Positions 1 through 64,000 of a stretch of 64,000 nucleotides of DNA are shown in pieces. Positions within the stretch are counted from its first letter, which is position 1, and each line of letters opens with the position of its first letter. The DNA lies in the IMG/VR virus record IMGVR_UViG_3300042923_000524, positions 32,001-96,000 of that record. One strand, 5' to 3'. Position numbers and translations under genes: made by a program. The notes under the pieces were generated by a model, which saw only the letters and a list, made by a program, of their open reading frames with translations, had not been told where the DNA came from and did no database searches. This DNA is from a virus.

Positions 1-1464
1 TACAACCATTTGTGAACTATATCCCCCATCATCATTACAACTATTCCAACAATCTAACTCTTTCATTATCTCAGCAGATTGTTTTGCAGTTACACCCTTA
101 GATGTTCCACTTCTTCCATCCACAACAACTAAAACAAAACTTCCATCTTTCTTTTGTCCAAATAATGTTCTAGGATGCCTTTCAGTTGAGTGACTAAACT
201 TTTCGCTATTCTCTAAATTAATAACTCCATTCTGAATCAAACTCCATGATGTTCCAATTGCCCAATATGCTTTAGCTTGTAAATTTGATAATAAAACTTT
301 ATCATATCCGTTTAAATTCTTAATCTCCGTGTGTCCGTCTTTATAATAAATAAAGTCTATAAATGAACTTGAAGGTGGAGAGTAATATAATCCATCATCA
401 ATAAGCATGCCTAGATGTTCTGGTATTGCCGAAAAATTGAAGAATCCACAATTTATACCTGCAACAACTTTCTTACCTTCCTTTTTCTTATTGTTTATTA
501 TAGTTTGAACTGTTTCTAATTTACCTCTAACTCCTAAGTCAACATCTACAAATTCATTTTTAGAAGTTGTGTACATATAAACATCTGAATCAAATCTACG
601 AATCTTTTGATAGCCTTTTATTTCAGTTATAGCAGGTTTTATTGGTTCAGTTGGTTTAATAATAGGTTTTGCTACTTTTAAAGCATTCCAAGTATTTTTA
701 CCAACAATACCATCTGAGGTAAGTTTATTATCTGTTTGGAATTGCCTTACAATTTTATCAGTACCTACTCCAAAATCTCCATCAACAATAATTGTATATC
801 CTAAGTCTTTAAGCTTTTGTTGTAATGTCTTTACATCATTGCCTTTAGAACCTTTTTTCAAAGTTGGTAATATCACTTTAGTTTCCTCTTTCTTCTCTTC
901 GATTGGTTTTACAGTTGCATTTTTTACATAGATATTTATATCTTCAACAAATTTATTCCAACCATTTTTAGCAAGTATCACACGAGGGCAATATTTCCCA
1001 GACCAATCCTGATGCTTGAATATTTTTAAAGTGGGATAAGTTAAAATAAGTGATGCATTTAATTTTTTCGCATTTTCTTCAGCTTTGTCAACATTGGCAT
1101 TTTCACATATCTCTATTGAAATAGTTTTATAATTACCATCACCTTTACCATCACCTGCATTAAAAGTTACTTCATCTAATGGAATAGTTTGGGTTATAGA
1201 GTCTTGGTCTACAAATAAATGAACTGAAACATATTGTTTATCGTCATTTTCTACGTTTTGTATCCACTTAGCATGAACCTCATCCCCTGCCGATGGTGTA
1301 GAATTTCCTGTATTATGATTAGTAATACCAATACATTCTTTCATTTTAATAAGTGTTCTTACATTTGTTTTGCCTTTAGGTTCAACTATTTGAATTTTAA
1401 CTGGAATATCATCAATGAATTTATCTTGAATTATTCCATTTATAATAGTTAGTTTTTTTAACAT
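1..1464 (-). CDS. Endolysin (3' end runs off the window): Amidase_2 + PG_binding_1 + phosphodiester-glycosidase (NAGPA/DUF2233-like) domain
   Basis: Hand translation from ATG 1464 (RBS AAGGAGG). Amidase motifs HNTG, HLFVD, SIEICEN; PG-binding PTLKKGSKGNDVKTLQQKL..DGDFG..T..DGIVG..TW; C-terminal HPRTLFG..VVDGR..DGGYSSQM. Missing from the ORF track because it has no stop in the window. Confidence 0.85.
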   Translation of the reverse strand, partial: MLKKLTIINGIIQDKFIDDIPVKIQIVEPKGKTNVRTLIKMKECIGITNHNTGNSTPSAGDEVHAKWIQNVENDDKQYVSVHLFVDQDSITQTIPLDEVTFNAGDGKGDGNYKTISIEICENANVDKAEENAKKLNASLILTYPTLKIFKHQDWSGKYCPRVILAKNGWNKFVEDINIYVKNATVKPIEEKKEETKVILPTLKKGSKGNDVKTLQQKLKDLGYTIIVDGDFGVGTDKIVRQFQTDNKLTSDGIVGKNTWNALKVAKPIIKPTEPIKPAITEIKGYQKIRRFDSDVYMYTTSKNEFVDVDLGVRGKLETVQTIINNKKKEGKKVVAGINCGFFNFSAIPEHLGMLIDDGLYYSPPSSSFIDFIYYKDGHTEIKNLNGYDKVLLSNLQAKAYWAIGTSWSLIQNGVINLENSEKFSHSTERHPRTLFGQKKDGSFVLVVVDGRSGTSKGVTAKQSAEIMKELDCWNSCNDDGGYSSQMVV

Positions 1465-1567
1465 AATATAACCTCCTTTACTTTTATTTAAATTAATGCT
1501 ACACTAAATAAAAGCAAGGGATTACTGTAGAGATACGTCCACCATAACTTTTTCTACACCCTTGTTT

Positions 1568-2095
1568 TTATATTTCTTCCTCATTCTTTGTTACCATATT
1601 TTCATTAAACATTTCATCTTTTTTTCTTTCTAACATATTTAATATAGGTCTAACTTTTGTAAATCCTGCTTGTATCATATTTTCAAATACTGAAATCATG
1701 TCAAGTATAATTATCACACTGTATATAAAATTTGAAATTATTACTCCAAATCCTAACTCTGGAATTACAGATGTTTGATGTGCAAAATATAATAATATTG
1801 CATAGAAAAATATCTTCGTAAATAAACCCTGTTTCAACTTCTTACTAGATAAAATACCATCTTTCCATGCTACATAAAAAGTTTTTAATGTAAACTCCTT
1901 ATAATGTTTATGTACTTCGCTATACCAACGAGTTAATATATCTACTATTACCAAAGCAATAATAAAAGTGATAACCCCTTTTGGATATCCTATAGCTGTT
2001 AAGAAAACCGTAAGTACAAAACTAAATATTATTCCACCCTTTTCAAATAAATAATTCCATACTGTTAAAAATTTACTCATAATAATGTCACTCAT
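1568..2095 (-). CDS. Holin (phage holin family 4-like)
   Basis: Multi-TM protein directly upstream of the endolysin; D-x-L-T..W and SVFEN motifs typical of this family. Confidence 0.75.
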   Translation of the reverse strand: MSDIIMSKFLTVWNYLFEKGGIIFSFVLTVFLTAIGYPKGVITFIIALVIVDILTRWYSEVHKHYKEFTLKTFYVAWKDGILSSKKLKQGLFTKIFFYAILLYFAHQTSVIPELGFGVIISNFIYSVIIILDMISVFENMIQAGFTKVRPILNMLERKKDEMFNENMVTKNEEEI

Positions 2096-2165
2096 AAAAT
2101 CAACCTACCTTTTTCTGTATATTTATCTATAATTAATACATTTCTGTACACCTTCCTTAAATTCC

Positions 2166-3164
2166 TTATGACACTCGTTTTATAATTTCTTCTATTTTAT
2201 CAGAATCCCAATATGGTATTTCTAATAATTTTATATTATTTGTTTTACAATAATTATATTTAATTTCATCACGCATTTTTGTACCCTCAAATGCCTTTAT
2301 TGCTTCTTCCTCAGAAACACCACGAAAAGTTCGAGGCTTATAATGTTGTTCTCCCTGATATTCAATTAGATACTTTAATTTAGTTTTCTCTTTATCTTCA
2401 AAGATTGCAAAATCAAATCTTAAAGGATAAATATTTCTACAATCACTAAACATATACTGTCTAGTATGTGAAATATCATTATTTATTAAAATTTCTTCGA
2501 TTTTACTTTCTCCTCTTGAAGCAGGAGTACAACTTGGGCATCTGCTACCAGAATTTAAGAAGTTACTTGCTTTCATAGGAAATTGACAATGACAATCTTC
2601 TACATTGTGTTCTAATATCACGGGAATATTGCACATTATATATTCACTTATTAATATATACTCATCTCCTACAGCTTTTTTAAGCTTTCTTTTAAACTCA
2701 TCTTCCCCTCTAGCTTTGCCTTCGCATTTTGGGCAAGTTCCTTTTGATTTAAATATATGAGACGGACTAACTTTCCATTGATAATAATCTCCATCTGGAC
2801 ATTTGTGTTCAATTAAAATTTTTTCATCGGTATTAGTAAAACATTCTAATACATTATAAACATCACCAAACTTTTCATTTAACTTTTTCAAAAACTTTTC
2901 GTGTTTTACTAAATTAATCTTTTTAATCTTTTTGGGTAGTTTTTCATAAACTGTTCTACGCTTATACATAAATTCATTAGCATAACAAATTGGACATCTA
3001 TATCCATCCACAAATAATTCAGGGGTTATATAAAACTCATGATGTTTACAATTATCGTGTTCGTGTCTAAACAATATCTCTTCAGAATATCCATTATATT
3101 TCCAAAATATATACTTATCTTCTTTGATTTCTTTTATAAAATTAGTAAATTCTTTATTATCCAC
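2166..3164 (-). CDS. Free-standing endonuclease: CxxC Zn-ribbon repeats + C-terminal PD-(D/E)xK/Vsr-like domain
   Basis: Repeated GxRCPxC; LRFDFAI..LIEYQGEQHY..RDxIK..IPYW. Likely start GTG 3164 after AAGGAAG (track start 3182). Confidence 0.75.
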   Translation of the reverse strand: MDNKEFTNFIKEIKEDKYIFWKYNGYSEEILFRHEHDNCKHHEFYITPELFVDGYRCPICYANEFMYKRRTVYEKLPKKIKKINLVKHEKFLKKLNEKFGDVYNVLECFTNTDEKILIEHKCPDGDYYQWKVSPSHIFKSKGTCPKCEGKARGEDEFKRKLKKAVGDEYILISEYIMCNIPVILEHNVEDCHCQFPMKASNFLNSGSRCPSCTPASRGESKIEEILINNDISHTRQYMFSDCRNIYPLRFDFAIFEDKEKTKLKYLIEYQGEQHYKPRTFRGVSEEEAIKAFEGTKMRDEIKYNYCKTNNIKLLEIPYWDSDKIEEIIKRVS

Positions 3165-3207
3165 AATATTACTTCCTTTCACTTTAAAACTTTTTACTAT
3201 AAATAAT

Positions 3208-3239
3208 AAAAGAGACTAGGCACTAGGCTTAGTCTCTTT
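3208..3239 (-). terminator. Hairpin/intrinsic terminator overlapping the 3' end of the small ORF
   Basis: AAAGAGACTA-N-TAGTCTCTTT inverted repeat followed by a T-run on the minus strand. Confidence 0.55.
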
Positions 3240-3395
3240 CCATTCAATTATTGCTTTTTTAAAATCTTCATCCTCTATAAATATATAGAATTGCATTTTT
3301 GTTTGAGGATGAAGTCCTATAATTTTATATCTTATTCCTTTGATATTTACTAACCAATTCATAAGATTTTTACTATAGCATGGGAATAATTCCAT
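3216..3395 (-). CDS. Small 59-aa protein, DUF5659-like (MELFPCYSKNLMNWLVNIKGIRY..HPQTKMQFYIF..EW)
   Basis: Hand-translated ORF below the track cutoff; CYS..L..G.RY..H..T..F pattern. Confidence 0.55.
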   Translation of the reverse strand: MELFPCYSKNLMNWLVNIKGIRYKIIGLHPQTKMQFYIFIEDEDFKKAIIEWKETKPSA

Positions 3396-3443
3396 ATATT
3401 TTCACTAACCTTTCGTTCAATTTATGATTTTGTTGAAATACAA

Positions 3444-5996
3444 TTATGCTTTAATTACTTTAACTTTCCATGTTCCACTTGCTAAGTCAATAACTCCACC
3501 TGTCTCATTCTGAATCCTTATCTTTATAGTATCTGTTCCTGATACATATCCATTACAAGTGATACCTTGTAAATCGTATGGCGCAGATACCAAAACAAAA
3601 TCGCCAAGGGATGCACCAGTTACAGTTATTGCAGATGATGTTTCACCCACTCCATCAGCTAATGAAGCAGGATTCCAAGTTATAGAACCTTGCAAGTCTA
3701 TTTGTCCGTATCCCTTCCATGTTCCACCAGACGCACCCGATGTAATACACTCATAACCTGTATAACCACCTGCAACTGGATTTGTTTCGTATACAAATTG
3801 TCTTTTCCTTCTATAACCTGTAGTTGGTACTCCTGTTGATATTCCACCATAATCAACTATGCGAGTTCCATCGGTTTGGATTATTTGATTATGGAACTGA
3901 GTGATTAAATCTCCCTCAATTACAATTGGCTCACTATCAGGAGTAGGTGTTATTAAATACATTTCATTATTCTTTGCATTTCCAATTGTCATATTTCTAA
4001 TTAAACCATATCCACTAGAACTACCTCTTCTAGTAATCTTATTATCTATCAATCTATAGGTTGTAAGTGCATTACCCGTAATATAAGTAGTAACATCTAT
4101 ATCATTATCTTTTAAGATGATTTGACTTTCTGCTACTGAAAAACTCATTGTTAAATTTCCAGTATGTTTTATTTTGCACTTTTCTATTACTGCCTTGCAT
4201 GGGTAACTTGTAGCATCCATTGACAACTGAATATTACCTTCATCAACCCCAAATAAATACAAGTTTTTTGGAGACCTTGCAGCAAAAGCAAATTTTGAAG
4301 TATCAGCACCATTAGGATGTTTTAATCCTTTTACAACTACGTTACCTCCTGTATTAAAGAAGTATACAGAATAATCAATGGCTGAAACTGTTACATTGCC
4401 TGTGGTTTCCAAGTCTTCATTATAGTCTGCTTTGTAATCGGTATCGGCAGCAGCCGAAGAAGTTTTGCGATAATACCATTTACACTTCAAGTTAGTGTTT
4501 TTTACAACACCACCACAATTAGGATGAAATACTCCTGCTTCAAAATTACAGTTTTCAGTTACAATATTAAATCTATCGCCGATACCAGAACCACGCAAGT
4601 ATAAGTCAACCACGTAATCTAATAATTCAGCAAATGCAGATTGATTTACTCCTGTAGTTCCCTTTGCGGTGCAATTTATAAACTTAGCTGTTAGTCTTGT
4701 ATTAGCGTCAACTGTAGAGGTAATGGCTCTGAACGCATGACCCCTAGCACCAATACTATGGCAATTTCTTAATTCAACTTCTATTTCTTCTGAACCTGTA
4801 GCAACTATAGCATATGATGTTTGTGGTACATTATTAATATAACAATCATTAATTGTTACCTTCTCACAGTTTCCTACGGCAAGTCCGTTCATGGCTGTAC
4901 CATCTAAAGATGCATCAAATGTTACATCTTCAAAACCAAAAACATGAACATTTACACTCTTTGCTGGTGTTCCTGCATAGGCAACCCTTGTTGTATAATT
5001 ATTGCCATTTAAGTAACCATAGTATTCAATTCCAACAACTTTACCTATTACCAATATACAACCACCATAATTACCTGGTGTACCTGTGTAATTAAATTTT
5101 GCACCATAGGCTATTATCGTAACATTGCTACCCCATACTACAAGAGTGTTGCTGTTTATTGTATAAGTAACACCTGCTCTAAATATAACAACTCCACCAT
5201 CTACACAAGCTGCATCAACAGCTTTTTGACAATGTATCCAGTCAGTACCACCATACATTTCAGGAGTGTAATATTTCGCAGTTTCAGCCAAATGCGACGT
5301 AACTTCATTTTTAACTTCACTTACAGCACCTACTAAATTACTCTTTTCAGTAGTAGTAAGATTAGATAAAATTCCGATTTCATTGTCAAAATATTGATAT
5401 TCAGTGTCTAGTCTATCTTTTAAATTATCATAAACAACAGGTAATGCAGGAATATCATTAGTTCTAGCATTATATGTTTCACCATATTCTGCATTTAATC
5501 TCTGTCCTAATATCTCATATTCAGTACCAGTATTAGCATCTACTCTTGCATCAACAACTTCTGATGCTTGTTGTGTATTAGCTAGAAGAAAATTCAATCT
5601 TTGAACAAGTTCTTTCATTCCACCCTCAACATGAATAGAGGTGAATAGATTATCTAAATCTTCAAGTTTGACGCGTTGGGCATAGAGATATTTTATTCCA
5701 CGACCTGCGTAGACTGATATATTTACACTAGTACCTTCGAGGTCTGGGTGAAAATACACAATTGAGCTTCCATAGTCCACCTTAAATTCAGTAGCGTTTC
5801 CTAATTCTGTATTTATTTTTTGTTCATACATTCCAGTTATAACTACTTTTGCTGATTCAGAAGGCAATTGTGCTAGTAATACTTGACTATCATATACTAC
5901 ATGTGGTTCATTATAAATTAAAACAGTAATGGGATTTCCATTGCTGTCACGGTTGAGTTCAAGTTCAAAAGGAGCTTGAAACGATTGTATACTCAT
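3444..5996 (-). CDS. Tail fibre / receptor-binding protein with a beta-helix (pectate-lyase-like) region
   Basis: Position in the tail module; N-terminal baseplate-attachment region; YxTPEMYG..GG.V.F beta-helix entry motif; G/N/T-rich repeats. Confidence 0.7.
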   Translation of the reverse strand: MSIQSFQAPFELELNRDSNGNPITVLIYNEPHVVYDSQVLLAQLPSESAKVVITGMYEQKINTELGNATEFKVDYGSSIVYFHPDLEGTSVNISVYAGRGIKYLYAQRVKLEDLDNLFTSIHVEGGMKELVQRLNFLLANTQQASEVVDARVDANTGTEYEILGQRLNAEYGETYNARTNDIPALPVVYDNLKDRLDTEYQYFDNEIGILSNLTTTEKSNLVGAVSEVKNEVTSHLAETAKYYTPEMYGGTDWIHCQKAVDAACVDGGVVIFRAGVTYTINSNTLVVWGSNVTIIAYGAKFNYTGTPGNYGGCILVIGKVVGIEYYGYLNGNNYTTRVAYAGTPAKSVNVHVFGFEDVTFDASLDGTAMNGLAVGNCEKVTINDCYINNVPQTSYAIVATGSEEIEVELRNCHSIGARGHAFRAITSTVDANTRLTAKFINCTAKGTTGVNQSAFAELLDYVVDLYLRGSGIGDRFNIVTENCNFEAGVFHPNCGGVVKNTNLKCKWYYRKTSSAAADTDYKADYNEDLETTGNVTVSAIDYSVYFFNTGGNVVVKGLKHPNGADTSKFAFAARSPKNLYLFGVDEGNIQLSMDATSYPCKAVIEKCKIKHTGNLTMSFSVAESQIILKDNDIDVTTYITGNALTTYRLIDNKITRRGSSSGYGLIRNMTIGNAKNNEMYLITPTPDSEPIVIEGDLITQFHNQIIQTDGTRIVDYGGISTGVPTTGYRRKRQFVYETNPVAGGYTGYECITSGASGGTWKGYGQIDLQGSITWNPASLADGVGETSSAITVTGASLGDFVLVSAPYDLQGITCNGYVSGTDTIKIRIQNETGGVIDLASGTWKVKVIKA

Positions 5997-6016
5997 TGTT
6001 ATACCTCCTCATAATT

Positions 6017-7036
6017 TTATATTATTTTTCGTAATTTTCCATATTTTTCATCATTCAAACTTAAGCCAATATTTAAAATATAATGACAATGCCCCTTTTT
6101 ATCTAATTTAAACCATTCTAGTGCTTTATTAAATTCTTCTTTTAATATTTCATCAGTAGGTAAATAATTTCTTATAGACACAATTTTAAATAATTTCCAA
6201 CCATCATATTTTAAAGTCTGATATCTTTTAATTTCTCTTTTATCAAATTCTTCTTGTGTAAAATTTCCATGCCTAACGGATAAATCATGCCCACTTCCAT
6301 CAAATTCTATATAAATTTTTTCATCGGGAAACGCTATATCTAATACATACTTATTATCATAATTTAATTCCCCACCAAATAATTCATGTAAATATTTTTG
6401 AGGTGCAGAACATGGTATTAATCCCAATTTTATAATGTTCACCCTTCTTTTTTCTTTTCTACAAAATCTACACCTTTGTCCTCTTTGAAAATGTACTAAA
6501 TCAATTTCATCCTCATTACCACAATTGCACTTATATCTTAATTTAGTTTTTTGATTTTTATATTCTGTTGATAATAATTCACAACCCTCTTTAGTGAATA
6601 TTTTTTTAACTTCTTCTAATGTAAATCTTAAAGCGTTACCAACCTTTACTCTTGCACATTCTCGACACCTGTTGCCATTTTTAAATGAGTTATAAGTAAT
6701 TTTACCAATATTACCACATGAGCATTTATAATCTAAAAGAGTTTGTGCATTTATATATTCTTTAGATATAAGTTCACAATCATTTTTTTTAAAATAATTA
6801 TAAACATCTTCATACTTTAGCCTTTGATTATCAATTACTATTTTATTTTTACATTTCATACAGCCTCTACCACACAATAAATTATTAATAGAAACCCTAC
6901 TTTTATGTCCACAGATTATACACTCATAATTAATAGCTGTTGTAGAATTTTTAAATTCACTTTCTAATATTAATGGTTTAAGATTTCTTTCTATAAATAA
7001 ATTTACCATGCCTTTATATGTATGTCTTTTACCAAT
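6017..7036 (-). CDS. Free-standing Zn-ribbon-repeat endonuclease (Vsr/DUF559-like C-terminus)
   Basis: Y.CSCGN..GxRCxxC repeats; LDIAF..IYIEFDG.GH. Proposed ATT start at 7036 (track start ATG 7009). Confidence 0.7.
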   Translation of the reverse strand: MGKRHTYKGMVNLFIERNLKPLILESEFKNSTTAINYECIICGHKSRVSINNLLCGRGCMKCKNKIVIDNQRLKYEDVYNYFKKNDCELISKEYINAQTLLDYKCSCGNIGKITYNSFKNGNRCRECARVKVGNALRFTLEEVKKIFTKEGCELLSTEYKNQKTKLRYKCNCGNEDEIDLVHFQRGQRCRFCRKEKRRVNIIKLGLIPCSAPQKYLHELFGGELNYDNKYVLDIAFPDEKIYIEFDGSGHDLSVRHGNFTQEEFDKREIKRYQTLKYDGWKLFKIVSIRNYLPTDEILKEEFNKALEWFKLDKKGHCHYILNIGLSLNDEKYGKLRKII

Positions 7037-7084
7037 AATTAACCACTTCCTTTGAATATATTTAATAAATTTTTATATTAATTA

Positions 7085-7303
7085 TTATTTACTTTCTTCT
7101 TTCACTACCTTCACTGCATTTTCAATCTTTTCAGTTCTTATAGGTTTAACTCTAAAAGGCTCTTGTAATATTTCATATACTTTCATAAGCTTTGTAGCCT
7201 CTGCAAAACCTACAAAATGAAATGTATTAACTATATTCAATAATTCTTCTATTTTATCTTTTGAATATGAGACTTGTTGTGAGTTGTTAGGGTTATTTAT
7301 CAT
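7085..7303 (-). CDS. Hypothetical protein (tail module)
   Basis: 72-aa ORF with RBS, co-oriented with tail genes. Confidence 0.55.
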   Translation of the reverse strand: MINNPNNSQQVSYSKDKIEELLNIVNTFHFVGFAEATKLMKVYEILQEPFRVKPIRTEKIENAVKVVKEESK

Positions 7304-7383
7304 AGAAACTTCCTTTCTTTTTCTTTTTATTATTTTTGATATAATATATTTTAAATAATTTTATATTTATTATTAAAAAACTA

Positions 7384-7411
7384 TTGCAATTTTTGGAAAT
7401 AGTAGTATAAT
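7384..7411 (+). promoter_or_regulatory. SigmaA-type promoter of the plus-strand moron
   Basis: TTGCAA-16-TATAAT. Confidence 0.55.
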
Positions 7412-7463
7412 TGAATTAAGAAGTGAAAATAATAATAAATATAAAAATATATTATTTAAGGAG

Positions 7464-8153
7464 ATGTTATTTATGTTTAAGAAAATGTTTAATAAGCAAA
7501 CTTTAATAGCTTTTGTATTAGGAGGATTGATGTTCTCATCCATTCCTGTTTTTGCTGAAACTATTCAATATGTTTTTACACAAAGCAATTGCAAGTTAAT
7601 TATTGATGGCAAAGAATACAGTAATCCTGATATTCCTGTTACTTTGTATTTAAAAGACCAAAGTAACTATGCTCCTTTGGCTGTTATCAGAGATATATGT
7701 TTAAAACTTAATATTCCATTTGAGTATGATAATACAACAAAGGAAATTAATATTACTACTACAAGAAAGGAGGAAATTGTATTGAGTGAAACTGTTACAT
7801 CGATTGAAACAACAACAACAACTGAAACAATTACCACTGAACCAACAAATAATCTTATTACTTATGAAGAAGACGGATTGACAATTGTTGAGTTGGATAA
7901 TGTAAAATATATTAGATTAAATAGCTTAGATGAAAAACTTAGGAGTATAAACTATAAAATTTGGAACAAAACAATTACAACAACTTATTTACGTTATGGC
8001 AATGATGATGAAAATTTATCTGAACCAATTAATTTATATGGAAGAGGACTTGTTGGATTAACAGGATATAAAAAATTTAATGATAGTTTTGTCTATATGA
8101 AATATAATGATTACTTGAATAAAATAAAACCACTTATAAAAACAGGAGAATAA
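7464..8153 (+). CDS. Secreted protein with a copper-amine-oxidase-N/stalk-like domain (moron)
   Basis: Signal peptide ..FVLGGLMFSSIPVFA; KLIIDGKE..YAPL..I..L.I.FEYD..TKEINI; opposite strand to the tail operon. Confidence 0.65.
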   Translation: MLFMFKKMFNKQTLIAFVLGGLMFSSIPVFAETIQYVFTQSNCKLIIDGKEYSNPDIPVTLYLKDQSNYAPLAVIRDICLKLNIPFEYDNTTKEINITTTRKEEIVLSETVTSIETTTTTETITTEPTNNLITYEEDGLTIVELDNVKYIRLNSLDEKLRSINYKIWNKTITTTYLRYGNDDENLSEPINLYGRGLVGLTGYKKFNDSFVYMKYNDYLNKIKPLIKTGE

Positions 8154-8168
8154 AATCTCCTGTTTTTT
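8138..8168. terminator. Bidirectional intrinsic terminator between convergent genes
   Basis: AAAACAGGAGA-N6-TCTCCTGTTTT with A/T runs on both sides. Confidence 0.75.
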
Positions 8169-8169
8169 A

Positions 8170-10710
8170 TTATGGTATCAATACATCTGTTATTAATCCA
8201 TTGCTAACAGTAATTATAGTTCCAGTAGTAATTTCATATATTCCATCAGCAGTATCTTTAATAGTTGCTCCACTAAAATCAACTAAACCATCAAAAAGTA
8301 CAGCACCATTCGTATACCCATATTCACCACTGTTTACAAGATGAATGGCATTAGTTGAACCATTGCTTGCGAAGTGTACAAAAGAAAAAGATACTCCAGA
8401 TTTATATATTGCCCCTACATTCATTGCGCTCCCATCTCCAGCACCAAAGATACAATAAGGCACTGTAAACCCACCCAATTCTTCAAATCCAAAACTCATC
8501 TTTTCAAGTCCATCATTCCAAAATTTTATATTTTGTTCTTCTAGTACTATATAGTCATTTACAATTGAACTGGTTCTAAGTTTCTTGGCAATAAGGTTTC
8601 CACCACTATCCAGAACTATCCTATCCTCCCAGACCTGTGCTTCTTGAGTTCCAGTATTAGCTCTAATATAGAAACCTAACTCTGGTGACATATCTATTTT
8701 GTATCTTTCAACAGCATCTATTATAGTAGTCATTTTTATAAATCCATTATCAATGTAGAGACAAGGTTTATTTAAACTGTCCAATCCGAGATATATTGCA
8801 TTTCTAAAATTATTTAATTCTTCATTAAAAATATCAATTTGAATACCATTTCCTCTTGTAATTGCTACACGACTTGTTTTGTCAGAGGTTTCCATATAAA
8901 GACCATTAGCCGAAAGCAAAGTATAATATGTCTCCCAACTGTCTTCACTAAAAATAATTTTGTCATTTTTTAGTTGAATTGAACCAGTTCCACTGATATC
9001 CGAACCAATAAAACCACGTTGAGAAATGTAGTTACTTCCTGCTTTTATGGTATTTTCAATAATTGAATCAGTATAAACAACTCTATCTCTATCATCAACA
9101 TATTTACTATAATCATATTTTTTAACTTCAATTTGATTAGCTACATCAGTAGTTAATTTAAAGATATTCTTGCCTAATAATGCCAAATCATTTTCTAATT
9201 TATCAGTGTTGCTAAAACTCATACTTAAACTATTACTTATAGGGTTATGTGAATAAGCAACTAATCTAATAGGATAATAATTAAAACCTAATTCAGGACT
9301 ATCAATACTTATAAAACTTCCTATATTGATATTTGCCCTATTTACTTCGCCTTCTTTGCAACTAAAAATATCTATACTATCTAAATCGAATGTTATAGGA
9401 GTTTGAGAAACTTTTATAATATATTGTTTGGCATATTCATATAACTGTTTTGCATCACTAACTTGGTCAAAAGAAATACTTTGCTCCTTAACAAAATCTA
9501 TCAACTCTTCAAGCTGAGCCTGAGTAAAGTTATTTTCATAACTTAAAGTATTTCTTAGAATCAATATATTAGCATTTACAGTATTTATGTTTGCTTGAAT
9601 TGCACTTATCTCATCTTCTTTGTTTTCTATTTCAATCTCTTTATCCTGCAAATCATCAAATATTGAATCGTATGCGGAAGTGTTTGAGGAATATGTATTC
9701 TTCTCTAAATCGAGTGCATCTTCAATTTGTGCTTTTTCACTATTCAACGCCACTAATTCATTTTGTTTTAATAGTTTATTTGTTTCATAACTATCAAGTT
9801 GATTTATATATGATGTAAAATCTCCATCTTTTGTTGCTAATAGTGTTTTATAATTATTCCATGCACTTTTTAAACTGCCTGAGAAATAGTCATTATCAAT
9901 AAACCAATCAAAATTTTCTACATAATCTCTACCAGTAATATTGTATTTATATATACCAACATTATCTTTACCTGTGATAGTAAGTCTAGTTATCAATTGG
10001 TCAAATTTATTTTCATTAGAAATTGATTTTATAAAATTTGTATCTGAAAGAACTAAATTGGTTTGTTCCCCTAATTCAGATTTTTCATATATATTAATTT
10101 CTTTGTTAATGCTATCGAAAACTATGAAGCAATTATATTCTTTCTCTAATGATTTAAACACGTCAGTATATGAGGAATCTGAAAAATCAAAACTGTGATA
10201 GATGTTTAGATTAGGATTGATATATCCTATACTCCAAGAATCATATAAGTAATTAGTTAAGAGTAAATTTAAAATTCCACCCTTTGTATTATCATTGAAA
10301 TCATATGGGTTTACAAAATCATATAATTTTCTAGTGTCTTTATATCCTCTTAATCTCTTGTTGTTGAATATATATTCTGCATAAGCAATACAATCAATAG
10401 ACTTTTTAATTGTATTATTACTACTTTTGGTAGGTTGATTAATTACAAAGTATTCGCTATATATTATTGTGTCATCTTCTTTTATATTCATCAATACAAG
10501 AAGCAATCCTTTTGTTAAATCAAAGTTTTCATCTTTGATTCTAGTCCAACCATTCTGATAATATGATAATTCAAAATTTAATTCGTTAAAACTATCAAAT
10601 CTAGGACTGAATGTTAAATCTGTGTATTCTAATGTACCTATTTCATTTCTGAGTGAACCGCATAATATAAGTTCATAAAAATATTTTTTATTTAATAGCT
10701 GACCTATCAA
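8170..10710 (-). CDS. Tail-associated (Tal / prophage endopeptidase-tail-like) baseplate protein
   Basis: Follows Dit; prophage tail motifs (L.TRL.I.GKD..I..NITG.DY.E.F.WF); central coiled coil. Confidence 0.7.
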   Translation of the reverse strand: MIGQLLNKKYFYELILCGSLRNEIGTLEYTDLTFSPRFDSFNELNFELSYYQNGWTRIKDENFDLTKGLLLVLMNIKEDDTIIYSEYFVINQPTKSSNNTIKKSIDCIAYAEYIFNNKRLRGYKDTRKLYDFVNPYDFNDNTKGGILNLLLTNYLYDSWSIGYINPNLNIYHSFDFSDSSYTDVFKSLEKEYNCFIVFDSINKEINIYEKSELGEQTNLVLSDTNFIKSISNENKFDQLITRLTITGKDNVGIYKYNITGRDYVENFDWFIDNDYFSGSLKSAWNNYKTLLATKDGDFTSYINQLDSYETNKLLKQNELVALNSEKAQIEDALDLEKNTYSSNTSAYDSIFDDLQDKEIEIENKEDEISAIQANINTVNANILILRNTLSYENNFTQAQLEELIDFVKEQSISFDQVSDAKQLYEYAKQYIIKVSQTPITFDLDSIDIFSCKEGEVNRANINIGSFISIDSPELGFNYYPIRLVAYSHNPISNSLSMSFSNTDKLENDLALLGKNIFKLTTDVANQIEVKKYDYSKYVDDRDRVVYTDSIIENTIKAGSNYISQRGFIGSDISGTGSIQLKNDKIIFSEDSWETYYTLLSANGLYMETSDKTSRVAITRGNGIQIDIFNEELNNFRNAIYLGLDSLNKPCLYIDNGFIKMTTIIDAVERYKIDMSPELGFYIRANTGTQEAQVWEDRIVLDSGGNLIAKKLRTSSIVNDYIVLEEQNIKFWNDGLEKMSFGFEELGGFTVPYCIFGAGDGSAMNVGAIYKSGVSFSFVHFASNGSTNAIHLVNSGEYGYTNGAVLFDGLVDFSGATIKDTADGIYEITTGTIITVSNGLITDVLIP

Positions 10711-10723
10711 TAGATATCACCTC

Positions 10724-11518
10724 CTAGATATATAGTGGGAATTCTGATTTTATTTGTATGACACAAGGGTTATCTACTGTAATTAAATTTTGACCATATG
10801 TTAGTCTAAGCCAATTTTTATTAAAGTTTCCTAATCTATTCAAACCAGAACTTGAAACTATTTGTTTTAATTGATTATTAAAATAGAACTCTTCTAATGT
10901 GTTTTCTACTTGAATTTGAAATACTCTATTAGCATCAGAAGTATTCGTTAATGTTACCCCTGTACTATCACCTTTTAAGTCAATCCAAAGTTCTGGTTCA
11001 TAATAATAATCTTGATATTTTGGATGCATTACATTTGATTTATTTACAAGCATTATTGTAGTTGGTTCAGTTATATCCGATAGGTCGAAAGTAGATATTT
11101 CTGGAATACTAAAACTATAAGGTGCTGATGTTCTAAGTTGTAATTCAAAATATCCACGATTTCCAGTTAAATATAAATCTGATTGATTAGTACAAATAAC
11201 ATAAAAAATACGTCCTAAAAAATCTGTGCTTTGGAAACTTTTATAAGTATCTCCTCCAAATAATTTAGCAATTTGAAATCTATATTCCTCTGTAAATTCA
11301 TCATCAAGCAAACTAAATTTTAATGTAAATTCAATAGGCTTTTTTATTGTTTTATAAAAAGTTGGTATGTCTCTGTATGGCACTTGTTCTTCTACAATAT
11401 CTCTCGCACCTATAAAGGGAGTATTTACAAGTCCACTATCTGTACGAATTATCGAAATACCATTAACGCCTATATCTGAACTATTTACTCCATCTATAAT
11501 AAAAGTTGTATCTTGCAT
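10724..11518 (-). CDS. Distal tail protein (Dit)
   Basis: Directly after the tape measure; F.IDG.NS.D.G start; W.RL..G.N.I end. Confidence 0.7.
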   Translation of the reverse strand: MQDTTFIIDGVNSSDIGVNGISIIRTDSGLVNTPFIGARDIVEEQVPYRDIPTFYKTIKKPIEFTLKFSLLDDEFTEEYRFQIAKLFGGDTYKSFQSTDFLGRIFYVICTNQSDLYLTGNRGYFELQLRTSAPYSFSIPEISTFDLSDITEPTTIMLVNKSNVMHPKYQDYYYEPELWIDLKGDSTGVTLTNTSDANRVFQIQVENTLEEFYFNNQLKQIVSSSGLNRLGNFNKNWLRLTYGQNLITVDNPCVIQIKSEFPLYI

Positions 11519-11576
11519 TTTTTCACCGCCTTAAATATTAATATTTATAAAAATTTAATTATTTTCAAAATAAAAA

Positions 11577-11598
11577 GAAGCCTTATTTCTAAGGCTTC
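11577..11598 (-). terminator. Intrinsic terminator at the tape measure stop
   Basis: GAAGCCTTA/TAAGGCTTC stem followed by a T-run on the minus strand. Confidence 0.6.
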
Positions 11599-14500
11599 CA
11601 ACCACCACCAAGTTTTGAATATTCTCTTTTTATGTTGTGCATTATTTTATTTGTAATATCACCTATAGAATCATTATCAACATTTTGAGCGTATATATTT
11701 ATATTGCCAAAATTCAAATTACCACTTCCACCAACCCCTGCCATAGAAGGAATCTTAGGCATACTTAAATTAGGCATAAAATTATTAAACCCACTTAATA
11801 TTTTTTGAGTTATATCAGCAGGGAATACTTGAGAATGTTTAGGTAGGTTAATTAACTCTGCACCATTTTCACCTACAATACTCATTCCGCCTATTGCATC
11901 TTTAGTACCATTTGCATATTGGGGAAAAGAACCTGTAGTGTTAATATTGATACTGCCCATAGAATCCAACAACGCTTTAGCTTTCTCTAACTTACCAACA
12001 AACTCACTCTGCAAATTACCACCCAACACACCTAAAGTCTCTCCAAACGTATTTGAGAAGGTTACAAAGGCTTCTTGAACTGTTACTAACTTACCATTGA
12101 TATCTGTAACCATACCAGTTGTTAAGGTTTTATTAGCTTCAGTATAAAGATTACCCTCTTGTAATAATTTTTCATAATTAGTTTTAATAATCTCAAATCG
12201 CTTTTCTTCTGCTTCTTTGGCATTTTTAATTTTCTGTTCCTTTTCATCCAAACTATTTTGAAGTGCTTGTTTGCGTAATTCATCTTCTCTATCTTGTTGT
12301 AAGTCTAATAAATTTTCACGATTTTCGGATAATTCTTTATCTATTTCTTTTATACGATTAATGGCAACTAAATCACCTGATGAAGCTGCCATTGCTAATG
12401 TGTTACGTTCATTTGTAAGTGTTGAAATATTGCCTGTGATTTTATTTTGATTTTTAGAGAAGTCTTCAGCATCACGAAGTTTATCAATTGCATCAATTTG
12501 TTCTTGAATATTACTTTTATATTTATCAAGTTCTTTATCAAGTTTGTCTAATTTCTTTTTGTGTGCTTTATCGGCTTCATCTAGTTCTAATTCGTAACGC
12601 TTTTTGATTATTTCAACTATTTGTTTTTGAACATCTTCTAGGTTTTTGGTTTGTTCTTCAAGAGTTTTAGTTTCGAGTTCTTCAGCCTTTTTAGCGAAAT
12701 CATCCATAACGTTCAGATTTGCATCGATAGCACTCTCAAGTTTCCACCATTCCAAAGAAGTTGATTGTATCATATCGGTCAACTCTTGATGTCTGTCAGA
12801 ACCAACTTTTAATGTTGCTAACTCTTTGTTTCTAGCAACATTAAGTTTATGTAAATTATCTTGTTGTTGCTCCAACATTTCATTACGTTTCTTTAGAATT
12901 GGAATTTGGTCGGAATCTTCTGTTTGGGAGAGGATTTCTTGTTGTTTTGAGAGTTCAAAATTTAGGTCACGAATGGTATTGTATAGGGATTGATAAGGTT
13001 TTTCTGAGTCTGCTTTATCACCACCACCCCTAACACCAGAAGCATTAGGAGTTTTAGTTGTGGTAGAACCATATTTTAATCTATTGCTTTCTATATCACC
13101 ACTAGAACTTCCACCCAACATTACTTCAGCAGACATAGCATTTAATTCTGATAGTTTTTGTTTTAAACCATTAATTCTATCTATTGTTGCTTTTTCTTTG
13201 GCTGGTGTAATAACTCCTGCAAAACCACTGCTAAAAGTTTCTCGTTCTACATTATTTATTTGTGCTTTTAGTTTTGTTTTTTCGTTTTCAATATCTTGTA
13301 ACGCTTCTCTACGTTTTTCATCCGTTGCTAATTTAACCGCACTTGCGAGGTCTTCATATTTGATTTTTTCCATATCCAAATTAGCAAAGACACTTGGGTA
13401 CATCTTTTGTAATTCTGCTGTTACTCTACCCATGCGTGTTTTCTCATCTACAGATAATGATTCTTTATTAGCAAGGTCGGAGATACTTTTCATTAATTTA
13501 TCTGCTTCAGTAGATTCATCAGAAAAAGCTTTTGCATTTTTTATAGCATTGTCATACATTTTCTGTTGATGTTTTTTGTATAAGTTGAAAGCAATAATTA
13601 ATCCACCTATAGCTAAAGCCAACCCTGAAACAACTGGATTGATGGCAGCTAAAGTCCAATTCATTGTTGCAATACCTTTAATAAAATTTTGAACTGCTAC
13701 TAAAGATTTAACTATATTATTTGAAAAGATTATTATAGTTGCTGATAAAGCTATTATTGCAATATTAACCAAACCTACACCGTCTGAGAATTGAACAAGA
13801 CCTATACCCATTTCTATAAATTTACCAATTTGTTCAGAATTAAAAGTATTCAAAAATAATTCTTCCCATGTTGCTTTTAGTTTATTTGCCTTTGACTCGT
13901 TCGATTCAAGATAGATACCAAACTTCTCGTTTGTTGTTCCAGTAGCTTGTAAGGCTTTATTATATAAAGTTGTTGCTTCTGTTAAACCATCCATTAGATT
14001 GTAGAATCTTGATTGTTGTCTTGCCCCCGCAAGTGTGGTGGCGAGGTAAGCCTTTGTATTAGTATCCAAACCATCCCATTTAGTACCAAGTTGCTCAACG
14101 ACTAAATCAAATCTTCTTATTTGACCTTCACCATCAGTTAAACTAATGTTTACAGCTTTTAAGGCTTTTGCCACGTCATTAATACGTGTCTCATCTTCTT
14201 CATTCCATCCAGTCTCCGTTAAGTTTTGGAATCTTGCCAACAAAGCCTTCATGCTTGTTCCAATAGATTCGGCTGACTCTCTTGTTTTACTGGAAATTAC
14301 TGCAATATAGCTGGTGATTTTTTCAAATGGTATATTCAATGCACCTGCCGAACCTGCTACTTTTTGCATAGCTCTACCAATTTCTGCACCACTCGTTGCC
14401 GTTGCATCTCCGAGGAATGTCATTACGTCTGAAGCACGTTCAATATCTACACCCATAGAGTTAACTACAGCAGTAAGAATTTCTGCTGATTGCGTAAAAT

Positions 14501-15269
14501 CTTCATTGGTTATTTTTGCATATTTAGTAGCAGTTTCAGTTCTATTCATAACCTCTTCTTGAGTTAGACCTTGTCTGTAAAACTCAACTGATGCCTTGGT
14601 TATATCTTGTGTTCCAACACCCATGATTTTAGCTAATTGATTATATTCTCTACCAAGCCTTTCTACTGAATCGGCAGTTTTGCCAGTAACTATACGAATT
14701 TCATTAAGGCTATTAGATAATTCATAAACAAACTTAACGCCTTCTCTAAATTTCTTTATACTTCCGTAAATTACTTGAGTCGCAATTGCCCACTCTGCAA
14801 TCCTCTTTAAAGCGATTCCAACGTCTTTAGAAAATGTATTATTTTCTCTATTTGTTTGCCTTATTTGTCTACCAGTCAATTCCATGTTTCCATTTAATTT
14901 ATTAATAGTACCAGAATATGTAACTATCTGATTTTGTCCATTATTTAAAGACTGAGTAAAATTTTCAAAATTTTTACCAACTTCTTTGGTTGAATATCCA
15001 ATTATCTTCATACCTTTATCAATAGGTGTTTTAGACAAATCAAATTTGCCTAATGCATTTAAATTATCTTGAACCTTTAACAATTCATTAGAAATTTCTT
15101 TAACCTGTGTTTTACCACTAGACAAACCAGAGTTTGAACCAGAACCACTTCCACCCATATTAAGTGGAATATTTACTTTAGTTTTATTTAATTTATTTAT
15201 TATTCCATCAAGTTCTTTATATGACTGTTTATAATCAAATAAGACTTTTATTCCTAATTTATCTGCCAA
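11589..15269 (-). CDS. Tape measure protein (TP901-type core)
   Basis: 1226 aa, helical; L..I.IVT..EFYRQG..D.L....ATS..EI..A; C-terminal YANGT..A.GG...VGE.G.ELI.LP. Confidence 0.9.
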   Translation of the reverse strand: MADKLGIKVLFDYKQSYKELDGIINKLNKTKVNIPLNMGGSGSGSNSGLSSGKTQVKEISNELLKVQDNLNALGKFDLSKTPIDKGMKIIGYSTKEVGKNFENFTQSLNNGQNQIVTYSGTINKLNGNMELTGRQIRQTNRENNTFSKDVGIALKRIAEWAIATQVIYGSIKKFREGVKFVYELSNSLNEIRIVTGKTADSVERLGREYNQLAKIMGVGTQDITKASVEFYRQGLTQEEVMNRTETATKYAKITNEDFTQSAEILTAVVNSMGVDIERASDVMTFLGDATATSGAEIGRAMQKVAGSAGALNIPFEKITSYIAVISSKTRESAESIGTSMKALLARFQNLTETGWNEEDETRINDVAKALKAVNISLTDGEGQIRRFDLVVEQLGTKWDGLDTNTKAYLATTLAGARQQSRFYNLMDGLTEATTLYNKALQATGTTNEKFGIYLESNESKANKLKATWEELFLNTFNSEQIGKFIEMGIGLVQFSDGVGLVNIAIIALSATIIIFSNNIVKSLVAVQNFIKGIATMNWTLAAINPVVSGLALAIGGLIIAFNLYKKHQQKMYDNAIKNAKAFSDESTEADKLMKSISDLANKESLSVDEKTRMGRVTAELQKMYPSVFANLDMEKIKYEDLASAVKLATDEKRREALQDIENEKTKLKAQINNVERETFSSGFAGVITPAKEKATIDRINGLKQKLSELNAMSAEVMLGGSSSGDIESNRLKYGSTTTKTPNASGVRGGGDKADSEKPYQSLYNTIRDLNFELSKQQEILSQTEDSDQIPILKKRNEMLEQQQDNLHKLNVARNKELATLKVGSDRHQELTDMIQSTSLEWWKLESAIDANLNVMDDFAKKAEELETKTLEEQTKNLEDVQKQIVEIIKKRYELELDEADKAHKKKLDKLDKELDKYKSNIQEQIDAIDKLRDAEDFSKNQNKITGNISTLTNERNTLAMAASSGDLVAINRIKEIDKELSENRENLLDLQQDREDELRKQALQNSLDEKEQKIKNAKEAEEKRFEIIKTNYEKLLQEGNLYTEANKTLTTGMVTDINGKLVTVQEAFVTFSNTFGETLGVLGGNLQSEFVGKLEKAKALLDSMGSININTTGSFPQYANGTKDAIGGMSIVGENGAELINLPKHSQVFPADITQKILSGFNNFMPNLSMPKIPSMAGVGGSGNLNFGNINIYAQNVDNDSIGDITNKIMHNIKREYSKLGGGWKP

Positions 15270-15316
15270 AATATCACTCCTTTCAAAAGAGTATAGGACA
15301 ATATTAATTCCTTAAA

Positions 15317-15790
15317 TTACAATACTGTACTATCTATGCCTAATTTTTTTAAATGTTTTTTCATTACGTGTGGAATTACGTTTTCTTGAATTAATTCTTC
15401 TTTAGAATTACTCATATATGGTCTTTCATCTAAATAAGCATAGTCATCACCCCATAATGGATGTATTTGACCATGCTCAATCCAACTAGCAACTGCATTT
15501 CCACTCACTTTGTCTCCACTAACAACGCTATAATAATTCATTTTAGACTCATCATGTTCAACTATTAATCCAACGCCATTTGACGTTTCAAATGTTTTAC
15601 CAACCAAACTATTTTCTAAATAATGTTTTCTTTCATATTCTTCAGGATTAGGATAAACATCATAAACATCTGAATCTATATGTTCTTTTATAGTTGTTAT
15701 TATTTCATTTTTTACATTTTCTTTAACAACTGATTTTAAAGACTCGTCTATATATTTTTTTAAACCTTTTAAATTATCAAAGGTTGGCAT
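15317..15790 (-). CDS. Virion morphogenesis protein (HK97 gp10-like tail component)
   Basis: Position; IEHG..RPYM motif. Confidence 0.5.
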   Translation of the reverse strand: MPTFDNLKGLKKYIDESLKSVVKENVKNEIITTIKEHIDSDVYDVYPNPEEYERKHYLENSLVGKTFETSNGVGLIVEHDESKMNYYSVVSGDKVSGNAVASWIEHGQIHPLWGDDYAYLDERPYMSNSKEELIQENVIPHVMKKHLKKLGIDSTVL

Positions 15791-15803
15791 AATACCACCT
15801 TCC

Positions 15804-16313
15804 TTATTGCAAATTATTTAGTTTTATTTGTGCTTCATCAATTTGTCTTTGACATTCATTTTTTATTTGTTCTTTCTCTTTTTCTATATTAATTTGTTCT
15901 AATTCTATTTCATTATTTTTATATATTTCACTTGATTTATCTATTAAATCATTTAGAATATTAACTTTTTCTTCGGGAATATTTGTTATTTTATTTATTT
16001 CCATTGCATAATCAGTAGCAATTTCAAATATTATTGATTCAATTTCAGACATTACATTTTGAAACATTGAATTATAATACTTATAAAAAGTATCATCCAT
16101 TTCACAATCTATATTTATATTAGTTAATTCACCTAATAATCTTAACATTAATCCATCATTAACTTGATTCTCTTGAATACATACTTTTATCTCAAAAGCC
16201 TGTTCTTTTGTTGGATTATAAACTTCTATATTATCTATAAATTCATCAGCTAAATACAAAGGTATAGTAACCCTTATTTTATCTGCTTTTAATTGACTTA
16301 GATTTATACCCAT
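15804..16313 (-). CDS. Putative tail assembly chaperone
   Basis: Acidic helical protein upstream of the tape measure; call is positional. Confidence 0.4.
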   Translation of the reverse strand: MGINLSQLKADKIRVTIPLYLADEFIDNIEVYNPTKEQAFEIKVCIQENQVNDGLMLRLLGELTNINIDCEMDDTFYKYYNSMFQNVMSEIESIIFEIATDYAMEINKITNIPEEKVNILNDLIDKSSEIYKNNEIELEQINIEKEKEQIKNECQRQIDEAQIKLNNLQ

Positions 16314-16344
16314 TAATTAATTTCCTCCTTTAATTCTTTGCAAT

Positions 16345-16377
16345 AAAAAAAGAAACAAGATTTAACTTGCTTCTTTT
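16345..16377 (-). terminator. Terminator of the lipoprotein moron
   Basis: AGAAGCAAG/CTTGTTTCT stem followed by a T-run on the minus strand. Confidence 0.6.
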
Positions 16378-16390
16378 GATTAATTGTATT

Positions 16391-16897
16391 TTATTTTGTA
16401 CTCACTTTACTTACAAATATATTTGCCCTATGATAGTCTTTGCTATCTTTATGCATTATTTCAAATTCTTTTTGATTTCCAACTTTGAGTAACTCTCCAG
16501 AATTGGTGTAATCAGAATCAATAACGTTTCCTGCTTTATCAGAGTATTCTACAGTAATTTCAAAATAATCCATATCTTTATCACTCATATTTTTAACTCT
16601 ACCCCTTATATATGAATAATTTCCTTCAACCGTCCAAGTCCAGTTGTCTAGTATTTTAAGTTGATATTTATACATTTCATCTTGTTCTTCTTTAAAAGCC
16701 ATCAACCAACTACTTGCTTTTAAGGTATCATCTTTGTATAATTCTACAACCTTTTGTTTCGTTGCTTCCATATCACCTTTTTTATAAGTGTCTAATATAA
16801 TTTTATCTTTTTGTTCTACTGATAATTCATAGGAACACGCAACAAATGATAGCATTAATACCATTATTAAAATTAAGAGAAATGTGACTTTTTTCAT
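16391..16897 (-). CDS. FxLYD-domain lipoprotein (moron)
   Basis: Lipobox FVA-C21; I.G.VKN.SDK..Y.EI...Y.DK.GN.IDS..N...L..G..F.I. Confidence 0.75.
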   Translation of the reverse strand: MKKVTFLLILIMVLMLSFVACSYELSVEQKDKIILDTYKKGDMEATKQKVVELYKDDTLKASSWLMAFKEEQDEMYKYQLKILDNWTWTVEGNYSYIRGRVKNMSDKDMDYFEITVEYSDKAGNVIDSDYTNSGELLKVGNQKEFEIMHKDSKDYHRANIFVSKVSTK

Positions 16898-16939
16898 AAA
16901 TACCCTCCTTCATTTTAAACAAATACCACAATTATATAA

Positions 16940-16968
16940 ATTATAATATATAATGGAAAAATTTTCAA
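16940..16968 (-). promoter_or_regulatory. SigmaA promoter of the lipoprotein moron
   Basis: TTGAAA-17-TATAAT on the minus strand. Confidence 0.6.
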
Positions 16969-17010
16969 TTGTGATAGTTGTTATGTATAGGGAGGGTATA
17001 GATTAGTTAT

Positions 17011-18342
17011 TTATATATTTAATTCTTTTTGTAGTATAGTTTCAATATTATCAAAATTCCAATATGGTATTCTAATTAGTTTTATATTATTATTTTCACA
17101 ATATTCATTTTTTATTTTGTCATGTATTTGTACTATTTCAGAACCGTCATTTGGGTATAATTTTTCATAATGAAATATTCCATCAAATTCAATCAATTTT
17201 ATCAAATCATTTCTTTCTAAGTCTTTAAATATCGCAAAATCATATCTTAATAAACCACCACCAATACCATTTAAATCTTTAAAAGTATATTCTGATTTAA
17301 ATGGAATATTGAATTTCGATAGAACTTCTGAAATCTTTTTTTCTCCTTGAGACTTATTGCATTCTGGACATCTTATTCCACGTTTAAAGTTACTAAATCT
17401 CATTTCAAAGATATGACCATCAGGACACTTTAATTTTAATTTAGTTGCGGAATTTTTATATTTATTAGATATTAAAAAGTAATTAAATGATTCAATATAT
17501 TCCTTTACTTCAATATACGAAAATGCCTTTAATGCACGAATTTTTTCGCCTTTGCATTTTGGACATCTTTGCCCATTTAAAAATGAAGATGGACTCATTT
17601 TAAAAACACACCCACATTTTAAATGTTTAATTTTAACTTTTTCAACTGCTTTGATATATTCACTTAGTAATTCATATTCACCATTCGTCAAATTTTTAAC
17701 TTCATCATTAAACTGTTTCGTGTCTCTATTATGCCCTGAACAAAAACTACATCTACAACCTCTTTTAAATGCTACAAATGTTGTTTCAAAAATATGCTCT
17801 TTAGGACATTGTAATTTTAAAAGTTGATTACAATTATTAAACTCATTTGTAATTAATTTATAACCTATATTTTTCTCTATAAAATCTTTTACATAATTGT
17901 AATCTAATTTCAACTTCTCCCCTGTGTTTTTGCGACCACATATATTACATTGTCGTTTATTGTTATATTTAAAATCTGCAAATCTTGTTTTAAATATATT
18001 TCCACATTGACATTGAATTTCTATATAATTGTAAATACCTTCATATGTTCTTGATAATAATTCACACCCACAGTTAGATTCTATTTCTATAAATCTTTTA
18101 ACAATATCAATATTATATTCTGAAATACCTGAACATTTATTACATTGCTTTTTATTTCTATTTTTAAATTTTTCATATGGTACATTAAAAAATTCGCCAC
18201 ATGCACATTGAACAACTAGTTTTGTAGTGTTGTTTTTATATTCTTCGCTAATTAATTTACAACCATTGCCTTCGTCGCCTTCTATAAAATTTTTAACTTT
18301 TTCATATGTAAGTTTATCTCGCTTAACCGCCATTTTAAACAC
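17011..18342 (-). CDS. Free-standing endonuclease with multiple Zn-ribbon repeats + PD-(D/E)xK domain
   Basis: Repeats of C..GH.F..F..G.RC..C; LRYDFAI..LIEFDG.FHY..D.IK..IPYW. Likely start ATG 18333. Confidence 0.75.
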   Translation of the reverse strand: MFKMAVKRDKLTYEKVKNFIEGDEGNGCKLISEEYKNNTTKLVVQCACGEFFNVPYEKFKNRNKKQCNKCSGISEYNIDIVKRFIEIESNCGCELLSRTYEGIYNYIEIQCQCGNIFKTRFADFKYNNKRQCNICGRKNTGEKLKLDYNYVKDFIEKNIGYKLITNEFNNCNQLLKLQCPKEHIFETTFVAFKRGCRCSFCSGHNRDTKQFNDEVKNLTNGEYELLSEYIKAVEKVKIKHLKCGCVFKMSPSSFLNGQRCPKCKGEKIRALKAFSYIEVKEYIESFNYFLISNKYKNSATKLKLKCPDGHIFEMRFSNFKRGIRCPECNKSQGEKKISEVLSKFNIPFKSEYTFKDLNGIGGGLLRYDFAIFKDLERNDLIKLIEFDGIFHYEKLYPNDGSEIVQIHDKIKNEYCENNNIKLIRIPYWNFDNIETILQKELNI

Positions 18343-18390
18343 TCCTTGTTTTAAATAATTTTATATATTTTATACTCCTTATAATTACAC

Positions 18391-18460
18391 CATAGGGAAG
18401 GCAAGGAGACACCTTATCAATTAATATAAGTTTCGAACCCTATATTAATCTATCCCTATG
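18391..18460 (-). ncRNA. Candidate three-way-junction leader RNA upstream of the endonuclease gene
   Basis: CATAGGGA/TCCCTATG closing stem, 11-bp ATTAATATAGG/CTTATATTAAT stem with a G-U pair, and an AAGG/CCTT stem. Confidence 0.45.
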
Positions 18461-18566
18461 AAAATTTAATATCTATTTATTGATTTTATTTACTGTTAAG
18501 TATATAATCTAATTAACCGAACATATTTTCTATTTTATTAAGTATCTGAAAAGATACTTTTTCTTT

Positions 18567-18863
18567 TTAATAATTATATTTCTCCAGTTCGTCATTTATA
18601 AAAGTATCTATATCCATCTTATTAGCTTTTAATTCTAATTCTCCAATCTTTCTATCCACAACATCACTTAAAAACATTTCCTTTGTTCTGCTCAACGCTC
18701 CACCTTCTCGTCCCTTAGTCCATCCATATGTTAAAATTTCATCGAAGGTAAGATTTAGTTTATCTCTCCAATAGTAATCTGCATATTGTAGGCTTTGGTC
18801 AATCTCAAGGTTTCTCTCATTAATTCTTTCTAATCTTTGTCTTGTCATTTCATCCATTTTCAA
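18567..18863 (-). CDS. Hypothetical protein with its own promoter
   Basis: ORF track; RBS GGGAG. Confidence 0.6.
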   Translation of the reverse strand: MKMDEMTRQRLERINERNLEIDQSLQYADYYWRDKLNLTFDEILTYGWTKGREGGALSRTKEMFLSDVVDRKIGELELKANKMDIDTFINDELEKYNY

Positions 18864-18924
18864 AACTCCCTTTCATATTTACTTATTTTAGCTATTTGGA
18901 ATTTATTTCCCTTTTCCTAATATA

Positions 18925-18953
18925 AGTATATGCTAGGTTGCGGAAAATGTCAA
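18925..18953 (-). promoter_or_regulatory. SigmaA promoter
   Basis: TTGACA-17-TATACT. Confidence 0.75.
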
Positions 18954-18989
18954 CAATATTATTGAAATAAAATGTAAATATTTTTATTG

Positions 18990-19319
18990 TCATTTTACCT
19001 TATAATCAAACAAATCATCAAACTGACAGCCTAGTAATATTATTAATTTAATTAAGATTTCCAAAGTAATATTATTAGCTCTACAAATAGCATCAAGTCT
19101 CTGTCTGCTTACCCCTAACTTTTTAGCTATAAGTCCTTTAGATACACCTGTGCGTTTTTTATAATCATCTAGTTGAAGTCCTATATTGTTTGTTATCTCT
19201 ATTTCAATAGGCTGTTCATAGTTAACTTTAGTTTCTTGAATAAAGTCATTTACTATTTTAGCTAAACCTTGTTCGTAATCTTTTATATCTTTATCTCCCA
19301 TATCACACAATCCTCTCAA
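18990..19319 (-). CDS. XRE/Cro-like helix-turn-helix regulator
   Basis: SKGLIAKKLGVSRQRLDAI..NITLEIL.KL..L.C..DDLF. Confidence 0.8.
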   Translation of the reverse strand: MRGLCDMGDKDIKDYEQGLAKIVNDFIQETKVNYEQPIEIEITNNIGLQLDDYKKRTGVSKGLIAKKLGVSRQRLDAICRANNITLEILIKLIILLGCQFDDLFDYKVK

Positions 19320-19487
19320 TCATCTTCTTATCATATTCATATTATATCATTATTAATATGTATTTGTTAACATGAGAGATTGTTATTTATTAGGATTATT
19401 TACGTTGTTTATAAGTATATTACAAATGTGCATGACTTATTCATATTATTTTATAAATTTTATATTTATTTTTAAATCATTAATATG

Positions 19488-19515
19488 ATTATAATACATT
19501 AGAAAATATTGTCAA
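19488..19515 (-). promoter_or_regulatory. SigmaA promoter upstream of the HTH gene
   Basis: TTGACA-16-TATAAT. Confidence 0.65.
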
Positions 19516-19543
19516 GCATTATTTTTAGATTTTATATTAGTTA

Positions 19544-20572
19544 TTATAAGTCACTCAATCCTTTTTTCTCTACTTCCTTCATGCCATTTTCATCAAAGTA
19601 TTTGCCCAGTTCTTCATCAACTTCAGTATCATTATAAATTGACACCATATCTGTTGACTCCCAACCTACTATACTTTTTATAACTTCCGCAGGAATATTA
19701 TTTTTACACATCTCAGTAGTATAGAAATGTCTTAAACTATGCCAGTAAAAATCAACACCTAATATTTGTGAGAACGTCATTGCATAACTATCTAATAAAG
19801 TTGTGTCTGCTGGCTTATTTGATTTACCATATGAACTCCAAAACAACTCTTCACCTATAATTCCTAATTCTTCTCTTTGTTTCATCCACAAATCAAAATA
19901 GGGTTTAAATTTACCAACTATAATATATTTAAAAATTAACTTACCCTTAGAACTTCTGCCTTTAGTTTTTATCTTTTCTGGTGTTTTATATAAAGAACCA
20001 TACATAATATTTTCATCTTTAAAATAACTTACTTTAAATCTAAGCAATTCTGATTTTCTAGCTCCACTTGCGACCCCTAAAGCAAAAGCACAAGCTTGTT
20101 GATATTTCTTATTTTCCATAAGATAATCTAATAAAAATTGCACTTGCTCATCTGTTAAAACAGTCTTTTCTCTTACTGCTTGTTTAACTGGTGCTGGGAC
20201 TTTATTGATTATATTTCTGAAAGCAGGATATAAATCATCCATCATTGACTCTATAAAATTTGACATACTGCTTATAGAAGACTTTAATCTTCTTATTCTA
20301 CTAGAACTATGTTTCAACTCATTTAATAAATAATTTTGGTATTTCATTATATCTCTTTTATTTACCTCATAAAATATCTTATTATTATTCTTTTGTAGAT
20401 TCCAGACATAAAAAATCCTAATATCATCGTGATATGATTCAATTGTTCTAGGACTCTTATCAACCGATTGAAGATACTCTATAAAATCGTTAAGTAAATC
20501 TTTATTCTCTTGACAAACTTTACTATATAATTCCTCGGTTACTATATTATTATATATTGATGCTCTTGCCAT
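19544..20572 (-). CDS. Tyrosine recombinase (XerC/D-like) with N-terminal SAM-like domain
   Basis: SGARKSEL (R), WHSLRH (HxxR), VGW, MVSIY (catalytic Y). Confidence 0.9.
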   Translation of the reverse strand: MARASIYNNIVTEELYSKVCQENKDLLNDFIEYLQSVDKSPRTIESYHDDIRIFYVWNLQKNNNKIFYEVNKRDIMKYQNYLLNELKHSSSRIRRLKSSISSMSNFIESMMDDLYPAFRNIINKVPAPVKQAVREKTVLTDEQVQFLLDYLMENKKYQQACAFALGVASGARKSELLRFKVSYFKDENIMYGSLYKTPEKIKTKGRSSKGKLIFKYIIVGKFKPYFDLWMKQREELGIIGEELFWSSYGKSNKPADTTLLDSYAMTFSQILGVDFYWHSLRHFYTTEMCKNNIPAEVIKSIVGWESTDMVSIYNDTEVDEELGKYFDENGMKEVEKKGLSDL

Positions 20573-20666
20573 TTAATTTCACTCCTTATGTATTTTTATA
20601 TTATTTATTTATATATCAAACATTTCTGTTTATTTCCAAACTAAAAGAGAGTATCTTACAACTCCC

Positions 20667-20861
20667 TTATTTTCCACGTTTACAAACGCATCCCAAGCCT
20701 TTTCCTTTTGCCAACTTAATTTTGTAATTAGCAAATTCCTTGCAATCATCTTTGTCTTTACATTTCTCACAATGTGAACTATCGTAAATTTTATACTCTT
20801 TACGCTTTTCTCTGGTATCTGGATTATTCTTACTTGATTTCTTAGTTGCCATAACTTTCAC
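20667..20861 (-). CDS. Small basic Cys-containing protein
   Basis: CEKC..C..C.C pattern. Confidence 0.5.
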   Translation of the reverse strand: MKVMATKKSSKNNPDTREKRKEYKIYDSSHCEKCKDKDDCKEFANYKIKLAKGKGLGCVCKRGK

Positions 20862-21117
20862 TTCCTAAATTTATTGCTTATATTTAACACTCAAATGCTT
20901 CTGTGAGTGATTATATTAAAGTTTGGTAAATGTTTATGTGTTTTAGGTATAAACTATTACTAACCTTAAAACTTAAATTAAACGCACGTTATTTGTGTTT
21001 GGACTAACTTTAAACCAAACCAAAATTTGGTTGAAACAATATTAAAAAATAGTAAAAAATAAGAGAAAGGCACGAGCCTTTTGAGCATCAGCAACCTTTC
21101 TCTTATTGTTGTTTTAT

Positions 21118-21312
21118 TTAGTTTTCGTCTTGTATAACTTCAGCCTTTTTATTATGTTTTTTAGGTTCTAAATCAGTCCATTCAAAGTCAATGGGTTCAA
21201 ACAAAACCTTTATCTTATCTAAACTTAATTCTTTCTTCAGTTCTTCTAAATTATAAGTTTGACTAATACTATACTTCATTGCAGATGGATGATTATATTT
21301 TAAATATTTCAC
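21118..21312 (-). CDS. Hypothetical protein
   Basis: ORF track; follows the tail tube gene. Confidence 0.5.
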   Translation of the reverse strand: MKYLKYNHPSAMKYSISQTYNLEELKKELSLDKIKVLFEPIDFEWTDLEPKKHNKKAEVIQDEN

Positions 21313-21329
21313 TCAATTCACGTCCAATC

Positions 21330-22127
21330 TTAAACAGCCTCATCATTTAATTTGACGATATCTACAAATTCTCTTTCTACACTTGCGTTAAGAATTGTAT
21401 AGCAATCACAATCAAACGCCAGCTCTGTTGCTGAATCTGAAGCCATTGTTAATTCAAATTCTGGCTTTACTTTAGCTTTGTGAACTTTAAATGTTACAGG
21501 TACTTTTAAACCAGTTACATCATCATCAACTAAACCCCTACCAGTAATTGTAATAAATGAAGGGAAGTCTGCTGCTGTTATTTTTATATTCTCTGCTGCT
21601 GTACCTGAAGTATAATCATAAAATGCTATAAATTTAGTATTCTCTGGGGCAGTTGTTGCATTTAGAGTAACTTCTGCACCAGTTATACTATATTCATTTA
21701 CTGTTGTTGCAGGAGTTCCAACTGTTTGTTCTATACCTAAATCTCTCTCACCACTAAGTTTATAAATCTTTAAAGTACCTGCTAATGGTGTTTTAGAAAG
21801 AGTTATTGTGTTTGTTGCACTTGCTGATAAAATATCTTTCTTTGGGGTAGAAACCGCACCAGTTGTCACATCTCTTCCGAGTTTTACAGCCAATGCTTTA
21901 ATGTCAACAAGTGGTAAAACTGAATTGAACATACAATCCTTAGTGTGGTCGAGGTCTAGTAGCTTGTAATTCCCCTGTCCCCCTCGAATTGGAAGTCTTT
22001 CAGCAGTTGTTTGTACTGTGGAACTTTTGGCATAGTCTACAGAAAATAAAAAATCACCATATCCAGAAGCTGCATATTCCGATACATTATAATCTAAAAC
22101 TTCTTTTATTACGAAAGTATTGCTCAT
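21330..22127 (-). CDS. Major tail tube protein
   Basis: SPbeta-like tube: FVIKEV..I.GGQG..F..KAK.K.EFELTM..SAT..F.CD. Confidence 0.75.
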   Translation of the reverse strand: MSNTFVIKEVLDYNVSEYAASGYGDFLFSVDYAKSSTVQTTAERLPIRGGQGNYKLLDLDHTKDCMFNSVLPLVDIKALAVKLGRDVTTGAVSTPKKDILSASATNTITLSKTPLAGTLKIYKLSGERDLGIEQTVGTPATTVNEYSITGAEVTLNATTAPENTKFIAFYDYTSGTAAENIKITAADFPSFITITGRGLVDDDVTGLKVPVTFKVHKAKVKPEFELTMASDSATELAFDCDCYTILNASVEREFVDIVKLNDEAV

Positions 22128-22157
22128 GTAATATTCCTCCTTAAAATTTTATATTGG

Positions 22158-22847
22158 TTATTCATTTATAATTTTTAAGCTATAATGCTTAATATTATTT
22201 TTTTTAATATATTCTTCGGTTGCATTACCATAAAGGCAGGGTGTCCAAGAATCAATCATCATTAATCTTTTATATTGGTCTATTATTTGATAATAACTTA
22301 ATTGACCTATATTTGTAGGATTTATAGAAGCATGTCTAGCACTAACCGTAGACATAATTTCAAGAAAACCTACTCCGTCTTTTTGTTTAATTTTTGATTC
22401 CATTTCTTTTTTTAATTTTCTTGCTCTTGCCATCATTTCAGCAGCAATTTTATTTGCTGGTTTATAATCATCATCTTTTTTATCAAAGTGATGTAAAACA
22501 CGCAATGACTCCATAAATAAAGAAATATTATTTTCATCAATAAAATTGTTCTCATTCAAATATAATTTTTCTTCTTTAAGTTTAATTTGTTCTGTTTCAA
22601 AAAAGTAATAAAGCATGGAAGCAAATTCTTGAAGATAGTCCTTATTTGAAAGTAATACATAGTAAAAACTTGATTTATTATCTTCATATATATCAATATA
22701 TTTATTAAAAAAATAAATATAAGTCATTAGATTTTCTTTTAAATTATTAATTTTAGGACACTTAAAAAATCCCATATTTTCATCAATGATTATGTTATAA
22801 CCTAAAAAAGCATTTGTTTTAATGTAAGTTTTAAGATTATCATCCAT
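22158..22847 (-). CDS. Head-tail/tail morphogenesis protein (hypothetical)
   Basis: Conserved position in the SPbeta-like neck cluster. Confidence 0.45.
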   Translation of the reverse strand: MDDNLKTYIKTNAFLGYNIIIDENMGFFKCPKINNLKENLMTYIYFFNKYIDIYEDNKSSFYYVLLSNKDYLQEFASMLYYFFETEQIKLKEEKLYLNENNFIDENNISLFMESLRVLHHFDKKDDDYKPANKIAAEMMARARKLKKEMESKIKQKDGVGFLEIMSTVSARHASINPTNIGQLSYYQIIDQYKRLMMIDSWTPCLYGNATEEYIKKNNIKHYSLKIINE

Positions 22848-23325
22848 TTGAACTCACCTTTATAAAGTCAGAAACATGAAATACACAATAACTTCCCATG
22901 TAATTCTCATTAATTTCTAAATCACTTACAAGTTTTAACTTTGCTCTTCCTATTCCTAATTCTCTACTTTTATAAAACATAGTTTTTAACTGTTCATATA
23001 TATAATCATAACGATTTCCATAGTCAGTTCTAACTAAGGTATTACTACAAACTATATAAAAGTAAATATCTCCTTCAATATAAGTTTCGTCTTTAGGTTC
23101 AAATCCTTTAAACTGCATAGTCAATATACATTTCTCACCAGTTGCAATTTCTTTCTGACCTTTATATGGAAATATATAATTATAAACAGCATCGGTGGGG
23201 TCAATGGTTAGAGGAGGATTTAAAAAATCTGGTTGATTGATAGTTAATGCTTTTAAAAGATTTGTGTTCTCAATAAGTTTACTAATTATTATTCCTTTGT
23301 AATCTGTGAAAGTATTATTTGCCAT
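22840..23325 (-). CDS. Putative tail terminator/completion protein
   Basis: Position before the tube; IFPY..RYD motifs. Confidence 0.45.
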   Translation of the reverse strand: MANNTFTDYKGIIISKLIENTNLLKALTINQPDFLNPPLTIDPTDAVYNYIFPYKGQKEIATGEKCILTMQFKGFEPKDETYIEGDIYFYIVCSNTLVRTDYGNRYDYIYEQLKTMFYKSRELGIGRAKLKLVSDLEINENYMGSYCVFHVSDFIKVSSNG

Positions 23326-23337
23326 TTACCCACCTCC

Positions 23338-24537
23338 TTAAAATACATTCTTTAATGTAATTAATTTCTCAACAACCTTACTAATATCACTATTGTCAGT
23401 AGCTTTTAAAGTAATTGTTCCACTACTCTTTAATGCTTTAACCGTACAGGAATTTCCATCAATCACAACTAACTGATAACTTGTTGTATCTCCAGCAACA
23501 CTAAAAGTAAATGATTGTGCAATAGCCACACCATTATTATATTTTTGTGCAATATAAGTCTTAGTCTGATTAATTTTTATTTCGCTGTCAGGCAAACTTA
23601 CAGATGAAAGTGAATATGAATAATTAGTTTGTGGAAGTGCTGTTACATTTACAGTTATTGTATCAAAAATAGTGTTGTCACTTGCCAACTTCACAGTAAT
23701 TACACAATCATCAATTATATCTAAGGCTGTTACTAAGCCACTAGAATCAACCGTACAAACCAAAGGATTGCTACTTGTATAAGTTAAATCAGGAGTTGGT
23801 GAGATTGGTGTTCCATTATCATCTACTTGTACATTAAGTTGAAGTGTAGAACCTTCTTGAATATCTACAGTTTCACCATTTGTTATAGTTAGTGTAAATA
23901 TATGTGCTTCTTGTTGTTCAGCACACCATTTCAATTTAATAATCAACAACCCAACTTCTTTAACCCTATCAATGTCAATAACTTCATAATTATCAAATTC
24001 AGAAAGTTTATATATATCATTTCTTTCTATGTATTTTGTTATATCATTATTGGAAACTTTTATAGTTATTTCACCACTTGGTTGAATAATGTATTTGTTT
24101 TCATCAATCCCCAAATCACTAGACCTTGCACCACTTTCAACAATGTATGGTATTTGTATAGGTGTTGGGGAGATTGTTGGTTTATAGAAGGATAATACAC
24201 TTGTACATTGAGTTATCTTAAATGTTTTATGAGTAGGTATAACATTTTTTTCAATACTTGTTATTAACCATTTTTCAATACCCCATTCAAAAACAATTCC
24301 TATATTAAAAGGGGTTTCTAAAGTGACTTGTAGTATTTTATTATCTTTATTACTATCATTAAAAGCCACGTCTTGAATTACACAATCATAATCAATATTA
24401 CCAACTTTTATAACTTCTTTATTTGGTGCGTATTTTAGAAATTCTGCAAAATTATCAATACCATCATTAATAAGTCTCTCTTTATCAGTAGAGCCATTAT
24501 ATGAAATTCTAGCATTATAAATATCTATATAAGACAT
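23338..24537 (-). CDS. Head-closure protein with Ig-like (Big_2) domains
   Basis: G..F.W..EKWLI.S; YTSSNP.V.TVDSSGLVTA Ig-like motif. Confidence 0.6.
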   Translation of the reverse strand: MSYIDIYNARISYNGSTDKERLINDGIDNFAEFLKYAPNKEVIKVGNIDYDCVIQDVAFNDSNKDNKILQVTLETPFNIGIVFEWGIEKWLITSIEKNVIPTHKTFKITQCTSVLSFYKPTISPTPIQIPYIVESGARSSDLGIDENKYIIQPSGEITIKVSNNDITKYIERNDIYKLSEFDNYEVIDIDRVKEVGLLIIKLKWCAEQQEAHIFTLTITNGETVDIQEGSTLQLNVQVDDNGTPISPTPDLTYTSSNPLVCTVDSSGLVTALDIIDDCVITVKLASDNTIFDTITVNVTALPQTNYSYSLSSVSLPDSEIKINQTKTYIAQKYNNGVAIAQSFTFSVAGDTTSYQLVVIDGNSCTVKALKSSGTITLKATDNSDISKVVEKLITLKNVF

Positions 24538-24539
24538 AC

Positions 24540-24857
24540 TTATTCACCTACTTGTCTTGGAGGATACAATGCCTTTGTTAAGGTAATAGAATCAAATACA
24601 ACTTTTCTATATAATTGTCTATCATTCTCTAATTGATTTAATCCTTCTAATTTAGAAATTAATCTTATAAAAGTTGGACTCTCAAGAAAAATTTCATTTG
24701 CACCAACAAGTTCTTCAATAAAAGATTGCAAATATTTCTGCCACTCTTTATTTTCCTCATATAAAGGTAATAGTTTAAATATATTACGGATTGTCTGGTC
24801 TAAAAATTCATCCATTGTTGTTTCTTTTATTTCATTATTGTATTTTATTTTTATCAT
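24540..24857 (-). CDS. Hypothetical neck-region protein
   Basis: IFKLLPLYEE motif; position. Confidence 0.5.
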   Translation of the reverse strand: MIKIKYNNEIKETTMDEFLDQTIRNIFKLLPLYEENKEWQKYLQSFIEELVGANEIFLESPTFIRLISKLEGLNQLENDRQLYRKVVFDSITLTKALYPPRQVGE

Positions 24858-25303
24858 TATTTGTCACCAGCCAATCCACTAAAGTTTGATTTTCTATTTT
24901 TTACAAAAGAGTATTTAGATTTTAATCTTTCACATTCATCTAAAGTATCTTGTTTTAATTTTAATAATTGATTTAAATGTTCTGCCTGAGAAGTCATTTT
25001 AAAATCTCTATCTGTAAACTTTTGTTTTATTACATTTTTGTTATTTACCTGTCTATCAATCCATTTTAATTTCATTAGATTTGCAAATATCTCAATTGTA
25101 TCCAAACTTAAATCTTGATTAAAAACTTTTGCTTCGTCATCAAAATCTCTAATATCCTCTCTTGGATATTCAAATTCAATAATTGCAGAATTTTTTAAAA
25201 CAATCATATCTGCTTCTGCATCCATAATTGTAGCTTCAGAATAAAATGGGTCTGTAATTTTACCTAAAAAACTTAAAAATAAATTATTATATGGGGTTGA
25301 CAT
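24857..25303 (-). CDS. Putative head-tail adaptor
   Basis: T.Y..F..FL.KI.D..I.A..M...W....S.A..L..L; position after the capsid. Confidence 0.55.
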   Translation of the reverse strand: MSTPYNNLFLSFLGKITDPFYSEATIMDAEADMIVLKNSAIIEFEYPREDIRDFDDEAKVFNQDLSLDTIEIFANLMKLKWIDRQVNNKNVIKQKFTDRDFKMTSQAEHLNQLLKLKQDTLDECERLKSKYSFVKNRKSNFSGLAGDK

Positions 25304-25317
25304 TAATTATAACCCCC

Positions 25318-25803
25318 TTACTTCTTTTTACTTTGTTTTTCTTCTTTTTTCTCTTTAATAGCAGAATAAACATCAACACCTGTTATATCTTTAACCACTT
25401 CAATTTTATCCATGTCTTTAATTTCTTGTTCAATTGCTATAGAAGCCACCTTCTCTTTTATGGTGTCTGGAGCATTTTCAAGAGTAGATTTTATTTCTTC
25501 CACTTCTTTTTTTAACAATTCACCCACACCTACATTATCTATCAAAAATTCAGGCAAGTTTGACAAACCTAATTCTTCTCTAATAGCATTATCTTTTATT
25601 AAAAGGATACTTTCTTGAAATAAAACAGCTCCACCTCTAGTATTCATTTGGTCTTTTATTTCCTCTAATTCAATCTTTTTAACTGAATCTGGTTTATCCC
25701 ATAGTCTTTTTATACGATTATACTCTGAATAATAAGATACACTACCTGTATCATTATTAAAAACCTCTACCATTATATCTTTTTCTGTTGCTTTTTTAGC
25801 CAT
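25318..25803 (-). CDS. Hypothetical virion-associated protein
   Basis: ORF after the capsid terminator. Confidence 0.5.
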   Translation of the reverse strand: MAKKATEKDIMVEVFNNDTGSVSYYSEYNRIKRLWDKPDSVKKIELEEIKDQMNTRGGAVLFQESILLIKDNAIREELGLSNLPEFLIDNVGVGELLKKEVEEIKSTLENAPDTIKEKVASIAIEQEIKDMDKIEVVKDITGVDVYSAIKEKKEEKQSKKK

Positions 25804-25854
25804 ATTTATTACTCTCCTTTTATGCCTTTAATTTTTAATTTTAAGTTAAATTAT

Positions 25855-25896
25855 AAAGAAGAATGGCAGGAGATTACCCTGCCATTTCCTTCTTTT
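25855..25896 (-). terminator. Terminator after the major capsid gene
   Basis: ATGGCAGG/CCTGCCAT stem with flanking purine/pyrimidine runs. Confidence 0.65.
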
Positions 25897-25920
25897 CATA
25901 TGTTTATAATTTTATATTGA

Positions 25921-26907
25921 TTATACTAAAGCAGTATTTCTATACACTGAGTAGTAGTTCGTATTCAATACAGTGGTACCAATCTTTTTGTATGGTTGGA
26001 AGTCAAGTGAAGCATCTGCGTTCTTTCTTTCTTCAAGAATAGTTTGACCTTCCAAAAGAACCTTAACTATTTTTTCATCAGCAGTTCCACCAGTAGGAAT
26101 TATGAAAGCATATTGTGGGTTAAATATCTTAACCGCATTAGATTCATCTTCAAATGATTGAGGAAGCACTATTACGTTTGCACCTTCAAATCTACCAATA
26201 TAACCTTGATTTCTCATATCAGCCTTATCAGCATCACCTATAAAGTTTGCAGAAGGTGTTATTGTTCCAGCGAATTCTGGAGTGCAGATAATATTAGCAT
26301 TTCCACCATAAGCCTTAACAGTTGTGATTAATCTTCTCATTTCAGCAGCGTCAAAAGCAGCAGCAGAGTGTTTGTTAGCAGCAAGCAAATTAGCAAAAGT
26401 GCCTATTAAAGCAGTTTGTACGTCTTTGTAAATTGCCATTTCTATGCCGTCAATAATTAAATCTGTAAGCTCTGCAAAGTCCATATTGCCGTCTAAGAAT
26501 TGTTCAAATTCTATATAAACCGCACCGCCATAAGCGTAAGTAGTTACGTCAATTTCTTCTTTGTCAAGTCTTACTCTTTCATAAACTCCACCAAGACCAA
26601 CCTTAGTTATAAATCTCTTTACATTGTTTCTACCCAATTTCTTCTTAAACTTTGGTTTGTTACCTTGTGTGTATGATTTAACTTCTGCAAACATACCAAT
26701 AGCATCTTGAATTTTCTTAGGCATTACTTCATCTACAACTTCACCAATTATTTCAAATATAGTAAGTTTGTTTCTTCTATATGTATTATAATCTGGTGCA
26801 AGTTCTCTAAATTTATCTCTTAAAGCACCTTCCATATCTGTTTGTGAATAATCTGTAGGCACTTCTTTTTTATATACGGCAAGAGCCAATTGTTTCAATT
26901 CATTCAT
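25921..26907 (-). CDS. Major capsid protein
   Basis: 328 aa; order protease-decoration-capsid as in SPbeta-like phages; strong RBS and biased codons. Confidence 0.8.
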   Translation of the reverse strand: MNELKQLALAVYKKEVPTDYSQTDMEGALRDKFRELAPDYNTYRRNKLTIFEIIGEVVDEVMPKKIQDAIGMFAEVKSYTQGNKPKFKKKLGRNNVKRFITKVGLGGVYERVRLDKEEIDVTTYAYGGAVYIEFEQFLDGNMDFAELTDLIIDGIEMAIYKDVQTALIGTFANLLAANKHSAAAFDAAEMRRLITTVKAYGGNANIICTPEFAGTITPSANFIGDADKADMRNQGYIGRFEGANVIVLPQSFEDESNAVKIFNPQYAFIIPTGGTADEKIVKVLLEGQTILEERKNADASLDFQPYKKIGTTVLNTNYYSVYRNTALV

Positions 26908-26940
26908 GTTTCTATTTCCTCCTTATTTTTATATTTGTTA

Positions 26941-27483
26941 TTATCCTCTTAAACAAGCTAATTTAAGTCCGTCTCTACCATTTGGCAATTTAACTGCTTC
27001 TACAACTTTAAATTCAACTACAGCAGTTGCAGTTGTAGCAGCTTTTAATTCAATATAACCAGAAGTTGATGGTATTGCGAATACGGTTGTTGCATCTATA
27101 GCAGCCTTTACAGCAGCGAAATCAGCATAAGTAACATCATCCCAAACTATTGCATTGGTTTCTATGATGTCATTTGCATCTAAAGCACCAAGTCTAGGTA
27201 AGAATGTTCCTGTTTTTACAGCAAATTTATTTCTACCTTCACCATCATATAATTTTTCTACACTATAATGTAAAAATACCTTGTCTGTAACTGCATCTGG
27301 AAGTAATACCTTTTTACCTACATGGTCTACTCTTAAAAGCATACCATTTTCTGCTGGAATAGTTGCGAAATCTGTTCCATCTAAAGGATACTGTGTTACC
27401 AAATTACCTGTTCTTGACGCTGCAAGTCTATTGACTTCTACTACTGAATATTCACCTGCTGGTGTTAATTTAACTTGACCCAT
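26941..27483 (-). CDS. Head decoration/minor capsid protein
   Basis: Y.VVE.N..ENGM.L..FLH.SVE..LP.G..K pattern; between protease and capsid. Confidence 0.6.
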   Translation of the reverse strand: MGQVKLTPAGEYSVVEVNRLAASRTGNLVTQYPLDGTDFATIPAENGMLLRVDHVGKKVLLPDAVTDKVFLHYSVEKLYDGEGRNKFAVKTGTFLPRLGALDANDIIETNAIVWDDVTYADFAAVKAAIDATTVFAIPSTSGYIELKAATTATAVVEFKVVEAVKLPNGRDGLKLACLRG

Positions 27484-27503
27484 TCTATATTCCTCCTAAT
27501 TTC

Positions 27504-29003
27504 TTATTTATTTTTATTTTTGTATTTATCTACTAACTCCAAATAATTTGGAGCATTAGAATCTTTTACTATACCAAAATTACTTAAAGCTAGTTTTGGT
27601 TTACCTGATTTTTCTTCTTTTTGTTCAAAAGAAAACTCAGCCTTTTTCTTGCCTAGTAAAGCAAATAGGTTGAGTTCTAATTCTTGATAATTATACTTAT
27701 CAATATTTTCTACAAATGTTTTGACTTCTTCTTCTGTGAGTTCACTGAATTTTGATAACAAAGTCATTTTATCTTCTTTTTCTCTAGTGTTTTTGAATTC
27801 TTTTAGTTGAGTATTTTCAACTCTTAATTGCTCAATTTCATCATTACTAAATACTGTTTCGGAAGAAGGTTCAGCACCTTTTACTAACCATTTCATTTCA
27901 ACTTCTACTTTTTCACCAACTAGAGAAACATTATCTCCGTCTATGGTGTAATCAAACTTGTAGAATGAACTATCTTCCCAATTTTCTGCTATGAAATATG
28001 TCTGAAACACTTCTGCAATCCAATAATTCCAATCTCTATACCCCTCCTCATTCAAAGGATTAATCAACTCATAAAGTTTACTTCTTATATCATCATGAGA
28101 TAGTTCAAACATTACTTGGAATTTAGGAATTACTTCTTCTTTTTCTTCTTTTTCAAACTCTGTAGTTGTTTCTTCAACTTCTGTTACGACTTCTTCTGAT
28201 TCAACAACCTCTTCAACCTTTTCAGTTTCAGTCACTTCAGTTATAACTTCTTCAACTACTGTATCTTTATTAATAACTTCCACTACACAATTACCTCCTT
28301 CACTGGAAAATTCTATATTCTCAACTTCTTTTTCAGAAGGTTGATTCATTGAATAATATTTATTAAATTCATCTAGGATATCTTTTAACTCATCTTTTAA
28401 TGTAGAAAAACTAAACTTTTCTATTGTACTACCCACCATTGCTGGGGTTATACCATCTCCAAGTATACAAGCACCTTCCCACATAAATTGAGTGAATTTA
28501 TAGTATCCATTTTTACTCCATTCACCTTTTATAGAAGGTGGATAAAGTTCCATAGATTGACCTTTTGTATTATCCCTATCAAAAATCTTTACTGCATTTG
28601 CAAATTTATTAAATATCAATCCTTCACAAACTAAATATTCTCTTTCTATTCCATCTACTGTTTTTAATTCAAATTTTGCATTATTGGTTTCAGGTATTAT
28701 TCCATATGCCCTACCTACATAAACAATATCTACTCCATTATCATCAATAACTAGTTTTGTTTCATGTCCTGCAAAATCTTCTTTGTTTTTATCATCAACT
28801 TGTATATATCCTACAATTGGTATGTTAGATAAACTAGGCAATGCATTTTCTACAATAGATTTCTCAAAAAATGAGTTATTAAGATTCAAACCTGTATGAA
28901 GTAAATATATTTTTACTCTAGTAAATCTTAAATCTGCAATATCATCCATTTTTTCAAAATGAATTGGCAAACTGGTATTTATTTTTATTTCCACCTGTCT
29001 CAC
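27504..29003 (-). CDS. Prohead protease/scaffold fusion (SPbeta YonD-like)
   Basis: H.G.N.N.S..L.NIPIVG..DF.GHE..QSMEL..G.CILG..PAM; acidic C-terminal scaffold. Likely start GTG 28994. Confidence 0.75.
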   Translation of the reverse strand: MRQVEIKINTSLPIHFEKMDDIADLRFTRVKIYLLHTGLNLNNSFFEKSIVENALPSLSNIPIVGYIQVDDKNKEDFAGHETKLVIDDNGVDIVYVGRAYGIIPETNNAKFELKTVDGIEREYLVCEGLIFNKFANAVKIFDRDNTKGQSMELYPPSIKGEWSKNGYYKFTQFMWEGACILGDGITPAMVGSTIEKFSFSTLKDELKDILDEFNKYYSMNQPSEKEVENIEFSSEGGNCVVEVINKDTVVEEVITEVTETEKVEEVVESEEVVTEVEETTTEFEKEEKEEVIPKFQVMFELSHDDIRSKLYELINPLNEEGYRDWNYWIAEVFQTYFIAENWEDSSFYKFDYTIDGDNVSLVGEKVEVEMKWLVKGAEPSSETVFSNDEIEQLRVENTQLKEFKNTREKEDKMTLLSKFSELTEEEVKTFVENIDKYNYQELELNLFALLGKKKAEFSFEQKEEKSGKPKLALSNFGIVKDSNAPNYLELVDKYKNKNK

Positions 29004-29012
29004 CTCCTAAAG

Positions 29013-30497
29013 TTATTTCTTTGCCCTTGTTTTATTAGTTTGCTTATCCTTGGTTTTTTCTCCCGAAGGTGTTAAAGTACCATCACTTTCTGGTCTACCA
29101 CCATCTCCACTTTGTACGAATGAAGTTTGTAATGGAATCATTTTATCTTGCAATCCATATATGTTTTGTTCTACATTTAGTAAATTCATAAAAGTAGTTT
29201 GTTTAATTCCCATTGCACATAAAGGTAATAATTTTGAATACCCCAAAGTTGCACCAGTTTTATATATTTCAAACATTTCTTTACGATTAAAAATTGTTAT
29301 TTCTGGAAATAAGACTTCAAAATTATAATTCCTACTTGATATTAAGTAAACATTTAATTTAACTTCATACCATGTTTTAAACTGGTCAAGCAAAGTAAAC
29401 ATCATACTTTCATCAACTTTTATAGATTTATCAAGACCAATACTTCCACCCTTTGTACCACTGTCAAATAAAATACTTGAAGTACCTGTTGTTCTGTGTA
29501 CATTATTTGATGCTCTCTCAATATTATCTCTAATTGTCTGACCTTTTTCTTGAAGATTAATAGCCTCAACATCTAGTAAGGTAGTTAATACATCTACTCC
29601 TTCTTGGGTTATCATTTTCTTAGCATTGCCGTGTAATTCTTGTAATTCTTCAAGTTTAAATATAGGCATATTAGTCTTACTATCTATAGGAGCTTTTTGT
29701 ACAATAAGCTTGTATAAATCCATTTCAGATTGTGCTTTATCTAAAACCTTATATTCACTAAGAGTTACTAACTCTGTAAATACAGGGGATAGTAATGGCG
29801 TACCATTGTCAAACATCTTATGACATCTGGCAAATTCAGGATTTAATAATTGCCACTCTGGATTTTTAATGTTTTGTGAATTTTCTCTGTAAATGTTATA
29901 TAGTTGTAAAAATTCATTTGGAAACATTTCAAAAGCTTCAATTTTATCTTCTGTATTTCTAAAAGTATCAAAATATTTAAAATTGAATTCAACAGCATAA
30001 TTACCATTTAACTTATATCTTGACCTGCAAAATTCAGGTGGTAGTTGTTGTATTGCTATAACTCCCTCTAAATCTCTTTCATAACCATAAAAAACACCAT
30101 CTTTAACGGTAATAAATGATACAAATCTATTAGTTTGTTTTGAATTAGAATCATCCATATAATTTACTGCTTTTTGAAATCCTGATTCAAAATTCTTTTG
30201 GTCTAATTGTTCTTGATTTTTTATAATCGGTATTACTAAATTATCAAATGTTAAAATTGAAGAGTAATAGAAAACCAAACGTCTATATTCACCAGACACA
30301 GCAAAGAAATAATTAGATACTTCACGAAGTTTTATATCATCATTATTATCAAGAAAAGTTTGTATTTGGTCTTTTGTATATTTGTATTGTGTTTTATCAA
30401 CTTTATAGTTAATAGAATAAACACTTTCTGAAAGTTTTCTAAACTCTATATTATCTCTATCTTTAGGTTTGTTTGTAGTTCCTTTTGGTCTACCTAT
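29013..30497 (-). CDS. Portal protein (YonE-like)
   Basis: Follows the terminase; S.YF...SG.Y.R..DG.FYG..QLP..CR..G.P. Track GTG 30506 lies inside the RBS; ATA 30497 proposed. Confidence 0.8.
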   Translation of the reverse strand: MGRPKGTTNKPKDRDNIEFRKLSESVYSINYKVDKTQYKYTKDQIQTFLDNNDDIKLREVSNYFFAVSGEYRRLVFYYSSILTFDNLVIPIIKNQEQLDQKNFESGFQKAVNYMDDSNSKQTNRFVSFITVKDGVFYGYERDLEGVIAIQQLPPEFCRSRYKLNGNYAVEFNFKYFDTFRNTEDKIEAFEMFPNEFLQLYNIYRENSQNIKNPEWQLLNPEFARCHKMFDNGTPLLSPVFTELVTLSEYKVLDKAQSEMDLYKLIVQKAPIDSKTNMPIFKLEELQELHGNAKKMITQEGVDVLTTLLDVEAINLQEKGQTIRDNIERASNNVHRTTGTSSILFDSGTKGGSIGLDKSIKVDESMMFTLLDQFKTWYEVKLNVYLISSRNYNFEVLFPEITIFNRKEMFEIYKTGATLGYSKLLPLCAMGIKQTTFMNLLNVEQNIYGLQDKMIPLQTSFVQSGDGGRPESDGTLTPSGEKTKDKQTNKTRAKK

Positions 30498-30562
30498 AGC
30501 AAACACCTCCTTTGATTTATTTGGTGTATTGGGGGTGGGTCATTGAATTTTATATTGATTAT

Positions 30563-32431
30563 TTAATTAAAGAACATATATTTTGATAGGTCAACCGACT
30601 GCTTTTTGTTAATTATATTTTGTCTTCTGAGTTGTTGTAGATACCAACCAAGCATAGCCAAACAATATGCTCTATCATCATTCATTTTATTTTCTTTATC
30701 AGGTGATAAATCATATCTATAATTACCATTAGTACCATCAAATCTATAAATATTAACCAATTCTTCTTTTGCTAAATCAATATTTTTTAAAGCTAATTCT
30801 TGGTCAAAATCTAATTTATGTTGTTCATATTTAATTTCTTTATCTTTAACTAATTCACCATCATCGTTTTCAATTTCAATTTCTTTACCAGTTTCTTTTG
30901 GTAACATTAAATAGCCTTTAACATCATATTCTGAAGTGAAAGAAATTAAATCTAAATTTATCATTTCAAGTAAAGCATCAAACATTTCTTTTTTATATTT
31001 TTGTGGTGACATAAGTTTTATTTTATCTACTGCATTTGGAAATTTATTAACATAATCAACAGATTCTATTTTGTCAATTAAACCTTTATGTTTAACTCCA
31101 TCTTTATCTTCCCATTCTTCCATAAAATAGTCTGCTATATTTACACCACCACCACCAGCACCCGCATCTATAAGTAAAGATTCTATATTTTCATAATCCG
31201 CAACTTGTTTTCCGTTATATCCAAGTAGAATCTGTTTTACCATTTCTACCTGTTCTGGTGTACGCATTGGTGTCTTTTTTTTCTTTCCTATGTCTACGAA
31301 ACTAATACCATTACATATTTCCATTTTAAAACCCACATTATCATCAAAAATAATTTCTCCAGCCATACATATTGAATTATCATAAGAACGTGCGGGGTCA
31401 TAAGCTAAAACAAACTTTTGTTTATTTGTATTATTATGTAACACAGGTAATCTCGTTGTAGAATTTTTAATTACAGTTGCTCTTTTAAAAACTTGTTTAT
31501 CTCCACCATCAATAGAAAACTTGTTATAAAATTCTCTCATAGCTTTTTCTTTATTTTTTCTCATTTCTGCATCAATTTCATCTTTATTTATAAGAGCTGA
31601 TGGATATAATTTGCCATTAAAAGTTGGATTAAGCATAATTTCACAATTTAAATCACAAACAAAATAATTTTTATCACCTAAAAACATTCTCTTTGCATAA
31701 TCTTTATATAGTGTGTAAAAATAACTATCTGTGCTAGAAGCAGAAGAAATGAATAATCTCTGATTTGGTATTTGTTGAGGAAAAGTTGATACATCAAAAT
31801 TTCCACCTAGTCTAAAAGTTGAGTTTTGTAATAAGAAAGGAATGGTTGCAACCACATAATCTTCTTCAGTCCAACCACTTTCATCATAAACATTCAGATT
31901 TGAACGTTTACCTCTATTATTGTTAATATCTCCACTCAAACTAGTTACTGCACTACCATTATATAATTTATAATTGAATCCAGATTGTGAATGTGTAAAA
32001 CCATCTGTGTTTGCTGCTGATTTAACTAATTCACCCATAAAGAAATCTGTTAATCCAGAAAAACTAGCCAATTCTTTTTTTGCAATTTTTTCTATTTTCA
32101 TAAATGTATCTTGACTTTGTGCAGATACATTACTAAGTATAAAACTATTATGTCCATTTACCAATATGCCTTTTGACATAATAAATGGTGCTGACAATGT
32201 TGATTTGCCTCCATTTCTAGTAATACACCACAGATTAAATGGTTTTAACCATGAATTCATAAAGGCATATTTTTGTGCATCTAAGAATTCAATACCCAAA
32301 AATCTCTCATTGAATTTTATAGGATTTTTCCTACCCCATTGTATTACCTCTGCCAACTTTGCATAGCCTTCTAGTTTTTTTTGAGAAATTGCAATTTCAG
32401 AATTTCTAATAAAATAGTCCAAAATTTTCAA
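30563..32431 (-). CDS. Terminase large subunit (YonF-like)
   Basis: Walker A TRNGGKST, Walker B VYDESG, nuclease LAYDPA and DDRAYC. Confidence 0.9.
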   Translation of the reverse strand: MKILDYFIRNSEIAISQKKLEGYAKLAEVIQWGRKNPIKFNERFLGIEFLDAQKYAFMNSWLKPFNLWCITRNGGKSTLSAPFIMSKGILVNGHNSFILSNVSAQSQDTFMKIEKIAKKELASFSGLTDFFMGELVKSAANTDGFTHSQSGFNYKLYNGSAVTSLSGDINNNRGKRSNLNVYDESGWTEEDYVVATIPFLLQNSTFRLGGNFDVSTFPQQIPNQRLFISSASSTDSYFYTLYKDYAKRMFLGDKNYFVCDLNCEIMLNPTFNGKLYPSALINKDEIDAEMRKNKEKAMREFYNKFSIDGGDKQVFKRATVIKNSTTRLPVLHNNTNKQKFVLAYDPARSYDNSICMAGEIIFDDNVGFKMEICNGISFVDIGKKKKTPMRTPEQVEMVKQILLGYNGKQVADYENIESLLIDAGAGGGGVNIADYFMEEWEDKDGVKHKGLIDKIESVDYVNKFPNAVDKIKLMSPQKYKKEMFDALLEMINLDLISFTSEYDVKGYLMLPKETGKEIEIENDDGELVKDKEIKYEQHKLDFDQELALKNIDLAKEELVNIYRFDGTNGNYRYDLSPDKENKMNDDRAYCLAMLGWYLQQLRRQNIINKKQSVDLSKYMFFN

Positions 32432-32436
32432 CCTCC

Positions 32437-33519
32437 CTAATCTTTATCATTGATTTCTGTAAGATGCATTTGAACTTTTAGCAATCTATAATCCTCTTTG
32501 GATTTCATTAATTCTGCATCAAGTTTTTTTATCATAGTATTTTGTTGAGCAATCATATCCGTGTATTCATTCTCATCAAGCATTAAATTTTCTAAAATAC
32601 TTTTATTACTAAAGTCTGCTATCTGTTTCATGGCATCACAAGTTTCTAAATCAAACAAATTTATTTCTGCCGAAGATAGACCAATTTCATTTAGCTTTTT
32701 AACAATTCCATTTAATGTATTTCCACCCTTAGACCTGTTATTGTTATGATTAACCGAGATACCATTATCTTTAGCCAAAGCTAATACAGCTCCAAGCATT
32801 TGTTTTTTTGCATCCATTAAAGACTTGATTCCACCCACATTATTTGTAACAGCTTTTATATCACTCGTTATTACCGCTAACGCACTATTAATTTTATCTA
32901 TTTGATTAAATGTTTTTACAATTTCTATAACTGCTGGTAACTTAAATGAATCATCTAATGTTGACTCATCAAGAAAATCTATTAATCTATTATATAAATA
33001 AGATTTATCATTGGGGTTTTCACTTTCAAATGGGTCGTAACCTAAAATTCTTAAAACATCTTCTTCATTCTGTTTATGATTTAGATTTACATCCCTTTCA
33101 TCAATCACTTCTTCAGAAACTACAATTTTCTTCTCATAAAAATCATCACTTTCATCAAATGTATAACTTGAATATTGATTAAGAGAGTTTATATTTTTCA
33201 TATAAATTGAATATATATGAGTTCCTTTATTATTAGATTCATTCAAAGAAGCATTATAAACATTCTCTACATATACAACATCTAATTTTCTGCATAATAG
33301 ATAAATAGCAGTTCTGGAATCCCCATTATTTTTTTCTAAATAATAATCATAAATACTTAAAATACAGTCTTTACAAACACCCATTCTCCCATCGGGCAAT
33401 CCTTTATATTTTATTGAATTTGATTTATAGTAATTACGTTCAGCTATTTTTTCAGCACCACAGCAAGTACACTTAATTGTATATTTTGCTACACTTGCTT
33501 TTTTCTTAGTACCTGCCAT
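32437..33519 (-). CDS. Putative terminase small subunit (N-terminal Zn finger)
   Basis: CTCC..VCKDC; immediately upstream of the large subunit; call is positional. Confidence 0.5.
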   Translation of the reverse strand: MAGTKKKASVAKYTIKCTCCGAEKIAERNYYKSNSIKYKGLPDGRMGVCKDCILSIYDYYLEKNNGDSRTAIYLLCRKLDVVYVENVYNASLNESNNKGTHIYSIYMKNINSLNQYSSYTFDESDDFYEKKIVVSEEVIDERDVNLNHKQNEEDVLRILGYDPFESENPNDKSYLYNRLIDFLDESTLDDSFKLPAVIEIVKTFNQIDKINSALAVITSDIKAVTNNVGGIKSLMDAKKQMLGAVLALAKDNGISVNHNNNRSKGGNTLNGIVKKLNEIGLSSAEINLFDLETCDAMKQIADFSNKSILENLMLDENEYTDMIAQQNTMIKKLDAELMKSKEDYRLLKVQMHLTEINDKD

Positions 33520-33730
33520 TTAATCCATCTCCTTTAATCCTTTTTAATAATAAAAAATACACTGTTATTTCTGCCCTTATCTAAATAAGAGCAGTTAAAC
33601 ACTGTATTAAAATCACGACCAAATGTCCATTCAGAGGACAATATAATAAACCCTACAGTCAACTCCTTGCATTACGGACTAAGCCAGCTCTAAGGCGAAG
33701 GAAGGTAGGGTTATTAACTATAATTTTATA

Positions 33731-34051
33731 CTATTCTTCATCTATGTAATTTAAAACATCAGACATGAAAGTTCTTAATTTATCCTCTATACACCAAGGA
33801 CAGCCATCAGTATTACATATATCAACAACTGTATTATGAATCATATCTTCCAATTCATTTTCTTTACAATCACATCCACAACATTCAGCACAATTACGCT
33901 CATCTTCAAAATTAAAATCTTCAACATCTTTGAGGTCTGACTCTAAACCTATGAATTGTGTGGAAGTAATTTCTTGACCATTGTATAGAAATTTTTCTTC
34001 ATAAATTCCGTTCTTGTCAAAATTTATTTTATGAATTATATTAGCTTTCAT
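33731..34051 (-). CDS. Hypothetical acidic Cys-rich protein
   Basis: CAECCGCDC and GCPWCI motifs. Confidence 0.55.
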   Translation of the reverse strand: MKANIIHKINFDKNGIYEEKFLYNGQEITSTQFIGLESDLKDVEDFNFEDERNCAECCGCDCKENELEDMIHNTVVDICNTDGCPWCIEDKLRTFMSDVLNYIDEE

Positions 34052-34074
34052 TAATTTTATTTCTCCTTTTATTC

Positions 34075-34698
34075 CTATAATATTTCATCTAAGTCGCAAT
34101 CAACGCCAATTATTTTATCAACTATACCTAATTCTCTACCTTCTTCATCGGCATAAATATAAAATTCTTTTTCATATTTAGCATCATAGAATTCTGGTGT
34201 CATTTTAGTTCTACTCAAAACATATTTCTTAATTCTATCATCCATCTTGTCATAGAATTTAGCTATATCTTTAAACTTACTTCCACTTGAAGAAGCTCCA
34301 ACATTTCCATCATGTATTAATATTGTACTGTTAATAAACGCATATTTTCTATCACAAGCAAGATATATTAAACTACCCATTGAGTATCCATATCCTAATA
34401 AAACTCCATCTACAGGCGTTTTACTTGCTAGAATAGAGTCTATAATAGTGTAGCCACTTGCAACTTCGCCACCGCAACTATTGATGTAAAGTTTAATTCT
34501 TTTTCGGTTTTCGATTGGTAGATTTTTATCTTCTTTGTTAAACTTTAATATCTGTAAAACTACCATTTCAATAACATCTTGTGTTATTTCTGAATTTAAA
34601 ACAATCACTCTGTCCCTTAAACTTTCTTCAAATACTCTATCAAAGAAACTATTACCACTTGGAATTTCTAACATTACATCATTATTAACTCTATTCAT
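34075..34698 (-). CDS. clpP: ClpP-like peptidase subunit
   Basis: R.I.L..EI..I.LYINS.GG.V..G; YSMG (Ser), LIHD (His), ELGIVDKI. Confidence 0.85.
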   Translation of the reverse strand: MNRVNNDVMLEIPSGNSFFDRVFEESLRDRVIVLNSEITQDVIEMVVLQILKFNKEDKNLPIENRKRIKLYINSCGGEVASGYTIIDSILASKTPVDGVLLGYGYSMGSLIYLACDRKYAFINSTILIHDGNVGASSSGSKFKDIAKFYDKMDDRIKKYVLSRTKMTPEFYDAKYEKEFYIYADEEGRELGIVDKIIGVDCDLDEIL

Positions 34699-34763
34699 AA
34701 CCTATCCTCGCTTTTATATTTATTGTTTAAAAATTGACCTTAAAAACGTTATTTGGTGGTCAT

Positions 34764-35975
34764 TTACTGTAATACCACATCTTTAATCATTTCAACCTTG
34801 CCATCTGTTAGTATAGAAATAGTCTGTGAAGCCACTGTTGTACAACCAAAAGTTACGCTGAAATCATTATAGCCTGAAAGACAACCTGTAGAAATAATGT
34901 ATCTACCATTATTTTCAGACACGATATTGAAATTATGTAAATGTCCTTTATAATATAAATCATATATTACATTATCCATGGAAATTTCATTCTTTATTTG
35001 TTGTTTACCGTCTTTTACTCCATTATTTCCATGTACAAATTTACATTTTAAACCTTTTATTTCTTTTACTATTTCTTTATCAGTATGTCTTCTTTCAATA
35101 ACTGTAAGTCTATTATTTTCACTCAACTCTTTGTATTTTCCAAGTTGCTCTCTAATAATAACCTCTGCATTATCTCCGTCAAGATTAGATTGATAATCAC
35201 CATTCATACGGTCATGGTTTCCATAAATTGAATCATATTCAACATTGCAATATTTACAAAGAGCAGTTAGAAATCTATAAATAAGTTCTATTGCCTTGTT
35301 TATTTGCTGTGATTGGTTGAATTCACAGAATTGAGATTGATTTTTTCTCATAGATAAATGCTCAATCACATCACCTGTGTTTACAACAAATATTTTTTTA
35401 ATCCCATACATTTCAATATATTTATAACACTCACTGATTAATTTATCTATTCTTTGATTTGCAATTTTCCAATTGTAATAATTACCCTTACAATCATCTA
35501 TAATATAACCTATATGCCAATCAGATATATGAACTATCATTTCATATTCACTATTAATATTAATCGGTTCTACGCAATATTCAGGAATTGTAATAGTACA
35601 ATTATCTTCTAAATATTGTTTCAATTCATCAGCAATACTAATTGATTTTACAAAATCTCTTTTTATTCTATTTAAATCAGTTTTTTCTTTTGATATTTGA
35701 AATTTTAAAGTGTCTAATTCTCCAACTTTTTCTCTAATAGATTGAAGTTGTGTTTTTGACTTAGTTTTATCTTGTTCACTTCTCAGTACAGGAATTATCT
35801 TTTGTAGTCCATAAATTCTCTTCCGTGCTTCGTCTGGACTTAATTTCTCATTGAATAATAATTCCCAAACTTCACTATTTTCCAAATCAAATATTCCACT
35901 TTTCTTATTAGTGATTAATCTATCACAATAATCAAGGAAACTTTCATTTTCTTTTCTTAGAAAATCGCTATTCAT
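34764..35975 (-). CDS. Calcineurin-like metallophosphoesterase (YonJ-like)
   Basis: SDWHIG, TGDVIE, GNHDR, FVHG, GHLH motifs. Confidence 0.85.
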   Translation of the reverse strand: MNSDFLRKENESFLDYCDRLITNKKSGIFDLENSEVWELLFNEKLSPDEARKRIYGLQKIIPVLRSEQDKTKSKTQLQSIREKVGELDTLKFQISKEKTDLNRIKRDFVKSISIADELKQYLEDNCTITIPEYCVEPININSEYEMIVHISDWHIGYIIDDCKGNYYNWKIANQRIDKLISECYKYIEMYGIKKIFVVNTGDVIEHLSMRKNQSQFCEFNQSQQINKAIELIYRFLTALCKYCNVEYDSIYGNHDRMNGDYQSNLDGDNAEVIIREQLGKYKELSENNRLTVIERRHTDKEIVKEIKGLKCKFVHGNNGVKDGKQQIKNEISMDNVIYDLYYKGHLHNFNIVSENNGRYIISTGCLSGYNDFSVTFGCTTVASQTISILTDGKVEMIKDVVLQ

Positions 35976-35978
35976 GTA

Positions 35979-36131
35979 TTACTCCTTTTCTTCAATCTTA
36001 ATTTTCTTCTTTTTTCTATCTATCTTTTTATGCTTACTTTCTAATTCAAATTGTTTTATAACCCTAGAATCAACATCAAAACTTTCTAAAGCTTCATTTA
36101 ATTCATCTAAATAATCATCATAATTATTCAT
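35979..36131 (-). CDS. Small 50-aa protein (MNNYDDYLDELNEALES..)
   Basis: Hand-translated; acidic N-terminus and basic C-terminus. Confidence 0.45.
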   Translation of the reverse strand: MNNYDDYLDELNEALESFDVDSRVIKQFELESKHKKIDRKKKKIKIEEKE

Positions 36132-36139
36132 TCTATTTT

Positions 36140-36696
36140 ATTTATCATCCTTTTTAATCTATTTTTATATCTGGATAAATCAATACAGATGCTCACCCAT
36201 TAGCAAGTAAGCATCTGTATTTTAGAGGGAGTATTATGAAAAATATATGTATAAGGCAAACTGTTAAATCTTCCACTTATCGGGTAGGAACTCTCCCCTG
36301 TTAGGTTGGGTTTTGAGAGGGTGTCAAAAGCCTCCACACCCTCTCTTGGATTCTACATGTAGAAAAATTAGTGCTTTGTTGATTACATAGTAACCAAACT
36401 CTAAATTAGTCTAAAAAGCGTGGTTTCTAAAACTTTGGTAATTTCCACATATCCAAAGTAAAACTTAACCCCGATTTGCTATCTAAGTGGTTTTAGAATC
36501 GCAGTTTTGTATATCTTATCACTGCGACGAATGATAAGTGTTGACAGTATCACCGACAGCGAATTGTCCATAAATTAAATATTCTGTGGTAAATTGTAAC
36601 AGTCTTATTAATTGTCTCATATTTAAACTCTCCGACACGGAGAACTAGAGGACTGTAACCCTAGTATGTATTATCTATGATGCCCTTTGGCTAGTA
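36140..36696 (-). ncRNA. Candidate large structured non-coding RNA
   Basis: About 550 nt without a convincing ORF; at least 8 hairpins and a possible H-type pseudoknot (see findings). Confidence 0.4.
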
Positions 36697-36876
36697 TTAG
36701 TCTGTTATTTCTTCGCCATATGTAATGGCTATTTTAACATTCTTAGAATTAAAATCTTTTAGCAATTCTTTTAATTCCTTAGTTCCAATTTCTTCTACAT
36801 CCATTGTCATATCTTCTATATCCAAAATTCCCTCAATAGTCTTACTAAACTTTTCTTGTATTTTTGATTTTGCCAT
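36697..36876 (-). CDS. YonK-like small protein (59 aa)
   Basis: MAKSKIQEKFSKTIEGILDIEDMTMDVEEIGTKELKELLKDFNSKNVKIAITYGEEITD; resembles SPbeta YonK (G..D...LSEFNGKNVSI); RBS GGAGG. Confidence 0.65.
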   Translation of the reverse strand: MAKSKIQEKFSKTIEGILDIEDMTMDVEEIGTKELKELLKDFNSKNVKIAITYGEEITD

Positions 36877-36910
36877 CCTTTTATTCCTCCATTAATTTTA
36901 TATTAATTAT

Positions 36911-38350
36911 TTATAAATAAACTACATCATCTTTACTTATCGCATATACTTTAGCACTACTACACTTCTGACTTAGTCGTTCCTCCAGTAATTCAGCAAA
37001 TTGCACTTTATTTGAGAACTCTCCATGAACTAAACATATTTGTTTTAATCCATTTATACTACTATAATACTCAAGCATTTCATTGTGCTGAATATGTGAA
37101 GAGTATGATTTTAATTCAACTATATTACATTTGTTTTTAACTTCATCCTTGCCAATAAATATAGTTTTATATTTTTTGCTCTTAATTTTACCTAAAATAC
37201 TATCATCAGGAGAATAACCTATTGTTACAATACAACTATTTTCATCTTGTAATATATATGGTAAATAATGCATTACTCTTCCTGCGCTACACATTCCACT
37301 AGCTGAAATTAAAATTGAACTCTCATTGCTTGATACATTCATTTTACTTTCATCAGATGAATTGATAATATTTAATTTATCCCAATACAATATCTCATTA
37401 AGATAACTCTTTTCATCACCTTCTAATTGATTTAAATATTCCTCTGTGATTTTTATTGCAAGAGGACTATCTAAGTATATGGGCAGATTAAAGCTGTTAT
37501 CATCTTTAAATATAGTATATAAATCACTTAATATTTCTTGTGTTCTGGCAAATGAAAAAGATGGAATAAGTATTCTACCTTTTTTCCTATCTATAATATC
37601 GCAAACTATTGTTTTTAATTTTTCTAAATCTTTAAGCCTTGTTTTAGAATTTACATTATTAATTTTCATAGCATAAGTTGATTCAACTATTGCCATATCT
37701 GCATATTCTACAGGCTTAAACTCTTCAACAAAATGCTTTTTACCAACAATTAGGTTGCCTATATCTCCTGTGTATAGTAATACCTTTTTAATATTATTGA
37801 TTGTAATAAAAAGTTCAACTTGATTTGCACCGAATAAATGCCCACTAGGAGTAAATCTGAAGCTTAAAATATCATCAATCTTATGTATTGTGTTTGTCTC
37901 ATATTCTGTTATATGGTTTAAGCATTTATCTGTATCACATTTTTCATAGAAAGGTTTGATATTTTTACCCTGTTTTGATAATATTTCAGATGTTCTATTA
38001 ATAATGTGGCAACTATCTTCTAAAAGTAGTTTCATTATTCCACCTGTATTTTTAGGAATTATTATATCTGCATTACAATTATTTTTTTCTTTATATAAAG
38101 CAGGAGTCAAACCAATGTGGTCAATATTATTATGGGTGAAAAATATATGAGTTATTTCGCTAGGTCTAAATTTAAATGCTCTTGAATTTATTTGCATGTC
38201 TTTTAATGTGGAATTGCTTTGGTAAAGACCACATTCGAGTAAAATTTTATGATTTTTAAATTCTACGAGAATCATTGAATTTGTTACATCATGTGCATTT
38301 TCTCCCACAAATGAGACTTTAATATCTTCGCTTTTCTTCTTACTCCCCAT
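36911..38350 (-). CDS. Metallo-beta-lactamase / beta-CASP nuclease
   Basis: ILLECG, THNNIDHIG, SGHLFGA, YTGD, VESTY, IPSFSFAR.QE, SASGM..GR, SSH. Confidence 0.85.
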   Translation of the reverse strand: MGSKKKSEDIKVSFVGENAHDVTNSMILVEFKNHKILLECGLYQSNSTLKDMQINSRAFKFRPSEITHIFFTHNNIDHIGLTPALYKEKNNCNADIIIPKNTGGIMKLLLEDSCHIINRTSEILSKQGKNIKPFYEKCDTDKCLNHITEYETNTIHKIDDILSFRFTPSGHLFGANQVELFITINNIKKVLLYTGDIGNLIVGKKHFVEEFKPVEYADMAIVESTYAMKINNVNSKTRLKDLEKLKTIVCDIIDRKKGRILIPSFSFARTQEILSDLYTIFKDDNSFNLPIYLDSPLAIKITEEYLNQLEGDEKSYLNEILYWDKLNIINSSDESKMNVSSNESSILISASGMCSAGRVMHYLPYILQDENSCIVTIGYSPDDSILGKIKSKKYKTIFIGKDEVKNKCNIVELKSYSSHIQHNEMLEYYSSINGLKQICLVHGEFSNKVQFAELLEERLSQKCSSAKVYAISKDDVVYL

Positions 38351-38672
38351 AATATTTTCCCTTGCCTTCTAAAAAATCTATCCACTCAGAGTCAGATTCG
38401 TAAAGTCTTGCTTCTAAAATCATTCTGTATTTATAAAGCATACAAATCTTACCCTTTAGCATATCCCACATTAATTTAGAATCTAGTTGTTTACCAAATT
38501 TATTTTCTCTGCAAAGGCGTTTAATATTTACATTTTCTTCTCTAATGAGTGAAATGTATTCTGACATTGGTTTACCTAATCTATAGTTTTCACATTGTTC
38601 ATCATTGTTTTTATAATTTTTGCAATCATTAATGCAGATTTGACACCTTGCACATATGTTTTTATCAATCAT
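38340..38672 (-). CDS. Hypothetical protein (N-terminal Cys cluster)
   Basis: CARCQ.C.NDC..CE.Y. Confidence 0.6.
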   Translation of the reverse strand: MIDKNICARCQICINDCKNYKNNDEQCENYRLGKPMSEYISLIREENVNIKRLCRENKFGKQLDSKLMWDMLKGKICMLYKYRMILEARLYESDSEWIDFLEGKGKYYGE

Positions 38673-38956
38673 ATATAAACATCCTTCGCAATTTATTTTA
38701 TTTTGTCTGTATTAAATATTATAGTTTTATATTAATTATTAAAAATAAAATTGAGGGTATAATTTCTTACACCCTCCTTGAAGGGGTAAATATATCTCTT
38801 ATATTTGTAAATTAGACCTTGTTGCCCTCAAACACGATTATAGAAAATAAGCTATAACCGTGTTATATCAATGGTTATAATCATATTTAATAAAATTTTA
38901 AATTTATTAATAACCTAGCAAACCCTTATGTATCAACACTTGTTAGGATTTGGTGC

Positions 38957-41581
38957 TTATACAGAATTTTTCTTTTTATTGTAATATTCTTTCTGTTTTT
39001 CTCTATTGTATTTTTTCCATTCTTCTTTGCTACAATCTGGACAGTATTTTTTATTTGATGTTGTTTGCTGAATTCTTTCACCGCATTTTTCGCAAGATAT
39101 AGAATCATTAGCAATATTATTTTTTATATTTTCAAGTATTGTATCTCCAAAACATTCCCATAAAGTAGTTTTATAGTTGCTTTGTTTGTGTTTATATAAA
39201 TATTCAACTAGAACATCTACTACATAATTTACATTATCATTTATTTCTAATATTTCTTTTTTTATATCTTGATAGATATATGGTATGTTATTTGTTTCAT
39301 CATCGTCTTCAGAGCAATTAATCATAAAGTGTTTTTTTAAATCCATCTCTTGATATTTATCAATAATGCTATTATCCAACTTAACTCTTTTGTTTTTCAT
39401 TAGTACTTTATAATCAAATTTTCCTAAACCTATAGAATTAAAATTAATTTTGGGATTAGGTATGATTTTCTCTAGTTTGTTTACAACACTATGATTAATC
39501 TTTTCCACTTCTTCTTTCTTCTTGTCTTTGGCATATATAAAGAAGTGTGGCACTTTTGATTTAGTATAATCCGTAATTAGTTTTTTCTTATTCTTTGGTC
39601 TTTCTGGTTTATATAATGTCTTAGCAAAATCTATCGTAAAGTTATTTTCCATACATAATAACTTAATTACATCAATGTCTATGTTCTCACTATTCCATAT
39701 TTTAGTTATGTCGTTGCTAATCATACCAATGTTTCCACCTGTATAAGCAGACTTTAATCCATTATAAATAGTTTGATTGTCAATCTTTTCTGCTGGTGCT
39801 TTTCTCATATTATAATATAAAGGCACTATATCTTTCATATTGCGTTCAGATGCCTCTATAATCGTTTTTTCTGCACACACTAGGCTCTTATCCCCATCGT
39901 TATCAAATTGTAGAATCTTGGAAATTAAATCATGACAACTGGTGTATATAGCATCTGTAGTAAACCATTCACTCTTTTGCTTATCAACTATATTTCTTCT
40001 TACTGCATGCTCACGGAACAAATGAGGTGAACGCAAACAGTCAAGTTTATCTATATTCTTATATATTTTACAGAATACTTCTCCGTCTTCTAATAGACCT
40101 TTTGGATTCTTATCACCTAAAAACAAATATTCACAGAAAGCATATAAATCAGGAGATAGGAATGTGTATACTCCATTTATATCTACTTTTCCAGCTCTGC
40201 CATCTCTAACAATACTCTTTTTTACTTGTTTTAATATTTCTTTACTATATGTGTCATTCAATAATTCTGGATATATCTCTAATGCTTGTTGAATGTAATT
40301 CTTATTTTTATTAGAAGGCACAACGCCTAACACTTTTAACATTGTCTTTTTATCCGAACCAATACTTTTAATATTATGGATAGTTGTTTTAGAAATAGTC
40401 GCTAATTCTTTATCTGTCATATCTGTGAGAGTCTGAAGCATCTGATAGTTAATTTTTGCATTGTTAAAAGTATCTTCTTCCTCATTACATTTACCTGCTT
40501 GACAATTATATTTAATAAATTTATCTATGTAATCTTGCCATGAAGAGTAATATTTGTACATCTTAAATTGACTCTTAGTAAATATTACTTCTATACCATC
40601 TTTTAAAATATCCCATTCTTTTCCGTATATATCAGTAACTTTACTATAATCTTTTCCTTCAGTGTTTTTATTAGCTTCATTAATAAATTTATCAAAAGGA
40701 AAAGACATTAGAAGTCCCTTAATCCAAGGTAATCTCACCATCATGTTTTTCTTTGATTTGCTAGTTAAATACATTCCACAGCCGTCTGTGTGCGTTACAG
40801 GTATATCCATTTGCTTTCTTGTAATCTCATATGTAGTATCATCAATAAAATCAACAACGCCATTAACCATTGTTTCCATATCATCAACTACAATAGACTT
40901 AGTTATATCAAAATCTTCCCATATGTCAGTTGCAGAATTACAAAGAGCTAGATATGCCAAGAATTTATTAATATTAACTCCACCATTATCATTTATATCT
41001 TCAATTGTTAATCCACACATTAAAGTATTTTTATATTTATTGAATATAGATTCTTTTATAAATACTGTTTTCTTTGTTCTTATTTGTCCTGCTGAAGCTG
41101 TAAGACAAATATATTTTTCTCCATTGTGCATATATCCATCTAGTATTATATCTTCAATTACATCAAAGAAATAAGTTTGAACAATCATTATATCTTCATA
41201 TAATTGGTTTTGCTCCATATTTGCAGTTCTAGTTAATACGGAATCAAATACAGATATAATTCTATGTTTATTTAGACAATCTTTATTAAGATTTCTAATT
41301 CCTTTGTGTTTTTCAAACTCAATATATAACTTTTCCTTAGTATGTTTAATTTCTTTATTGGTTTTTTCTAGTAGTAGTTTAATTTTATCATTATGATTTG
41401 ATGCAATCATTTCTCTAATATGCTCTGGTATTAGTTTAAATTTGAATTTATCTCTTTTCTTTACTAATTTCTTGCGATACATATATAAACTATTGAGTCT
41501 TTTATGTATTTTCATTTCATTATCATTATAGAAACATGACGTATCCACTGAATATATATGTATTTGTTTTTTTAAGCTAAT
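38957..41581 (-). CDS. yonO: YonO-type single-subunit DNA-dependent RNA polymerase
   Basis: Catalytic LQFDNDGDK; KFLAYLAL, HTDGCG, RLPWIKG, RSPHL motifs; SPbeta-like context. Proposed ATT start 41581 (track GTG 41548). Confidence 0.9.
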   Translation of the reverse strand: MSLKKQIHIYSVDTSCFYNDNEMKIHKRLNSLYMYRKKLVKKRDKFKFKLIPEHIREMIASNHNDKIKLLLEKTNKEIKHTKEKLYIEFEKHKGIRNLNKDCLNKHRIISVFDSVLTRTANMEQNQLYEDIMIVQTYFFDVIEDIILDGYMHNGEKYICLTASAGQIRTKKTVFIKESIFNKYKNTLMCGLTIEDINDNGGVNINKFLAYLALCNSATDIWEDFDITKSIVVDDMETMVNGVVDFIDDTTYEITRKQMDIPVTHTDGCGMYLTSKSKKNMMVRLPWIKGLLMSFPFDKFINEANKNTEGKDYSKVTDIYGKEWDILKDGIEVIFTKSQFKMYKYYSSWQDYIDKFIKYNCQAGKCNEEEDTFNNAKINYQMLQTLTDMTDKELATISKTTIHNIKSIGSDKKTMLKVLGVVPSNKNKNYIQQALEIYPELLNDTYSKEILKQVKKSIVRDGRAGKVDINGVYTFLSPDLYAFCEYLFLGDKNPKGLLEDGEVFCKIYKNIDKLDCLRSPHLFREHAVRRNIVDKQKSEWFTTDAIYTSCHDLISKILQFDNDGDKSLVCAEKTIIEASERNMKDIVPLYYNMRKAPAEKIDNQTIYNGLKSAYTGGNIGMISNDITKIWNSENIDIDVIKLLCMENNFTIDFAKTLYKPERPKNKKKLITDYTKSKVPHFFIYAKDKKKEEVEKINHSVVNKLEKIIPNPKINFNSIGLGKFDYKVLMKNKRVKLDNSIIDKYQEMDLKKHFMINCSEDDDETNNIPYIYQDIKKEILEINDNVNYVVDVLVEYLYKHKQSNYKTTLWECFGDTILENIKNNIANDSISCEKCGERIQQTTSNKKYCPDCSKEEWKKYNREKQKEYYNKKKNSV

Positions 41582-41624
41582 AACTACCCCTCCTGTCTTT
41601 AGTTATATTATATTAATCCTAACC

Positions 41625-41783
41625 CTACTCAACCTTCTCAAAACAAATTCCACCACACATCCTACATTGTTCTGGAATTTCTCTACCCAAAGTGCTATAA
41701 AACTTAGTATGACAATTTGAACACTCCCAAGTTTTAGAAGTATTTTTTCTAAATGTAAATATTTTATTTAAAAATCTATTCAT
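41625..41783 (-). CDS. Small Zn-ribbon protein (52 aa)
   Basis: Hand translation: WECSNC..EQCRMCGG; RBS AAGGAG. Confidence 0.6.
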   Translation of the reverse strand: MNRFLNKIFTFRKNTSKTWECSNCHTKFYSTLGREIPEQCRMCGGICFEKVE

Positions 41784-41809
41784 TTATTTTATATTCTCCT
41801 TTTATTAAT

Positions 41810-42025
41810 TTAAATTGTCCAATCTTTTTTAGGTGTTATTATTTCAAGACTTTGCCAACCTTTAGGTATAATATATAATATTCCATTAGTTGTCTTTAAT
41901 CTATGATTACCTGAATCACTAACAAAGAATTCTGCTACATTCTTGATTGTTAATTTTCTATACCAAAATAAAAATGGAAAATAGTAAATTCTATCCTGAC
42001 ATCCAACATTTGTTGATTCCTTCAT
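41810..42025 (-). CDS. Hypothetical protein
   Basis: ORF with RBS. Confidence 0.55.
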   Translation of the reverse strand: MKESTNVGCQDRIYYFPFLFWYRKLTIKNVAEFFVSDSGNHRLKTTNGILYIIPKGWQSLEIITPKKDWTI

Positions 42026-42064
42026 TTATATTCTCCTTTCCATCAAATTGAAATTCTATTGTAA

Positions 42065-42298
42065 TTATAAATTTGAATTAAAACCTGTTTTTATATTATC
42101 TATAATGTAATCTATAAACAATTTACTTGGATTAAATGTTTCTTCAATAAAACCATTTAAATCATGATTGTTTAACAATGCAAATATTGCAAATACTGGT
42201 ATTATAATTATCATTATTATCAAACAGGGTATAGATAATATTGTACAAATTATATTTCTAATTCTTTTATACATATTCTCTCCTTTCAAAATCCCCAT
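42065..42298 (-). CDS. Small membrane protein
   Basis: Hydrophobic stretch. Confidence 0.55.
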   Translation of the reverse strand: MGILKGENMYKRIRNIICTILSIPCLIIMIIIIPVFAIFALLNNHDLNGFIEETFNPSKLFIDYIIDNIKTGFNSNL

Positions 42299-42321
42299 AA
42301 ATTTCGCATTCTAAAGTCATT

Positions 42322-42909
42322 TTAATCAATTTTAATAACTTTATCATCTTTAGTATTCATAATATAAAAAGGTCTTTTGACTCCACACCCATGCTTCTCA
42401 GATGCTTCTAATCCCTCTTTTATTCTATCTATAGTACTTTTATCCTTATTCTGTGATAAAACAGCCATAGCAAATTGTTTTCCAGAGCCACTAGTTACAT
42501 AATCATCTTCTGATTCTAAAACTTGACCATTGTTTTCTATTATGTATAATTGATTTTTATAGGCAAGAATTATATCACCATTTATACTTTCATATCCGTC
42601 TTTATATGTGGTACATCTATAATCCCTAGCCAAACTCATTATTTTAGTTGCTGTATGCTTAAAAATATGTTCAATATTAACTTCGTTCTTCAAATGTTTA
42701 ATTTCACTAATTAAACCATCTTCAGTAGAAAGTATATTTTGTAACTTATAATCTCCGCATATAGCCATTAAAACATTTGAATTATCTTTTGCTTTAAATA
42801 CTTTCTTGTTTTTAAATAGTTGCTGACAATATCCATTAGAACCTAATGAATCTGCACCTATGTATACACAATCTTGTTCTTTATCAAATACCCCTATAAT
42901 ACAAGTCAC
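42322..42909 (-). CDS. Ntn-hydrolase / proteasome-beta (HslV-like) protein
   Basis: N-terminal (M)TCIIG, GADS, K, later GSG motif. Confidence 0.65.
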   Translation of the reverse strand: MTCIIGVFDKEQDCVYIGADSLGSNGYCQQLFKNKKVFKAKDNSNVLMAICGDYKLQNILSTEDGLISEIKHLKNEVNIEHIFKHTATKIMSLARDYRCTTYKDGYESINGDIILAYKNQLYIIENNGQVLESEDDYVTSGSGKQFAMAVLSQNKDKSTIDRIKEGLEASEKHGCGVKRPFYIMNTKDDKVIKID

Positions 42910-42921
42910 TTATTAATCCTC

Positions 42922-43131
42922 CTATATCTCCGCACATTTCACAGCATAAATATTATATTTTACTTTACAAACTTGGCAAATATATGTATCTTTCTCAATA
43001 TCTAAATAAATTCTATTTACATTACTCATATCTCTACCACATATACTGCAACTCTCCCAAACATCACTGTATACTTTGTTATTAACTCTGTTGTTCATCT
43101 CTTGACTCATCCTCTTGATTTCCTTTCTCAT
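42922..43131 (-). CDS. Small Zn-finger protein
   Basis: CSICG..YICQVC. Confidence 0.5.
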   Translation of the reverse strand: MRKEIKRMSQEMNNRVNNKVYSDVWESCSICGRDMSNVNRIYLDIEKDTYICQVCKVKYNIYAVKCAEI

Positions 43132-43594
43132 CTACGATTACTTCCTCTTTGTGAACTGTATTTATTTTTATATTAATTATTACATCTGTATTATAAAATA
43201 ATATTGTTTCTAAATCAGTATCTAGTGTACTAAATCCATTGCCGATTTTTTCAACTAAATAAAATTTCTCTATCTTATTCTCAAATCTTCTTATTAGCTT
43301 TCCTGTGCCTTCAAATATAATATTATTTAAATCTGATATACTAATATGTATTGGTTGCTTAGTTACGCTATACAGATGAATTCCAAGTGTCTCATTTATA
43401 TCAACACTTTCAGGTAGTTTACTATTATATAAGTGATATTCTATCTTATCTATTCTATTCTTCAGCATCAGTACCCCTGTCTTGTTTAATCCTTTAACTG
43501 GCTCATCTTCTGAATCTAGTGTTGGTATAACCATTTCATAAGATTTAGTATCTATATTCTTATTCATATATCTTTCTATGTATTGATTGTTCAT
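43082..43594 (-). CDS. Hypothetical protein
   Basis: ORF track; RBS GGAGG. Confidence 0.6.
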   Translation of the reverse strand: MNNQYIERYMNKNIDTKSYEMVIPTLDSEDEPVKGLNKTGVLMLKNRIDKIEYHLYNSKLPESVDINETLGIHLYSVTKQPIHISISDLNNIIFEGTGKLIRRFENKIEKFYLVEKIGNGFSTLDTDLETILFYNTDVIINIKINTVHKEEVIVDEKGNQEDESRDEQQS

Positions 43595-43830
43595 TCTTTA
43601 TGATACCTCCATATATTTTGTTGTTTTAGTTATATTTATTAATTTTATATTTGTCATTATATAACTTTTGTAAAAGAAATCCTTAAATTCACAACTTTGT
43701 CGTGCTGACCACCTCCTTATAAATTAATTATAGCACGATTGTAGTGGAAGTCAATATGTAATTTTATATTTGTTATTAGTTAATTTTTACTTGATTAATT
43801 TGGAAATAAATTACAGTCCACACCCCCATT

Positions 43831-43900
43831 TCCACCTCTGGATATCCACCGTATGGAAACCCACATATGGAACTCCATAGTATGGAACTCCACCTCTGGA
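43831..43900. repeat. Five iteron-like palindromic repeats (T/C)CCA-N4/5-TGGA at 14/15-bp period, flanked by an AT-rich tract (candidate replication origin)
   Basis: Units start at 43831, 43845, 43860, 43874 and 43889; first and last are identical (TCCACCTCTGGA); AT-rich ACTAA(C)AATAA tract at about 43910-43985. Confidence 0.75.
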
Positions 43901-44038
43901 AAATGGCGTACTACTAATAATAATATAAACTAAAAATAATTAGACTAACAATAATATAACTAACAATAAGAAATTAAAAATAATGTTAATTTTCTGACCG
44001 CCAAAAGGCGTTTAGTATTGACTTTCTTTTTCACATTT

Positions 44039-44362
44039 TTATTCGTCATCCAAAATCTGTTCTTTCACTTTTCTAGTTTCGTAAATTTCATATGGATAAC
44101 TAAATCTACCATCTATTCTATTTTTGATTTTATCTCTTTCTACATATCCTGATTCAATTAACTCTTTCATTATCTTAGAAATACCCTTTACACCACAATT
44201 AAAGTGTTTTGCTATTTCTGTTTCATAAAATTGCCAATCATCAGGTTGAGATAATAAATACAACATTATTCCTTTTGCTTGAGGGGATAGTGTATGGTCG
44301 TTTATTAAGTCTTTATGTATTTGAACAAAATTGCCTTTTTCTTTTTCAGCTCTATATATCAT
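44039..44362 (-). CDS. Replication-initiator-type winged-HTH protein (N-terminal domain only)
   Basis: NFVQIH..D..LS.QAKG..LYLLS.PDDW.FY..EI..KELI..GY..R..G.F..YEIYE. Confidence 0.75.
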   Translation of the reverse strand: MIYRAEKEKGNFVQIHKDLINDHTLSPQAKGIMLYLLSQPDDWQFYETEIAKHFNCGVKGISKIMKELIESGYVERDKIKNRIDGRFSYPYEIYETRKVKEQILDDE

Positions 44363-44456
44363 TTAAACTTTTTTCACCTCCTACATTAATTCTATCATGG
44401 TTATTTTGTTTGTCAACACCTAATTTTATATTTGTTTTTATAAACTTATATTTTGA

Positions 44457-44663
44457 TTAATCTCCTTCCTTAATAAACTCAACTATGTCCCCTATTTCAC
44501 ATCCTAAATAAACACATAACTTTTCTATAGTCTCCAATGTTAGGTTTTCATTATTATTTATCTTTGTTACTATCTTAAAACTTAATCCAGATTCTTTGCA
44601 AACCGTACTAAGTTTTAATCTTCTATCTACAAGCAAATGTAATAGTTTGTTATAACTTATCAT
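44457..44663 (-). CDS. Cro/C1-type HTH regulator (HTH_26-like)
   Basis: ISYNKL..LETIEKLC..L.C.IGDIVEF. Confidence 0.85.
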   Translation of the reverse strand: MISYNKLLHLLVDRRLKLSTVCKESGLSFKIVTKINNNENLTLETIEKLCVYLGCEIGDIVEFIKEGD

Positions 44664-44736
44664 TAATATTCACCTCTATACCATTATATGCTAAAGGTAG
44701 TGAAAAATAAATATAGGAAAAATATTATATTTATGG

Positions 44737-44765
44737 TTGCAATATTAACCGATAGGTAATATAAT
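44737..44765 (+). promoter_or_regulatory. SigmaA promoter of the parM operon
   Basis: TTGCAA-17-TATAAT. Confidence 0.65.
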
Positions 44766-44875
44766 AAGAGCATAAGGTATTACTTTTGACATACAAAACA
44801 TTAAACTAAAACTCAAAACAAAAGAAAAACCATAAAAAGTGTTACAAATAACATACTTAAAAGGAGAGTGAAACA

Positions 44876-45805
44876 ATGTATGCTAGTATTGATTTAGGTA
44901 CAACAAGAATAAAAGACCATCTAGGTAATTGTTATGCGTCTGGAATATCAGAGAGAGTTTACGACATGGCAAATTATGTTATGACACTAGAAGGTAAAAA
45001 ATATACAATGGAATTATTTCATGAGAAAGCAATATACGATGTAAATAGTAATAAAGCTTTAAATACTAATGCTAGATTAAACTACTTATATGCTTTACAC
45101 AAAATTACTAATGGTGATATGGGTATATATAAAGATGTTGTTGTACCCCTACCAGCAAAACAATATGAAAATGAAGAATCTGTAGCAATGTATAAGAAAC
45201 TTCTTACATTAGATAATTCAATAATGGTTGATGTAAATGGAAATACAAAAGAAATATATGTTGATAGTGTAGGAATTGTACCAGAGGATTTTCCAGCTTA
45301 CTATACAGAAGAAATAAATACTGAACGTTTTGGAAATGCAAAAACTCTATTAATTGGAATTGGTGGATTTAATTCAAATCAATACCTAATAAAGAATGGG
45401 GATATAATAAAATCTGACTCAGACGAACAGGGTTGTTTACAGTTATTTAGTGACATTGCAAGCATTATAAACAGTAAATATAATTCTAATATAAGTCTTG
45501 AAGAAGTGTATAGTACTTTAACTAAAGGATTATTTTACAAAGGTGAATATATTGATATTTTACCAATTGCTAAAGAACCTATAATGGAATATTGTAAGAA
45601 ATTTTATAATAAACTCAAACTTAAATTTTCTGTAGATACCGTGCCTTTTGTTCCTTGCGTGGGAGGCGGTAGCATATTTTTAACAGAATATTTACGTGAA
45701 TATATCCCCCACTTAGAGTTAATTAAAAATGCACAGAATGTTGCTGCTAAAGGTATGAGATATATGTTAGGTGTAGATGAATTACAGGATGTGGTTAATT
45801 TATGA
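44876..45805 (+). CDS. parM: ParM/StbA actin-like partition ATPase
   Basis: IDLG.T.IK phosphate-1; V.PE..AY; IGIGG..N; GGGS; AKGM. Confidence 0.85.
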   Translation: MYASIDLGTTRIKDHLGNCYASGISERVYDMANYVMTLEGKKYTMELFHEKAIYDVNSNKALNTNARLNYLYALHKITNGDMGIYKDVVVPLPAKQYENEESVAMYKKLLTLDNSIMVDVNGNTKEIYVDSVGIVPEDFPAYYTEEINTERFGNAKTLLIGIGGFNSNQYLIKNGDIIKSDSDEQGCLQLFSDIASIINSKYNSNISLEEVYSTLTKGLFYKGEYIDILPIAKEPIMEYCKKFYNKLKLKFSVDTVPFVPCVGGGSIFLTEYLREYIPHLELIKNAQNVAAKGMRYMLGVDELQDVVNL

Positions 45806-46017
45806 GCTGGAGGAGAAGTTTATCATTTTCAACAGATGAAGAGGATTTAAAGAATCACTTTGATACAGGTGGGAGAAGTGATTTTGCTAAAGAAGCTATG
45901 AAATTCTTTATTAAGTTTAGAGATAAGGTTTTTATTGTTCCAGATGGAATGAGTTTTAATCATTCACCCAAAACAGCACAAATACCAAAGAATAATATTA
46001 AGAAATTTATCAAATAA
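45802..46017 (+). CDS. ParR-like ribbon-helix-helix adaptor
   Basis: Overlaps the parM stop; RSLSF..RSDFAKEAM. Confidence 0.6.
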   Translation: MSWRRSLSFSTDEEDLKNHFDTGGRSDFAKEAMKFFIKFRDKVFIVPDGMSFNHSPKTAQIPKNNIKKFIK

Positions 46018-46167
46018 TACTAATAATTAACATAATTACCTATATAAAATACTTCTGATGAAATAATTGATTACAAAAGACTTAAAGAACGCATTAAGAG
46101 TCTAATCAATAGTTTTATTAGGAGTATTTTTATTATAATCATTTGCTTAAAATAGGAGGGATATGAA

Positions 46168-46347
46168 TTGGAAGTGATAGGTGCATTTATATATACTTAT
46201 TTAGAATATGTTGTTGGTGGGGTTGGGGCAGTAGGATTTATAGGGTATATGTTGACTAGAAAAACACATGACCATTCAAATGATTTAACCCCTTATGTAG
46301 TAAAATTGGGTAGACAAAAAGATGCTATTACTAAACAAACAAAATAA
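46168..46347 (+). CDS. Small membrane protein (59 aa) heading the FtsK operon
   Basis: TTG start after AGGAGGG; MEVIGAFIYTYLEYVVGGVGAVGFIGYML.. Confidence 0.55.
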   Translation: MEVIGAFIYTYLEYVVGGVGAVGFIGYMLTRKTHDHSNDLTPYVVKLGRQKDAITKQTK

Positions 46348-46363
46348 AGTGAGGTAGTGTATT

Positions 46364-47752
46364 ATGGCAAACCCATTAGCAAAAACAAATTTGAAATCTA
46401 AATTAACTAAAGAGGATATTCTAAATCAGAAAAAATATATAAAAGCAAAAAACGAATTCAAAGAAAAATTCTACAGATTAATGTTTGAGTTAGGTTTGTA
46501 CAATAAATTCAATAAAACTTATTTCTTACAGATAATGAATGAAACTAATTATGGATTTTATGCTCAGTTGTATCTTGTAGATGGTCTTTCGTTTAAACAA
46601 CTTCAACAAAAAATAGGTGAATTACAGGAGGGATTATGTTGTATTTGGATAATGCAGACTAAACAATTTGAGAATTATGCTTCAGTAAAGATAGTTACTC
46701 AACCTTTAGATGAAAACTTACCATTTGAAAATCCAAAGATTAAACCACATCAAATGTATCTAGGTATGAGTTTTTCAATGAAACCTATAATCATAGACGT
46801 TGTGTTAAACTGCATGATGCTCTGTGGAGGTGCTACAAACAAAGGAAAAACTAGATGGATATATTGTGTATTACTTAGTTGGATTTTAGGATGTAAACCT
46901 TCAGAAGTTGAATTATATATTTCAGATATTGCAAAGGATGAATACGTACTATTTAAGAATGTTAAACATGTTAAGTGTTATGCCAATGAATTGGAACAAT
47001 TATACAATATGGTACATGAATTAAAACGTAAGTTTGAAGAAAGAAAAGTATTAATTAGTAAATATAGAGAGACAGGTGAAGCGACTAATATATGGGAATA
47101 CAATCTAATTAGTAAAAACAAATTATCATATGTTTATTATGTTATAGATGAATTATCAGTGTTAATGCCTGATAAAACTGACAGTGAAGATGAAAAAGAC
47201 ATGAAAGGCGAAATACTAGCTATTTCAAAAATGCTAGAAAAGACCGCTAGAGCATTAGGTATATATGTATTATGTGCGACACAAAAAACTACTAAAGAAG
47301 AAATGCCAAGTATTATTAAAAATATGTCAGCCGTAAGAGTAAGTTTCGGAGCGAATGATGCAGTATCTTCAGAAGTTATTATGGGAGACTCCAGTGCAGT
47401 AGGGTTGCAACAGAGATATGCTGTCTACTCTTTAAATGGCGGTGAGAAGAAAGATTATTTGTTTAGTCCTTACCTAACCACAGATATGTTAAAAATGTTA
47501 CTAGAGCCGTATAAAACAAATAAAACAGAATTAAACAAACCTAATCCAATAAAAGAAATACCAACTATTGAAACTCTAGATTTACCGAAACAAATGATTC
47601 CTTATAATCAAAATTCAAATTATACACTTCAGCCTATTATATGGAAATTAGATGCAAAGTTTAGACCATATAAAAAGCAGGATGTGGAAATTGTAGAAAT
47701 GCCTAAACCACTATTTCATAATAATGGAGATGATGATTGCATTGATTACTGA
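46364..47752 (+). CDS. FtsK/SpoIIIE-family DNA translocase ATPase
   Basis: Walker A GATNKGKT, Walker B VIDEL, ATQK, RVSF..S. Confidence 0.9.
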   Translation: MANPLAKTNLKSKLTKEDILNQKKYIKAKNEFKEKFYRLMFELGLYNKFNKTYFLQIMNETNYGFYAQLYLVDGLSFKQLQQKIGELQEGLCCIWIMQTKQFENYASVKIVTQPLDENLPFENPKIKPHQMYLGMSFSMKPIIIDVVLNCMMLCGGATNKGKTRWIYCVLLSWILGCKPSEVELYISDIAKDEYVLFKNVKHVKCYANELEQLYNMVHELKRKFEERKVLISKYRETGEATNIWEYNLISKNKLSYVYYVIDELSVLMPDKTDSEDEKDMKGEILAISKMLEKTARALGIYVLCATQKTTKEEMPSIIKNMSAVRVSFGANDAVSSEVIMGDSSAVGLQQRYAVYSLNGGEKKDYLFSPYLTTDMLKMLLEPYKTNKTELNKPNPIKEIPTIETLDLPKQMIPYNQNSNYTLQPIIWKLDAKFRPYKKQDVEIVEMPKPLFHNNGDDDCIDY

Positions 47753-48362
47753 TAAAGATTATTTAATCATACGCTATTTAGAAAAGTATAAATTTTGTAC
47801 CATAGGACAATTAGAGAAAATTTTCTACAGAGAACAACAATACAGTTACAATATTGTGAGAAAAAGACTTGAAGAAATGATTAAGGCTAAATATATTAAA
47901 GAACCTGTTAAGAATCTTGAAACTAATAAGAATGTTTATATTTACAATGACAAAGATTTAAAACCACCTAATCACCATAGATTAATCCTTTTAGATTTAC
48001 TTGCAGAGATGATATATTCAGGATTTAATGTAGAACAATTTGAAATTGAAAAATCATGGGCAGATGGAAAATTTCGTTCAGATGCTTTTGCAGTATTTAC
48101 AATTCCTGATGGTTTTGGTTCTACAAAGAAAAGAAAATATCACTTTTTTATAGAAGTGCAATTATCAAACAACTATCACAACTTGAACAAATATGATGAA
48201 CTTTATAAAACCTATGCTGTTCAAAATTATTTAAACAAAGACTTTTATCCTAATAAGATATTATTAATCTCTGACAAAACTTATCCAAAGATAGAGTTAC
48301 AACATGCTCAAGTAATACAACTAGATACTAAGTTAAGTTTATTTCCAATCATACTTTTATAG
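47724..48362 (+). CDS. Replication-relaxation (Replic_Relax) family protein
   Basis: ITDKD..I..RKRL..HH.L..D..RSDAF..FFIEVQ; follows FtsK. Confidence 0.75.
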   Translation: MEMMIALITDKDYLIIRYLEKYKFCTIGQLEKIFYREQQYSYNIVRKRLEEMIKAKYIKEPVKNLETNKNVYIYNDKDLKPPNHHRLILLDLLAEMIYSGFNVEQFEIEKSWADGKFRSDAFAVFTIPDGFGSTKKRKYHFFIEVQLSNNYHNLNKYDELYKTYAVQNYLNKDFYPNKILLISDKTYPKIELQHAQVIQLDTKLSLFPIILL

Positions 48363-48471
48363 TAAATATTGTAGCAAATACTGTAGTTTTATATGGTTGT
48401 TAACTACTAGATAATAAGGTATGTGGACATTGGGAATATGAATAGGGACAATAAATCAATAGTAATAGCGA

Positions 48472-49134
48472 ATGAATATGAAGCTGTTACGTATGCATGA
48501 AGGAGTGATAGCGATGTCATGGAATTTCAAAATGGCAATTGACGAACTCCATAAGATATTCACTTTCTTAAACTTAGAAATATTCAATAATATACTACCA
48601 GAACCAGCAATTACCATTCAATCTAAAGGTAAGAGAAATGCTCTAGGATGGTGTAGTAAAAATCCAATATGGGTAGATAGTGAAAACAAAGAACAAAAGT
48701 ATGAAATTAACATTTGTGCAGAAAATGCAAATATGAAGACTACTGATATAGTTGAAGTTATGTTGCATGAAATGGTTCATCTTTACGGAGATATACATGA
48801 GATTAAAACTACTTCAAGAAATGGGAGTTTTCATAATAAAAATTATAGAGACTTGGCATTGCAGTTTGGATTAAATGTTGCTAAAACAAAACAATATGGA
48901 TATTCAGAAACAATGCTGTGTGAGGAAACTATAATATTAGTTAATAATGCTAATTTTAATCAAGACGCATTTATATTAGCTAGAATTAATGATGAAGGCA
49001 ATATAAGTAAGAAAAAAGGTAGTATTAAACATGTATGCCCTGATTGTGGAAATAAAGCCAGAACCACCAAAGAGATTCCACTTATATGTGGTAAATGCAT
49101 GGAACAAATGGATATGGAAGTTGATGAAAGTTGA
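48472..49134 (+). CDS. SprT-like metalloprotease domain protein
   Basis: MLHEMVH zincin motif, H...Y, C-terminal CPDC..C..C. Likely start near 48514. Confidence 0.8.
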   Translation: MNMKLLRMHEGVIAMSWNFKMAIDELHKIFTFLNLEIFNNILPEPAITIQSKGKRNALGWCSKNPIWVDSENKEQKYEINICAENANMKTTDIVEVMLHEMVHLYGDIHEIKTTSRNGSFHNKNYRDLALQFGLNVAKTKQYGYSETMLCEETIILVNNANFNQDAFILARINDEGNISKKKGSIKHVCPDCGNKARTTKEIPLICGKCMEQMDMEVDES

Positions 49135-49404
49135 ATATTAATTTTCAAATTATGCGGTAAAACTGAAAAGTTGAATCCGCAATACATATAAGAAAGCTAA
49201 CTACAAAAGATGAATGCAATTTCTTATATTAGTTTAAATGTAGGAATTGTAGTAATACTTATCCTGTGTCTCCTTATGTGTTGGTTTAAGTTATGAGTAA
49301 GATGAATGTTGAATCATTATTCTGCGGTAGTAACTTATCTTGACATGTCTGGTTATGTAGGGTCTGTATTGTTGCAGTTGTTATGTTTGGATTGATGTAG
49401 GAAG

Positions 49405-49794
49405 ATGTGTTGGTCTTATGTGGTTGGCTTTTTATTATATGAACAAAAGAAAGGTGGAATACAAATGTTAAAATTTATGGTTAACTTGTTTGAACTTTAC
49501 TTAATTACTATGGTGAGTTTTAAAGTATTGAGATTTGTAGTAAGAAGAAGTTTTGGATTAGGCAAGAAAAGTAAAGTTAAAAACGCAAAGAAAAGATTGA
49601 GCATTCTTGGAAAGATTAGATTGTTGATTAGTAGACAGTTGCATAGCAAATTAGACGGAATGTTGACTAAACAATCTGAGAGATTTAAAGCAAAAAAAGA
49701 AAGCCTTGCTAAGATTGACGCTCAACAAGACTCAAAGGAGAATATTAATAAAGTTGTAGACTTTAAGGGTTACAAAAGTAAAGTTGTTAAGTAG
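49405..49794 (+). CDS. Membrane-anchored basic protein
   Basis: N-terminal hydrophobic helix; real start probably the ATG about 60 nt downstream of the track start. Confidence 0.55.
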   Translation: MCWSYVVGFLLYEQKKGGIQMLKFMVNLFELYLITMVSFKVLRFVVRRSFGLGKKSKVKNAKKRLSILGKIRLLISRQLHSKLDGMLTKQSERFKAKKESLAKIDAQQDSKENINKVVDFKGYKSKVVK

Positions 49795-49840
49795 TTATGT
49801 GAGAGGTTAATTCCTCTCCTTACTACACTAACAATATTAT

Positions 49841-50104
49841 GTGCTGATTGATTATGGTTTATGCGGAACAAAGGAGAGTGATTTTATGAATTTAATAAAT
49901 TTAATAAGACTTTGCGAATTACTTGAAGCACCAATTACAATAAATTTTCAAAACAAACATATTAAGATTACGATAGACTTTCAAAATTTTGAAGGAAATA
50001 ATTCAGAATTATTATTAGAAGAGATACTTAATGATGAATTGATAAACAAGATATACAAAGAAGAATTAAAAAAATTTGAAAATACAAAGGAGAATGAGTT
50101 ATGA
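49841..50104 (+). CDS. Hypothetical protein
   Basis: ORF track. Confidence 0.5.
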   Translation: MLIDYGLCGTKESDFMNLINLIRLCELLEAPITINFQNKHIKITIDFQNFEGNNSELLLEEILNDELINKIYKEELKKFENTKENEL

Positions 50105-50238
50105 GATATTTATTGATTAATAGCAAAACAAATGAAAAAGTAGGTGATTTTAGTACACGACAAAGAGCAAGTAGAAAGCAAGATAAACTAGACAATGAAT
50201 ATGGTGGTTATATACATCATATTAAAGAAGTTATATAG
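50101..50238 (+). CDS. Small 45-aa protein (..ASRKQDKLDNEYGGY..)
   Basis: Hand-translated; overlaps the upstream stop; followed by a hairpin. Confidence 0.55.
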   Translation: MRYLLINSKTNEKVGDFSTRQRASRKQDKLDNEYGGYIHHIKEVI

Positions 50239-50316
50239 GGAGTGAAATATCTCCCTTCTCTTCACAAAAATAAGAATTTAAAATTATAAGAAATTAATTA
50301 AAAGTGAGGCTATTTT

Positions 50317-50547
50317 ATGGAAAATTGTACAGAAAATAAGCAAAAACATATGAAAATTAATAGAAATTACAAGAGAAAATCTAATAGAAATTATAGATAT
50401 ATACTTATAGATTTAAGTGCTTATAATATACAGAGTATTGCTAATGTGTTGCTGGGATATGGGGTTTATTTATTGTTTAGTAGTATTAATTTGGGTTTTG
50501 AGAGTATGGCTACTGTTAATGCGTTTAAATATTTGAATAGAATGTAA
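50317..50547 (+). CDS. Hypothetical membrane protein
   Basis: Basic N-terminus and C-terminal TM segment. Confidence 0.5.
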   Translation: MENCTENKQKHMKINRNYKRKSNRNYRYILIDLSAYNIQSIANVLLGYGVYLLFSSINLGFESMATVNAFKYLNRM

Positions 50548-50568
50548 AATAAGAAAGGGGATAGAATA

Positions 50569-50751
50569 ATGGGTACAATTATTACAATGGCTGGTATTGC
50601 TATAGGTGGAATGATGTTAGAAGGAGTTTTAGCAAAAGCAGGTAAAATGGAAGAGGCTAAATATGTAGGAATGACAACTATAGCAGGTTTGGCAATCACT
50701 GCTGTTACTAAGTTTGTGCAATTAGCAAAAACACTTAGTAGTTTAGGTTAG
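50569..50751 (+). CDS. SpoIIIAC/AD-like small membrane protein
   Basis: IITMAGIAI...L..VL.K.GK.E.AKYV pattern matches SpoIIIAC (IFQIAGVGIV..L..IL...GKKEYAQWV). Confidence 0.55.
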   Translation: MGTIITMAGIAIGGMMLEGVLAKAGKMEEAKYVGMTTIAGLAITAVTKFVQLAKTLSSLG

Positions 50752-50759
50752 GTGATATT

Positions 50760-51107
50760 ATGTTAGGATTAATAACTTTAGCAGGAGGAGCAATTGTTAT
50801 AGGAATTAGTTGTATGGTTGATGCCAGTGGAACTGTAAAGTTAGTTGTTAGTGCAATCACAATAAGAGGTATTACATGGGTAATTAAAAAAACTATAGGT
50901 AGTATAGATAAAGATAAAGCTGATTTGATAAACTTTACTGGATGGAGTATATGTGGTATTAGTTTGGTTGGAATATTAAAGAATTGTAAGAAAGGGATAG
51001 AACCAATTGTGAGGGATTTTGGTGAAGCTGCTGGAACTGTGAGTAAGATTAAAAGTGATTTAGATGGATTTGCTGAATGGGTAGAGAGAATTACATTTTG
51101 GGACTAA
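50760..51107 (+). CDS. Membrane protein, possibly with a SpoIIIAC-like second half
   Basis: Several hydrophobic helices; same operon. Confidence 0.45.
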   Translation: MLGLITLAGGAIVIGISCMVDASGTVKLVVSAITIRGITWVIKKTIGSIDKDKADLINFTGWSICGISLVGILKNCKKGIEPIVRDFGEAAGTVSKIKSDLDGFAEWVERITFWD

Positions 51108-51110
51108 AAA

Positions 51111-51136
51111 TATAAGGGTAGATTACTACCCTTATA
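51111..51136. terminator. Bidirectional terminator between convergent genes
   Basis: TATAAGGGTA-N6-TACCCTTATA. Confidence 0.75.
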
Positions 51137-51152
51137 TTTTATTTTATATTTA

Positions 51153-51740
51153 TTATTGATTAATATATGTAAAAGTGAATCCATTATAATCTTTTCTATT
51201 ATTATTTAATACTTGCCATATTATTTTATAATCTAAATTTAATTCTTTTCCTGCTTCTATAAGTGAATTATATATTTTTTTTGTTTCATTACATACTATT
51301 TTTCGTTTTGTTAAAGATTCATTTCTTATTAAATCCTCACCAGTATATCCAGATTCCAATCTTCCCAATATTGTAAGTCTTTTAACTCCACTTTCTTTTG
51401 ACCATTCAGAAATACTTTTTGTAATTCCATTAATTGTTATTTCTTTTCTATTTGACCTATTTATTGCTTGTTTGTTTAATGGTATCCATTTACAATTTTC
51501 AGGACAATAATCTTTATCAACATCAATACGTTCTAAACTCAATCCTTCTTCATAACCATTATTTATTGCCCACTCTTTAAATGTTAAATAATCATTCCAC
51601 TCATCACATATCTTAATTCCTTTTCCACCATAATACTTATAATTTTCAAATGTAATACAATTACATCTTTTTCTCATACCATTCCATCTTTTATAAAGTG
51701 TGGTATAAGATTCTCCATGTGTCTTTTTACCCATTAACAT
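51153..51740 (-). CDS. HNH-type endonuclease with a NUMOD1-like C-terminus
   Basis: LYKRW.GM..RC..YGGKGI.IC.EW..LERID.DKDYCPENCKW..Q..NR. Confidence 0.8.
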   Translation of the reverse strand: MLMGKKTHGESYTTLYKRWNGMRKRCNCITFENYKYYGGKGIKICDEWNDYLTFKEWAINNGYEEGLSLERIDVDKDYCPENCKWIPLNKQAINRSNRKEITINGITKSISEWSKESGVKRLTILGRLESGYTGEDLIRNESLTKRKIVCNETKKIYNSLIEAGKELNLDYKIIWQVLNNNRKDYNGFTFTYINQ

Positions 51741-52656
51741 ACCTCCTTGATTTTATAATTTTATATTAGTTATTTAATCATAACATGGATATACAGAATG
51801 TCAATAACAAATATAAAAGTGTACTTAAAAAATATGGTTTTAAATATAGTGAATTTAAAGTGATTTTAAGACATTGAGATGATAAGGGGTGTTTTGGTAT
51901 TGGGAATGGGTAAAGTTTTGTTATAGATTAAATTGGAATTCGGAGAGGGGATTTGGAAGATATATCTTTGGTAGGATTTATTATTAGTTTTGATTATGTA
52001 AGAAATATATGCATAGTGGAGTGCATGATAGATACATATGCATTGTAGACTGCATAATTAAAGAAGGTATTAAGTCAATTATATTTAGTTTTAAGACATT
52101 ATTTATTTTAGTGGTGTATTTATATTATGTGAGTGGGAAGTTTTATTAGGGATTATTATATTAATTGGAGAAGGGATATCGTAATGGGAGAATTGGGTGG
52201 GAATTTGGTTATCGGTTTGTTGGGTGGTATGGTTTGGATTATTTGGGTTAAGTGTTGGAATTGCTCTGTTTGATGTTTTGGTATTGGGTTTGTTTACAGA
52301 ATGTAGTCGGATTTATTGTGTAATTTCAATGGGTATAGGGTATTGTGGGTATTTTTTAATATTATTATTGTAAATACATGCCCCATTATTGGTAGAGATT
52401 GTAAGTTGTAGACGATAGTTTTGTCGATGTGGGATGGGTGGATTTTTGATTTTGTTTTGTAAAATTATACATTCGATTTCGTATTTTAGGTTGGGTGTGT
52501 TTGTTGATGTACTCATGTCCCCATCTGCTAAATGATAATTATTATTAATGTAAACTATGCCCTACCTTATGAAGCTGCTTTATTGACCAATAGCAATAAA
52601 TACCTTTCAACCATTGATATTACTATGTTTAAAGGTATTTATTACATTGTAAAAAC

Positions 52657-52684
52657 ATATCCTATAATGATTATTATGTTGTAT
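52657..52684 (+). other. dif-like tyrosine-recombinase site
   Basis: ATATCCTATAA-TGATTA-TTATGTTGTAT compared with B. subtilis dif ACTTCCTAGAA-TATATA-TTATGTAAACT: 8/11 and 7/11 arm identity, 6-bp spacer. Confidence 0.5.
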
Positions 52685-53640
52685 GTTATGCATTATGTAA
52701 GCTAATAAAGGGAATAATAGTACTATAGAAGGTTGTTTTACTCTGGTTTATTGGATGCTCTGAATGGTTACATATAATTGCAGAATATTGCATAGTTATA
52801 ATGTAAAGTTCGCTTTACATAACAGCGGTTGTTACGTTGAAGTATTAGGTTAGTTACTTAACTAATTAACCACTGTATTAATACAATAATACAATATCAA
52901 ATACATGCAAAATAATTTGCACTATAGCAAATATATTTGCACTATAATTATATCATTACAATTAATCATCTATTGTCAACTAACTAAAACTACAAGTTAA
53001 CAATTAAATCACTAACCTAATAATCTAATAGTATTGTTAACTACAATCAAACAAAAGGTTAACAATCAATCATACAATAACCAATACAACCATATACATT
53101 AACCATAACTATATTATACATTAATTAATACTACTACACATAGTAATCAATACTACATAATTGTATATAAATTACAAAACAATTCAAACTGCATCAAATA
53201 CAACCTAATACATTATATCACATATTAAACTAATACAATATCATACAGTACCTATAAACATACTATGCTACACACTAATATTACATATCCTTTATACATC
53301 CACTGCATAACCAATCATACAATAACTAATATAAAACTCCACTCCATCCAATACCCTTCAAACGCTCCAAAATGCCTTTAAACGAATTAAACCCTTTTAG
53401 CATACACTAACACTATTCTCCAAAAACAATAGCTTTCCTTATATTGCAATGCTTACAACATATACCATCATAAACCAGTAATAAGCTAATAAAATGCATA
53501 AAATAAATACATAAACTAATACCATTATTAAAACTCTATTATATAATATATAAAAAATATATTTACAAATACTAATATAAAACTATTGCAAATTAAAATA
53601 ATAACTATATAATAGTATATAGAATCAATTATATAAGGAG

Positions 53641-54132
53641 TTGTTAACCATGACATATGAAGTCACCAGAAAACAAACAAACAATAATAAAACCTTTACA
53701 AATATAATTAATCAAGACCAACTAAACAACATAATCAAATATCCTTCAAGCCTTTACACAATAGAATCAATATCACCAATAGAAGAGAACAAAACAACCG
53801 AACATGAAACAATAGAGCCTGAAGAAATAAAAAAGAATGATGCACGTTTAACTGAACAACAAAAAGCAGTTAAGCAACTAATAAAAGACTTGAATCTTAA
53901 ATATGATACCGTAATAAATACAACAACAAATATATACATCAATAAAAATAGAAAAATAAAAAACATACAAGACATACTATATTACGCTCTACAATATAAA
54001 ATAATCAGTATAGGCGAATATAGTAAAATAGGTGATTACATCTCAGTATTTAGAAACGGAATACAAGGATTAGAACATATAAAAAGTAATGGGAAAATAA
54101 AAATAGAAATGTATAGAGAAGATGCTAAATAG
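53641..54132 (+). CDS. Hypothetical early protein
   Basis: Promoter TTGCAA-16-TATAAT at 53586-53613; RBS; terminator at 54121-54143. Confidence 0.6.
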   Translation: MLTMTYEVTRKQTNNNKTFTNIINQDQLNNIIKYPSSLYTIESISPIEENKTTEHETIEPEEIKKNDARLTEQQKAVKQLIKDLNLKYDTVINTTTNIYINKNRKIKNIQDILYYALQYKIISIGEYSKIGDYISVFRNGIQGLEHIKSNGKIKIEMYREDAK

Positions 54133-54253
54133 GCATCTTTTTCTCTTTGTATATCAAAATAGACATATTGACAATATACAAAACCATGATAATATTAATA
54201 TAAGACATAATAAAATCAATATAAAATTATAGAAGGGAGGAAATAATACTAAT

Positions 54254-54412
54254 ATGAAATACGAATATAAAATCGAGTTTGAATCTCATAATGATAATAT
54301 CATTGAAATAATACATAAAATTAATGATATATTATCATCCAAATTAATAAACCAAATTACAAATATAAAACAGACATTTACAATATTAGATGATATTAAG
54401 GAAAATAAATAA
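54254..54412 (+). CDS. Small 52-aa protein
   Basis: Hand-translated; promoter TTGACA at 54168; RBS GGGAGG. Confidence 0.45.
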   Translation: MKYEYKIEFESHNDNIIEIIHKINDILSSKLINQITNIKQTFTILDDIKENK

Positions 54413-54767
54413 TCAATAGTAGTCTGCCGACGGCTTGACATTGGTCTGCTAAAGCATCCCAAGTCAAAATAATATTATTATCCTTTTACTTTATTATTTT
54501 AAACCTAATTTAAACCTAACAAACCAAACTAATATAAGGAGTTGATTATTATATAAACCTTAACTAATAACATATATAAAATTGTACTAGAATGTAAGAT
54601 AAGAGTTTAAACATCCTAAAAACCGACTTTAAACCTACTCTAACAACTCATTTCAGCTTTTGAATAGGTATGCTGTATCATACCTTTAGGTTCGCTGTAG
54701 CATACCTATTGAGTAAAATTGACCTATAAAACACATAAAAACACTAATAATTAAGGAGGAAATAACA

Positions 54768-55358
54768 ATAAAAAACAAAGAAAGTAAAACTAATAATAAA
54801 CAATCTCCACTATATGAAATAGAAGATATAAAAGACGATGAGATTATCAAAGTATTAATAAATCCAGAGTCAGGAGAAATTGAAGGTTATATCCGTAATG
54901 GAGATAGAATAATAAGAAGTGGCTCAATTAATGCATTCAATAAACACAATGCTAATTATGAGGATAAAGATGACAGACATTTTACAAAGAATTATCATTC
55001 AGAGCTACAAAGAATTACTAAATTGAGACTCAATAAAAAACTATCAATGGCAGCAGAACTATTATTCAGAACTTTAGGAGATTATTTAGACTTCTCTGGA
55101 GATAATATAATAAAAAACAACTCTGAAGCAATGGGAACAAAGACAATAGGAGAAAATATTTTAGGTTATGGAAAAAGCCAGACAATAGCATTATTAAATG
55201 AACTAATAAATTTAAGTCTTATTGCAAAGGTTAAAAGAGGCAGAAACGTTATATACATAATGAATCCTATTTACTATCATAGAGGAAAAATATTAAAAAC
55301 AACTATTACAATATTCAAAATTAAGACAGATAATATTGATTGGGATATAATAGAGTAA
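54768..55358 (+). CDS. RepL-like HTH replication/maintenance protein (196 aa if it starts at ATA)
   Basis: Frame is open 85 codons upstream of the track start; NPESGEI..GDRI.R; C-terminal L.ELI..LI.K..Y.MNP.YY.RG. Confidence 0.6.
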   Translation: MKNKESKTNNKQSPLYEIEDIKDDEIIKVLINPESGEIEGYIRNGDRIIRSGSINAFNKHNANYEDKDDRHFTKNYHSELQRITKLRLNKKLSMAAELLFRTLGDYLDFSGDNIIKNNSEAMGTKTIGENILGYGKSQTIALLNELINLSLIAKVKRGRNVIYIMNPIYYHRGKILKTTITIFKIKTDNIDWDIIE

Positions 55359-55656
55359 ATACATAATTTAATATTTTCATCTAAAAGGCTCATAAAACAG
55401 CCTTTTTATTTTGCTTTAAACCGCCTAAAATCCATCCCTTAATAACCAAACTCCAAACACCACAAAACACGCTTAAAATCAATCCTAGTAGCTTACAAGG
55501 GCATATGTGATAAAAGATATAAAATTATAGTTAATAATCAGTATATAAACGACTACTAAAAATAAATATAAAATTATTGAACAAAACTATTGTAATTACA
55601 TATAATATAGTATAAAATAAGAGATAATAAATATAAAATTTGAGGAAGTGTTATAA

Positions 55657-55887
55657 ATGGAAGAAACAAAATTTGAAACCGCTTTAAAAATCTGGATGGT
55701 AGAAAATGGATATATAAACAAAGGCTGGAGATTTAGCATAGAAAGTAAATCAGCAATAGGAAATTCTGATTTAGCTGAAGTGATATGCAAAGCATATGAA
55801 CCAAGAAAAAGAAAACCTTTTTATATTACATTTAAATACAACTTTGTAAGGGAACAAATAAAAACAGATACGATTCAAGTTAATTAG
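55657..55887 (+). CDS. Hypothetical early protein
   Basis: Promoter, RBS and terminator cassette. Confidence 0.6.
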   Translation: MEETKFETALKIWMVENGYINKGWRFSIESKSAIGNSDLAEVICKAYEPRKRKPFYITFKYNFVREQIKTDTIQVN

Positions 55888-56609
55888 AGGCAATATGCCT
55901 CTTTTTATTTCTCTTAATTCCTACTAAAACACTAAGATATAAATTATATCAATTAAATATATTACATATAAAAACTAAACAATTCAAACAATATACAAAA
56001 ACACCTACAATTCAAATAAATAAATAATCCTGCCAAAATAATCATAAACACCATAAAATAAAACCAGCCTATAAAATTGTATAATTTGTACCATAAAAAC
56101 ACTATGTATAAATCTGTATATTTATACACAGAAACAACCCAAATCCTGCATAAATATCCAGCCTTTTAAATGCGTTTTAAGACATTATTTTTATATTAGT
56201 CATACACTAATACCACCAACTTTTTATGCATCACAACCCATTGCAATTACTACATTATACATTGACTGCATACGATTATTTACATCAAAATTTCCACAAA
56301 ATCGTAAAAATATCCTAAATACTGTAAATTTTAGGGTATACCCTCATAGGGTAGTAGGGTAAAATGTGCATATCATATGCATATTAATTTTATATATGTT
56401 TTTATATAATAGCCATCTAAATTGTATAAATTGTGAAAAATGTTTTAAAAACTCACACAATTTGATCCCATTTGGTGAACTTGGGACTTAGTATTTTTAT
56501 TGATAGAAACATATAATAATAGATATAAAATTAATGTTTGACAATAAGAATATATCTATGTTAATATTAATATAATAAATCAAATATATTAATAAGGAGT
56601 TGTTACAAT

Positions 56610-56798
56610 ATGGTAAAGGAATTAATAAACTTTTTAAAAGAATCAAACTTTAACTACTTAGAAATAAAACTAAATGAAGATACCACGAGAACAATAGACA
56701 TAAAAACAAATTCAGAAACAACAATTAAAAAACACTTAAAAGAATATATAAATAAAAATTATAAGATAGAAAAGAAAACAATAAAAAGAGGTTTTTAA
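56610..56798 (+). CDS. Hypothetical early protein
   Basis: TTGACA at 56538; terminator at 56786-56806. Confidence 0.6.
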   Translation: MVKELINFLKESNFNYLEIKLNEDTTRTIDIKTNSETTIKKHLKEYINKNYKIEKKTIKRGF

Positions 56799-56860
56799 CC
56801 TCTTTTTATTTTATCATAAATATATTGTTATATATTTAAATACACATATAAAATTAATTG

Positions 56861-56889
56861 TTGACATACATATAATAAAGGATTATACT
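56861..56889 (+). promoter_or_regulatory. SigmaA early promoter
   Basis: TTGACA-17-TATACT. Confidence 0.8.
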
Positions 56890-56921
56890 ATATAATATAA
56901 TAAGTAATAAATCATAAGGAG

Positions 56922-57206
56922 TTGAATACTGTGACTAAATCTAAAACACCTACATACACAAAGAATGCTTTAAAAATATCAGAGTTAGCAATAAATTTAA
57001 CTTCAATTGCTGAAGACGATAAAAAGCAAATTAATGAATATACTTTACAAGAAGTATTAAATGAAGCAAAATATATATTAAGTTGCTACAATGAATCAGG
57101 ACATATGTTAAATGAAGATTTAGATTCAGACGATATTGAAACAAGAAAACAGGCACAAAAACAAGTTAACCAGTTAAAAAAATATATCATCAAATATAAT
57201 AAATAG
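56922..57206 (+). CDS. Hypothetical early protein
   Basis: ORF track; GTG after the RBS. Confidence 0.6.
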   Translation: MNTVTKSKTPTYTKNALKISELAINLTSIAEDDKKQINEYTLQEVLNEAKYILSCYNESGHMLNEDLDSDDIETRKQAQKQVNQLKKYIIKYNK

Positions 57207-57218
57207 GAGATGTATTAA

Positions 57219-57416
57219 ATGAAAAAAATAGAATATGAAGCGTTAGGATGGACTAAGAAAGGTATTGTTTATAGAAAAGGTAATATTAAAGTAAGGCATG
57301 CAGCAAAATTAAACGAAGCAAACGGAAAAAGAACCGATTATATAAAAGTAGAAATTGACGGAAAATTGATAGATAATAATTATAAAACATTAAACGAAGC
57401 ATTACAGAAATTATAA
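57219..57416 (+). CDS. Hypothetical early protein
   Basis: RBS GGAG; terminator at 57415-57441. Confidence 0.6.
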   Translation: MKKIEYEALGWTKKGIVYRKGNIKVRHAAKLNEANGKRTDYIKVEIDGKLIDNNYKTLNEALQKL

Positions 57417-57523
57417 GAGCTTGAAAAATAGCTCTTTTTCTTTTCTCAATCTTTCAACCAATTCTGTAATTTGAGGACATTTAAAATTTTAGAAATATAT
57501 CATAATGAATATAAAATTATATA

Positions 57524-57552
57524 TTGACATATAATTATAATGGGTTTATAAT
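57524..57552 (+). promoter_or_regulatory. Consensus sigmaA early promoter
   Basis: TTGACA-17-TATAAT. Confidence 0.85.
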
Positions 57553-57571
57553 TAAAGAAAATACAAATTAA

Positions 57572-57838
57572 TTGGAGGTTTTAAACATGACTAAAAAAGA
57601 ATTATATATGAATAGAATCAATCATGCAATAATTACAAAGTATGACATTGAATTAGTTATTTTTACTGAAGGTCAAAGACATCCAGACTGTTATTACAAA
57701 GATATAGAAACTAATAGATGTTATGAAGAAACAGGAACAAAGAATTTAAAAAGTCAATTTGAGATTGTAAAAAGAAGAATCAAAAATGCTGATTTTGAAA
57801 ATACAATGAAAACTTGTCAAATACCTGAAGCCGAATAA
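57572..57838 (+). CDS. Hypothetical early protein
   Basis: ORF track. Confidence 0.6.
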   Translation: MEVLNMTKKELYMNRINHAIITKYDIELVIFTEGQRHPDCYYKDIETNRCYEETGTKNLKSQFEIVKRRIKNADFENTMKTCQIPEAE

Positions 57839-57856
57839 AAATAAAAGGAGAAAATA

Positions 57857-58060
57857 ATGGATTGGATTTTATCAATAGTATCTATGGTAATGCTTTGGAT
57901 GATGGGCAATAAAAATAAGTATGCTCCATTTATAGGGATAATTGCACAAGTGCTATGGATATATTATGCAATATCATTAAAACAATATGGATTATTAGTT
58001 GGAACTATTGGATATTTAGTTATACATATTAGAAATGCTGTAAAATGGCAAAAGAATTAA
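57857..58060 (+). CDS. Small membrane protein, PnuC-like half-transporter pattern
   Basis: DW.LS...W.MG.K..APFIG..Q.LW..Y..QYGL..I.N..KW. Confidence 0.45.
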   Translation: MDWILSIVSMVMLWMMGNKNKYAPFIGIIAQVLWIYYAISLKQYGLLVGTIGYLVIHIRNAVKWQKN

Positions 58061-58354
58061 TTTGACCATAAAATAACAATTTCAAAGACTATTATAAAGC
58101 CTTTTGGATGCCCTCCAGAGGCTTTAATTTTATCTATGAATAAACATAATAGCATTATAGCAGTATTATATATTATAATATCTGGATGCCTTAAAAACGA
58201 TTTAAAAGCCTTGAAATTGTAGTAAAGTTATATTTATTGAGATGGCAGCAACGTATATTTTAATAATTTTAAATTAAATAATGAATATAAAATTTAGTTA
58301 TTGACTATAATAATATTGATATGATATAATTAAATTAATACATATTAAAAAGGA

Positions 58355-59041
58355 GTGATTACCATGACAAGTAAAGATATAAAAGAAATAGTAGAAGTAT
58401 GGAAGGCTCAACCAATAGAAAGATTTAGAGATAATGTAGAAAGTTATACAAGAGCAATAAAAAGACATGAAAACGAGATACAAGAAATATTATTAAAAAT
58501 GCAACAATTAGATGTTAATCATAAATATTATATTGATAAAATGAAGAATATGAATAGTGACATTAAAACAGCATTAGGATTTTTAAAAGAAGACAAAGCA
58601 CTTGTTGAAGCATCGCAACCAGAGCTTGAAAAAGCAGAAAATGAAATAAAAATACTTGAAGAGTCAAAGAAACCTCAATTTGAAGTATTAAAAAACTTTG
58701 TAGAGCAATGGAAAACTGAAGCTATAAATTATTATTTAGAACTTCTTAAAAATGGCTATGATGGCAAAGACGATTATATAATAGACTTATTACAAAGAGG
58801 AGAAAAATATATAATAAATCTTTACACAATAGAAGCTAAAGCAAGGCTAGTAAATATGATAACATTGATAAAAGAAAAGACTGGCGAAGTAATATCTTGT
58901 AATTTATACGGAAGTGGAAACAATCAAAAGTTTGGTTTTGAGGGAACAGTAACAGGAGAAAAGAAAACAGTAAGAGTCGAAGCAATTTTAGCAGGTGGAT
59001 GGAATATTCAAAAACTACATGTAAGACTATTAATAAATTAA
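58355..59041 (+). CDS. Hypothetical coiled-coil protein with a C-terminal AGGWNIQ.LH.R.L motif
   Basis: ORF track; promoter at 58301-58330; terminator at 59041-59064. Confidence 0.65.
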   Translation: MITMTSKDIKEIVEVWKAQPIERFRDNVESYTRAIKRHENEIQEILLKMQQLDVNHKYYIDKMKNMNSDIKTALGFLKEDKALVEASQPELEKAENEIKILEESKKPQFEVLKNFVEQWKTEAINYYLELLKNGYDGKDDYIIDLLQRGEKYIINLYTIEAKARLVNMITLIKEKTGEVISCNLYGSGNNQKFGFEGTVTGEKKTVRVEAILAGGWNIQKLHVRLLIN

Positions 59042-59123
59042 AGAGTTAGAAATAACTCTTTTTTCTTTTAATAAGAATGAATATAAAAATTATATTTGAC
59101 AATACTATTGTTAGCGTGTTAAA

Positions 59124-59315
59124 ATGAGTTATAATCTAAATTTAAGGAGTGAGTATTTTATGAGTATGTATATAATAGAAGTTAACGAAGACGGCGAAAA
59201 TATGCAATATGAGTATGGCAGCAAGGCACATGCTGAAGAGCATTATAATTTTGAAGCACATTGTACAATGTATGAATATATAGATGGTAAACATTATTAC
59301 ATGAAATCTAAGTAA
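59124..59315 (+). CDS. Hypothetical small protein (real start probably ATG 59160)
   Basis: RBS AAGGAG upstream of the second ATG; promoter at 59096-59125. Confidence 0.55.
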   Translation: MSYNLNLRSEYFMSMYIIEVNEDGENMQYEYGSKAHAEEHYNFEAHCTMYEYIDGKHYYMKSK

Positions 59316-59438
59316 ATATGATTATAAAATAGGCTGAATAAAGCCTATTTTTTTTATGTATTGACTTCCTATAAACTCATGTTACAATTAAAGAGAATAC
59401 ATAACACATATAAAATTAATAAAGGAGGAAACGAATTA

Positions 59439-60314
59439 TTGAATGTATTATCATTATTTGATGGAGGCTCATGCGGTCAAGTAGCATTACAGAGGGCAAA
59501 TATAAAAGTAGAAAAATATTATGCTAGTGAAATAAATCCAAATAGCGTAAAAGTAACACAAAAGAATTACCCTAATACAATACAGCTTGGAGATGTAACA
59601 CAACTAAACAAAGAAAAATTATTAAATTTAGGTAAAATTGATTTATTAATTGGTGGTAGTCCCTGCGAAGATTTAACAATAACCGCAATTGATAGAAAAG
59701 ATATTAACAAAGGTTTAGAAGGTAAAAAGTCAAAGTTGTTTTATAATTATGTGGATGCTCTTAATATTATTAAACCTAAATACTTTTTACTTGAAAATGT
59801 TGCAAGTATGACAAAAGAAAATATAGATATAATATCTAGTGAATTAGGAGTAAAACCAATATTAATAAATAGTAATTTAGTATCGGCTCAGGATAGGGAA
59901 AGACTTTACTGGACTAATATTACAGGTATTGCACAGCCAAAAAATAAAGAAATTTTATTAAAACACGTCTTGCAGCGAGATGTAGAAGAAAAATTTTACT
60001 ACAATAAACCCTTTGAATTTTATGGATTAGATAAAAAAGTATGTGCGAAATTGTTAGTAAATTCTCATGATTTAGTTAAAAGAGTTTATAATCCAGATTT
60101 TAAATGTGCAACATTAACAGCTGTACAAGGTGGATATCAAGAGAAAAAAGTTTATATAAATAGTAGAGTTAGAAAATTAACACCAATAGAATATGAAAGA
60201 CTTCAGACTTTACCAGATAATTATACATATGGAGTTAGCAATACAGCACGCTATAGTATTTGTGGAGATGGTTGGACAGTTGATATAATAGCACATATTT
60301 TTAAAAATATATAA
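59439..60314 (+). CDS. dcm: C5-cytosine DNA methyltransferase
   Basis: LSLFDG, GGSPC, LENV, Q.R.RLYW, R.LTP.EYERLQ, GDGWT. Track start TTG 59361 is the -35 box of its promoter; real start is TTG 59439. Confidence 0.9.
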   Translation: MNVLSLFDGGSCGQVALQRANIKVEKYYASEINPNSVKVTQKNYPNTIQLGDVTQLNKEKLLNLGKIDLLIGGSPCEDLTITAIDRKDINKGLEGKKSKLFYNYVDALNIIKPKYFLLENVASMTKENIDIISSELGVKPILINSNLVSAQDRERLYWTNITGIAQPKNKEILLKHVLQRDVEEKFYYNKPFEFYGLDKKVCAKLLVNSHDLVKRVYNPDFKCATLTAVQGGYQEKKVYINSRVRKLTPIEYERLQTLPDNYTYGVSNTARYSICGDGWTVDIIAHIFKNI

Positions 60315-60406
60315 TGACTTATATAAAATTATCAATAGTTATTGACATATAAAACGTTGTAGTATAATATAATATATAAGATACTACATAAAAAAGGAGT
60401 GAAGTC

Positions 60407-60634
60407 ATGAAGATATATTATACATTAAACTCCGAAGAACTTGGAGAAGAAGCAAAGAAAGAAACATTAATAAATATTTATAATGAATGGCTGAGATATA
60501 AGAAAGATGATAAAGAAACGGGAGACAAGAAGACATATTATTTTATTAAACATGAAATAGAAAACAATGTTGATAATACAACAGAAGGAAAAGTTTATAA
60601 AAGAGGTAATCAAATTTATTTTAAATCAATATAA
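60407..60634 (+). CDS. Hypothetical early protein
   Basis: TTGACA at 60342; RBS. Confidence 0.6.
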   Translation: MKIYYTLNSEELGEEAKKETLINIYNEWLRYKKDDKETGDKKTYYFIKHEIENNVDNTTEGKVYKRGNQIYFKSI

Positions 60635-60653
60635 TATTAAGGAGTTGTTATAA

Positions 60654-60806
60654 TTGGCTATTATGACAGATAAAGAATTACAAAATATAGCAAGTGATTT
60701 ATTTCGTAAATATTGGAATATGGATTTAACTATTTCTGTTTCGGTTAATCCTAAAATGTATAAATGGTCTGCAAGATGTTACCCTATGACAGTTGGGAAA
60801 CATTAA
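60654..60806 (+). pseudogene. Short 50-aa ORF resembling a truncated SprT-like N-terminus
   Basis: L..IA..F..YW.MDL.I.V.VN.KM..; no HExxH before the stop. Confidence 0.3.
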
Positions 60807-60999
60807 TAAATAGAGGATATAAGAAAAGAATTTAGCAGTTTATTAATTGCAGCCGAAAGGCTGTTTTTAATTTCACGACAAAACACTTCTTTCATGGTCA
60901 TTACTGGAGCAGATTATTTTTAAAAATCATGTATCAACTTTAAACTAAAAGCATATAATAAATTAACCAAATACAAATATAAAACTTTTAAAATATTTG

Positions 61000-61029
61000 T
61001 TGACAGAAATTTCTAGCATATGTTATAAT
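61000..61029 (+). promoter_or_regulatory. SigmaA extended -10 early promoter
   Basis: TTGACA-18-TATAAT with TG. Confidence 0.75.
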
Positions 61030-61061
61030 GAATTATCGAATAAATTATAGAAGGTGAAATC

Positions 61062-61295
61062 ATGAAACAATATAGAACATCATATAAAAAAGTTAATGAC
61101 TTATGCAACTTATTAGAGTATAGACTTGTAAAACATGAATGGTTAGGGAAAACAGATTATTTTTATAATTACTCTCTTGTAAAAGATGAAAACGGACGTT
61201 ATAAAGAAACAATTCTAAAAACAACTAGCTTGAAAAATGTTTATGAATGGTTATTAGAAAATGGAATCAATTATAATAATGGCATAAAATATTAA
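61062..61295 (+). CDS. Hypothetical early protein
   Basis: ORF track. Confidence 0.6.
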   Translation: MKQYRTSYKKVNDLCNLLEYRLVKHEWLGKTDYFYNYSLVKDENGRYKETILKTTSLKNVYEWLLENGINYNNGIKY

Positions 61296-61296
61296 A

Positions 61297-61366
61297 TCTC
61301 GACTATGCGAGTATAAACAGACTTTAAGCATAGAGCGTTAACAGGTTTAACAGCCTGTTAGGTAGT
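61297..61366 (+). ncRNA. Pistol-class self-cleaving ribozyme (copy 1)
   Basis: P1 CUCG/CGAG with loop ACUAUG; AUAAACAG; P2 ACU/AGU; UUAAG; pseudoknot CAUAG pairs with CUAUG; AGCG; P3 UUAACAGG/CCUGUUAG; G|U site at 61362/61363. Confidence 0.85.
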
Positions 61367-61399
61367 AATAAATAATAAATTAATAGGAGTGATTTATCA

Positions 61400-61537
61400 A
61401 TGCCAAGTAAAACAGTAAGAGAAACGGAATATAATAAAACAATCCAATATAAAGACGGACAAATGACATATTGTATCAACTATAGAAAAGAATTTCATAA
61501 ATCATTTATAAATGGTTTTAGATGGGTAGAATGTTAA
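61400..61537 (+). CDS. Small 45-aa protein downstream of ribozyme 1
   Basis: Hand-translated; RBS AGGAG. Confidence 0.55.
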   Translation: MPSKTVRETEYNKTIQYKDGQMTYCINYRKEFHKSFINGFRWVEC

Positions 61538-61589
61538 TTCAATAAAATCCAAATTTGGTCATCATGTAAAAATTTAGGAGGTGCGTATA

Positions 61590-61697
61590 ATGTGTAGAAT
61601 CTGTGGAGCAGAAACAAAAGAAACTATTTGTAAAGAGTGTCAAAAAGAATTAATCAAAGAAAACTATAACAAAACTTTTATTAAAATATCAAAATAA
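61590..61697 (+). CDS. Small Zn-finger peptide (35 aa)
   Basis: MCRICG..ICKECQ; RBS GGAGG. Confidence 0.55.
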   Translation: MCRICGAETKETICKECQKELIKENYNKTFIKISK

Positions 61698-61725
61698 AAA
61701 TATAAAATTATAGGAGAGTGTAAAA

Positions 61726-61938
61726 ATGAGCAATTACAATTTAAATAGCAAACAAGTAGCCTTAATTATACAATCCCTTTTAAATGATGCCTGTTTTTAT
61801 GAATGTGATAATAAAGAATATGAAAAGACAGTTAAAAAAGAAGGGCACGAACTAATTAACTTTTTATTAGAACAACACAATAAACAAGAATCAGAAACAT
61901 TAAAACACTATAATAATTATGTTGAAGGAGTGAATTAA
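61726..61938 (+). CDS. Hypothetical early protein
   Basis: ORF track; RBS. Confidence 0.6.
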   Translation: MSNYNLNSKQVALIIQSLLNDACFYECDNKEYEKTVKKEGHELINFLLEQHNKQESETLKHYNNYVEGVN

Positions 61939-61940
61939 AA

Positions 61941-62090
61941 ATGAAAGATTTATTTGAAAAATTAGAATATGCAAAAAAGGCGGTATTAAGAACATTAGAA
62001 AAAGAAAGTTGTTCAGTTGATTTTCATGGTTTATCATATTGGGCAAATGAAGTAGAGCGTTTACGCAATGAAATTAAAAAGATATTATAA
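61941..62090 (+). CDS. Small 49-aa protein
   Basis: Hand-translated; RBS AAGGAG; terminator at about 62100-62122. Confidence 0.6.
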   Translation: MKDLFEKLEYAKKAVLRTLEKESCSVDFHGLSYWANEVERLRNEIKKIL

Positions 62091-62213
62091 TATTAAGAGA
62101 AGCCTGTAAAAAGGCTTTTTCTTTTATCTAATATCCAGACCAAATAGATGTTTTATTGTCATATAATGTCGATAAGTTTTATAATAATTAATATAAAATT
62201 GAGCAAAATAATG

Positions 62214-62243
62214 TTGACAGATTAAAAACACGTATGTTATAAT
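62214..62243 (+). promoter_or_regulatory. SigmaA extended -10 early promoter
   Basis: TTGACA-18-TATAAT with TG. Confidence 0.75.
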
Positions 62244-62310
62244 TAGTTATACCAATTAATTAGAAATTCAATAATAACAAATAACAAATAACAAATATAA
62301 AATATAAGGA

Positions 62311-62991
62311 GTGGAAATTATGAAAAAAACATTATATTTTGAAGGTGCAGGATGGTCGGGAGCAGATATAAGCCAAAGAACAATAGGAAATTGCAGAATA
62401 AGAACAGGATTCACAAACAACGAAGGAAGAAAAATCTATTTAGAAATTACTGGTTATGAAAAATCAGCCAATGATAAAAAGATTGACAGATATTCAGAAT
62501 ATCAAGTTGGAGAAGCAATTGGATTTGTAGATTATTGTTTTTATATTGATACAGAATCAAAAGACCCTTGCAACGAATGCAGAATAAAAGACATAGAACA
62601 TAATGCAAAATTTGCTTATACAAAAGAAGGTATAACAGAGTTTATTAATAAAAATCTGAAGTGCAGCTTTGAAACTATCGAAGTATTGCCAGATTTAGGA
62701 GGTTACAGAGTACACGGAGATAACAAAACATATAGCATGATGGAAGACTACAATCATAATTCAGAACTAATTAAGACAAGAGAAGAAGTTTACAATCATT
62801 TTTACGGACTTGAAAAATCAGAAGGTAAACAATATCCAAACTTCTCTTTATGGGTAGATGATAAAGACATTCACTTATTACACTTGTTAAGACATTTTAA
62901 TGGTTATAATAAGCATTGGTCAATTCATACCGATATAGAAAACTGGAAAGAAACAATAACAGAAACCAAGTTGGGAAAATATGCCTGTTAG
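62311..62991 (+). CDS. Hypothetical early protein
   Basis: ORF track. Confidence 0.65.
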   Translation: MEIMKKTLYFEGAGWSGADISQRTIGNCRIRTGFTNNEGRKIYLEITGYEKSANDKKIDRYSEYQVGEAIGFVDYCFYIDTESKDPCNECRIKDIEHNAKFAYTKEGITEFINKNLKCSFETIEVLPDLGGYRVHGDNKTYSMMEDYNHNSELIKTREEVYNHFYGLEKSEGKQYPNFSLWVDDKDIHLLHLLRHFNGYNKHWSIHTDIENWKETITETKLGKYAC

Positions 62992-63096
62992 TTAATTATT
63001 TACTGTTAGAGTACACTATAACAAATATAAAACTATAGTGTACTCCATAGAGTAAATAAAACTCTAAAAAATATAATAACAGGAGCGTGTTTATAT

Positions 63097-63498
63097 ATGA
63101 TAAAAACATTTAAGAAAGAATTAAATAGCCACGATTACAATGAAATAAGAATAATTAATTTAGAATCTGGAGAATTTACACACTATTTTCAGGATAAAAA
63201 TATAGGCTTTATATTTTCAGATTATACAACAACAGTATTTGAAATGGGCTATAAATCAGTTAAAGAATGCATTAAAGAACTAAGAAGCCGAGGTTTATTA
63301 GGTCAAGAAGTTGATTACAAAGAACAAAAAGAATCTGAAAGAATCGGTTATATTAAATTAGGCGTAGAGCGCATTAAAAGAGCAGGAAGAGTAAATACAA
63401 ATGATTTTGAAGATGTAATAACAAAGCTATCAAAATATGGTATGGGATTCTGTGATGCTCAAAATGTAATAACAGAAACATATTTATATCAAGCATAG
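63097..63498 (+). CDS. Hypothetical early protein
   Basis: ORF track. Confidence 0.6.
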   Translation: MIKTFKKELNSHDYNEIRIINLESGEFTHYFQDKNIGFIFSDYTTTVFEMGYKSVKECIKELRSRGLLGQEVDYKEQKESERIGYIKLGVERIKRAGRVNTNDFEDVITKLSKYGMGFCDAQNVITETYLYQA

Positions 63499-63500
63499 CA

Positions 63501-63572
63501 ACAGGTCACAGCCTGTATAAATAGTGCTTTAAGCTGTGAGCGTGTCAAGGTATAACAGCCTTGACGATAGCA
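63501..63572 (+). ncRNA. Pistol-class self-cleaving ribozyme (copy 2)
   Basis: P1 ACAGG/CCUGU with loop UCACAG; AUAAAUAG; P2 UGCU/AGCA; UUAAG; pseudoknot CUGUG pairs with CACAG; AGCG; P3 UGUCAAGG/CCUUGACG; A|U at the cleavage position (63567/63568). Confidence 0.85.
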
Positions 63573-63599
63573 AAATAAAGGTTTAGGAGGTCGTTAAAC

Positions 63600-63908
63600 A
63601 TGAGTTATAATAAGGCTATGAAGCATTCAAACAATCATAGAAAAGATAAATACTATCAACCAGTTTTAGGTATGCCCTTTGAAGGTTTAAAAGAAGGAGA
63701 GCATATAGAAAGCTATCAAAGTATAGCAGAAAGAACAGCAGAATCATATCATGTTAAAGCTTTTAACGAAATAAATAATACATGGGAAAGAATGTCTAAG
63801 GATTTTTTAACAGAATCAGAAGCGATTGACGAAAGTTTTATATTTGACGAAAAGGGTTATAGAACTAGAATATATAGTGATAAAGATATGAGAGTTGCAG
63901 GATGGTAA
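63600..63908 (+). CDS. Hypothetical early protein downstream of ribozyme 2
   Basis: ORF track; RBS AGGAGG. Confidence 0.6.
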   Translation: MSYNKAMKHSNNHRKDKYYQPVLGMPFEGLKEGEHIESYQSIAERTAESYHVKAFNEINNTWERMSKDFLTESEAIDESFIFDEKGYRTRIYSDKDMRVAGW

Positions 63909-64000
63909 AAACACTATAACAGCCGAGGTATTTTAAACCATGAAGTTTTAAAAAGTTACTATAACAGTCGACACAAAATAGTTGACGAAGTTTTCTTATA

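Follow-up and report, generated by a model that had tools for sequence, protein, structure and literature searches.

A pistol ribozyme between the first and second of five small genes in an SPbeta-like phage, and its likely part in splitting their mRNA

What does a self-cleaving ribozyme do when it lies between two small genes of a phage? The pistol class of such ribozymes was reportedly described by Weinberg in 2015. Its members occur in phage genomes and near phage genes (Harris 2015, PMC4604425), and the processing of polycistronic phage and bacterial mRNAs by ribozymes has been suggested and remains unproven (PMC6765202). The element considered here, copy 1, is a new example of this known class, pistols in Firmicute phages having been described in 2015. 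Its value is that of a defined case for what phage ribozymes do, with promoter, five ORFs, terminator and predicted cut all mapped. It comes from an uncultured soil phage and lies in a stretch of 64,000 nucleotides (the window), positions 32,001 to 96,000 of the 137,947-bp IMG/VR record IMGVR_UViG_3300042923_000524. Coordinates below are those of the window, plus strand, unless stated otherwise.

Identity and anatomy of copy 1

Searched in its entirety against Rfam 15 with cmscan, the window matched the Pistol model (RF02679) at 61297-61367 on the plus strand, with 64.1 bits and an E-value of 2.3e-9 calculated over the whole window and all 4227 Rfam families. The alignment spans model positions 1-68 of 68. 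A sequence-only reading of this DNA had called the element a pistol and named the Rfam model as one way to check it; the score, compared with a gathering cut-off of 34.5, bears this out. The start then given, 61297, stands, and the end has to be moved from 61366 to 61367, where the model ends. No other Rfam family overlapped copy 1 in the scan, and on the minus strand the element shows no better folding than shuffled sequences.

The layout drawn in that reading (P1, a 5-bp pseudoknot, AUAAA, UUAAG, AGCG, P3 and the G61362|U61363 junction) agrees with the sequence base for base. P1 (61298-61311) is a CUCG/CGAG hairpin in which C61298-G61301 pairs with C61308-G61311 around the 6-nt loop ACUAUG (61302-61307). 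The loop carries the 5' strand of the pseudoknot, CUAUG (61303-61307), which forms 5 bp with CAUAG (61329-61333). Five of the six pseudoknot positions are paired in this way; the first loop base, being an A, cannot pair with the A of AGCG. The linker AUAAACA follows P1 at 61313-61319. The 5' strand of P2, GACU (61320-61323), is aligned by the model with AGUA (61364-61367), giving three Watson-Crick pairs and a G.A. By the same alignment, the UUAAG segment (61324-61328) contains the equivalents of purine-32 (A61327) and G33 (G61328), and the AGCG segment (61334-61337) those of G40, the general base (G61335), C41 (C61336) and G42 (G61337). The roles of these five residues, in env25 numbering, and the structure of the env25 pistol have been reviewed (PMC6154101). 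P3 (61338-61361), traced both by direct reading and in the minimum-free-energy fold, is a hairpin of 8-10 bp closed by the pair U61338.G61361. The two nucleotides that come next, G61362|U61363, are the predicted scissile junction, as judged from their position in the model alignment.

Copy 1 was set against 87 unique phage pistols, collected from IMG/VR with a core pattern and parsed. The short P2 had been noticed from the letters alone and is real; its apparent oddity is not, for G.A is the commonest combination at the outer P2 pair (26 of 87) and three standard P2 pairs are found in 43 of 87. An A at the first P1-loop position occurs in 15 of the 87, and the junction is GU in 75 and AU in 6. 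A gap-free alignment (A4) of copy 1 with 38 other phage pistols has 19 invariant columns, all 19 of which are retained in copy 1; they include AUAAA and the last A of the linker (columns 17-21 and 23), while column 22 varies. In this alignment, 96.5% of the cells in P1 and the pseudoknot pair, as compared to 73% when the sequences are shuffled and 25-40% when the register is slid, and the covariation score for the two helices is 0.63 versus 0.17; P1 covaries across 36 distinct phage pistols. Because the P1 set was pre-filtered for four P1 pairs, only the covariation of the pseudoknot is independent: in the family, four of its columns show changes in both strands, and pairing is found in 94% of its cells in a set unfiltered on the pseudoknot. 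Many of the pistol-bearing IMG/VR contigs (L009-L125) are 90-165 kb long, which hints at an enrichment in large Firmicute-type phages.

On these sequence criteria, the stretch 61297-61367 is confirmed as a genuine, canonical pistol ribozyme. Copy 1 is very probably catalytically active, as its family membership indicates. Pistol cleavage yields a 2',3'-cyclic phosphate product, depends on Mg2+ and proceeds at about 10 per min (PMC4604425). Since copy 1 belongs to the class, this published chemistry predicts a fast, Mg2+-dependent cut at 61362/61363, leaving a 2',3'-cyclic phosphate and a 5'-hydroxyl.

Transcription unit, second copy and phage

Copy 1 begins 1 nt past the stop codon (TAA, 61293-61295) of a 77-aa ORF (61062-61295) that has no match in Pfam or PHROG, and its cut site lies 37 nt from the next AUG. 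Upstream of this ORF is a sigma-A-type promoter, TTGACA-18-TGnTATAAT (61000-61029), with a 12/12 match to the consensus. On the other side, an AGGAG ribosome-binding site (61385-61389) introduces a 45-aa ORF that starts at ATG 61400 (site and ORF together, 61385-61537) and would be the first cistron of the predicted 3' product. It is followed by a small ORF with a weak zinc-ribbon-like match (61581/61590-61697) and by two more (61726-61938 and 61941-62090). The unit ends with a terminator-like hairpin and a T run (62097-62120). Between promoter and hairpin there are thus five small ORFs on the same strand, each led by a ribosome-binding site, and no terminator was found between copy 1 and the next ORF. 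The operon context proposed from the letters is upheld by the consensus promoter, the terminator-like hairpin and the five same-strand ORFs; the 'early' timing of the unit is suggested by its host-type promoter and gene neighbourhood only. Neither Pfam nor PHROG gave a function for the small ORFs that flank either pistol copy. A candidate promoter using the P3 loop as its -35 box (61347-61376, 10/12) was rejected, since in this AT-rich DNA 86 such hits versus 62 expected is not above chance.

The unit lies in a region, from about 44.9 kb onward, in which all ORFs are on the plus strand, and a DNA methyltransferase is encoded just upstream (59361-60314). Over 60900-61997 the sequence recurs without a single difference in a contig from a second soil study, which shows that the region of copy 1 is not an assembly artefact. 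Of the public sequencing runs, two DNA runs were listed as containing the phage and yielded contigs only; no RNA run was listed. Another contig from the second soil set, 1.2 kb long, matches the 5' half of the ribozyme only (61279-61340, with 6 differences); it probably represents the pistol of another phage in the same soil.

The next transcription unit contains a second pistol, copy 2, at 63501-63572 on the plus strand (RF02679, 59.9 bits). Its placement resembles that of copy 1: the upstream stop is at 63498, 2 nt away, the cut is predicted at A63567|U63568 and the next AUG is at 63600, 32 nt beyond. It has an A|U instead of a G|U junction and a full 6-bp pseudoknot, and its P1, pseudoknot, P2 and lower P3 differ from those of copy 1 by compensatory changes. 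The two copies were the only above-gathering Rfam matches that cmscan returned in the window. A scan of 44000-64000 with a permissive E-value gave no further credible element, and the rest of the 137,947-bp record contained no further ribozyme and one tRNA only. A regular-expression search of the genome for permuted or P1-less pistol cores found none, apart from a look-alike at 63358-63371 (TTAGGC..AGCG), inside a 133-aa ORF just upstream of copy 2, which lacks P1 and P3 and probably arose by chance.

The phage encodes, on the minus strand at 38957-41548 and within a block of large minus-strand ORFs, an 863-aa single-subunit RNA polymerase of the YonO type, which marks it as SPbeta-like. This ORF matches phrog_8308 with 965 bits. 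Along 98% of its length it shares 52% identity with the gene annotated yonO in the phi3T/SPbeta group, and it is 62% identical to its counterpart in Clostridium phage D-1873 and 50% to that of Psychrobacillus phage Perkons. Megablast of 59000-64000 against GenBank phages gave no match, and a distant blastn search gave a 162-nt coding match to Perkons only. The Perkons genome (MT325768.1) carries a pistol at 3064-3136 (63.1 bits; L249 1501-1573). Its neighbours are ORF3 and ORF4, in a block of small ORFs at the left end, and ArdA is encoded about 2 kb further downstream. This ribozyme is mentioned neither in the Perkons GenBank record nor in the 2026 paper (PMC13245101). One or two pistols each were also found in three other large IMG/VR phages; a search of a single contig of Clostridium phage D-1873 found none.

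Placement and possible consequences of cleavage

The position of copy 1, from stop codon to ribosome-binding site, is one that recurs in about two thirds of the 87 phage pistols with no link to a gene family. In 60 of the 87, the stop of a frame of at least 40 codons falls within -12 to +10 nt of model position 1; in a similar window (-8 to +10), this is the case for 9.5% of random positions. A start led by a ribosome-binding site is found 20-50 nt past the cut in 28 of the 87, at distances that cluster at 24-48 nt, and 25 have both the start and the stop features. The sample was selected by pattern and its ORFs were crudely called, so these fractions are approximate. Neither copy stands out in these respects: the two distances are 1 nt and 37 nt for copy 1, and 2 nt and 32 nt for copy 2. 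The flanking ORFs are almost all unrelated, 66 upstream ones falling into 62 blastp clusters and 52 downstream ones into 46; most of the encoded proteins have no known function, a few are anti-restriction proteins, and no gene family tied to pistols was found in these flanks. This lack of relationship suggests that the pistol is a generic intercistronic device rather than a regulator of one particular gene.

We consider it likely that an active pistol splits the five-ORF mRNA made by the host polymerase in this SPbeta-like phage, and that the first gene is thereby uncoupled from genes 2 to 5; both the cleavage and its effect are things that we infer. Host RNA polymerase would transcribe copy 1 from the promoter at 61000-61029, in what appears to be a low-GC Firmicute phage, as part of a single mRNA with five small ORFs. 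Once P1, the pseudoknot, P2 and P3 had formed, the 2'-OH of G61362 would attack its own 3' phosphate, with G61335 acting as the general base. The 5' product, carrying the 77-aa ORF, would have the folded ribozyme at its 3' end, bearing a 2',3'-cyclic phosphate and no single-stranded tail. Being flush with P3, such an end should hinder 3' exonucleases, and the upstream message would in this way gain a protective, terminator-like 3' end while transcription continued. The 3' product would begin with a 5'-hydroxyl at U61363, leaving 22 nt ahead of the Shine-Dalgarno sequence and 37 nt ahead of the AUG. By analogy with glmS, the downstream message, having lost its 5' triphosphate, may become open to the RNase J1-type 5' decay of Firmicutes. 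The net result would probably be that the first gene is expressed at a higher level or for longer, and that the downstream genes are expressed at a lower level or from a shorter-lived message. We favour this discoordinate expression because, in Bacillus subtilis, RNase J1 degrades the 5'-hydroxyl RNA that glmS self-cleavage produces (PMC11780869). The direction of the effect is a guess by analogy, since ribosome binding only 22 nt away from the newly made 5' end might shield the message instead.

That last prospect leads to an alternative which we regard as possible and on the unlikely side, namely that cleavage serves to insulate or favour the genes downstream. Freed from the upstream coding RNA, ORF2 would receive a fixed, short and unstructured leader of 37 nt that makes its translation independent of context, and ribosomes loading near the 5' end would protect the 5'-hydroxyl RNA. 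The tight clustering of the cut-to-start distance in the 28 phage pistols above suggests selection on leader length, and only 5 nt of the ribozyme would be left on the 3' product. However, short intergenic spacing is to be expected anyway from the tight packing of phage genes, and glmS, the sole natural precedent in B. subtilis for a 5'-hydroxyl made by a ribozyme, points to decay.

The near absence of related genes in the flanks, most of them without known function, could also be read in another way: the pistol may be a selfish or recombination-prone module at cassette boundaries in hypervariable phage regions, its core serving as homology for the shuffling of small genes and any effect on expression being incidental. 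The presence of two copies 2.2 kb apart within a block of orphan small ORFs would suit such a role. Yet full catalytic cores and covarying helices are kept in every copy, as would be expected if selection acted on the fold of the RNA and not on DNA homology; moreover, conservation at the DNA level is confined to short, interrupted blocks, and no junction or deletion between the copies was seen in two soil data sets. We hold this explanation to be unlikely.

A third explanation starts from the tip of P3. In copy 1, this tip (61343-61356) reads AGG-UUUAACAG-CCU and is identical to that of copy 2 at 13 of 14 positions, whereas in the other non-core helices about one position in four matches between the copies, as read from the model alignments. 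The tip of copy 2 contains the word TATAACAG, and that of copy 1 a one-letter variant, TTTAACAG. It could be that a phage or host factor acting in trans binds the P3 tip, GG-U[U/A]UAACAG-CC, and links cleavage or the fate of the RNA to neighbouring genes that bear TATAACAG. On such a view, the apical loop of P3, which normally varies freely in pistols, would have been recruited in this phage, as in a small number of unrelated large phages, for the display of U[A/U]UAACAG, a word that also marks many neighbouring genes, and the ribozyme or the fate of its products would be under the control of a factor. We think this distinctly unlikely; were it true, the factor reading the word and controlling copy 1 would make this the first trans-regulated pistol.

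The distribution of the word is what speaks for it. The 8-mer TATAACAG occurs 20 times on the plus and 4 times on the minus strand of the genome. Nineteen of the plus-strand copies are gathered in 3.9 kb, from window position 62631 to genome position 98487, beginning 1.3 kb downstream of copy 1; they are mostly intergenic, sometimes within coding sequence, and often lie 2-5 nt past a -10-like box. The word is equally one-sided across 12 kb of the early region of Perkons (7:0), as well as in four other loci with pistols, three of them in records (G002 and G003) that lack YonO. Three further pistols carry it, two (L243 and L111) at the P3 tip, as TATAACAG or a near variant, and one (L093) inside a long P3. 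Against this, the variant found in copy 1 is not enriched (TWTAACAG occurs 13 times in the window versus 10.7 expected), and the Perkons pistol is without the word. The idea that TATAACAG is generally displayed in hairpin loops was rejected: the word lies mostly outside them, 24% of its occurrences being in loops versus 14% of controls, a weak enrichment. The tip of copy 1 is accounted for as well by descent from a common ancestor with copy 2, or by gene conversion with it, as by selection.

Some further observations concern the word itself. Four copies of TATAACAG stand in tandem, spaced by 45, 37 and 37 nt, at 63915-64041 (genome 95915-96041), in a gap of about 300 nt that has no plus-strand ORF of at least 30 aa. 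This array lies just upstream of a TTGACA-17-TAAAAT promoter, which is followed by a fifth copy, and it looks like an operator or an iteron-type array. A search of IMG/VR with the loose pattern GAGCGT..GGTWTAACA returned 116 loci, all of them chance matches and none with a pistol core; a stricter pattern returned 7 stretches, 4 of them pistols (L111, L243, L244 and L245), with two pairs identical in sequence. A comparison of the genes of this phage with those flanking other TATAACAG-bearing pistols gave three marginal matches only.

Finally, that copy 1 is a decayed, dead relic or a chance look-alike, as its one unpaired pseudoknot position and its short P2 might suggest, is highly improbable given its E-value and the retention of every invariant position; besides, the unpaired position recurs in 17% of phage pistols and the short P2 in 30%.

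Comparison with known systems

When compared with the pistol class as a whole, copy 1 has the canonical order of P1, pseudoknot loop, AUAAA, P2, UUA-purine-GC, AGCG, P3 and GU junction, and it is likewise encoded by a phage, of the Firmicute type. It departs from the class by ordinary variation only: the first loop position is an A instead of a U, the outer P2 pair is G.A, and the tip of P3 is common to copies 1 and 2. Hammerhead and twister ribozymes, which also occur in bacterial and phage operons, are similar in being small nucleolytic ribozymes found near phage genes and have different folds; neither was found in this genome by the Rfam scan. The likeness to glmS is a functional analogy only. 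In both cases, self-cleavage leaves a 5'-hydroxyl on the downstream mRNA, but glmS depends on a metabolite, has a different fold and resides in the 5' UTR of one gene, whereas the pistol, for which no cofactor is known, is intercistronic and tied to no gene family.

The closest parallel is provided by Perkons, which, like the phage described here, encodes YonO; it is temperate, has a genome of about 137 kb and is cultured on Psychrobacillus sp. L4. Its pistol, like copy 1, is located between two small orphan ORFs of an early block with promoters of the host type, with about 37 nt from the cut to the AUG. In contrast to copy 1, its flanking genes are non-homologous, its P3 loop is unrelated and the annotated stop of ORF3 falls inside the P1 loop. 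Since Perkons is in culture and carries a pistol in a similar setting, ribozyme-dead mutants and the mapping of 5'-hydroxyl ends are feasible.

Follow-up and report, generated by a model that had tools for sequence, protein, structure and literature searches.

In phage T7 and in the Bacillus phages SP82 and SPO1, early polycistronic transcripts are cut by RNase III downstream of one gene's stop codon and upstream of the following ribosome-binding site, and the resulting messages have structured 3' ends. Phages also use short words as signals: T4 RegB targets GGAG in early transcripts, and a stand-alone 8-bp element associated with gp55, TATAAATA, serves as the T4 late promoter. There are precedents for single-element phage promoters. 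The pistol self-cleaving ribozymes (RF02679; Weinberg 2015; Harris 2015, PMC4604425; env25 structure) are built from a P1 hairpin, a 6-bp pseudoknot, an AUAAA linker, the helices P2 and P3 and a 2-nt junction. Their self-cleavage depends on Mg2+, is site-specific and yields a 2',3'-cyclic phosphate and a 5'-OH. The class was discovered by its association with phages and its clustering with other ribozymes, and cleaves at what Harris 2015 termed a "modestly conserved GU dinucleotide", within a junction whose length is strictly conserved and whose identity varies; bimolecular constructs that lack the P3 loop are still active (PMC4604425). Roles for the pistol residues A32, G33, G40, C41 and G42 have been described (PMC6154101). 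The pseudoknot-containing hammerhead is reported to have essentially the pistol secondary structure and connectivity (PMC11300833).

The locus described here, nucleotides 63501-63572 of the window (the whole stretch of 64,000 nucleotides that was analysed), shares with the pistol class this entire architecture, the conserved core, a Firmicutes-phage context and a score far above the family cut-off. It differs from the class in having A in place of the G nucleophile, an additional nucleotide where the linker meets P2, and a phage-wide octamer in the P3 loop. Unlike the RNase III sites of T7, SP82 and SPO1, its predicted cut would be made by the RNA itself with no host enzyme, and would leave cyclic-phosphate and 5'-OH ends. 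This second pistol of the phage, copy 2, adds a clean covarying member to a known class, and the ribozyme itself is ordinary; it provides a natural A-U cleavage-site variant in a class whose function in nature has yet to be explained.

A second pistol ribozyme in an SPbeta-like phage

The window comprises bases 32001-96000 of a 137,947 bp IMG/VR virus record with direct terminal repeats. By its gene content, the phage belongs to the SPbeta-like group: it encodes a YonO-type RNA polymerase (genome 70984-73578) with 55% identity to SPbeta YonO, as well as yopQ-like and yopR-like genes, and the position of its C5 cytosine DNA methyltransferase fits the same assignment. The methyltransferase gene (window 59361-60314, + strand; Pfam DNA_methylase, E 1.4e-35) precedes pistol copy 1 by about 1 kb, a position comparable to that of SPbeta mtbP, and is the sole match when ten neighbouring ORFs are searched against Pfam and PHROGs. 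The G+C content is 27.8%, versus 34.6% for SPbeta, and a DNA search of a phage database with the region returned one weak match, to Psychrobacillus phage Perkons. For comparison, the present phage (G000) was set beside three others, G001 (139 kb), G002 (154 kb) and G003 (150 kb), and SPbeta. Very few ORFs are common to G000-G003 by blastp: a yopQ-like gene, a yopR-like gene, an HNH endonuclease and one 497-aa protein.

Copy 2 matches the Rfam Pistol model RF02679 (cmscan) over window 63501-63572 on the + strand with 59.9 bits (E 2.1e-08; gathering score 34.5 bits), covering model positions 1-68 of 68. The earlier note had placed a second pistol here, and all the features it described are present. 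It had also proposed a covariance-model search of the whole phage genome; over the entire 137,947-bp record the model has exactly two matches, copies 1 and 2, and among 14 control genomes it has none. Scanning both strands of the genome with a pistol-core pattern yielded no further copy and no permuted pistol beyond the two known ones. At the gathering threshold the rest of the genome contains, among Rfam families, only a tRNA, and a permissive Rfam scan of genome 95901-103900 found nothing relevant.

The anatomy of copy 2 can be followed from its 5' end. P1 is the hairpin ACAGG/CCUGU (63501-05/63512-16, 5/5 pairs), whose 6-nt loop UCACAG (63506-11) pairs with CUGUGA in the P2-P3 junction (63534-39) to form the pseudoknot, with 6/6 Watson-Crick pairs, three of them with both partners exchanged compared with copy 1. 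The linker AUAAAUAG (63517-24) keeps the AUAAA element intact, and its AUAAAUA aligns to the conserved columns of the model. P2 follows as UGCU/AGCA (63525-28/63569-72, 4/4 pairs), and the catalytic core, which agrees with the Rfam consensus UUAAGC...GAGCGU, spans 63532-63542. The residues of copy 2 map to the env25 numbers with the numbering presumably coinciding: A32-G33 would be 63532-33 and G40-C41-G42 would be 63540-42. The A-rich linker, the purine at 32, G33, G40, C41 and G42 are thus all in place by alignment. P3 has 8 bp (63543-50/63559-66), its first pair being U.G, and is closed by the loop UAUAACAG (63551-58), one copy of the dispersed octamer discussed below. P3 and P2 are joined on the 3' side by exactly two nucleotides, and alignment to the Rfam model places the predicted scissile bond between them (A63567/U63568). 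Every structural feature of the pistol class that can be assessed in silico is present in copy 2, and self-cleavage is predicted. A pseudoknotted hammerhead was considered and excluded by the core: copy 2 carries the pistol core AAGC...GAGCGU, scores 60 bits with the pistol model and has no CUGANGA/GAAA.

Copy 1 (window 61297-61367, + strand; Rfam 64.1 bits) has the P3 loop UUUAACAG and a scissile G-U. When the two copies are aligned over the 23 pairs of the four helices, 95.6% of the cells pair as standard, and in 10 of the 23 pairs both sides have changed with pairing kept (two in P1, three in the pseudoknot, one in P2 and four in P3), a small sample of two sequences; with the registers slid along by 1-3 columns, 22-42% of the cells pair and 0-2 double changes are seen. 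In this alignment pairing fails only in copy 1, at the outermost position of P1 (U.U) and of the pseudoknot (A.A), and in the Rfam alignment P2 of copy 1 has three standard pairs and a G.A opposition at the outer position. The claim that P1, P2, P3 and the pseudoknot all differ in sequence and still pair consequently stands for copy 2 but must be softened for copy 1, given these three mismatches. The broader claim, that within-genome covariation marks a real RNA structure, is borne out by the Rfam match together with the ten double changes against the slid controls. From covariation and the family model, there is little doubt that both copies represent maintained pistol folds.

Cleavage site and operon context

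The G-U of the scissile step is replaced by A-U in copy 2, and G-U at this step is not class-defining according to Harris 2015. Among 56 viral pistols parsed by a core-pattern scan of viral contigs, both copies of the present phage included, the junction is GU in 50, AU in 3 and other in 3. The other two AU pistols (L036 and L090) are unrelated and otherwise intact-looking. Calling the A-U step unusual was therefore overstated, as 3/56 viral pistols share it and junction identity is known to vary (PMC4604425); as far as sequence can tell, A-U is a known minor natural variant and gives no reason to doubt activity. It is conceivable that copy 2 is a decaying or catalytically weak relic, impaired by its A nucleophile and staying on as a 3' hairpin cluster or as a scaffold for the octamer. 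The minority state of the A-U step would agree with this, as would a syntenic site in G003 that has no ribozyme and the conservation of a loop word that is unneeded for catalysis. Such a relic is nevertheless very improbable. The four helices are kept by the ten compensatory double changes without any disruption in copy 2, indicating ongoing selection on the fold, the pseudoknot included; all conserved core nucleotides are present; junction identity varies within the class (PMC4604425); and AU recurs in the two unrelated pistols.

Copy 2 lies within a 101-nt non-coding gap, which no ORF overlaps on either strand. The gap extends from the TAG stop codon (63496-98) of a 133-aa ORF (63097..63498, +), 2 nt before the ribozyme, to the ATG at 63600 of a 102-aa ORF (63600..63908, +) that is preceded by the Shine-Dalgarno (SD) sequence AGGAGG at 63585-63590. 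Neither ORF has a Pfam or PHROG family, and eight of their neighbours are likewise without one. This placement between a stop codon and a ribosome-binding site is as the earlier note had it. Upstream, a sigma-A-type promoter-like site (62214..62243, +) matches the consensus at 12/12 positions (TTGACA-18-TATAAT, TG-extended) and heads the operon of copy 2, and a second such site, likewise 12/12, TTGACA-18-TATAAT and TG-extended, occurs at 61000-61029 (+). Terminator-like hairpins precede the two promoters (window 60849-60864 and 62097-62120); all of these come from pattern scans and are consensus matches only. The two 12/12 promoter-like sites with their upstream terminator-like hairpins suggest short, strongly expressed host-polymerase operons of ORFan genes. 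From this layout, copy 1 appears to follow the first gene of one operon and copy 2 the pair of ORFs 62311-62991/63097-63498 of the next, an arrangement that would fit an "early, host-polymerase-transcribed" region.

Copy 2 belongs to the pistol family, covaries with copy 1, has an intact core and sits between two genes of the same orientation, and it is probably a functional pistol whose cleavage would split a polycistronic message. Host RNA polymerase would transcribe it within such a message from the sigma-A-type promoter near 62214, and the RNA would fold into P1, the 6-bp pseudoknot, P2 and P3. The RNA would then cut its backbone at A63567/U63568 through 2'-O-transesterification. Of the two resulting messages, the upstream one with the ORFs 62311-62991 and 63097-63498 would have the compactly folded ribozyme at its 3' end, terminated by a 2',3'-cyclic phosphate; the downstream one with the ORF 63600-63908 would begin with a 5'-OH and an unstructured 32-nt leader with its own ribosome-binding site. 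The net result would be that stability and translation of the adjacent genes are uncoupled, as in other phage operons. The predicted post-cleavage leaders are unstructured in both cases, 32 nt for copy 2 (-4.9 kcal/mol, z = 0.04) and 37 nt for copy 1, and the folding predictions give no sign of a ribozyme that gates the ribosome-binding site.

The 133-aa ORF upstream of copy 2 has a homologue in G003 that is 64% identical. In that phage the syntenic gene pair is adjacent (42% and 64% identity) and is followed by a 17-nt spacer without a ribozyme, indicating that the ribozyme is an optional insert that is dispensable for these genes. It had been proposed that pistols form a repeated mRNA-punctuation system in the early region. 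What remains of this proposal is that two pistols occur in separate operons with sigma-A-like promoters, along with an atypical hammerhead-like fold (see below). In the 138 kb there are only two pistols, however, and none at the syntenic pair of G003; two copies are too few to be called a "punctuation system".

The loop word as a dispersed octamer

The octamer TATAACAG occurs 20 times on the + strand of the genome and 4 times on the - strand. All but one of the + copies (19/20) are inside genome 94631-98487, a stretch of 3.9 kb that begins at window 62631 and ends about 2.5 kb past the window end. Shuffled versions of the window give 4.87 copies per 64 kb for both strands together, a rate at which one strand of a 3.9-kb stretch would be expected to hold about 0.15. 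The first exact copy of the cluster is inside the ORF 62311-62991 (62631..62638, +). Beyond the ribozyme, one copy lies 6 nt past the stop of the ORF 63600-63908 (63915..63922, +), another at 63960..63967 (+) is followed by the hairpin GUCGAC-8 nt-GUUGAC, and more + copies follow, with starts at 63997 (a copy that straddles the window end), 64034, 64192 and beyond. None of the positions flanking TATAACAG is conserved. The copy 1 loop UUUAACAG is a one-mismatch variant of the word.

One-strand clusters of TATAACAG are also found in G001 (15+/3-), G002 (3+/19-) and G003 (10+/1-); SPbeta has 1+/2- and no cluster. L221 is a fifth phage contig with a one-strand cluster. As these phages share few ORFs detectable by blastp, the octamer is conserved far beyond the surrounding sequence. 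It is intergenic or supplies the TAA stop of the upstream gene at 45 of 63 exact sites; a crude gene call puts the coding share of the regions concerned at 56-76%. G001 and G002 have one pistol each, inside the octamer cluster; the P3 loop of the former is CUAUAACAGA, and the apical P3 of the latter is AAGG-UAUAACAAG-CCUU. All four pistols of G000, G001 and G002 consequently carry TATAACAG or a one-edit variant in the P3 loop, whereas none of the roughly 50 other viral pistols does, and the P3 loops of those other pistols hold no locally repeated words of their own. Since the loop can be deleted from active constructs (PMC4604425), conservation of its word is not catalytic. The proposal that the shared P3 loop is a docking site survives insofar as the loop is clearly non-random, but it is not specific to the ribozyme, its word being one of the octamer copies that are scattered along one strand, mostly between genes.

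A literature search for TATAACAG returned only primers, and no description of the octamer was found in the searchable literature. These observations point to a real and previously undescribed cis signal. Present alike in ribozyme loops, hairpin loops and plain spacers, the word flags the borders between genes within one operon block, and it does so in no fewer than five phages. In the ribozymes it offers a handle on why phages place ribozymes between genes, since it can be mutated without touching catalysis.

In a scan of viral contigs for tandem octamers, most clusters were coding repeats of tail-fibre-like proteins, and one more true case was found, L221. The one-strand TATAACAG clusters of four unrelated contigs (L187, L223, L241 and L260) are likewise coding, and stem from repeated Asn-Ile-Thr-Ala/Gly-Ser-type units of large tail-fibre-like genes. 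Coding clusters of this kind call for caution in octamer scans by word count alone.

Several hairpins outside the pistols also present the word. G003 contains two paralogous intergenic elements (L123:2990-3085 and L123:6666-6750), each with a 7-10-bp hairpin that has the octamer in its loop; their stem sequences differ, their flanks UUUAUUGGUCAU ... GUCGAAUYAAUUUAAAGGAG are conserved, and the 3' flank includes a Spo0A-box-like TGTCGAA. More hairpins of the stem-plus-octamer-loop type occur on the same contig at 7513, 8304, 8764, 10064 and 11546. The octamer-loop elements of L123 have no match in Rfam at E <= 1.

In the present phage, a hammerhead-like three-way junction lies in the gap between two small ORFs at L005:856-917 (genome 96756-96817, + strand), about 760 nt past the window end. 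It consists of stem I CCUGU/ACAGG, the core CUGAUGA, stem II GCUUG/CAAGC followed by GAA, and stem III UCCUGC/GCAGGA, whose loop UAUAACAGA holds the octamer. The three-way junction is the minimum-energy fold (z = -2.1). A hammerhead core comprises CUGANGA, GAAA and the pair A15.1-U16.1; this fold has CUGAUGA and GAA, with U-A at 15.1/16.1. The element has no Rfam hammerhead match at E <= 5 and none to the type I model at E <= 10, and no copy of it was found in the relatives.

Possible readers of the octamer

By analogy with T4 RegB and RegA, the octamer is tentatively viewed as a single-stranded RNA signal recognised by a trans-acting factor, which would be an RNA-binding protein or an endoribonuclease with sequence specificity. 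This could well be the role of the octamer, although the chance falls somewhat short of even. Like the RegB/RegA signals or the T4 late promoter, it is a short strand-specific word in the intergenic regions of one gene block; it differs from the RegB, RegA and gp55 sites in its sequence and in also sitting in ribozyme and hairpin loops. The orientation of TATAACAG is strictly that of the coding strand. In G000 and L221 it directly abuts the SD sequence as TATAACAG-AAAGGAG (also at L221 445), and at genome 98284, at L086 1441 and 9892 and at L221 460 it lies between the SD sequence and the ATG. At such sites a -10-type promoter could not serve the gene in question, which counts for reading at the RNA level. 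Tandem copies are spaced 8-19 nt apart without helical phasing. The octamer falls within strong hairpin loops at 30% of sites versus 17% of controls (p = 0.026), its hosts being pistol P3, stem III of the hammerhead-like fold and the G003 intergenic hairpins of 6-10 bp (one up to 18 bp). Against reading in RNA, most octamer sites are outside hairpins. Display in hairpin loops was rejected as a general rule, as the enrichment is modest and accessibility by RNAplfold is marginal (median 0.11 versus 0.09 for composition-matched octamers, p = 0.052).

The word might instead be a single-element, -10-like promoter comparable to T4 late TATAAATA or phiEco32 gp36 TAATGTATA, read by a modified host polymerase or a phage factor. 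The octamer of a pistol would then start transcripts about 5 nt upstream of the cut, and the initiated and processed 5' ends would be nearly equal. An 8-bp word without flanking conservation, co-oriented with the genes and mostly intergenic, is what such a promoter would look like, and from the end of the word to the scissile bond there are 9 nt in both pistols of this phage, and about 8 nt to the predicted bond in the hammerhead-like fold. At most sites the distance from the end of the word to the following start codon is 20-70 nt, as promoters would give as well. At least eight sites, however, abut the SD sequence or sit between it and the ATG, so that a transcript starting 5-7 nt downstream would lack the SD sequence, and the close tandem copies fit a promoter no better. 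The C at -7 is incompatible with recognition by sigma-A, and a domain search of G000-G003 found neither Sigma70_r2 nor r4_2. YonO could be the reader in only two of the phages, as its homologues (53-55% identity) are present in G000 and G001 and not in G002 and G003, and the yonN-yonK stretch of SPbeta, where the published YonO start would be expected, is without the octamer; a YonO promoter was rejected on these grounds. Overall, a promoter is unlikely. Placement of the octamer at a sigma-A transcription start was rejected as a general feature, with a -10-like box 1-5 nt upstream in 30% of sites versus 25% of controls and a full promoter context in 6/114 sites versus 2.1% of controls. Nor was a fixed spacing to a downstream -10 box, as for the MotA box, seen by eye.

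Yet more doubtful is a double-stranded DNA operator, bound by a phage regulator that would repress or activate the accessory-gene operons; occurrence of the word in ribozyme loops would then just reflect where non-essential sequence is to be had. The word begins 3 nt past a -10 box at genome 96192, a classic operator position, with a second case at G2 84299 (reverse-complement coordinates), and ribozyme loops and intergenic DNA could be the only places free for a site. The scarcity of promoter-like context (the 6/114 sites given above) speaks against an operator, as do the unphased tandem spacings and the asymmetry of the word, which is no palindrome and keeps to the coding strand throughout. 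There is a similarly small chance that the octamer is read in some way other than by an RNA factor, a promoter or a DNA regulator.

Within the preferred reading as an RNA signal, a more specific version can be envisaged, which is possible but distinctly less assured. The octamer would be the word of a trans-acting RNA factor, for example of the MazF type, that cuts or binds transcripts of the accessory block at almost every gene boundary, and the ribozyme and hairpin loops would display the same word, giving a two-layer processing system. Comparative genomics of the four phages brought forward no candidate for a shared reader protein. Genes for MazF/PemK-type endoribonucleases are present at genome 106968-107636 (+), in G001 at 10274-11158, and in G003 at 114327-114758 and 118272-119060, that is, in 3/4 of the phage records searched, and were not found in G002 or SPbeta. 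A phage MazF/PemK as reader of the octamer is a possible lead rather than evidence, and its occurrence may be a coincidence.

The intergenic region that follows the ORF downstream of copy 2 is unusually long, at about 330 nt (window 63909-64000 continuing into L005:1-335; genome 95909-96235). It contains four octamer copies spaced 45, 37 and 37 nt apart and the mutually complementary segments CCAUGAAG/CUUCAUGG, and its fifth octamer, at genome 96192, starts 3 nt past the -10 box of an 11/12 sigma-A-like promoter (TTGACA-18-TAAAAT). This region could be a regulatory hub or encode a small RNA.
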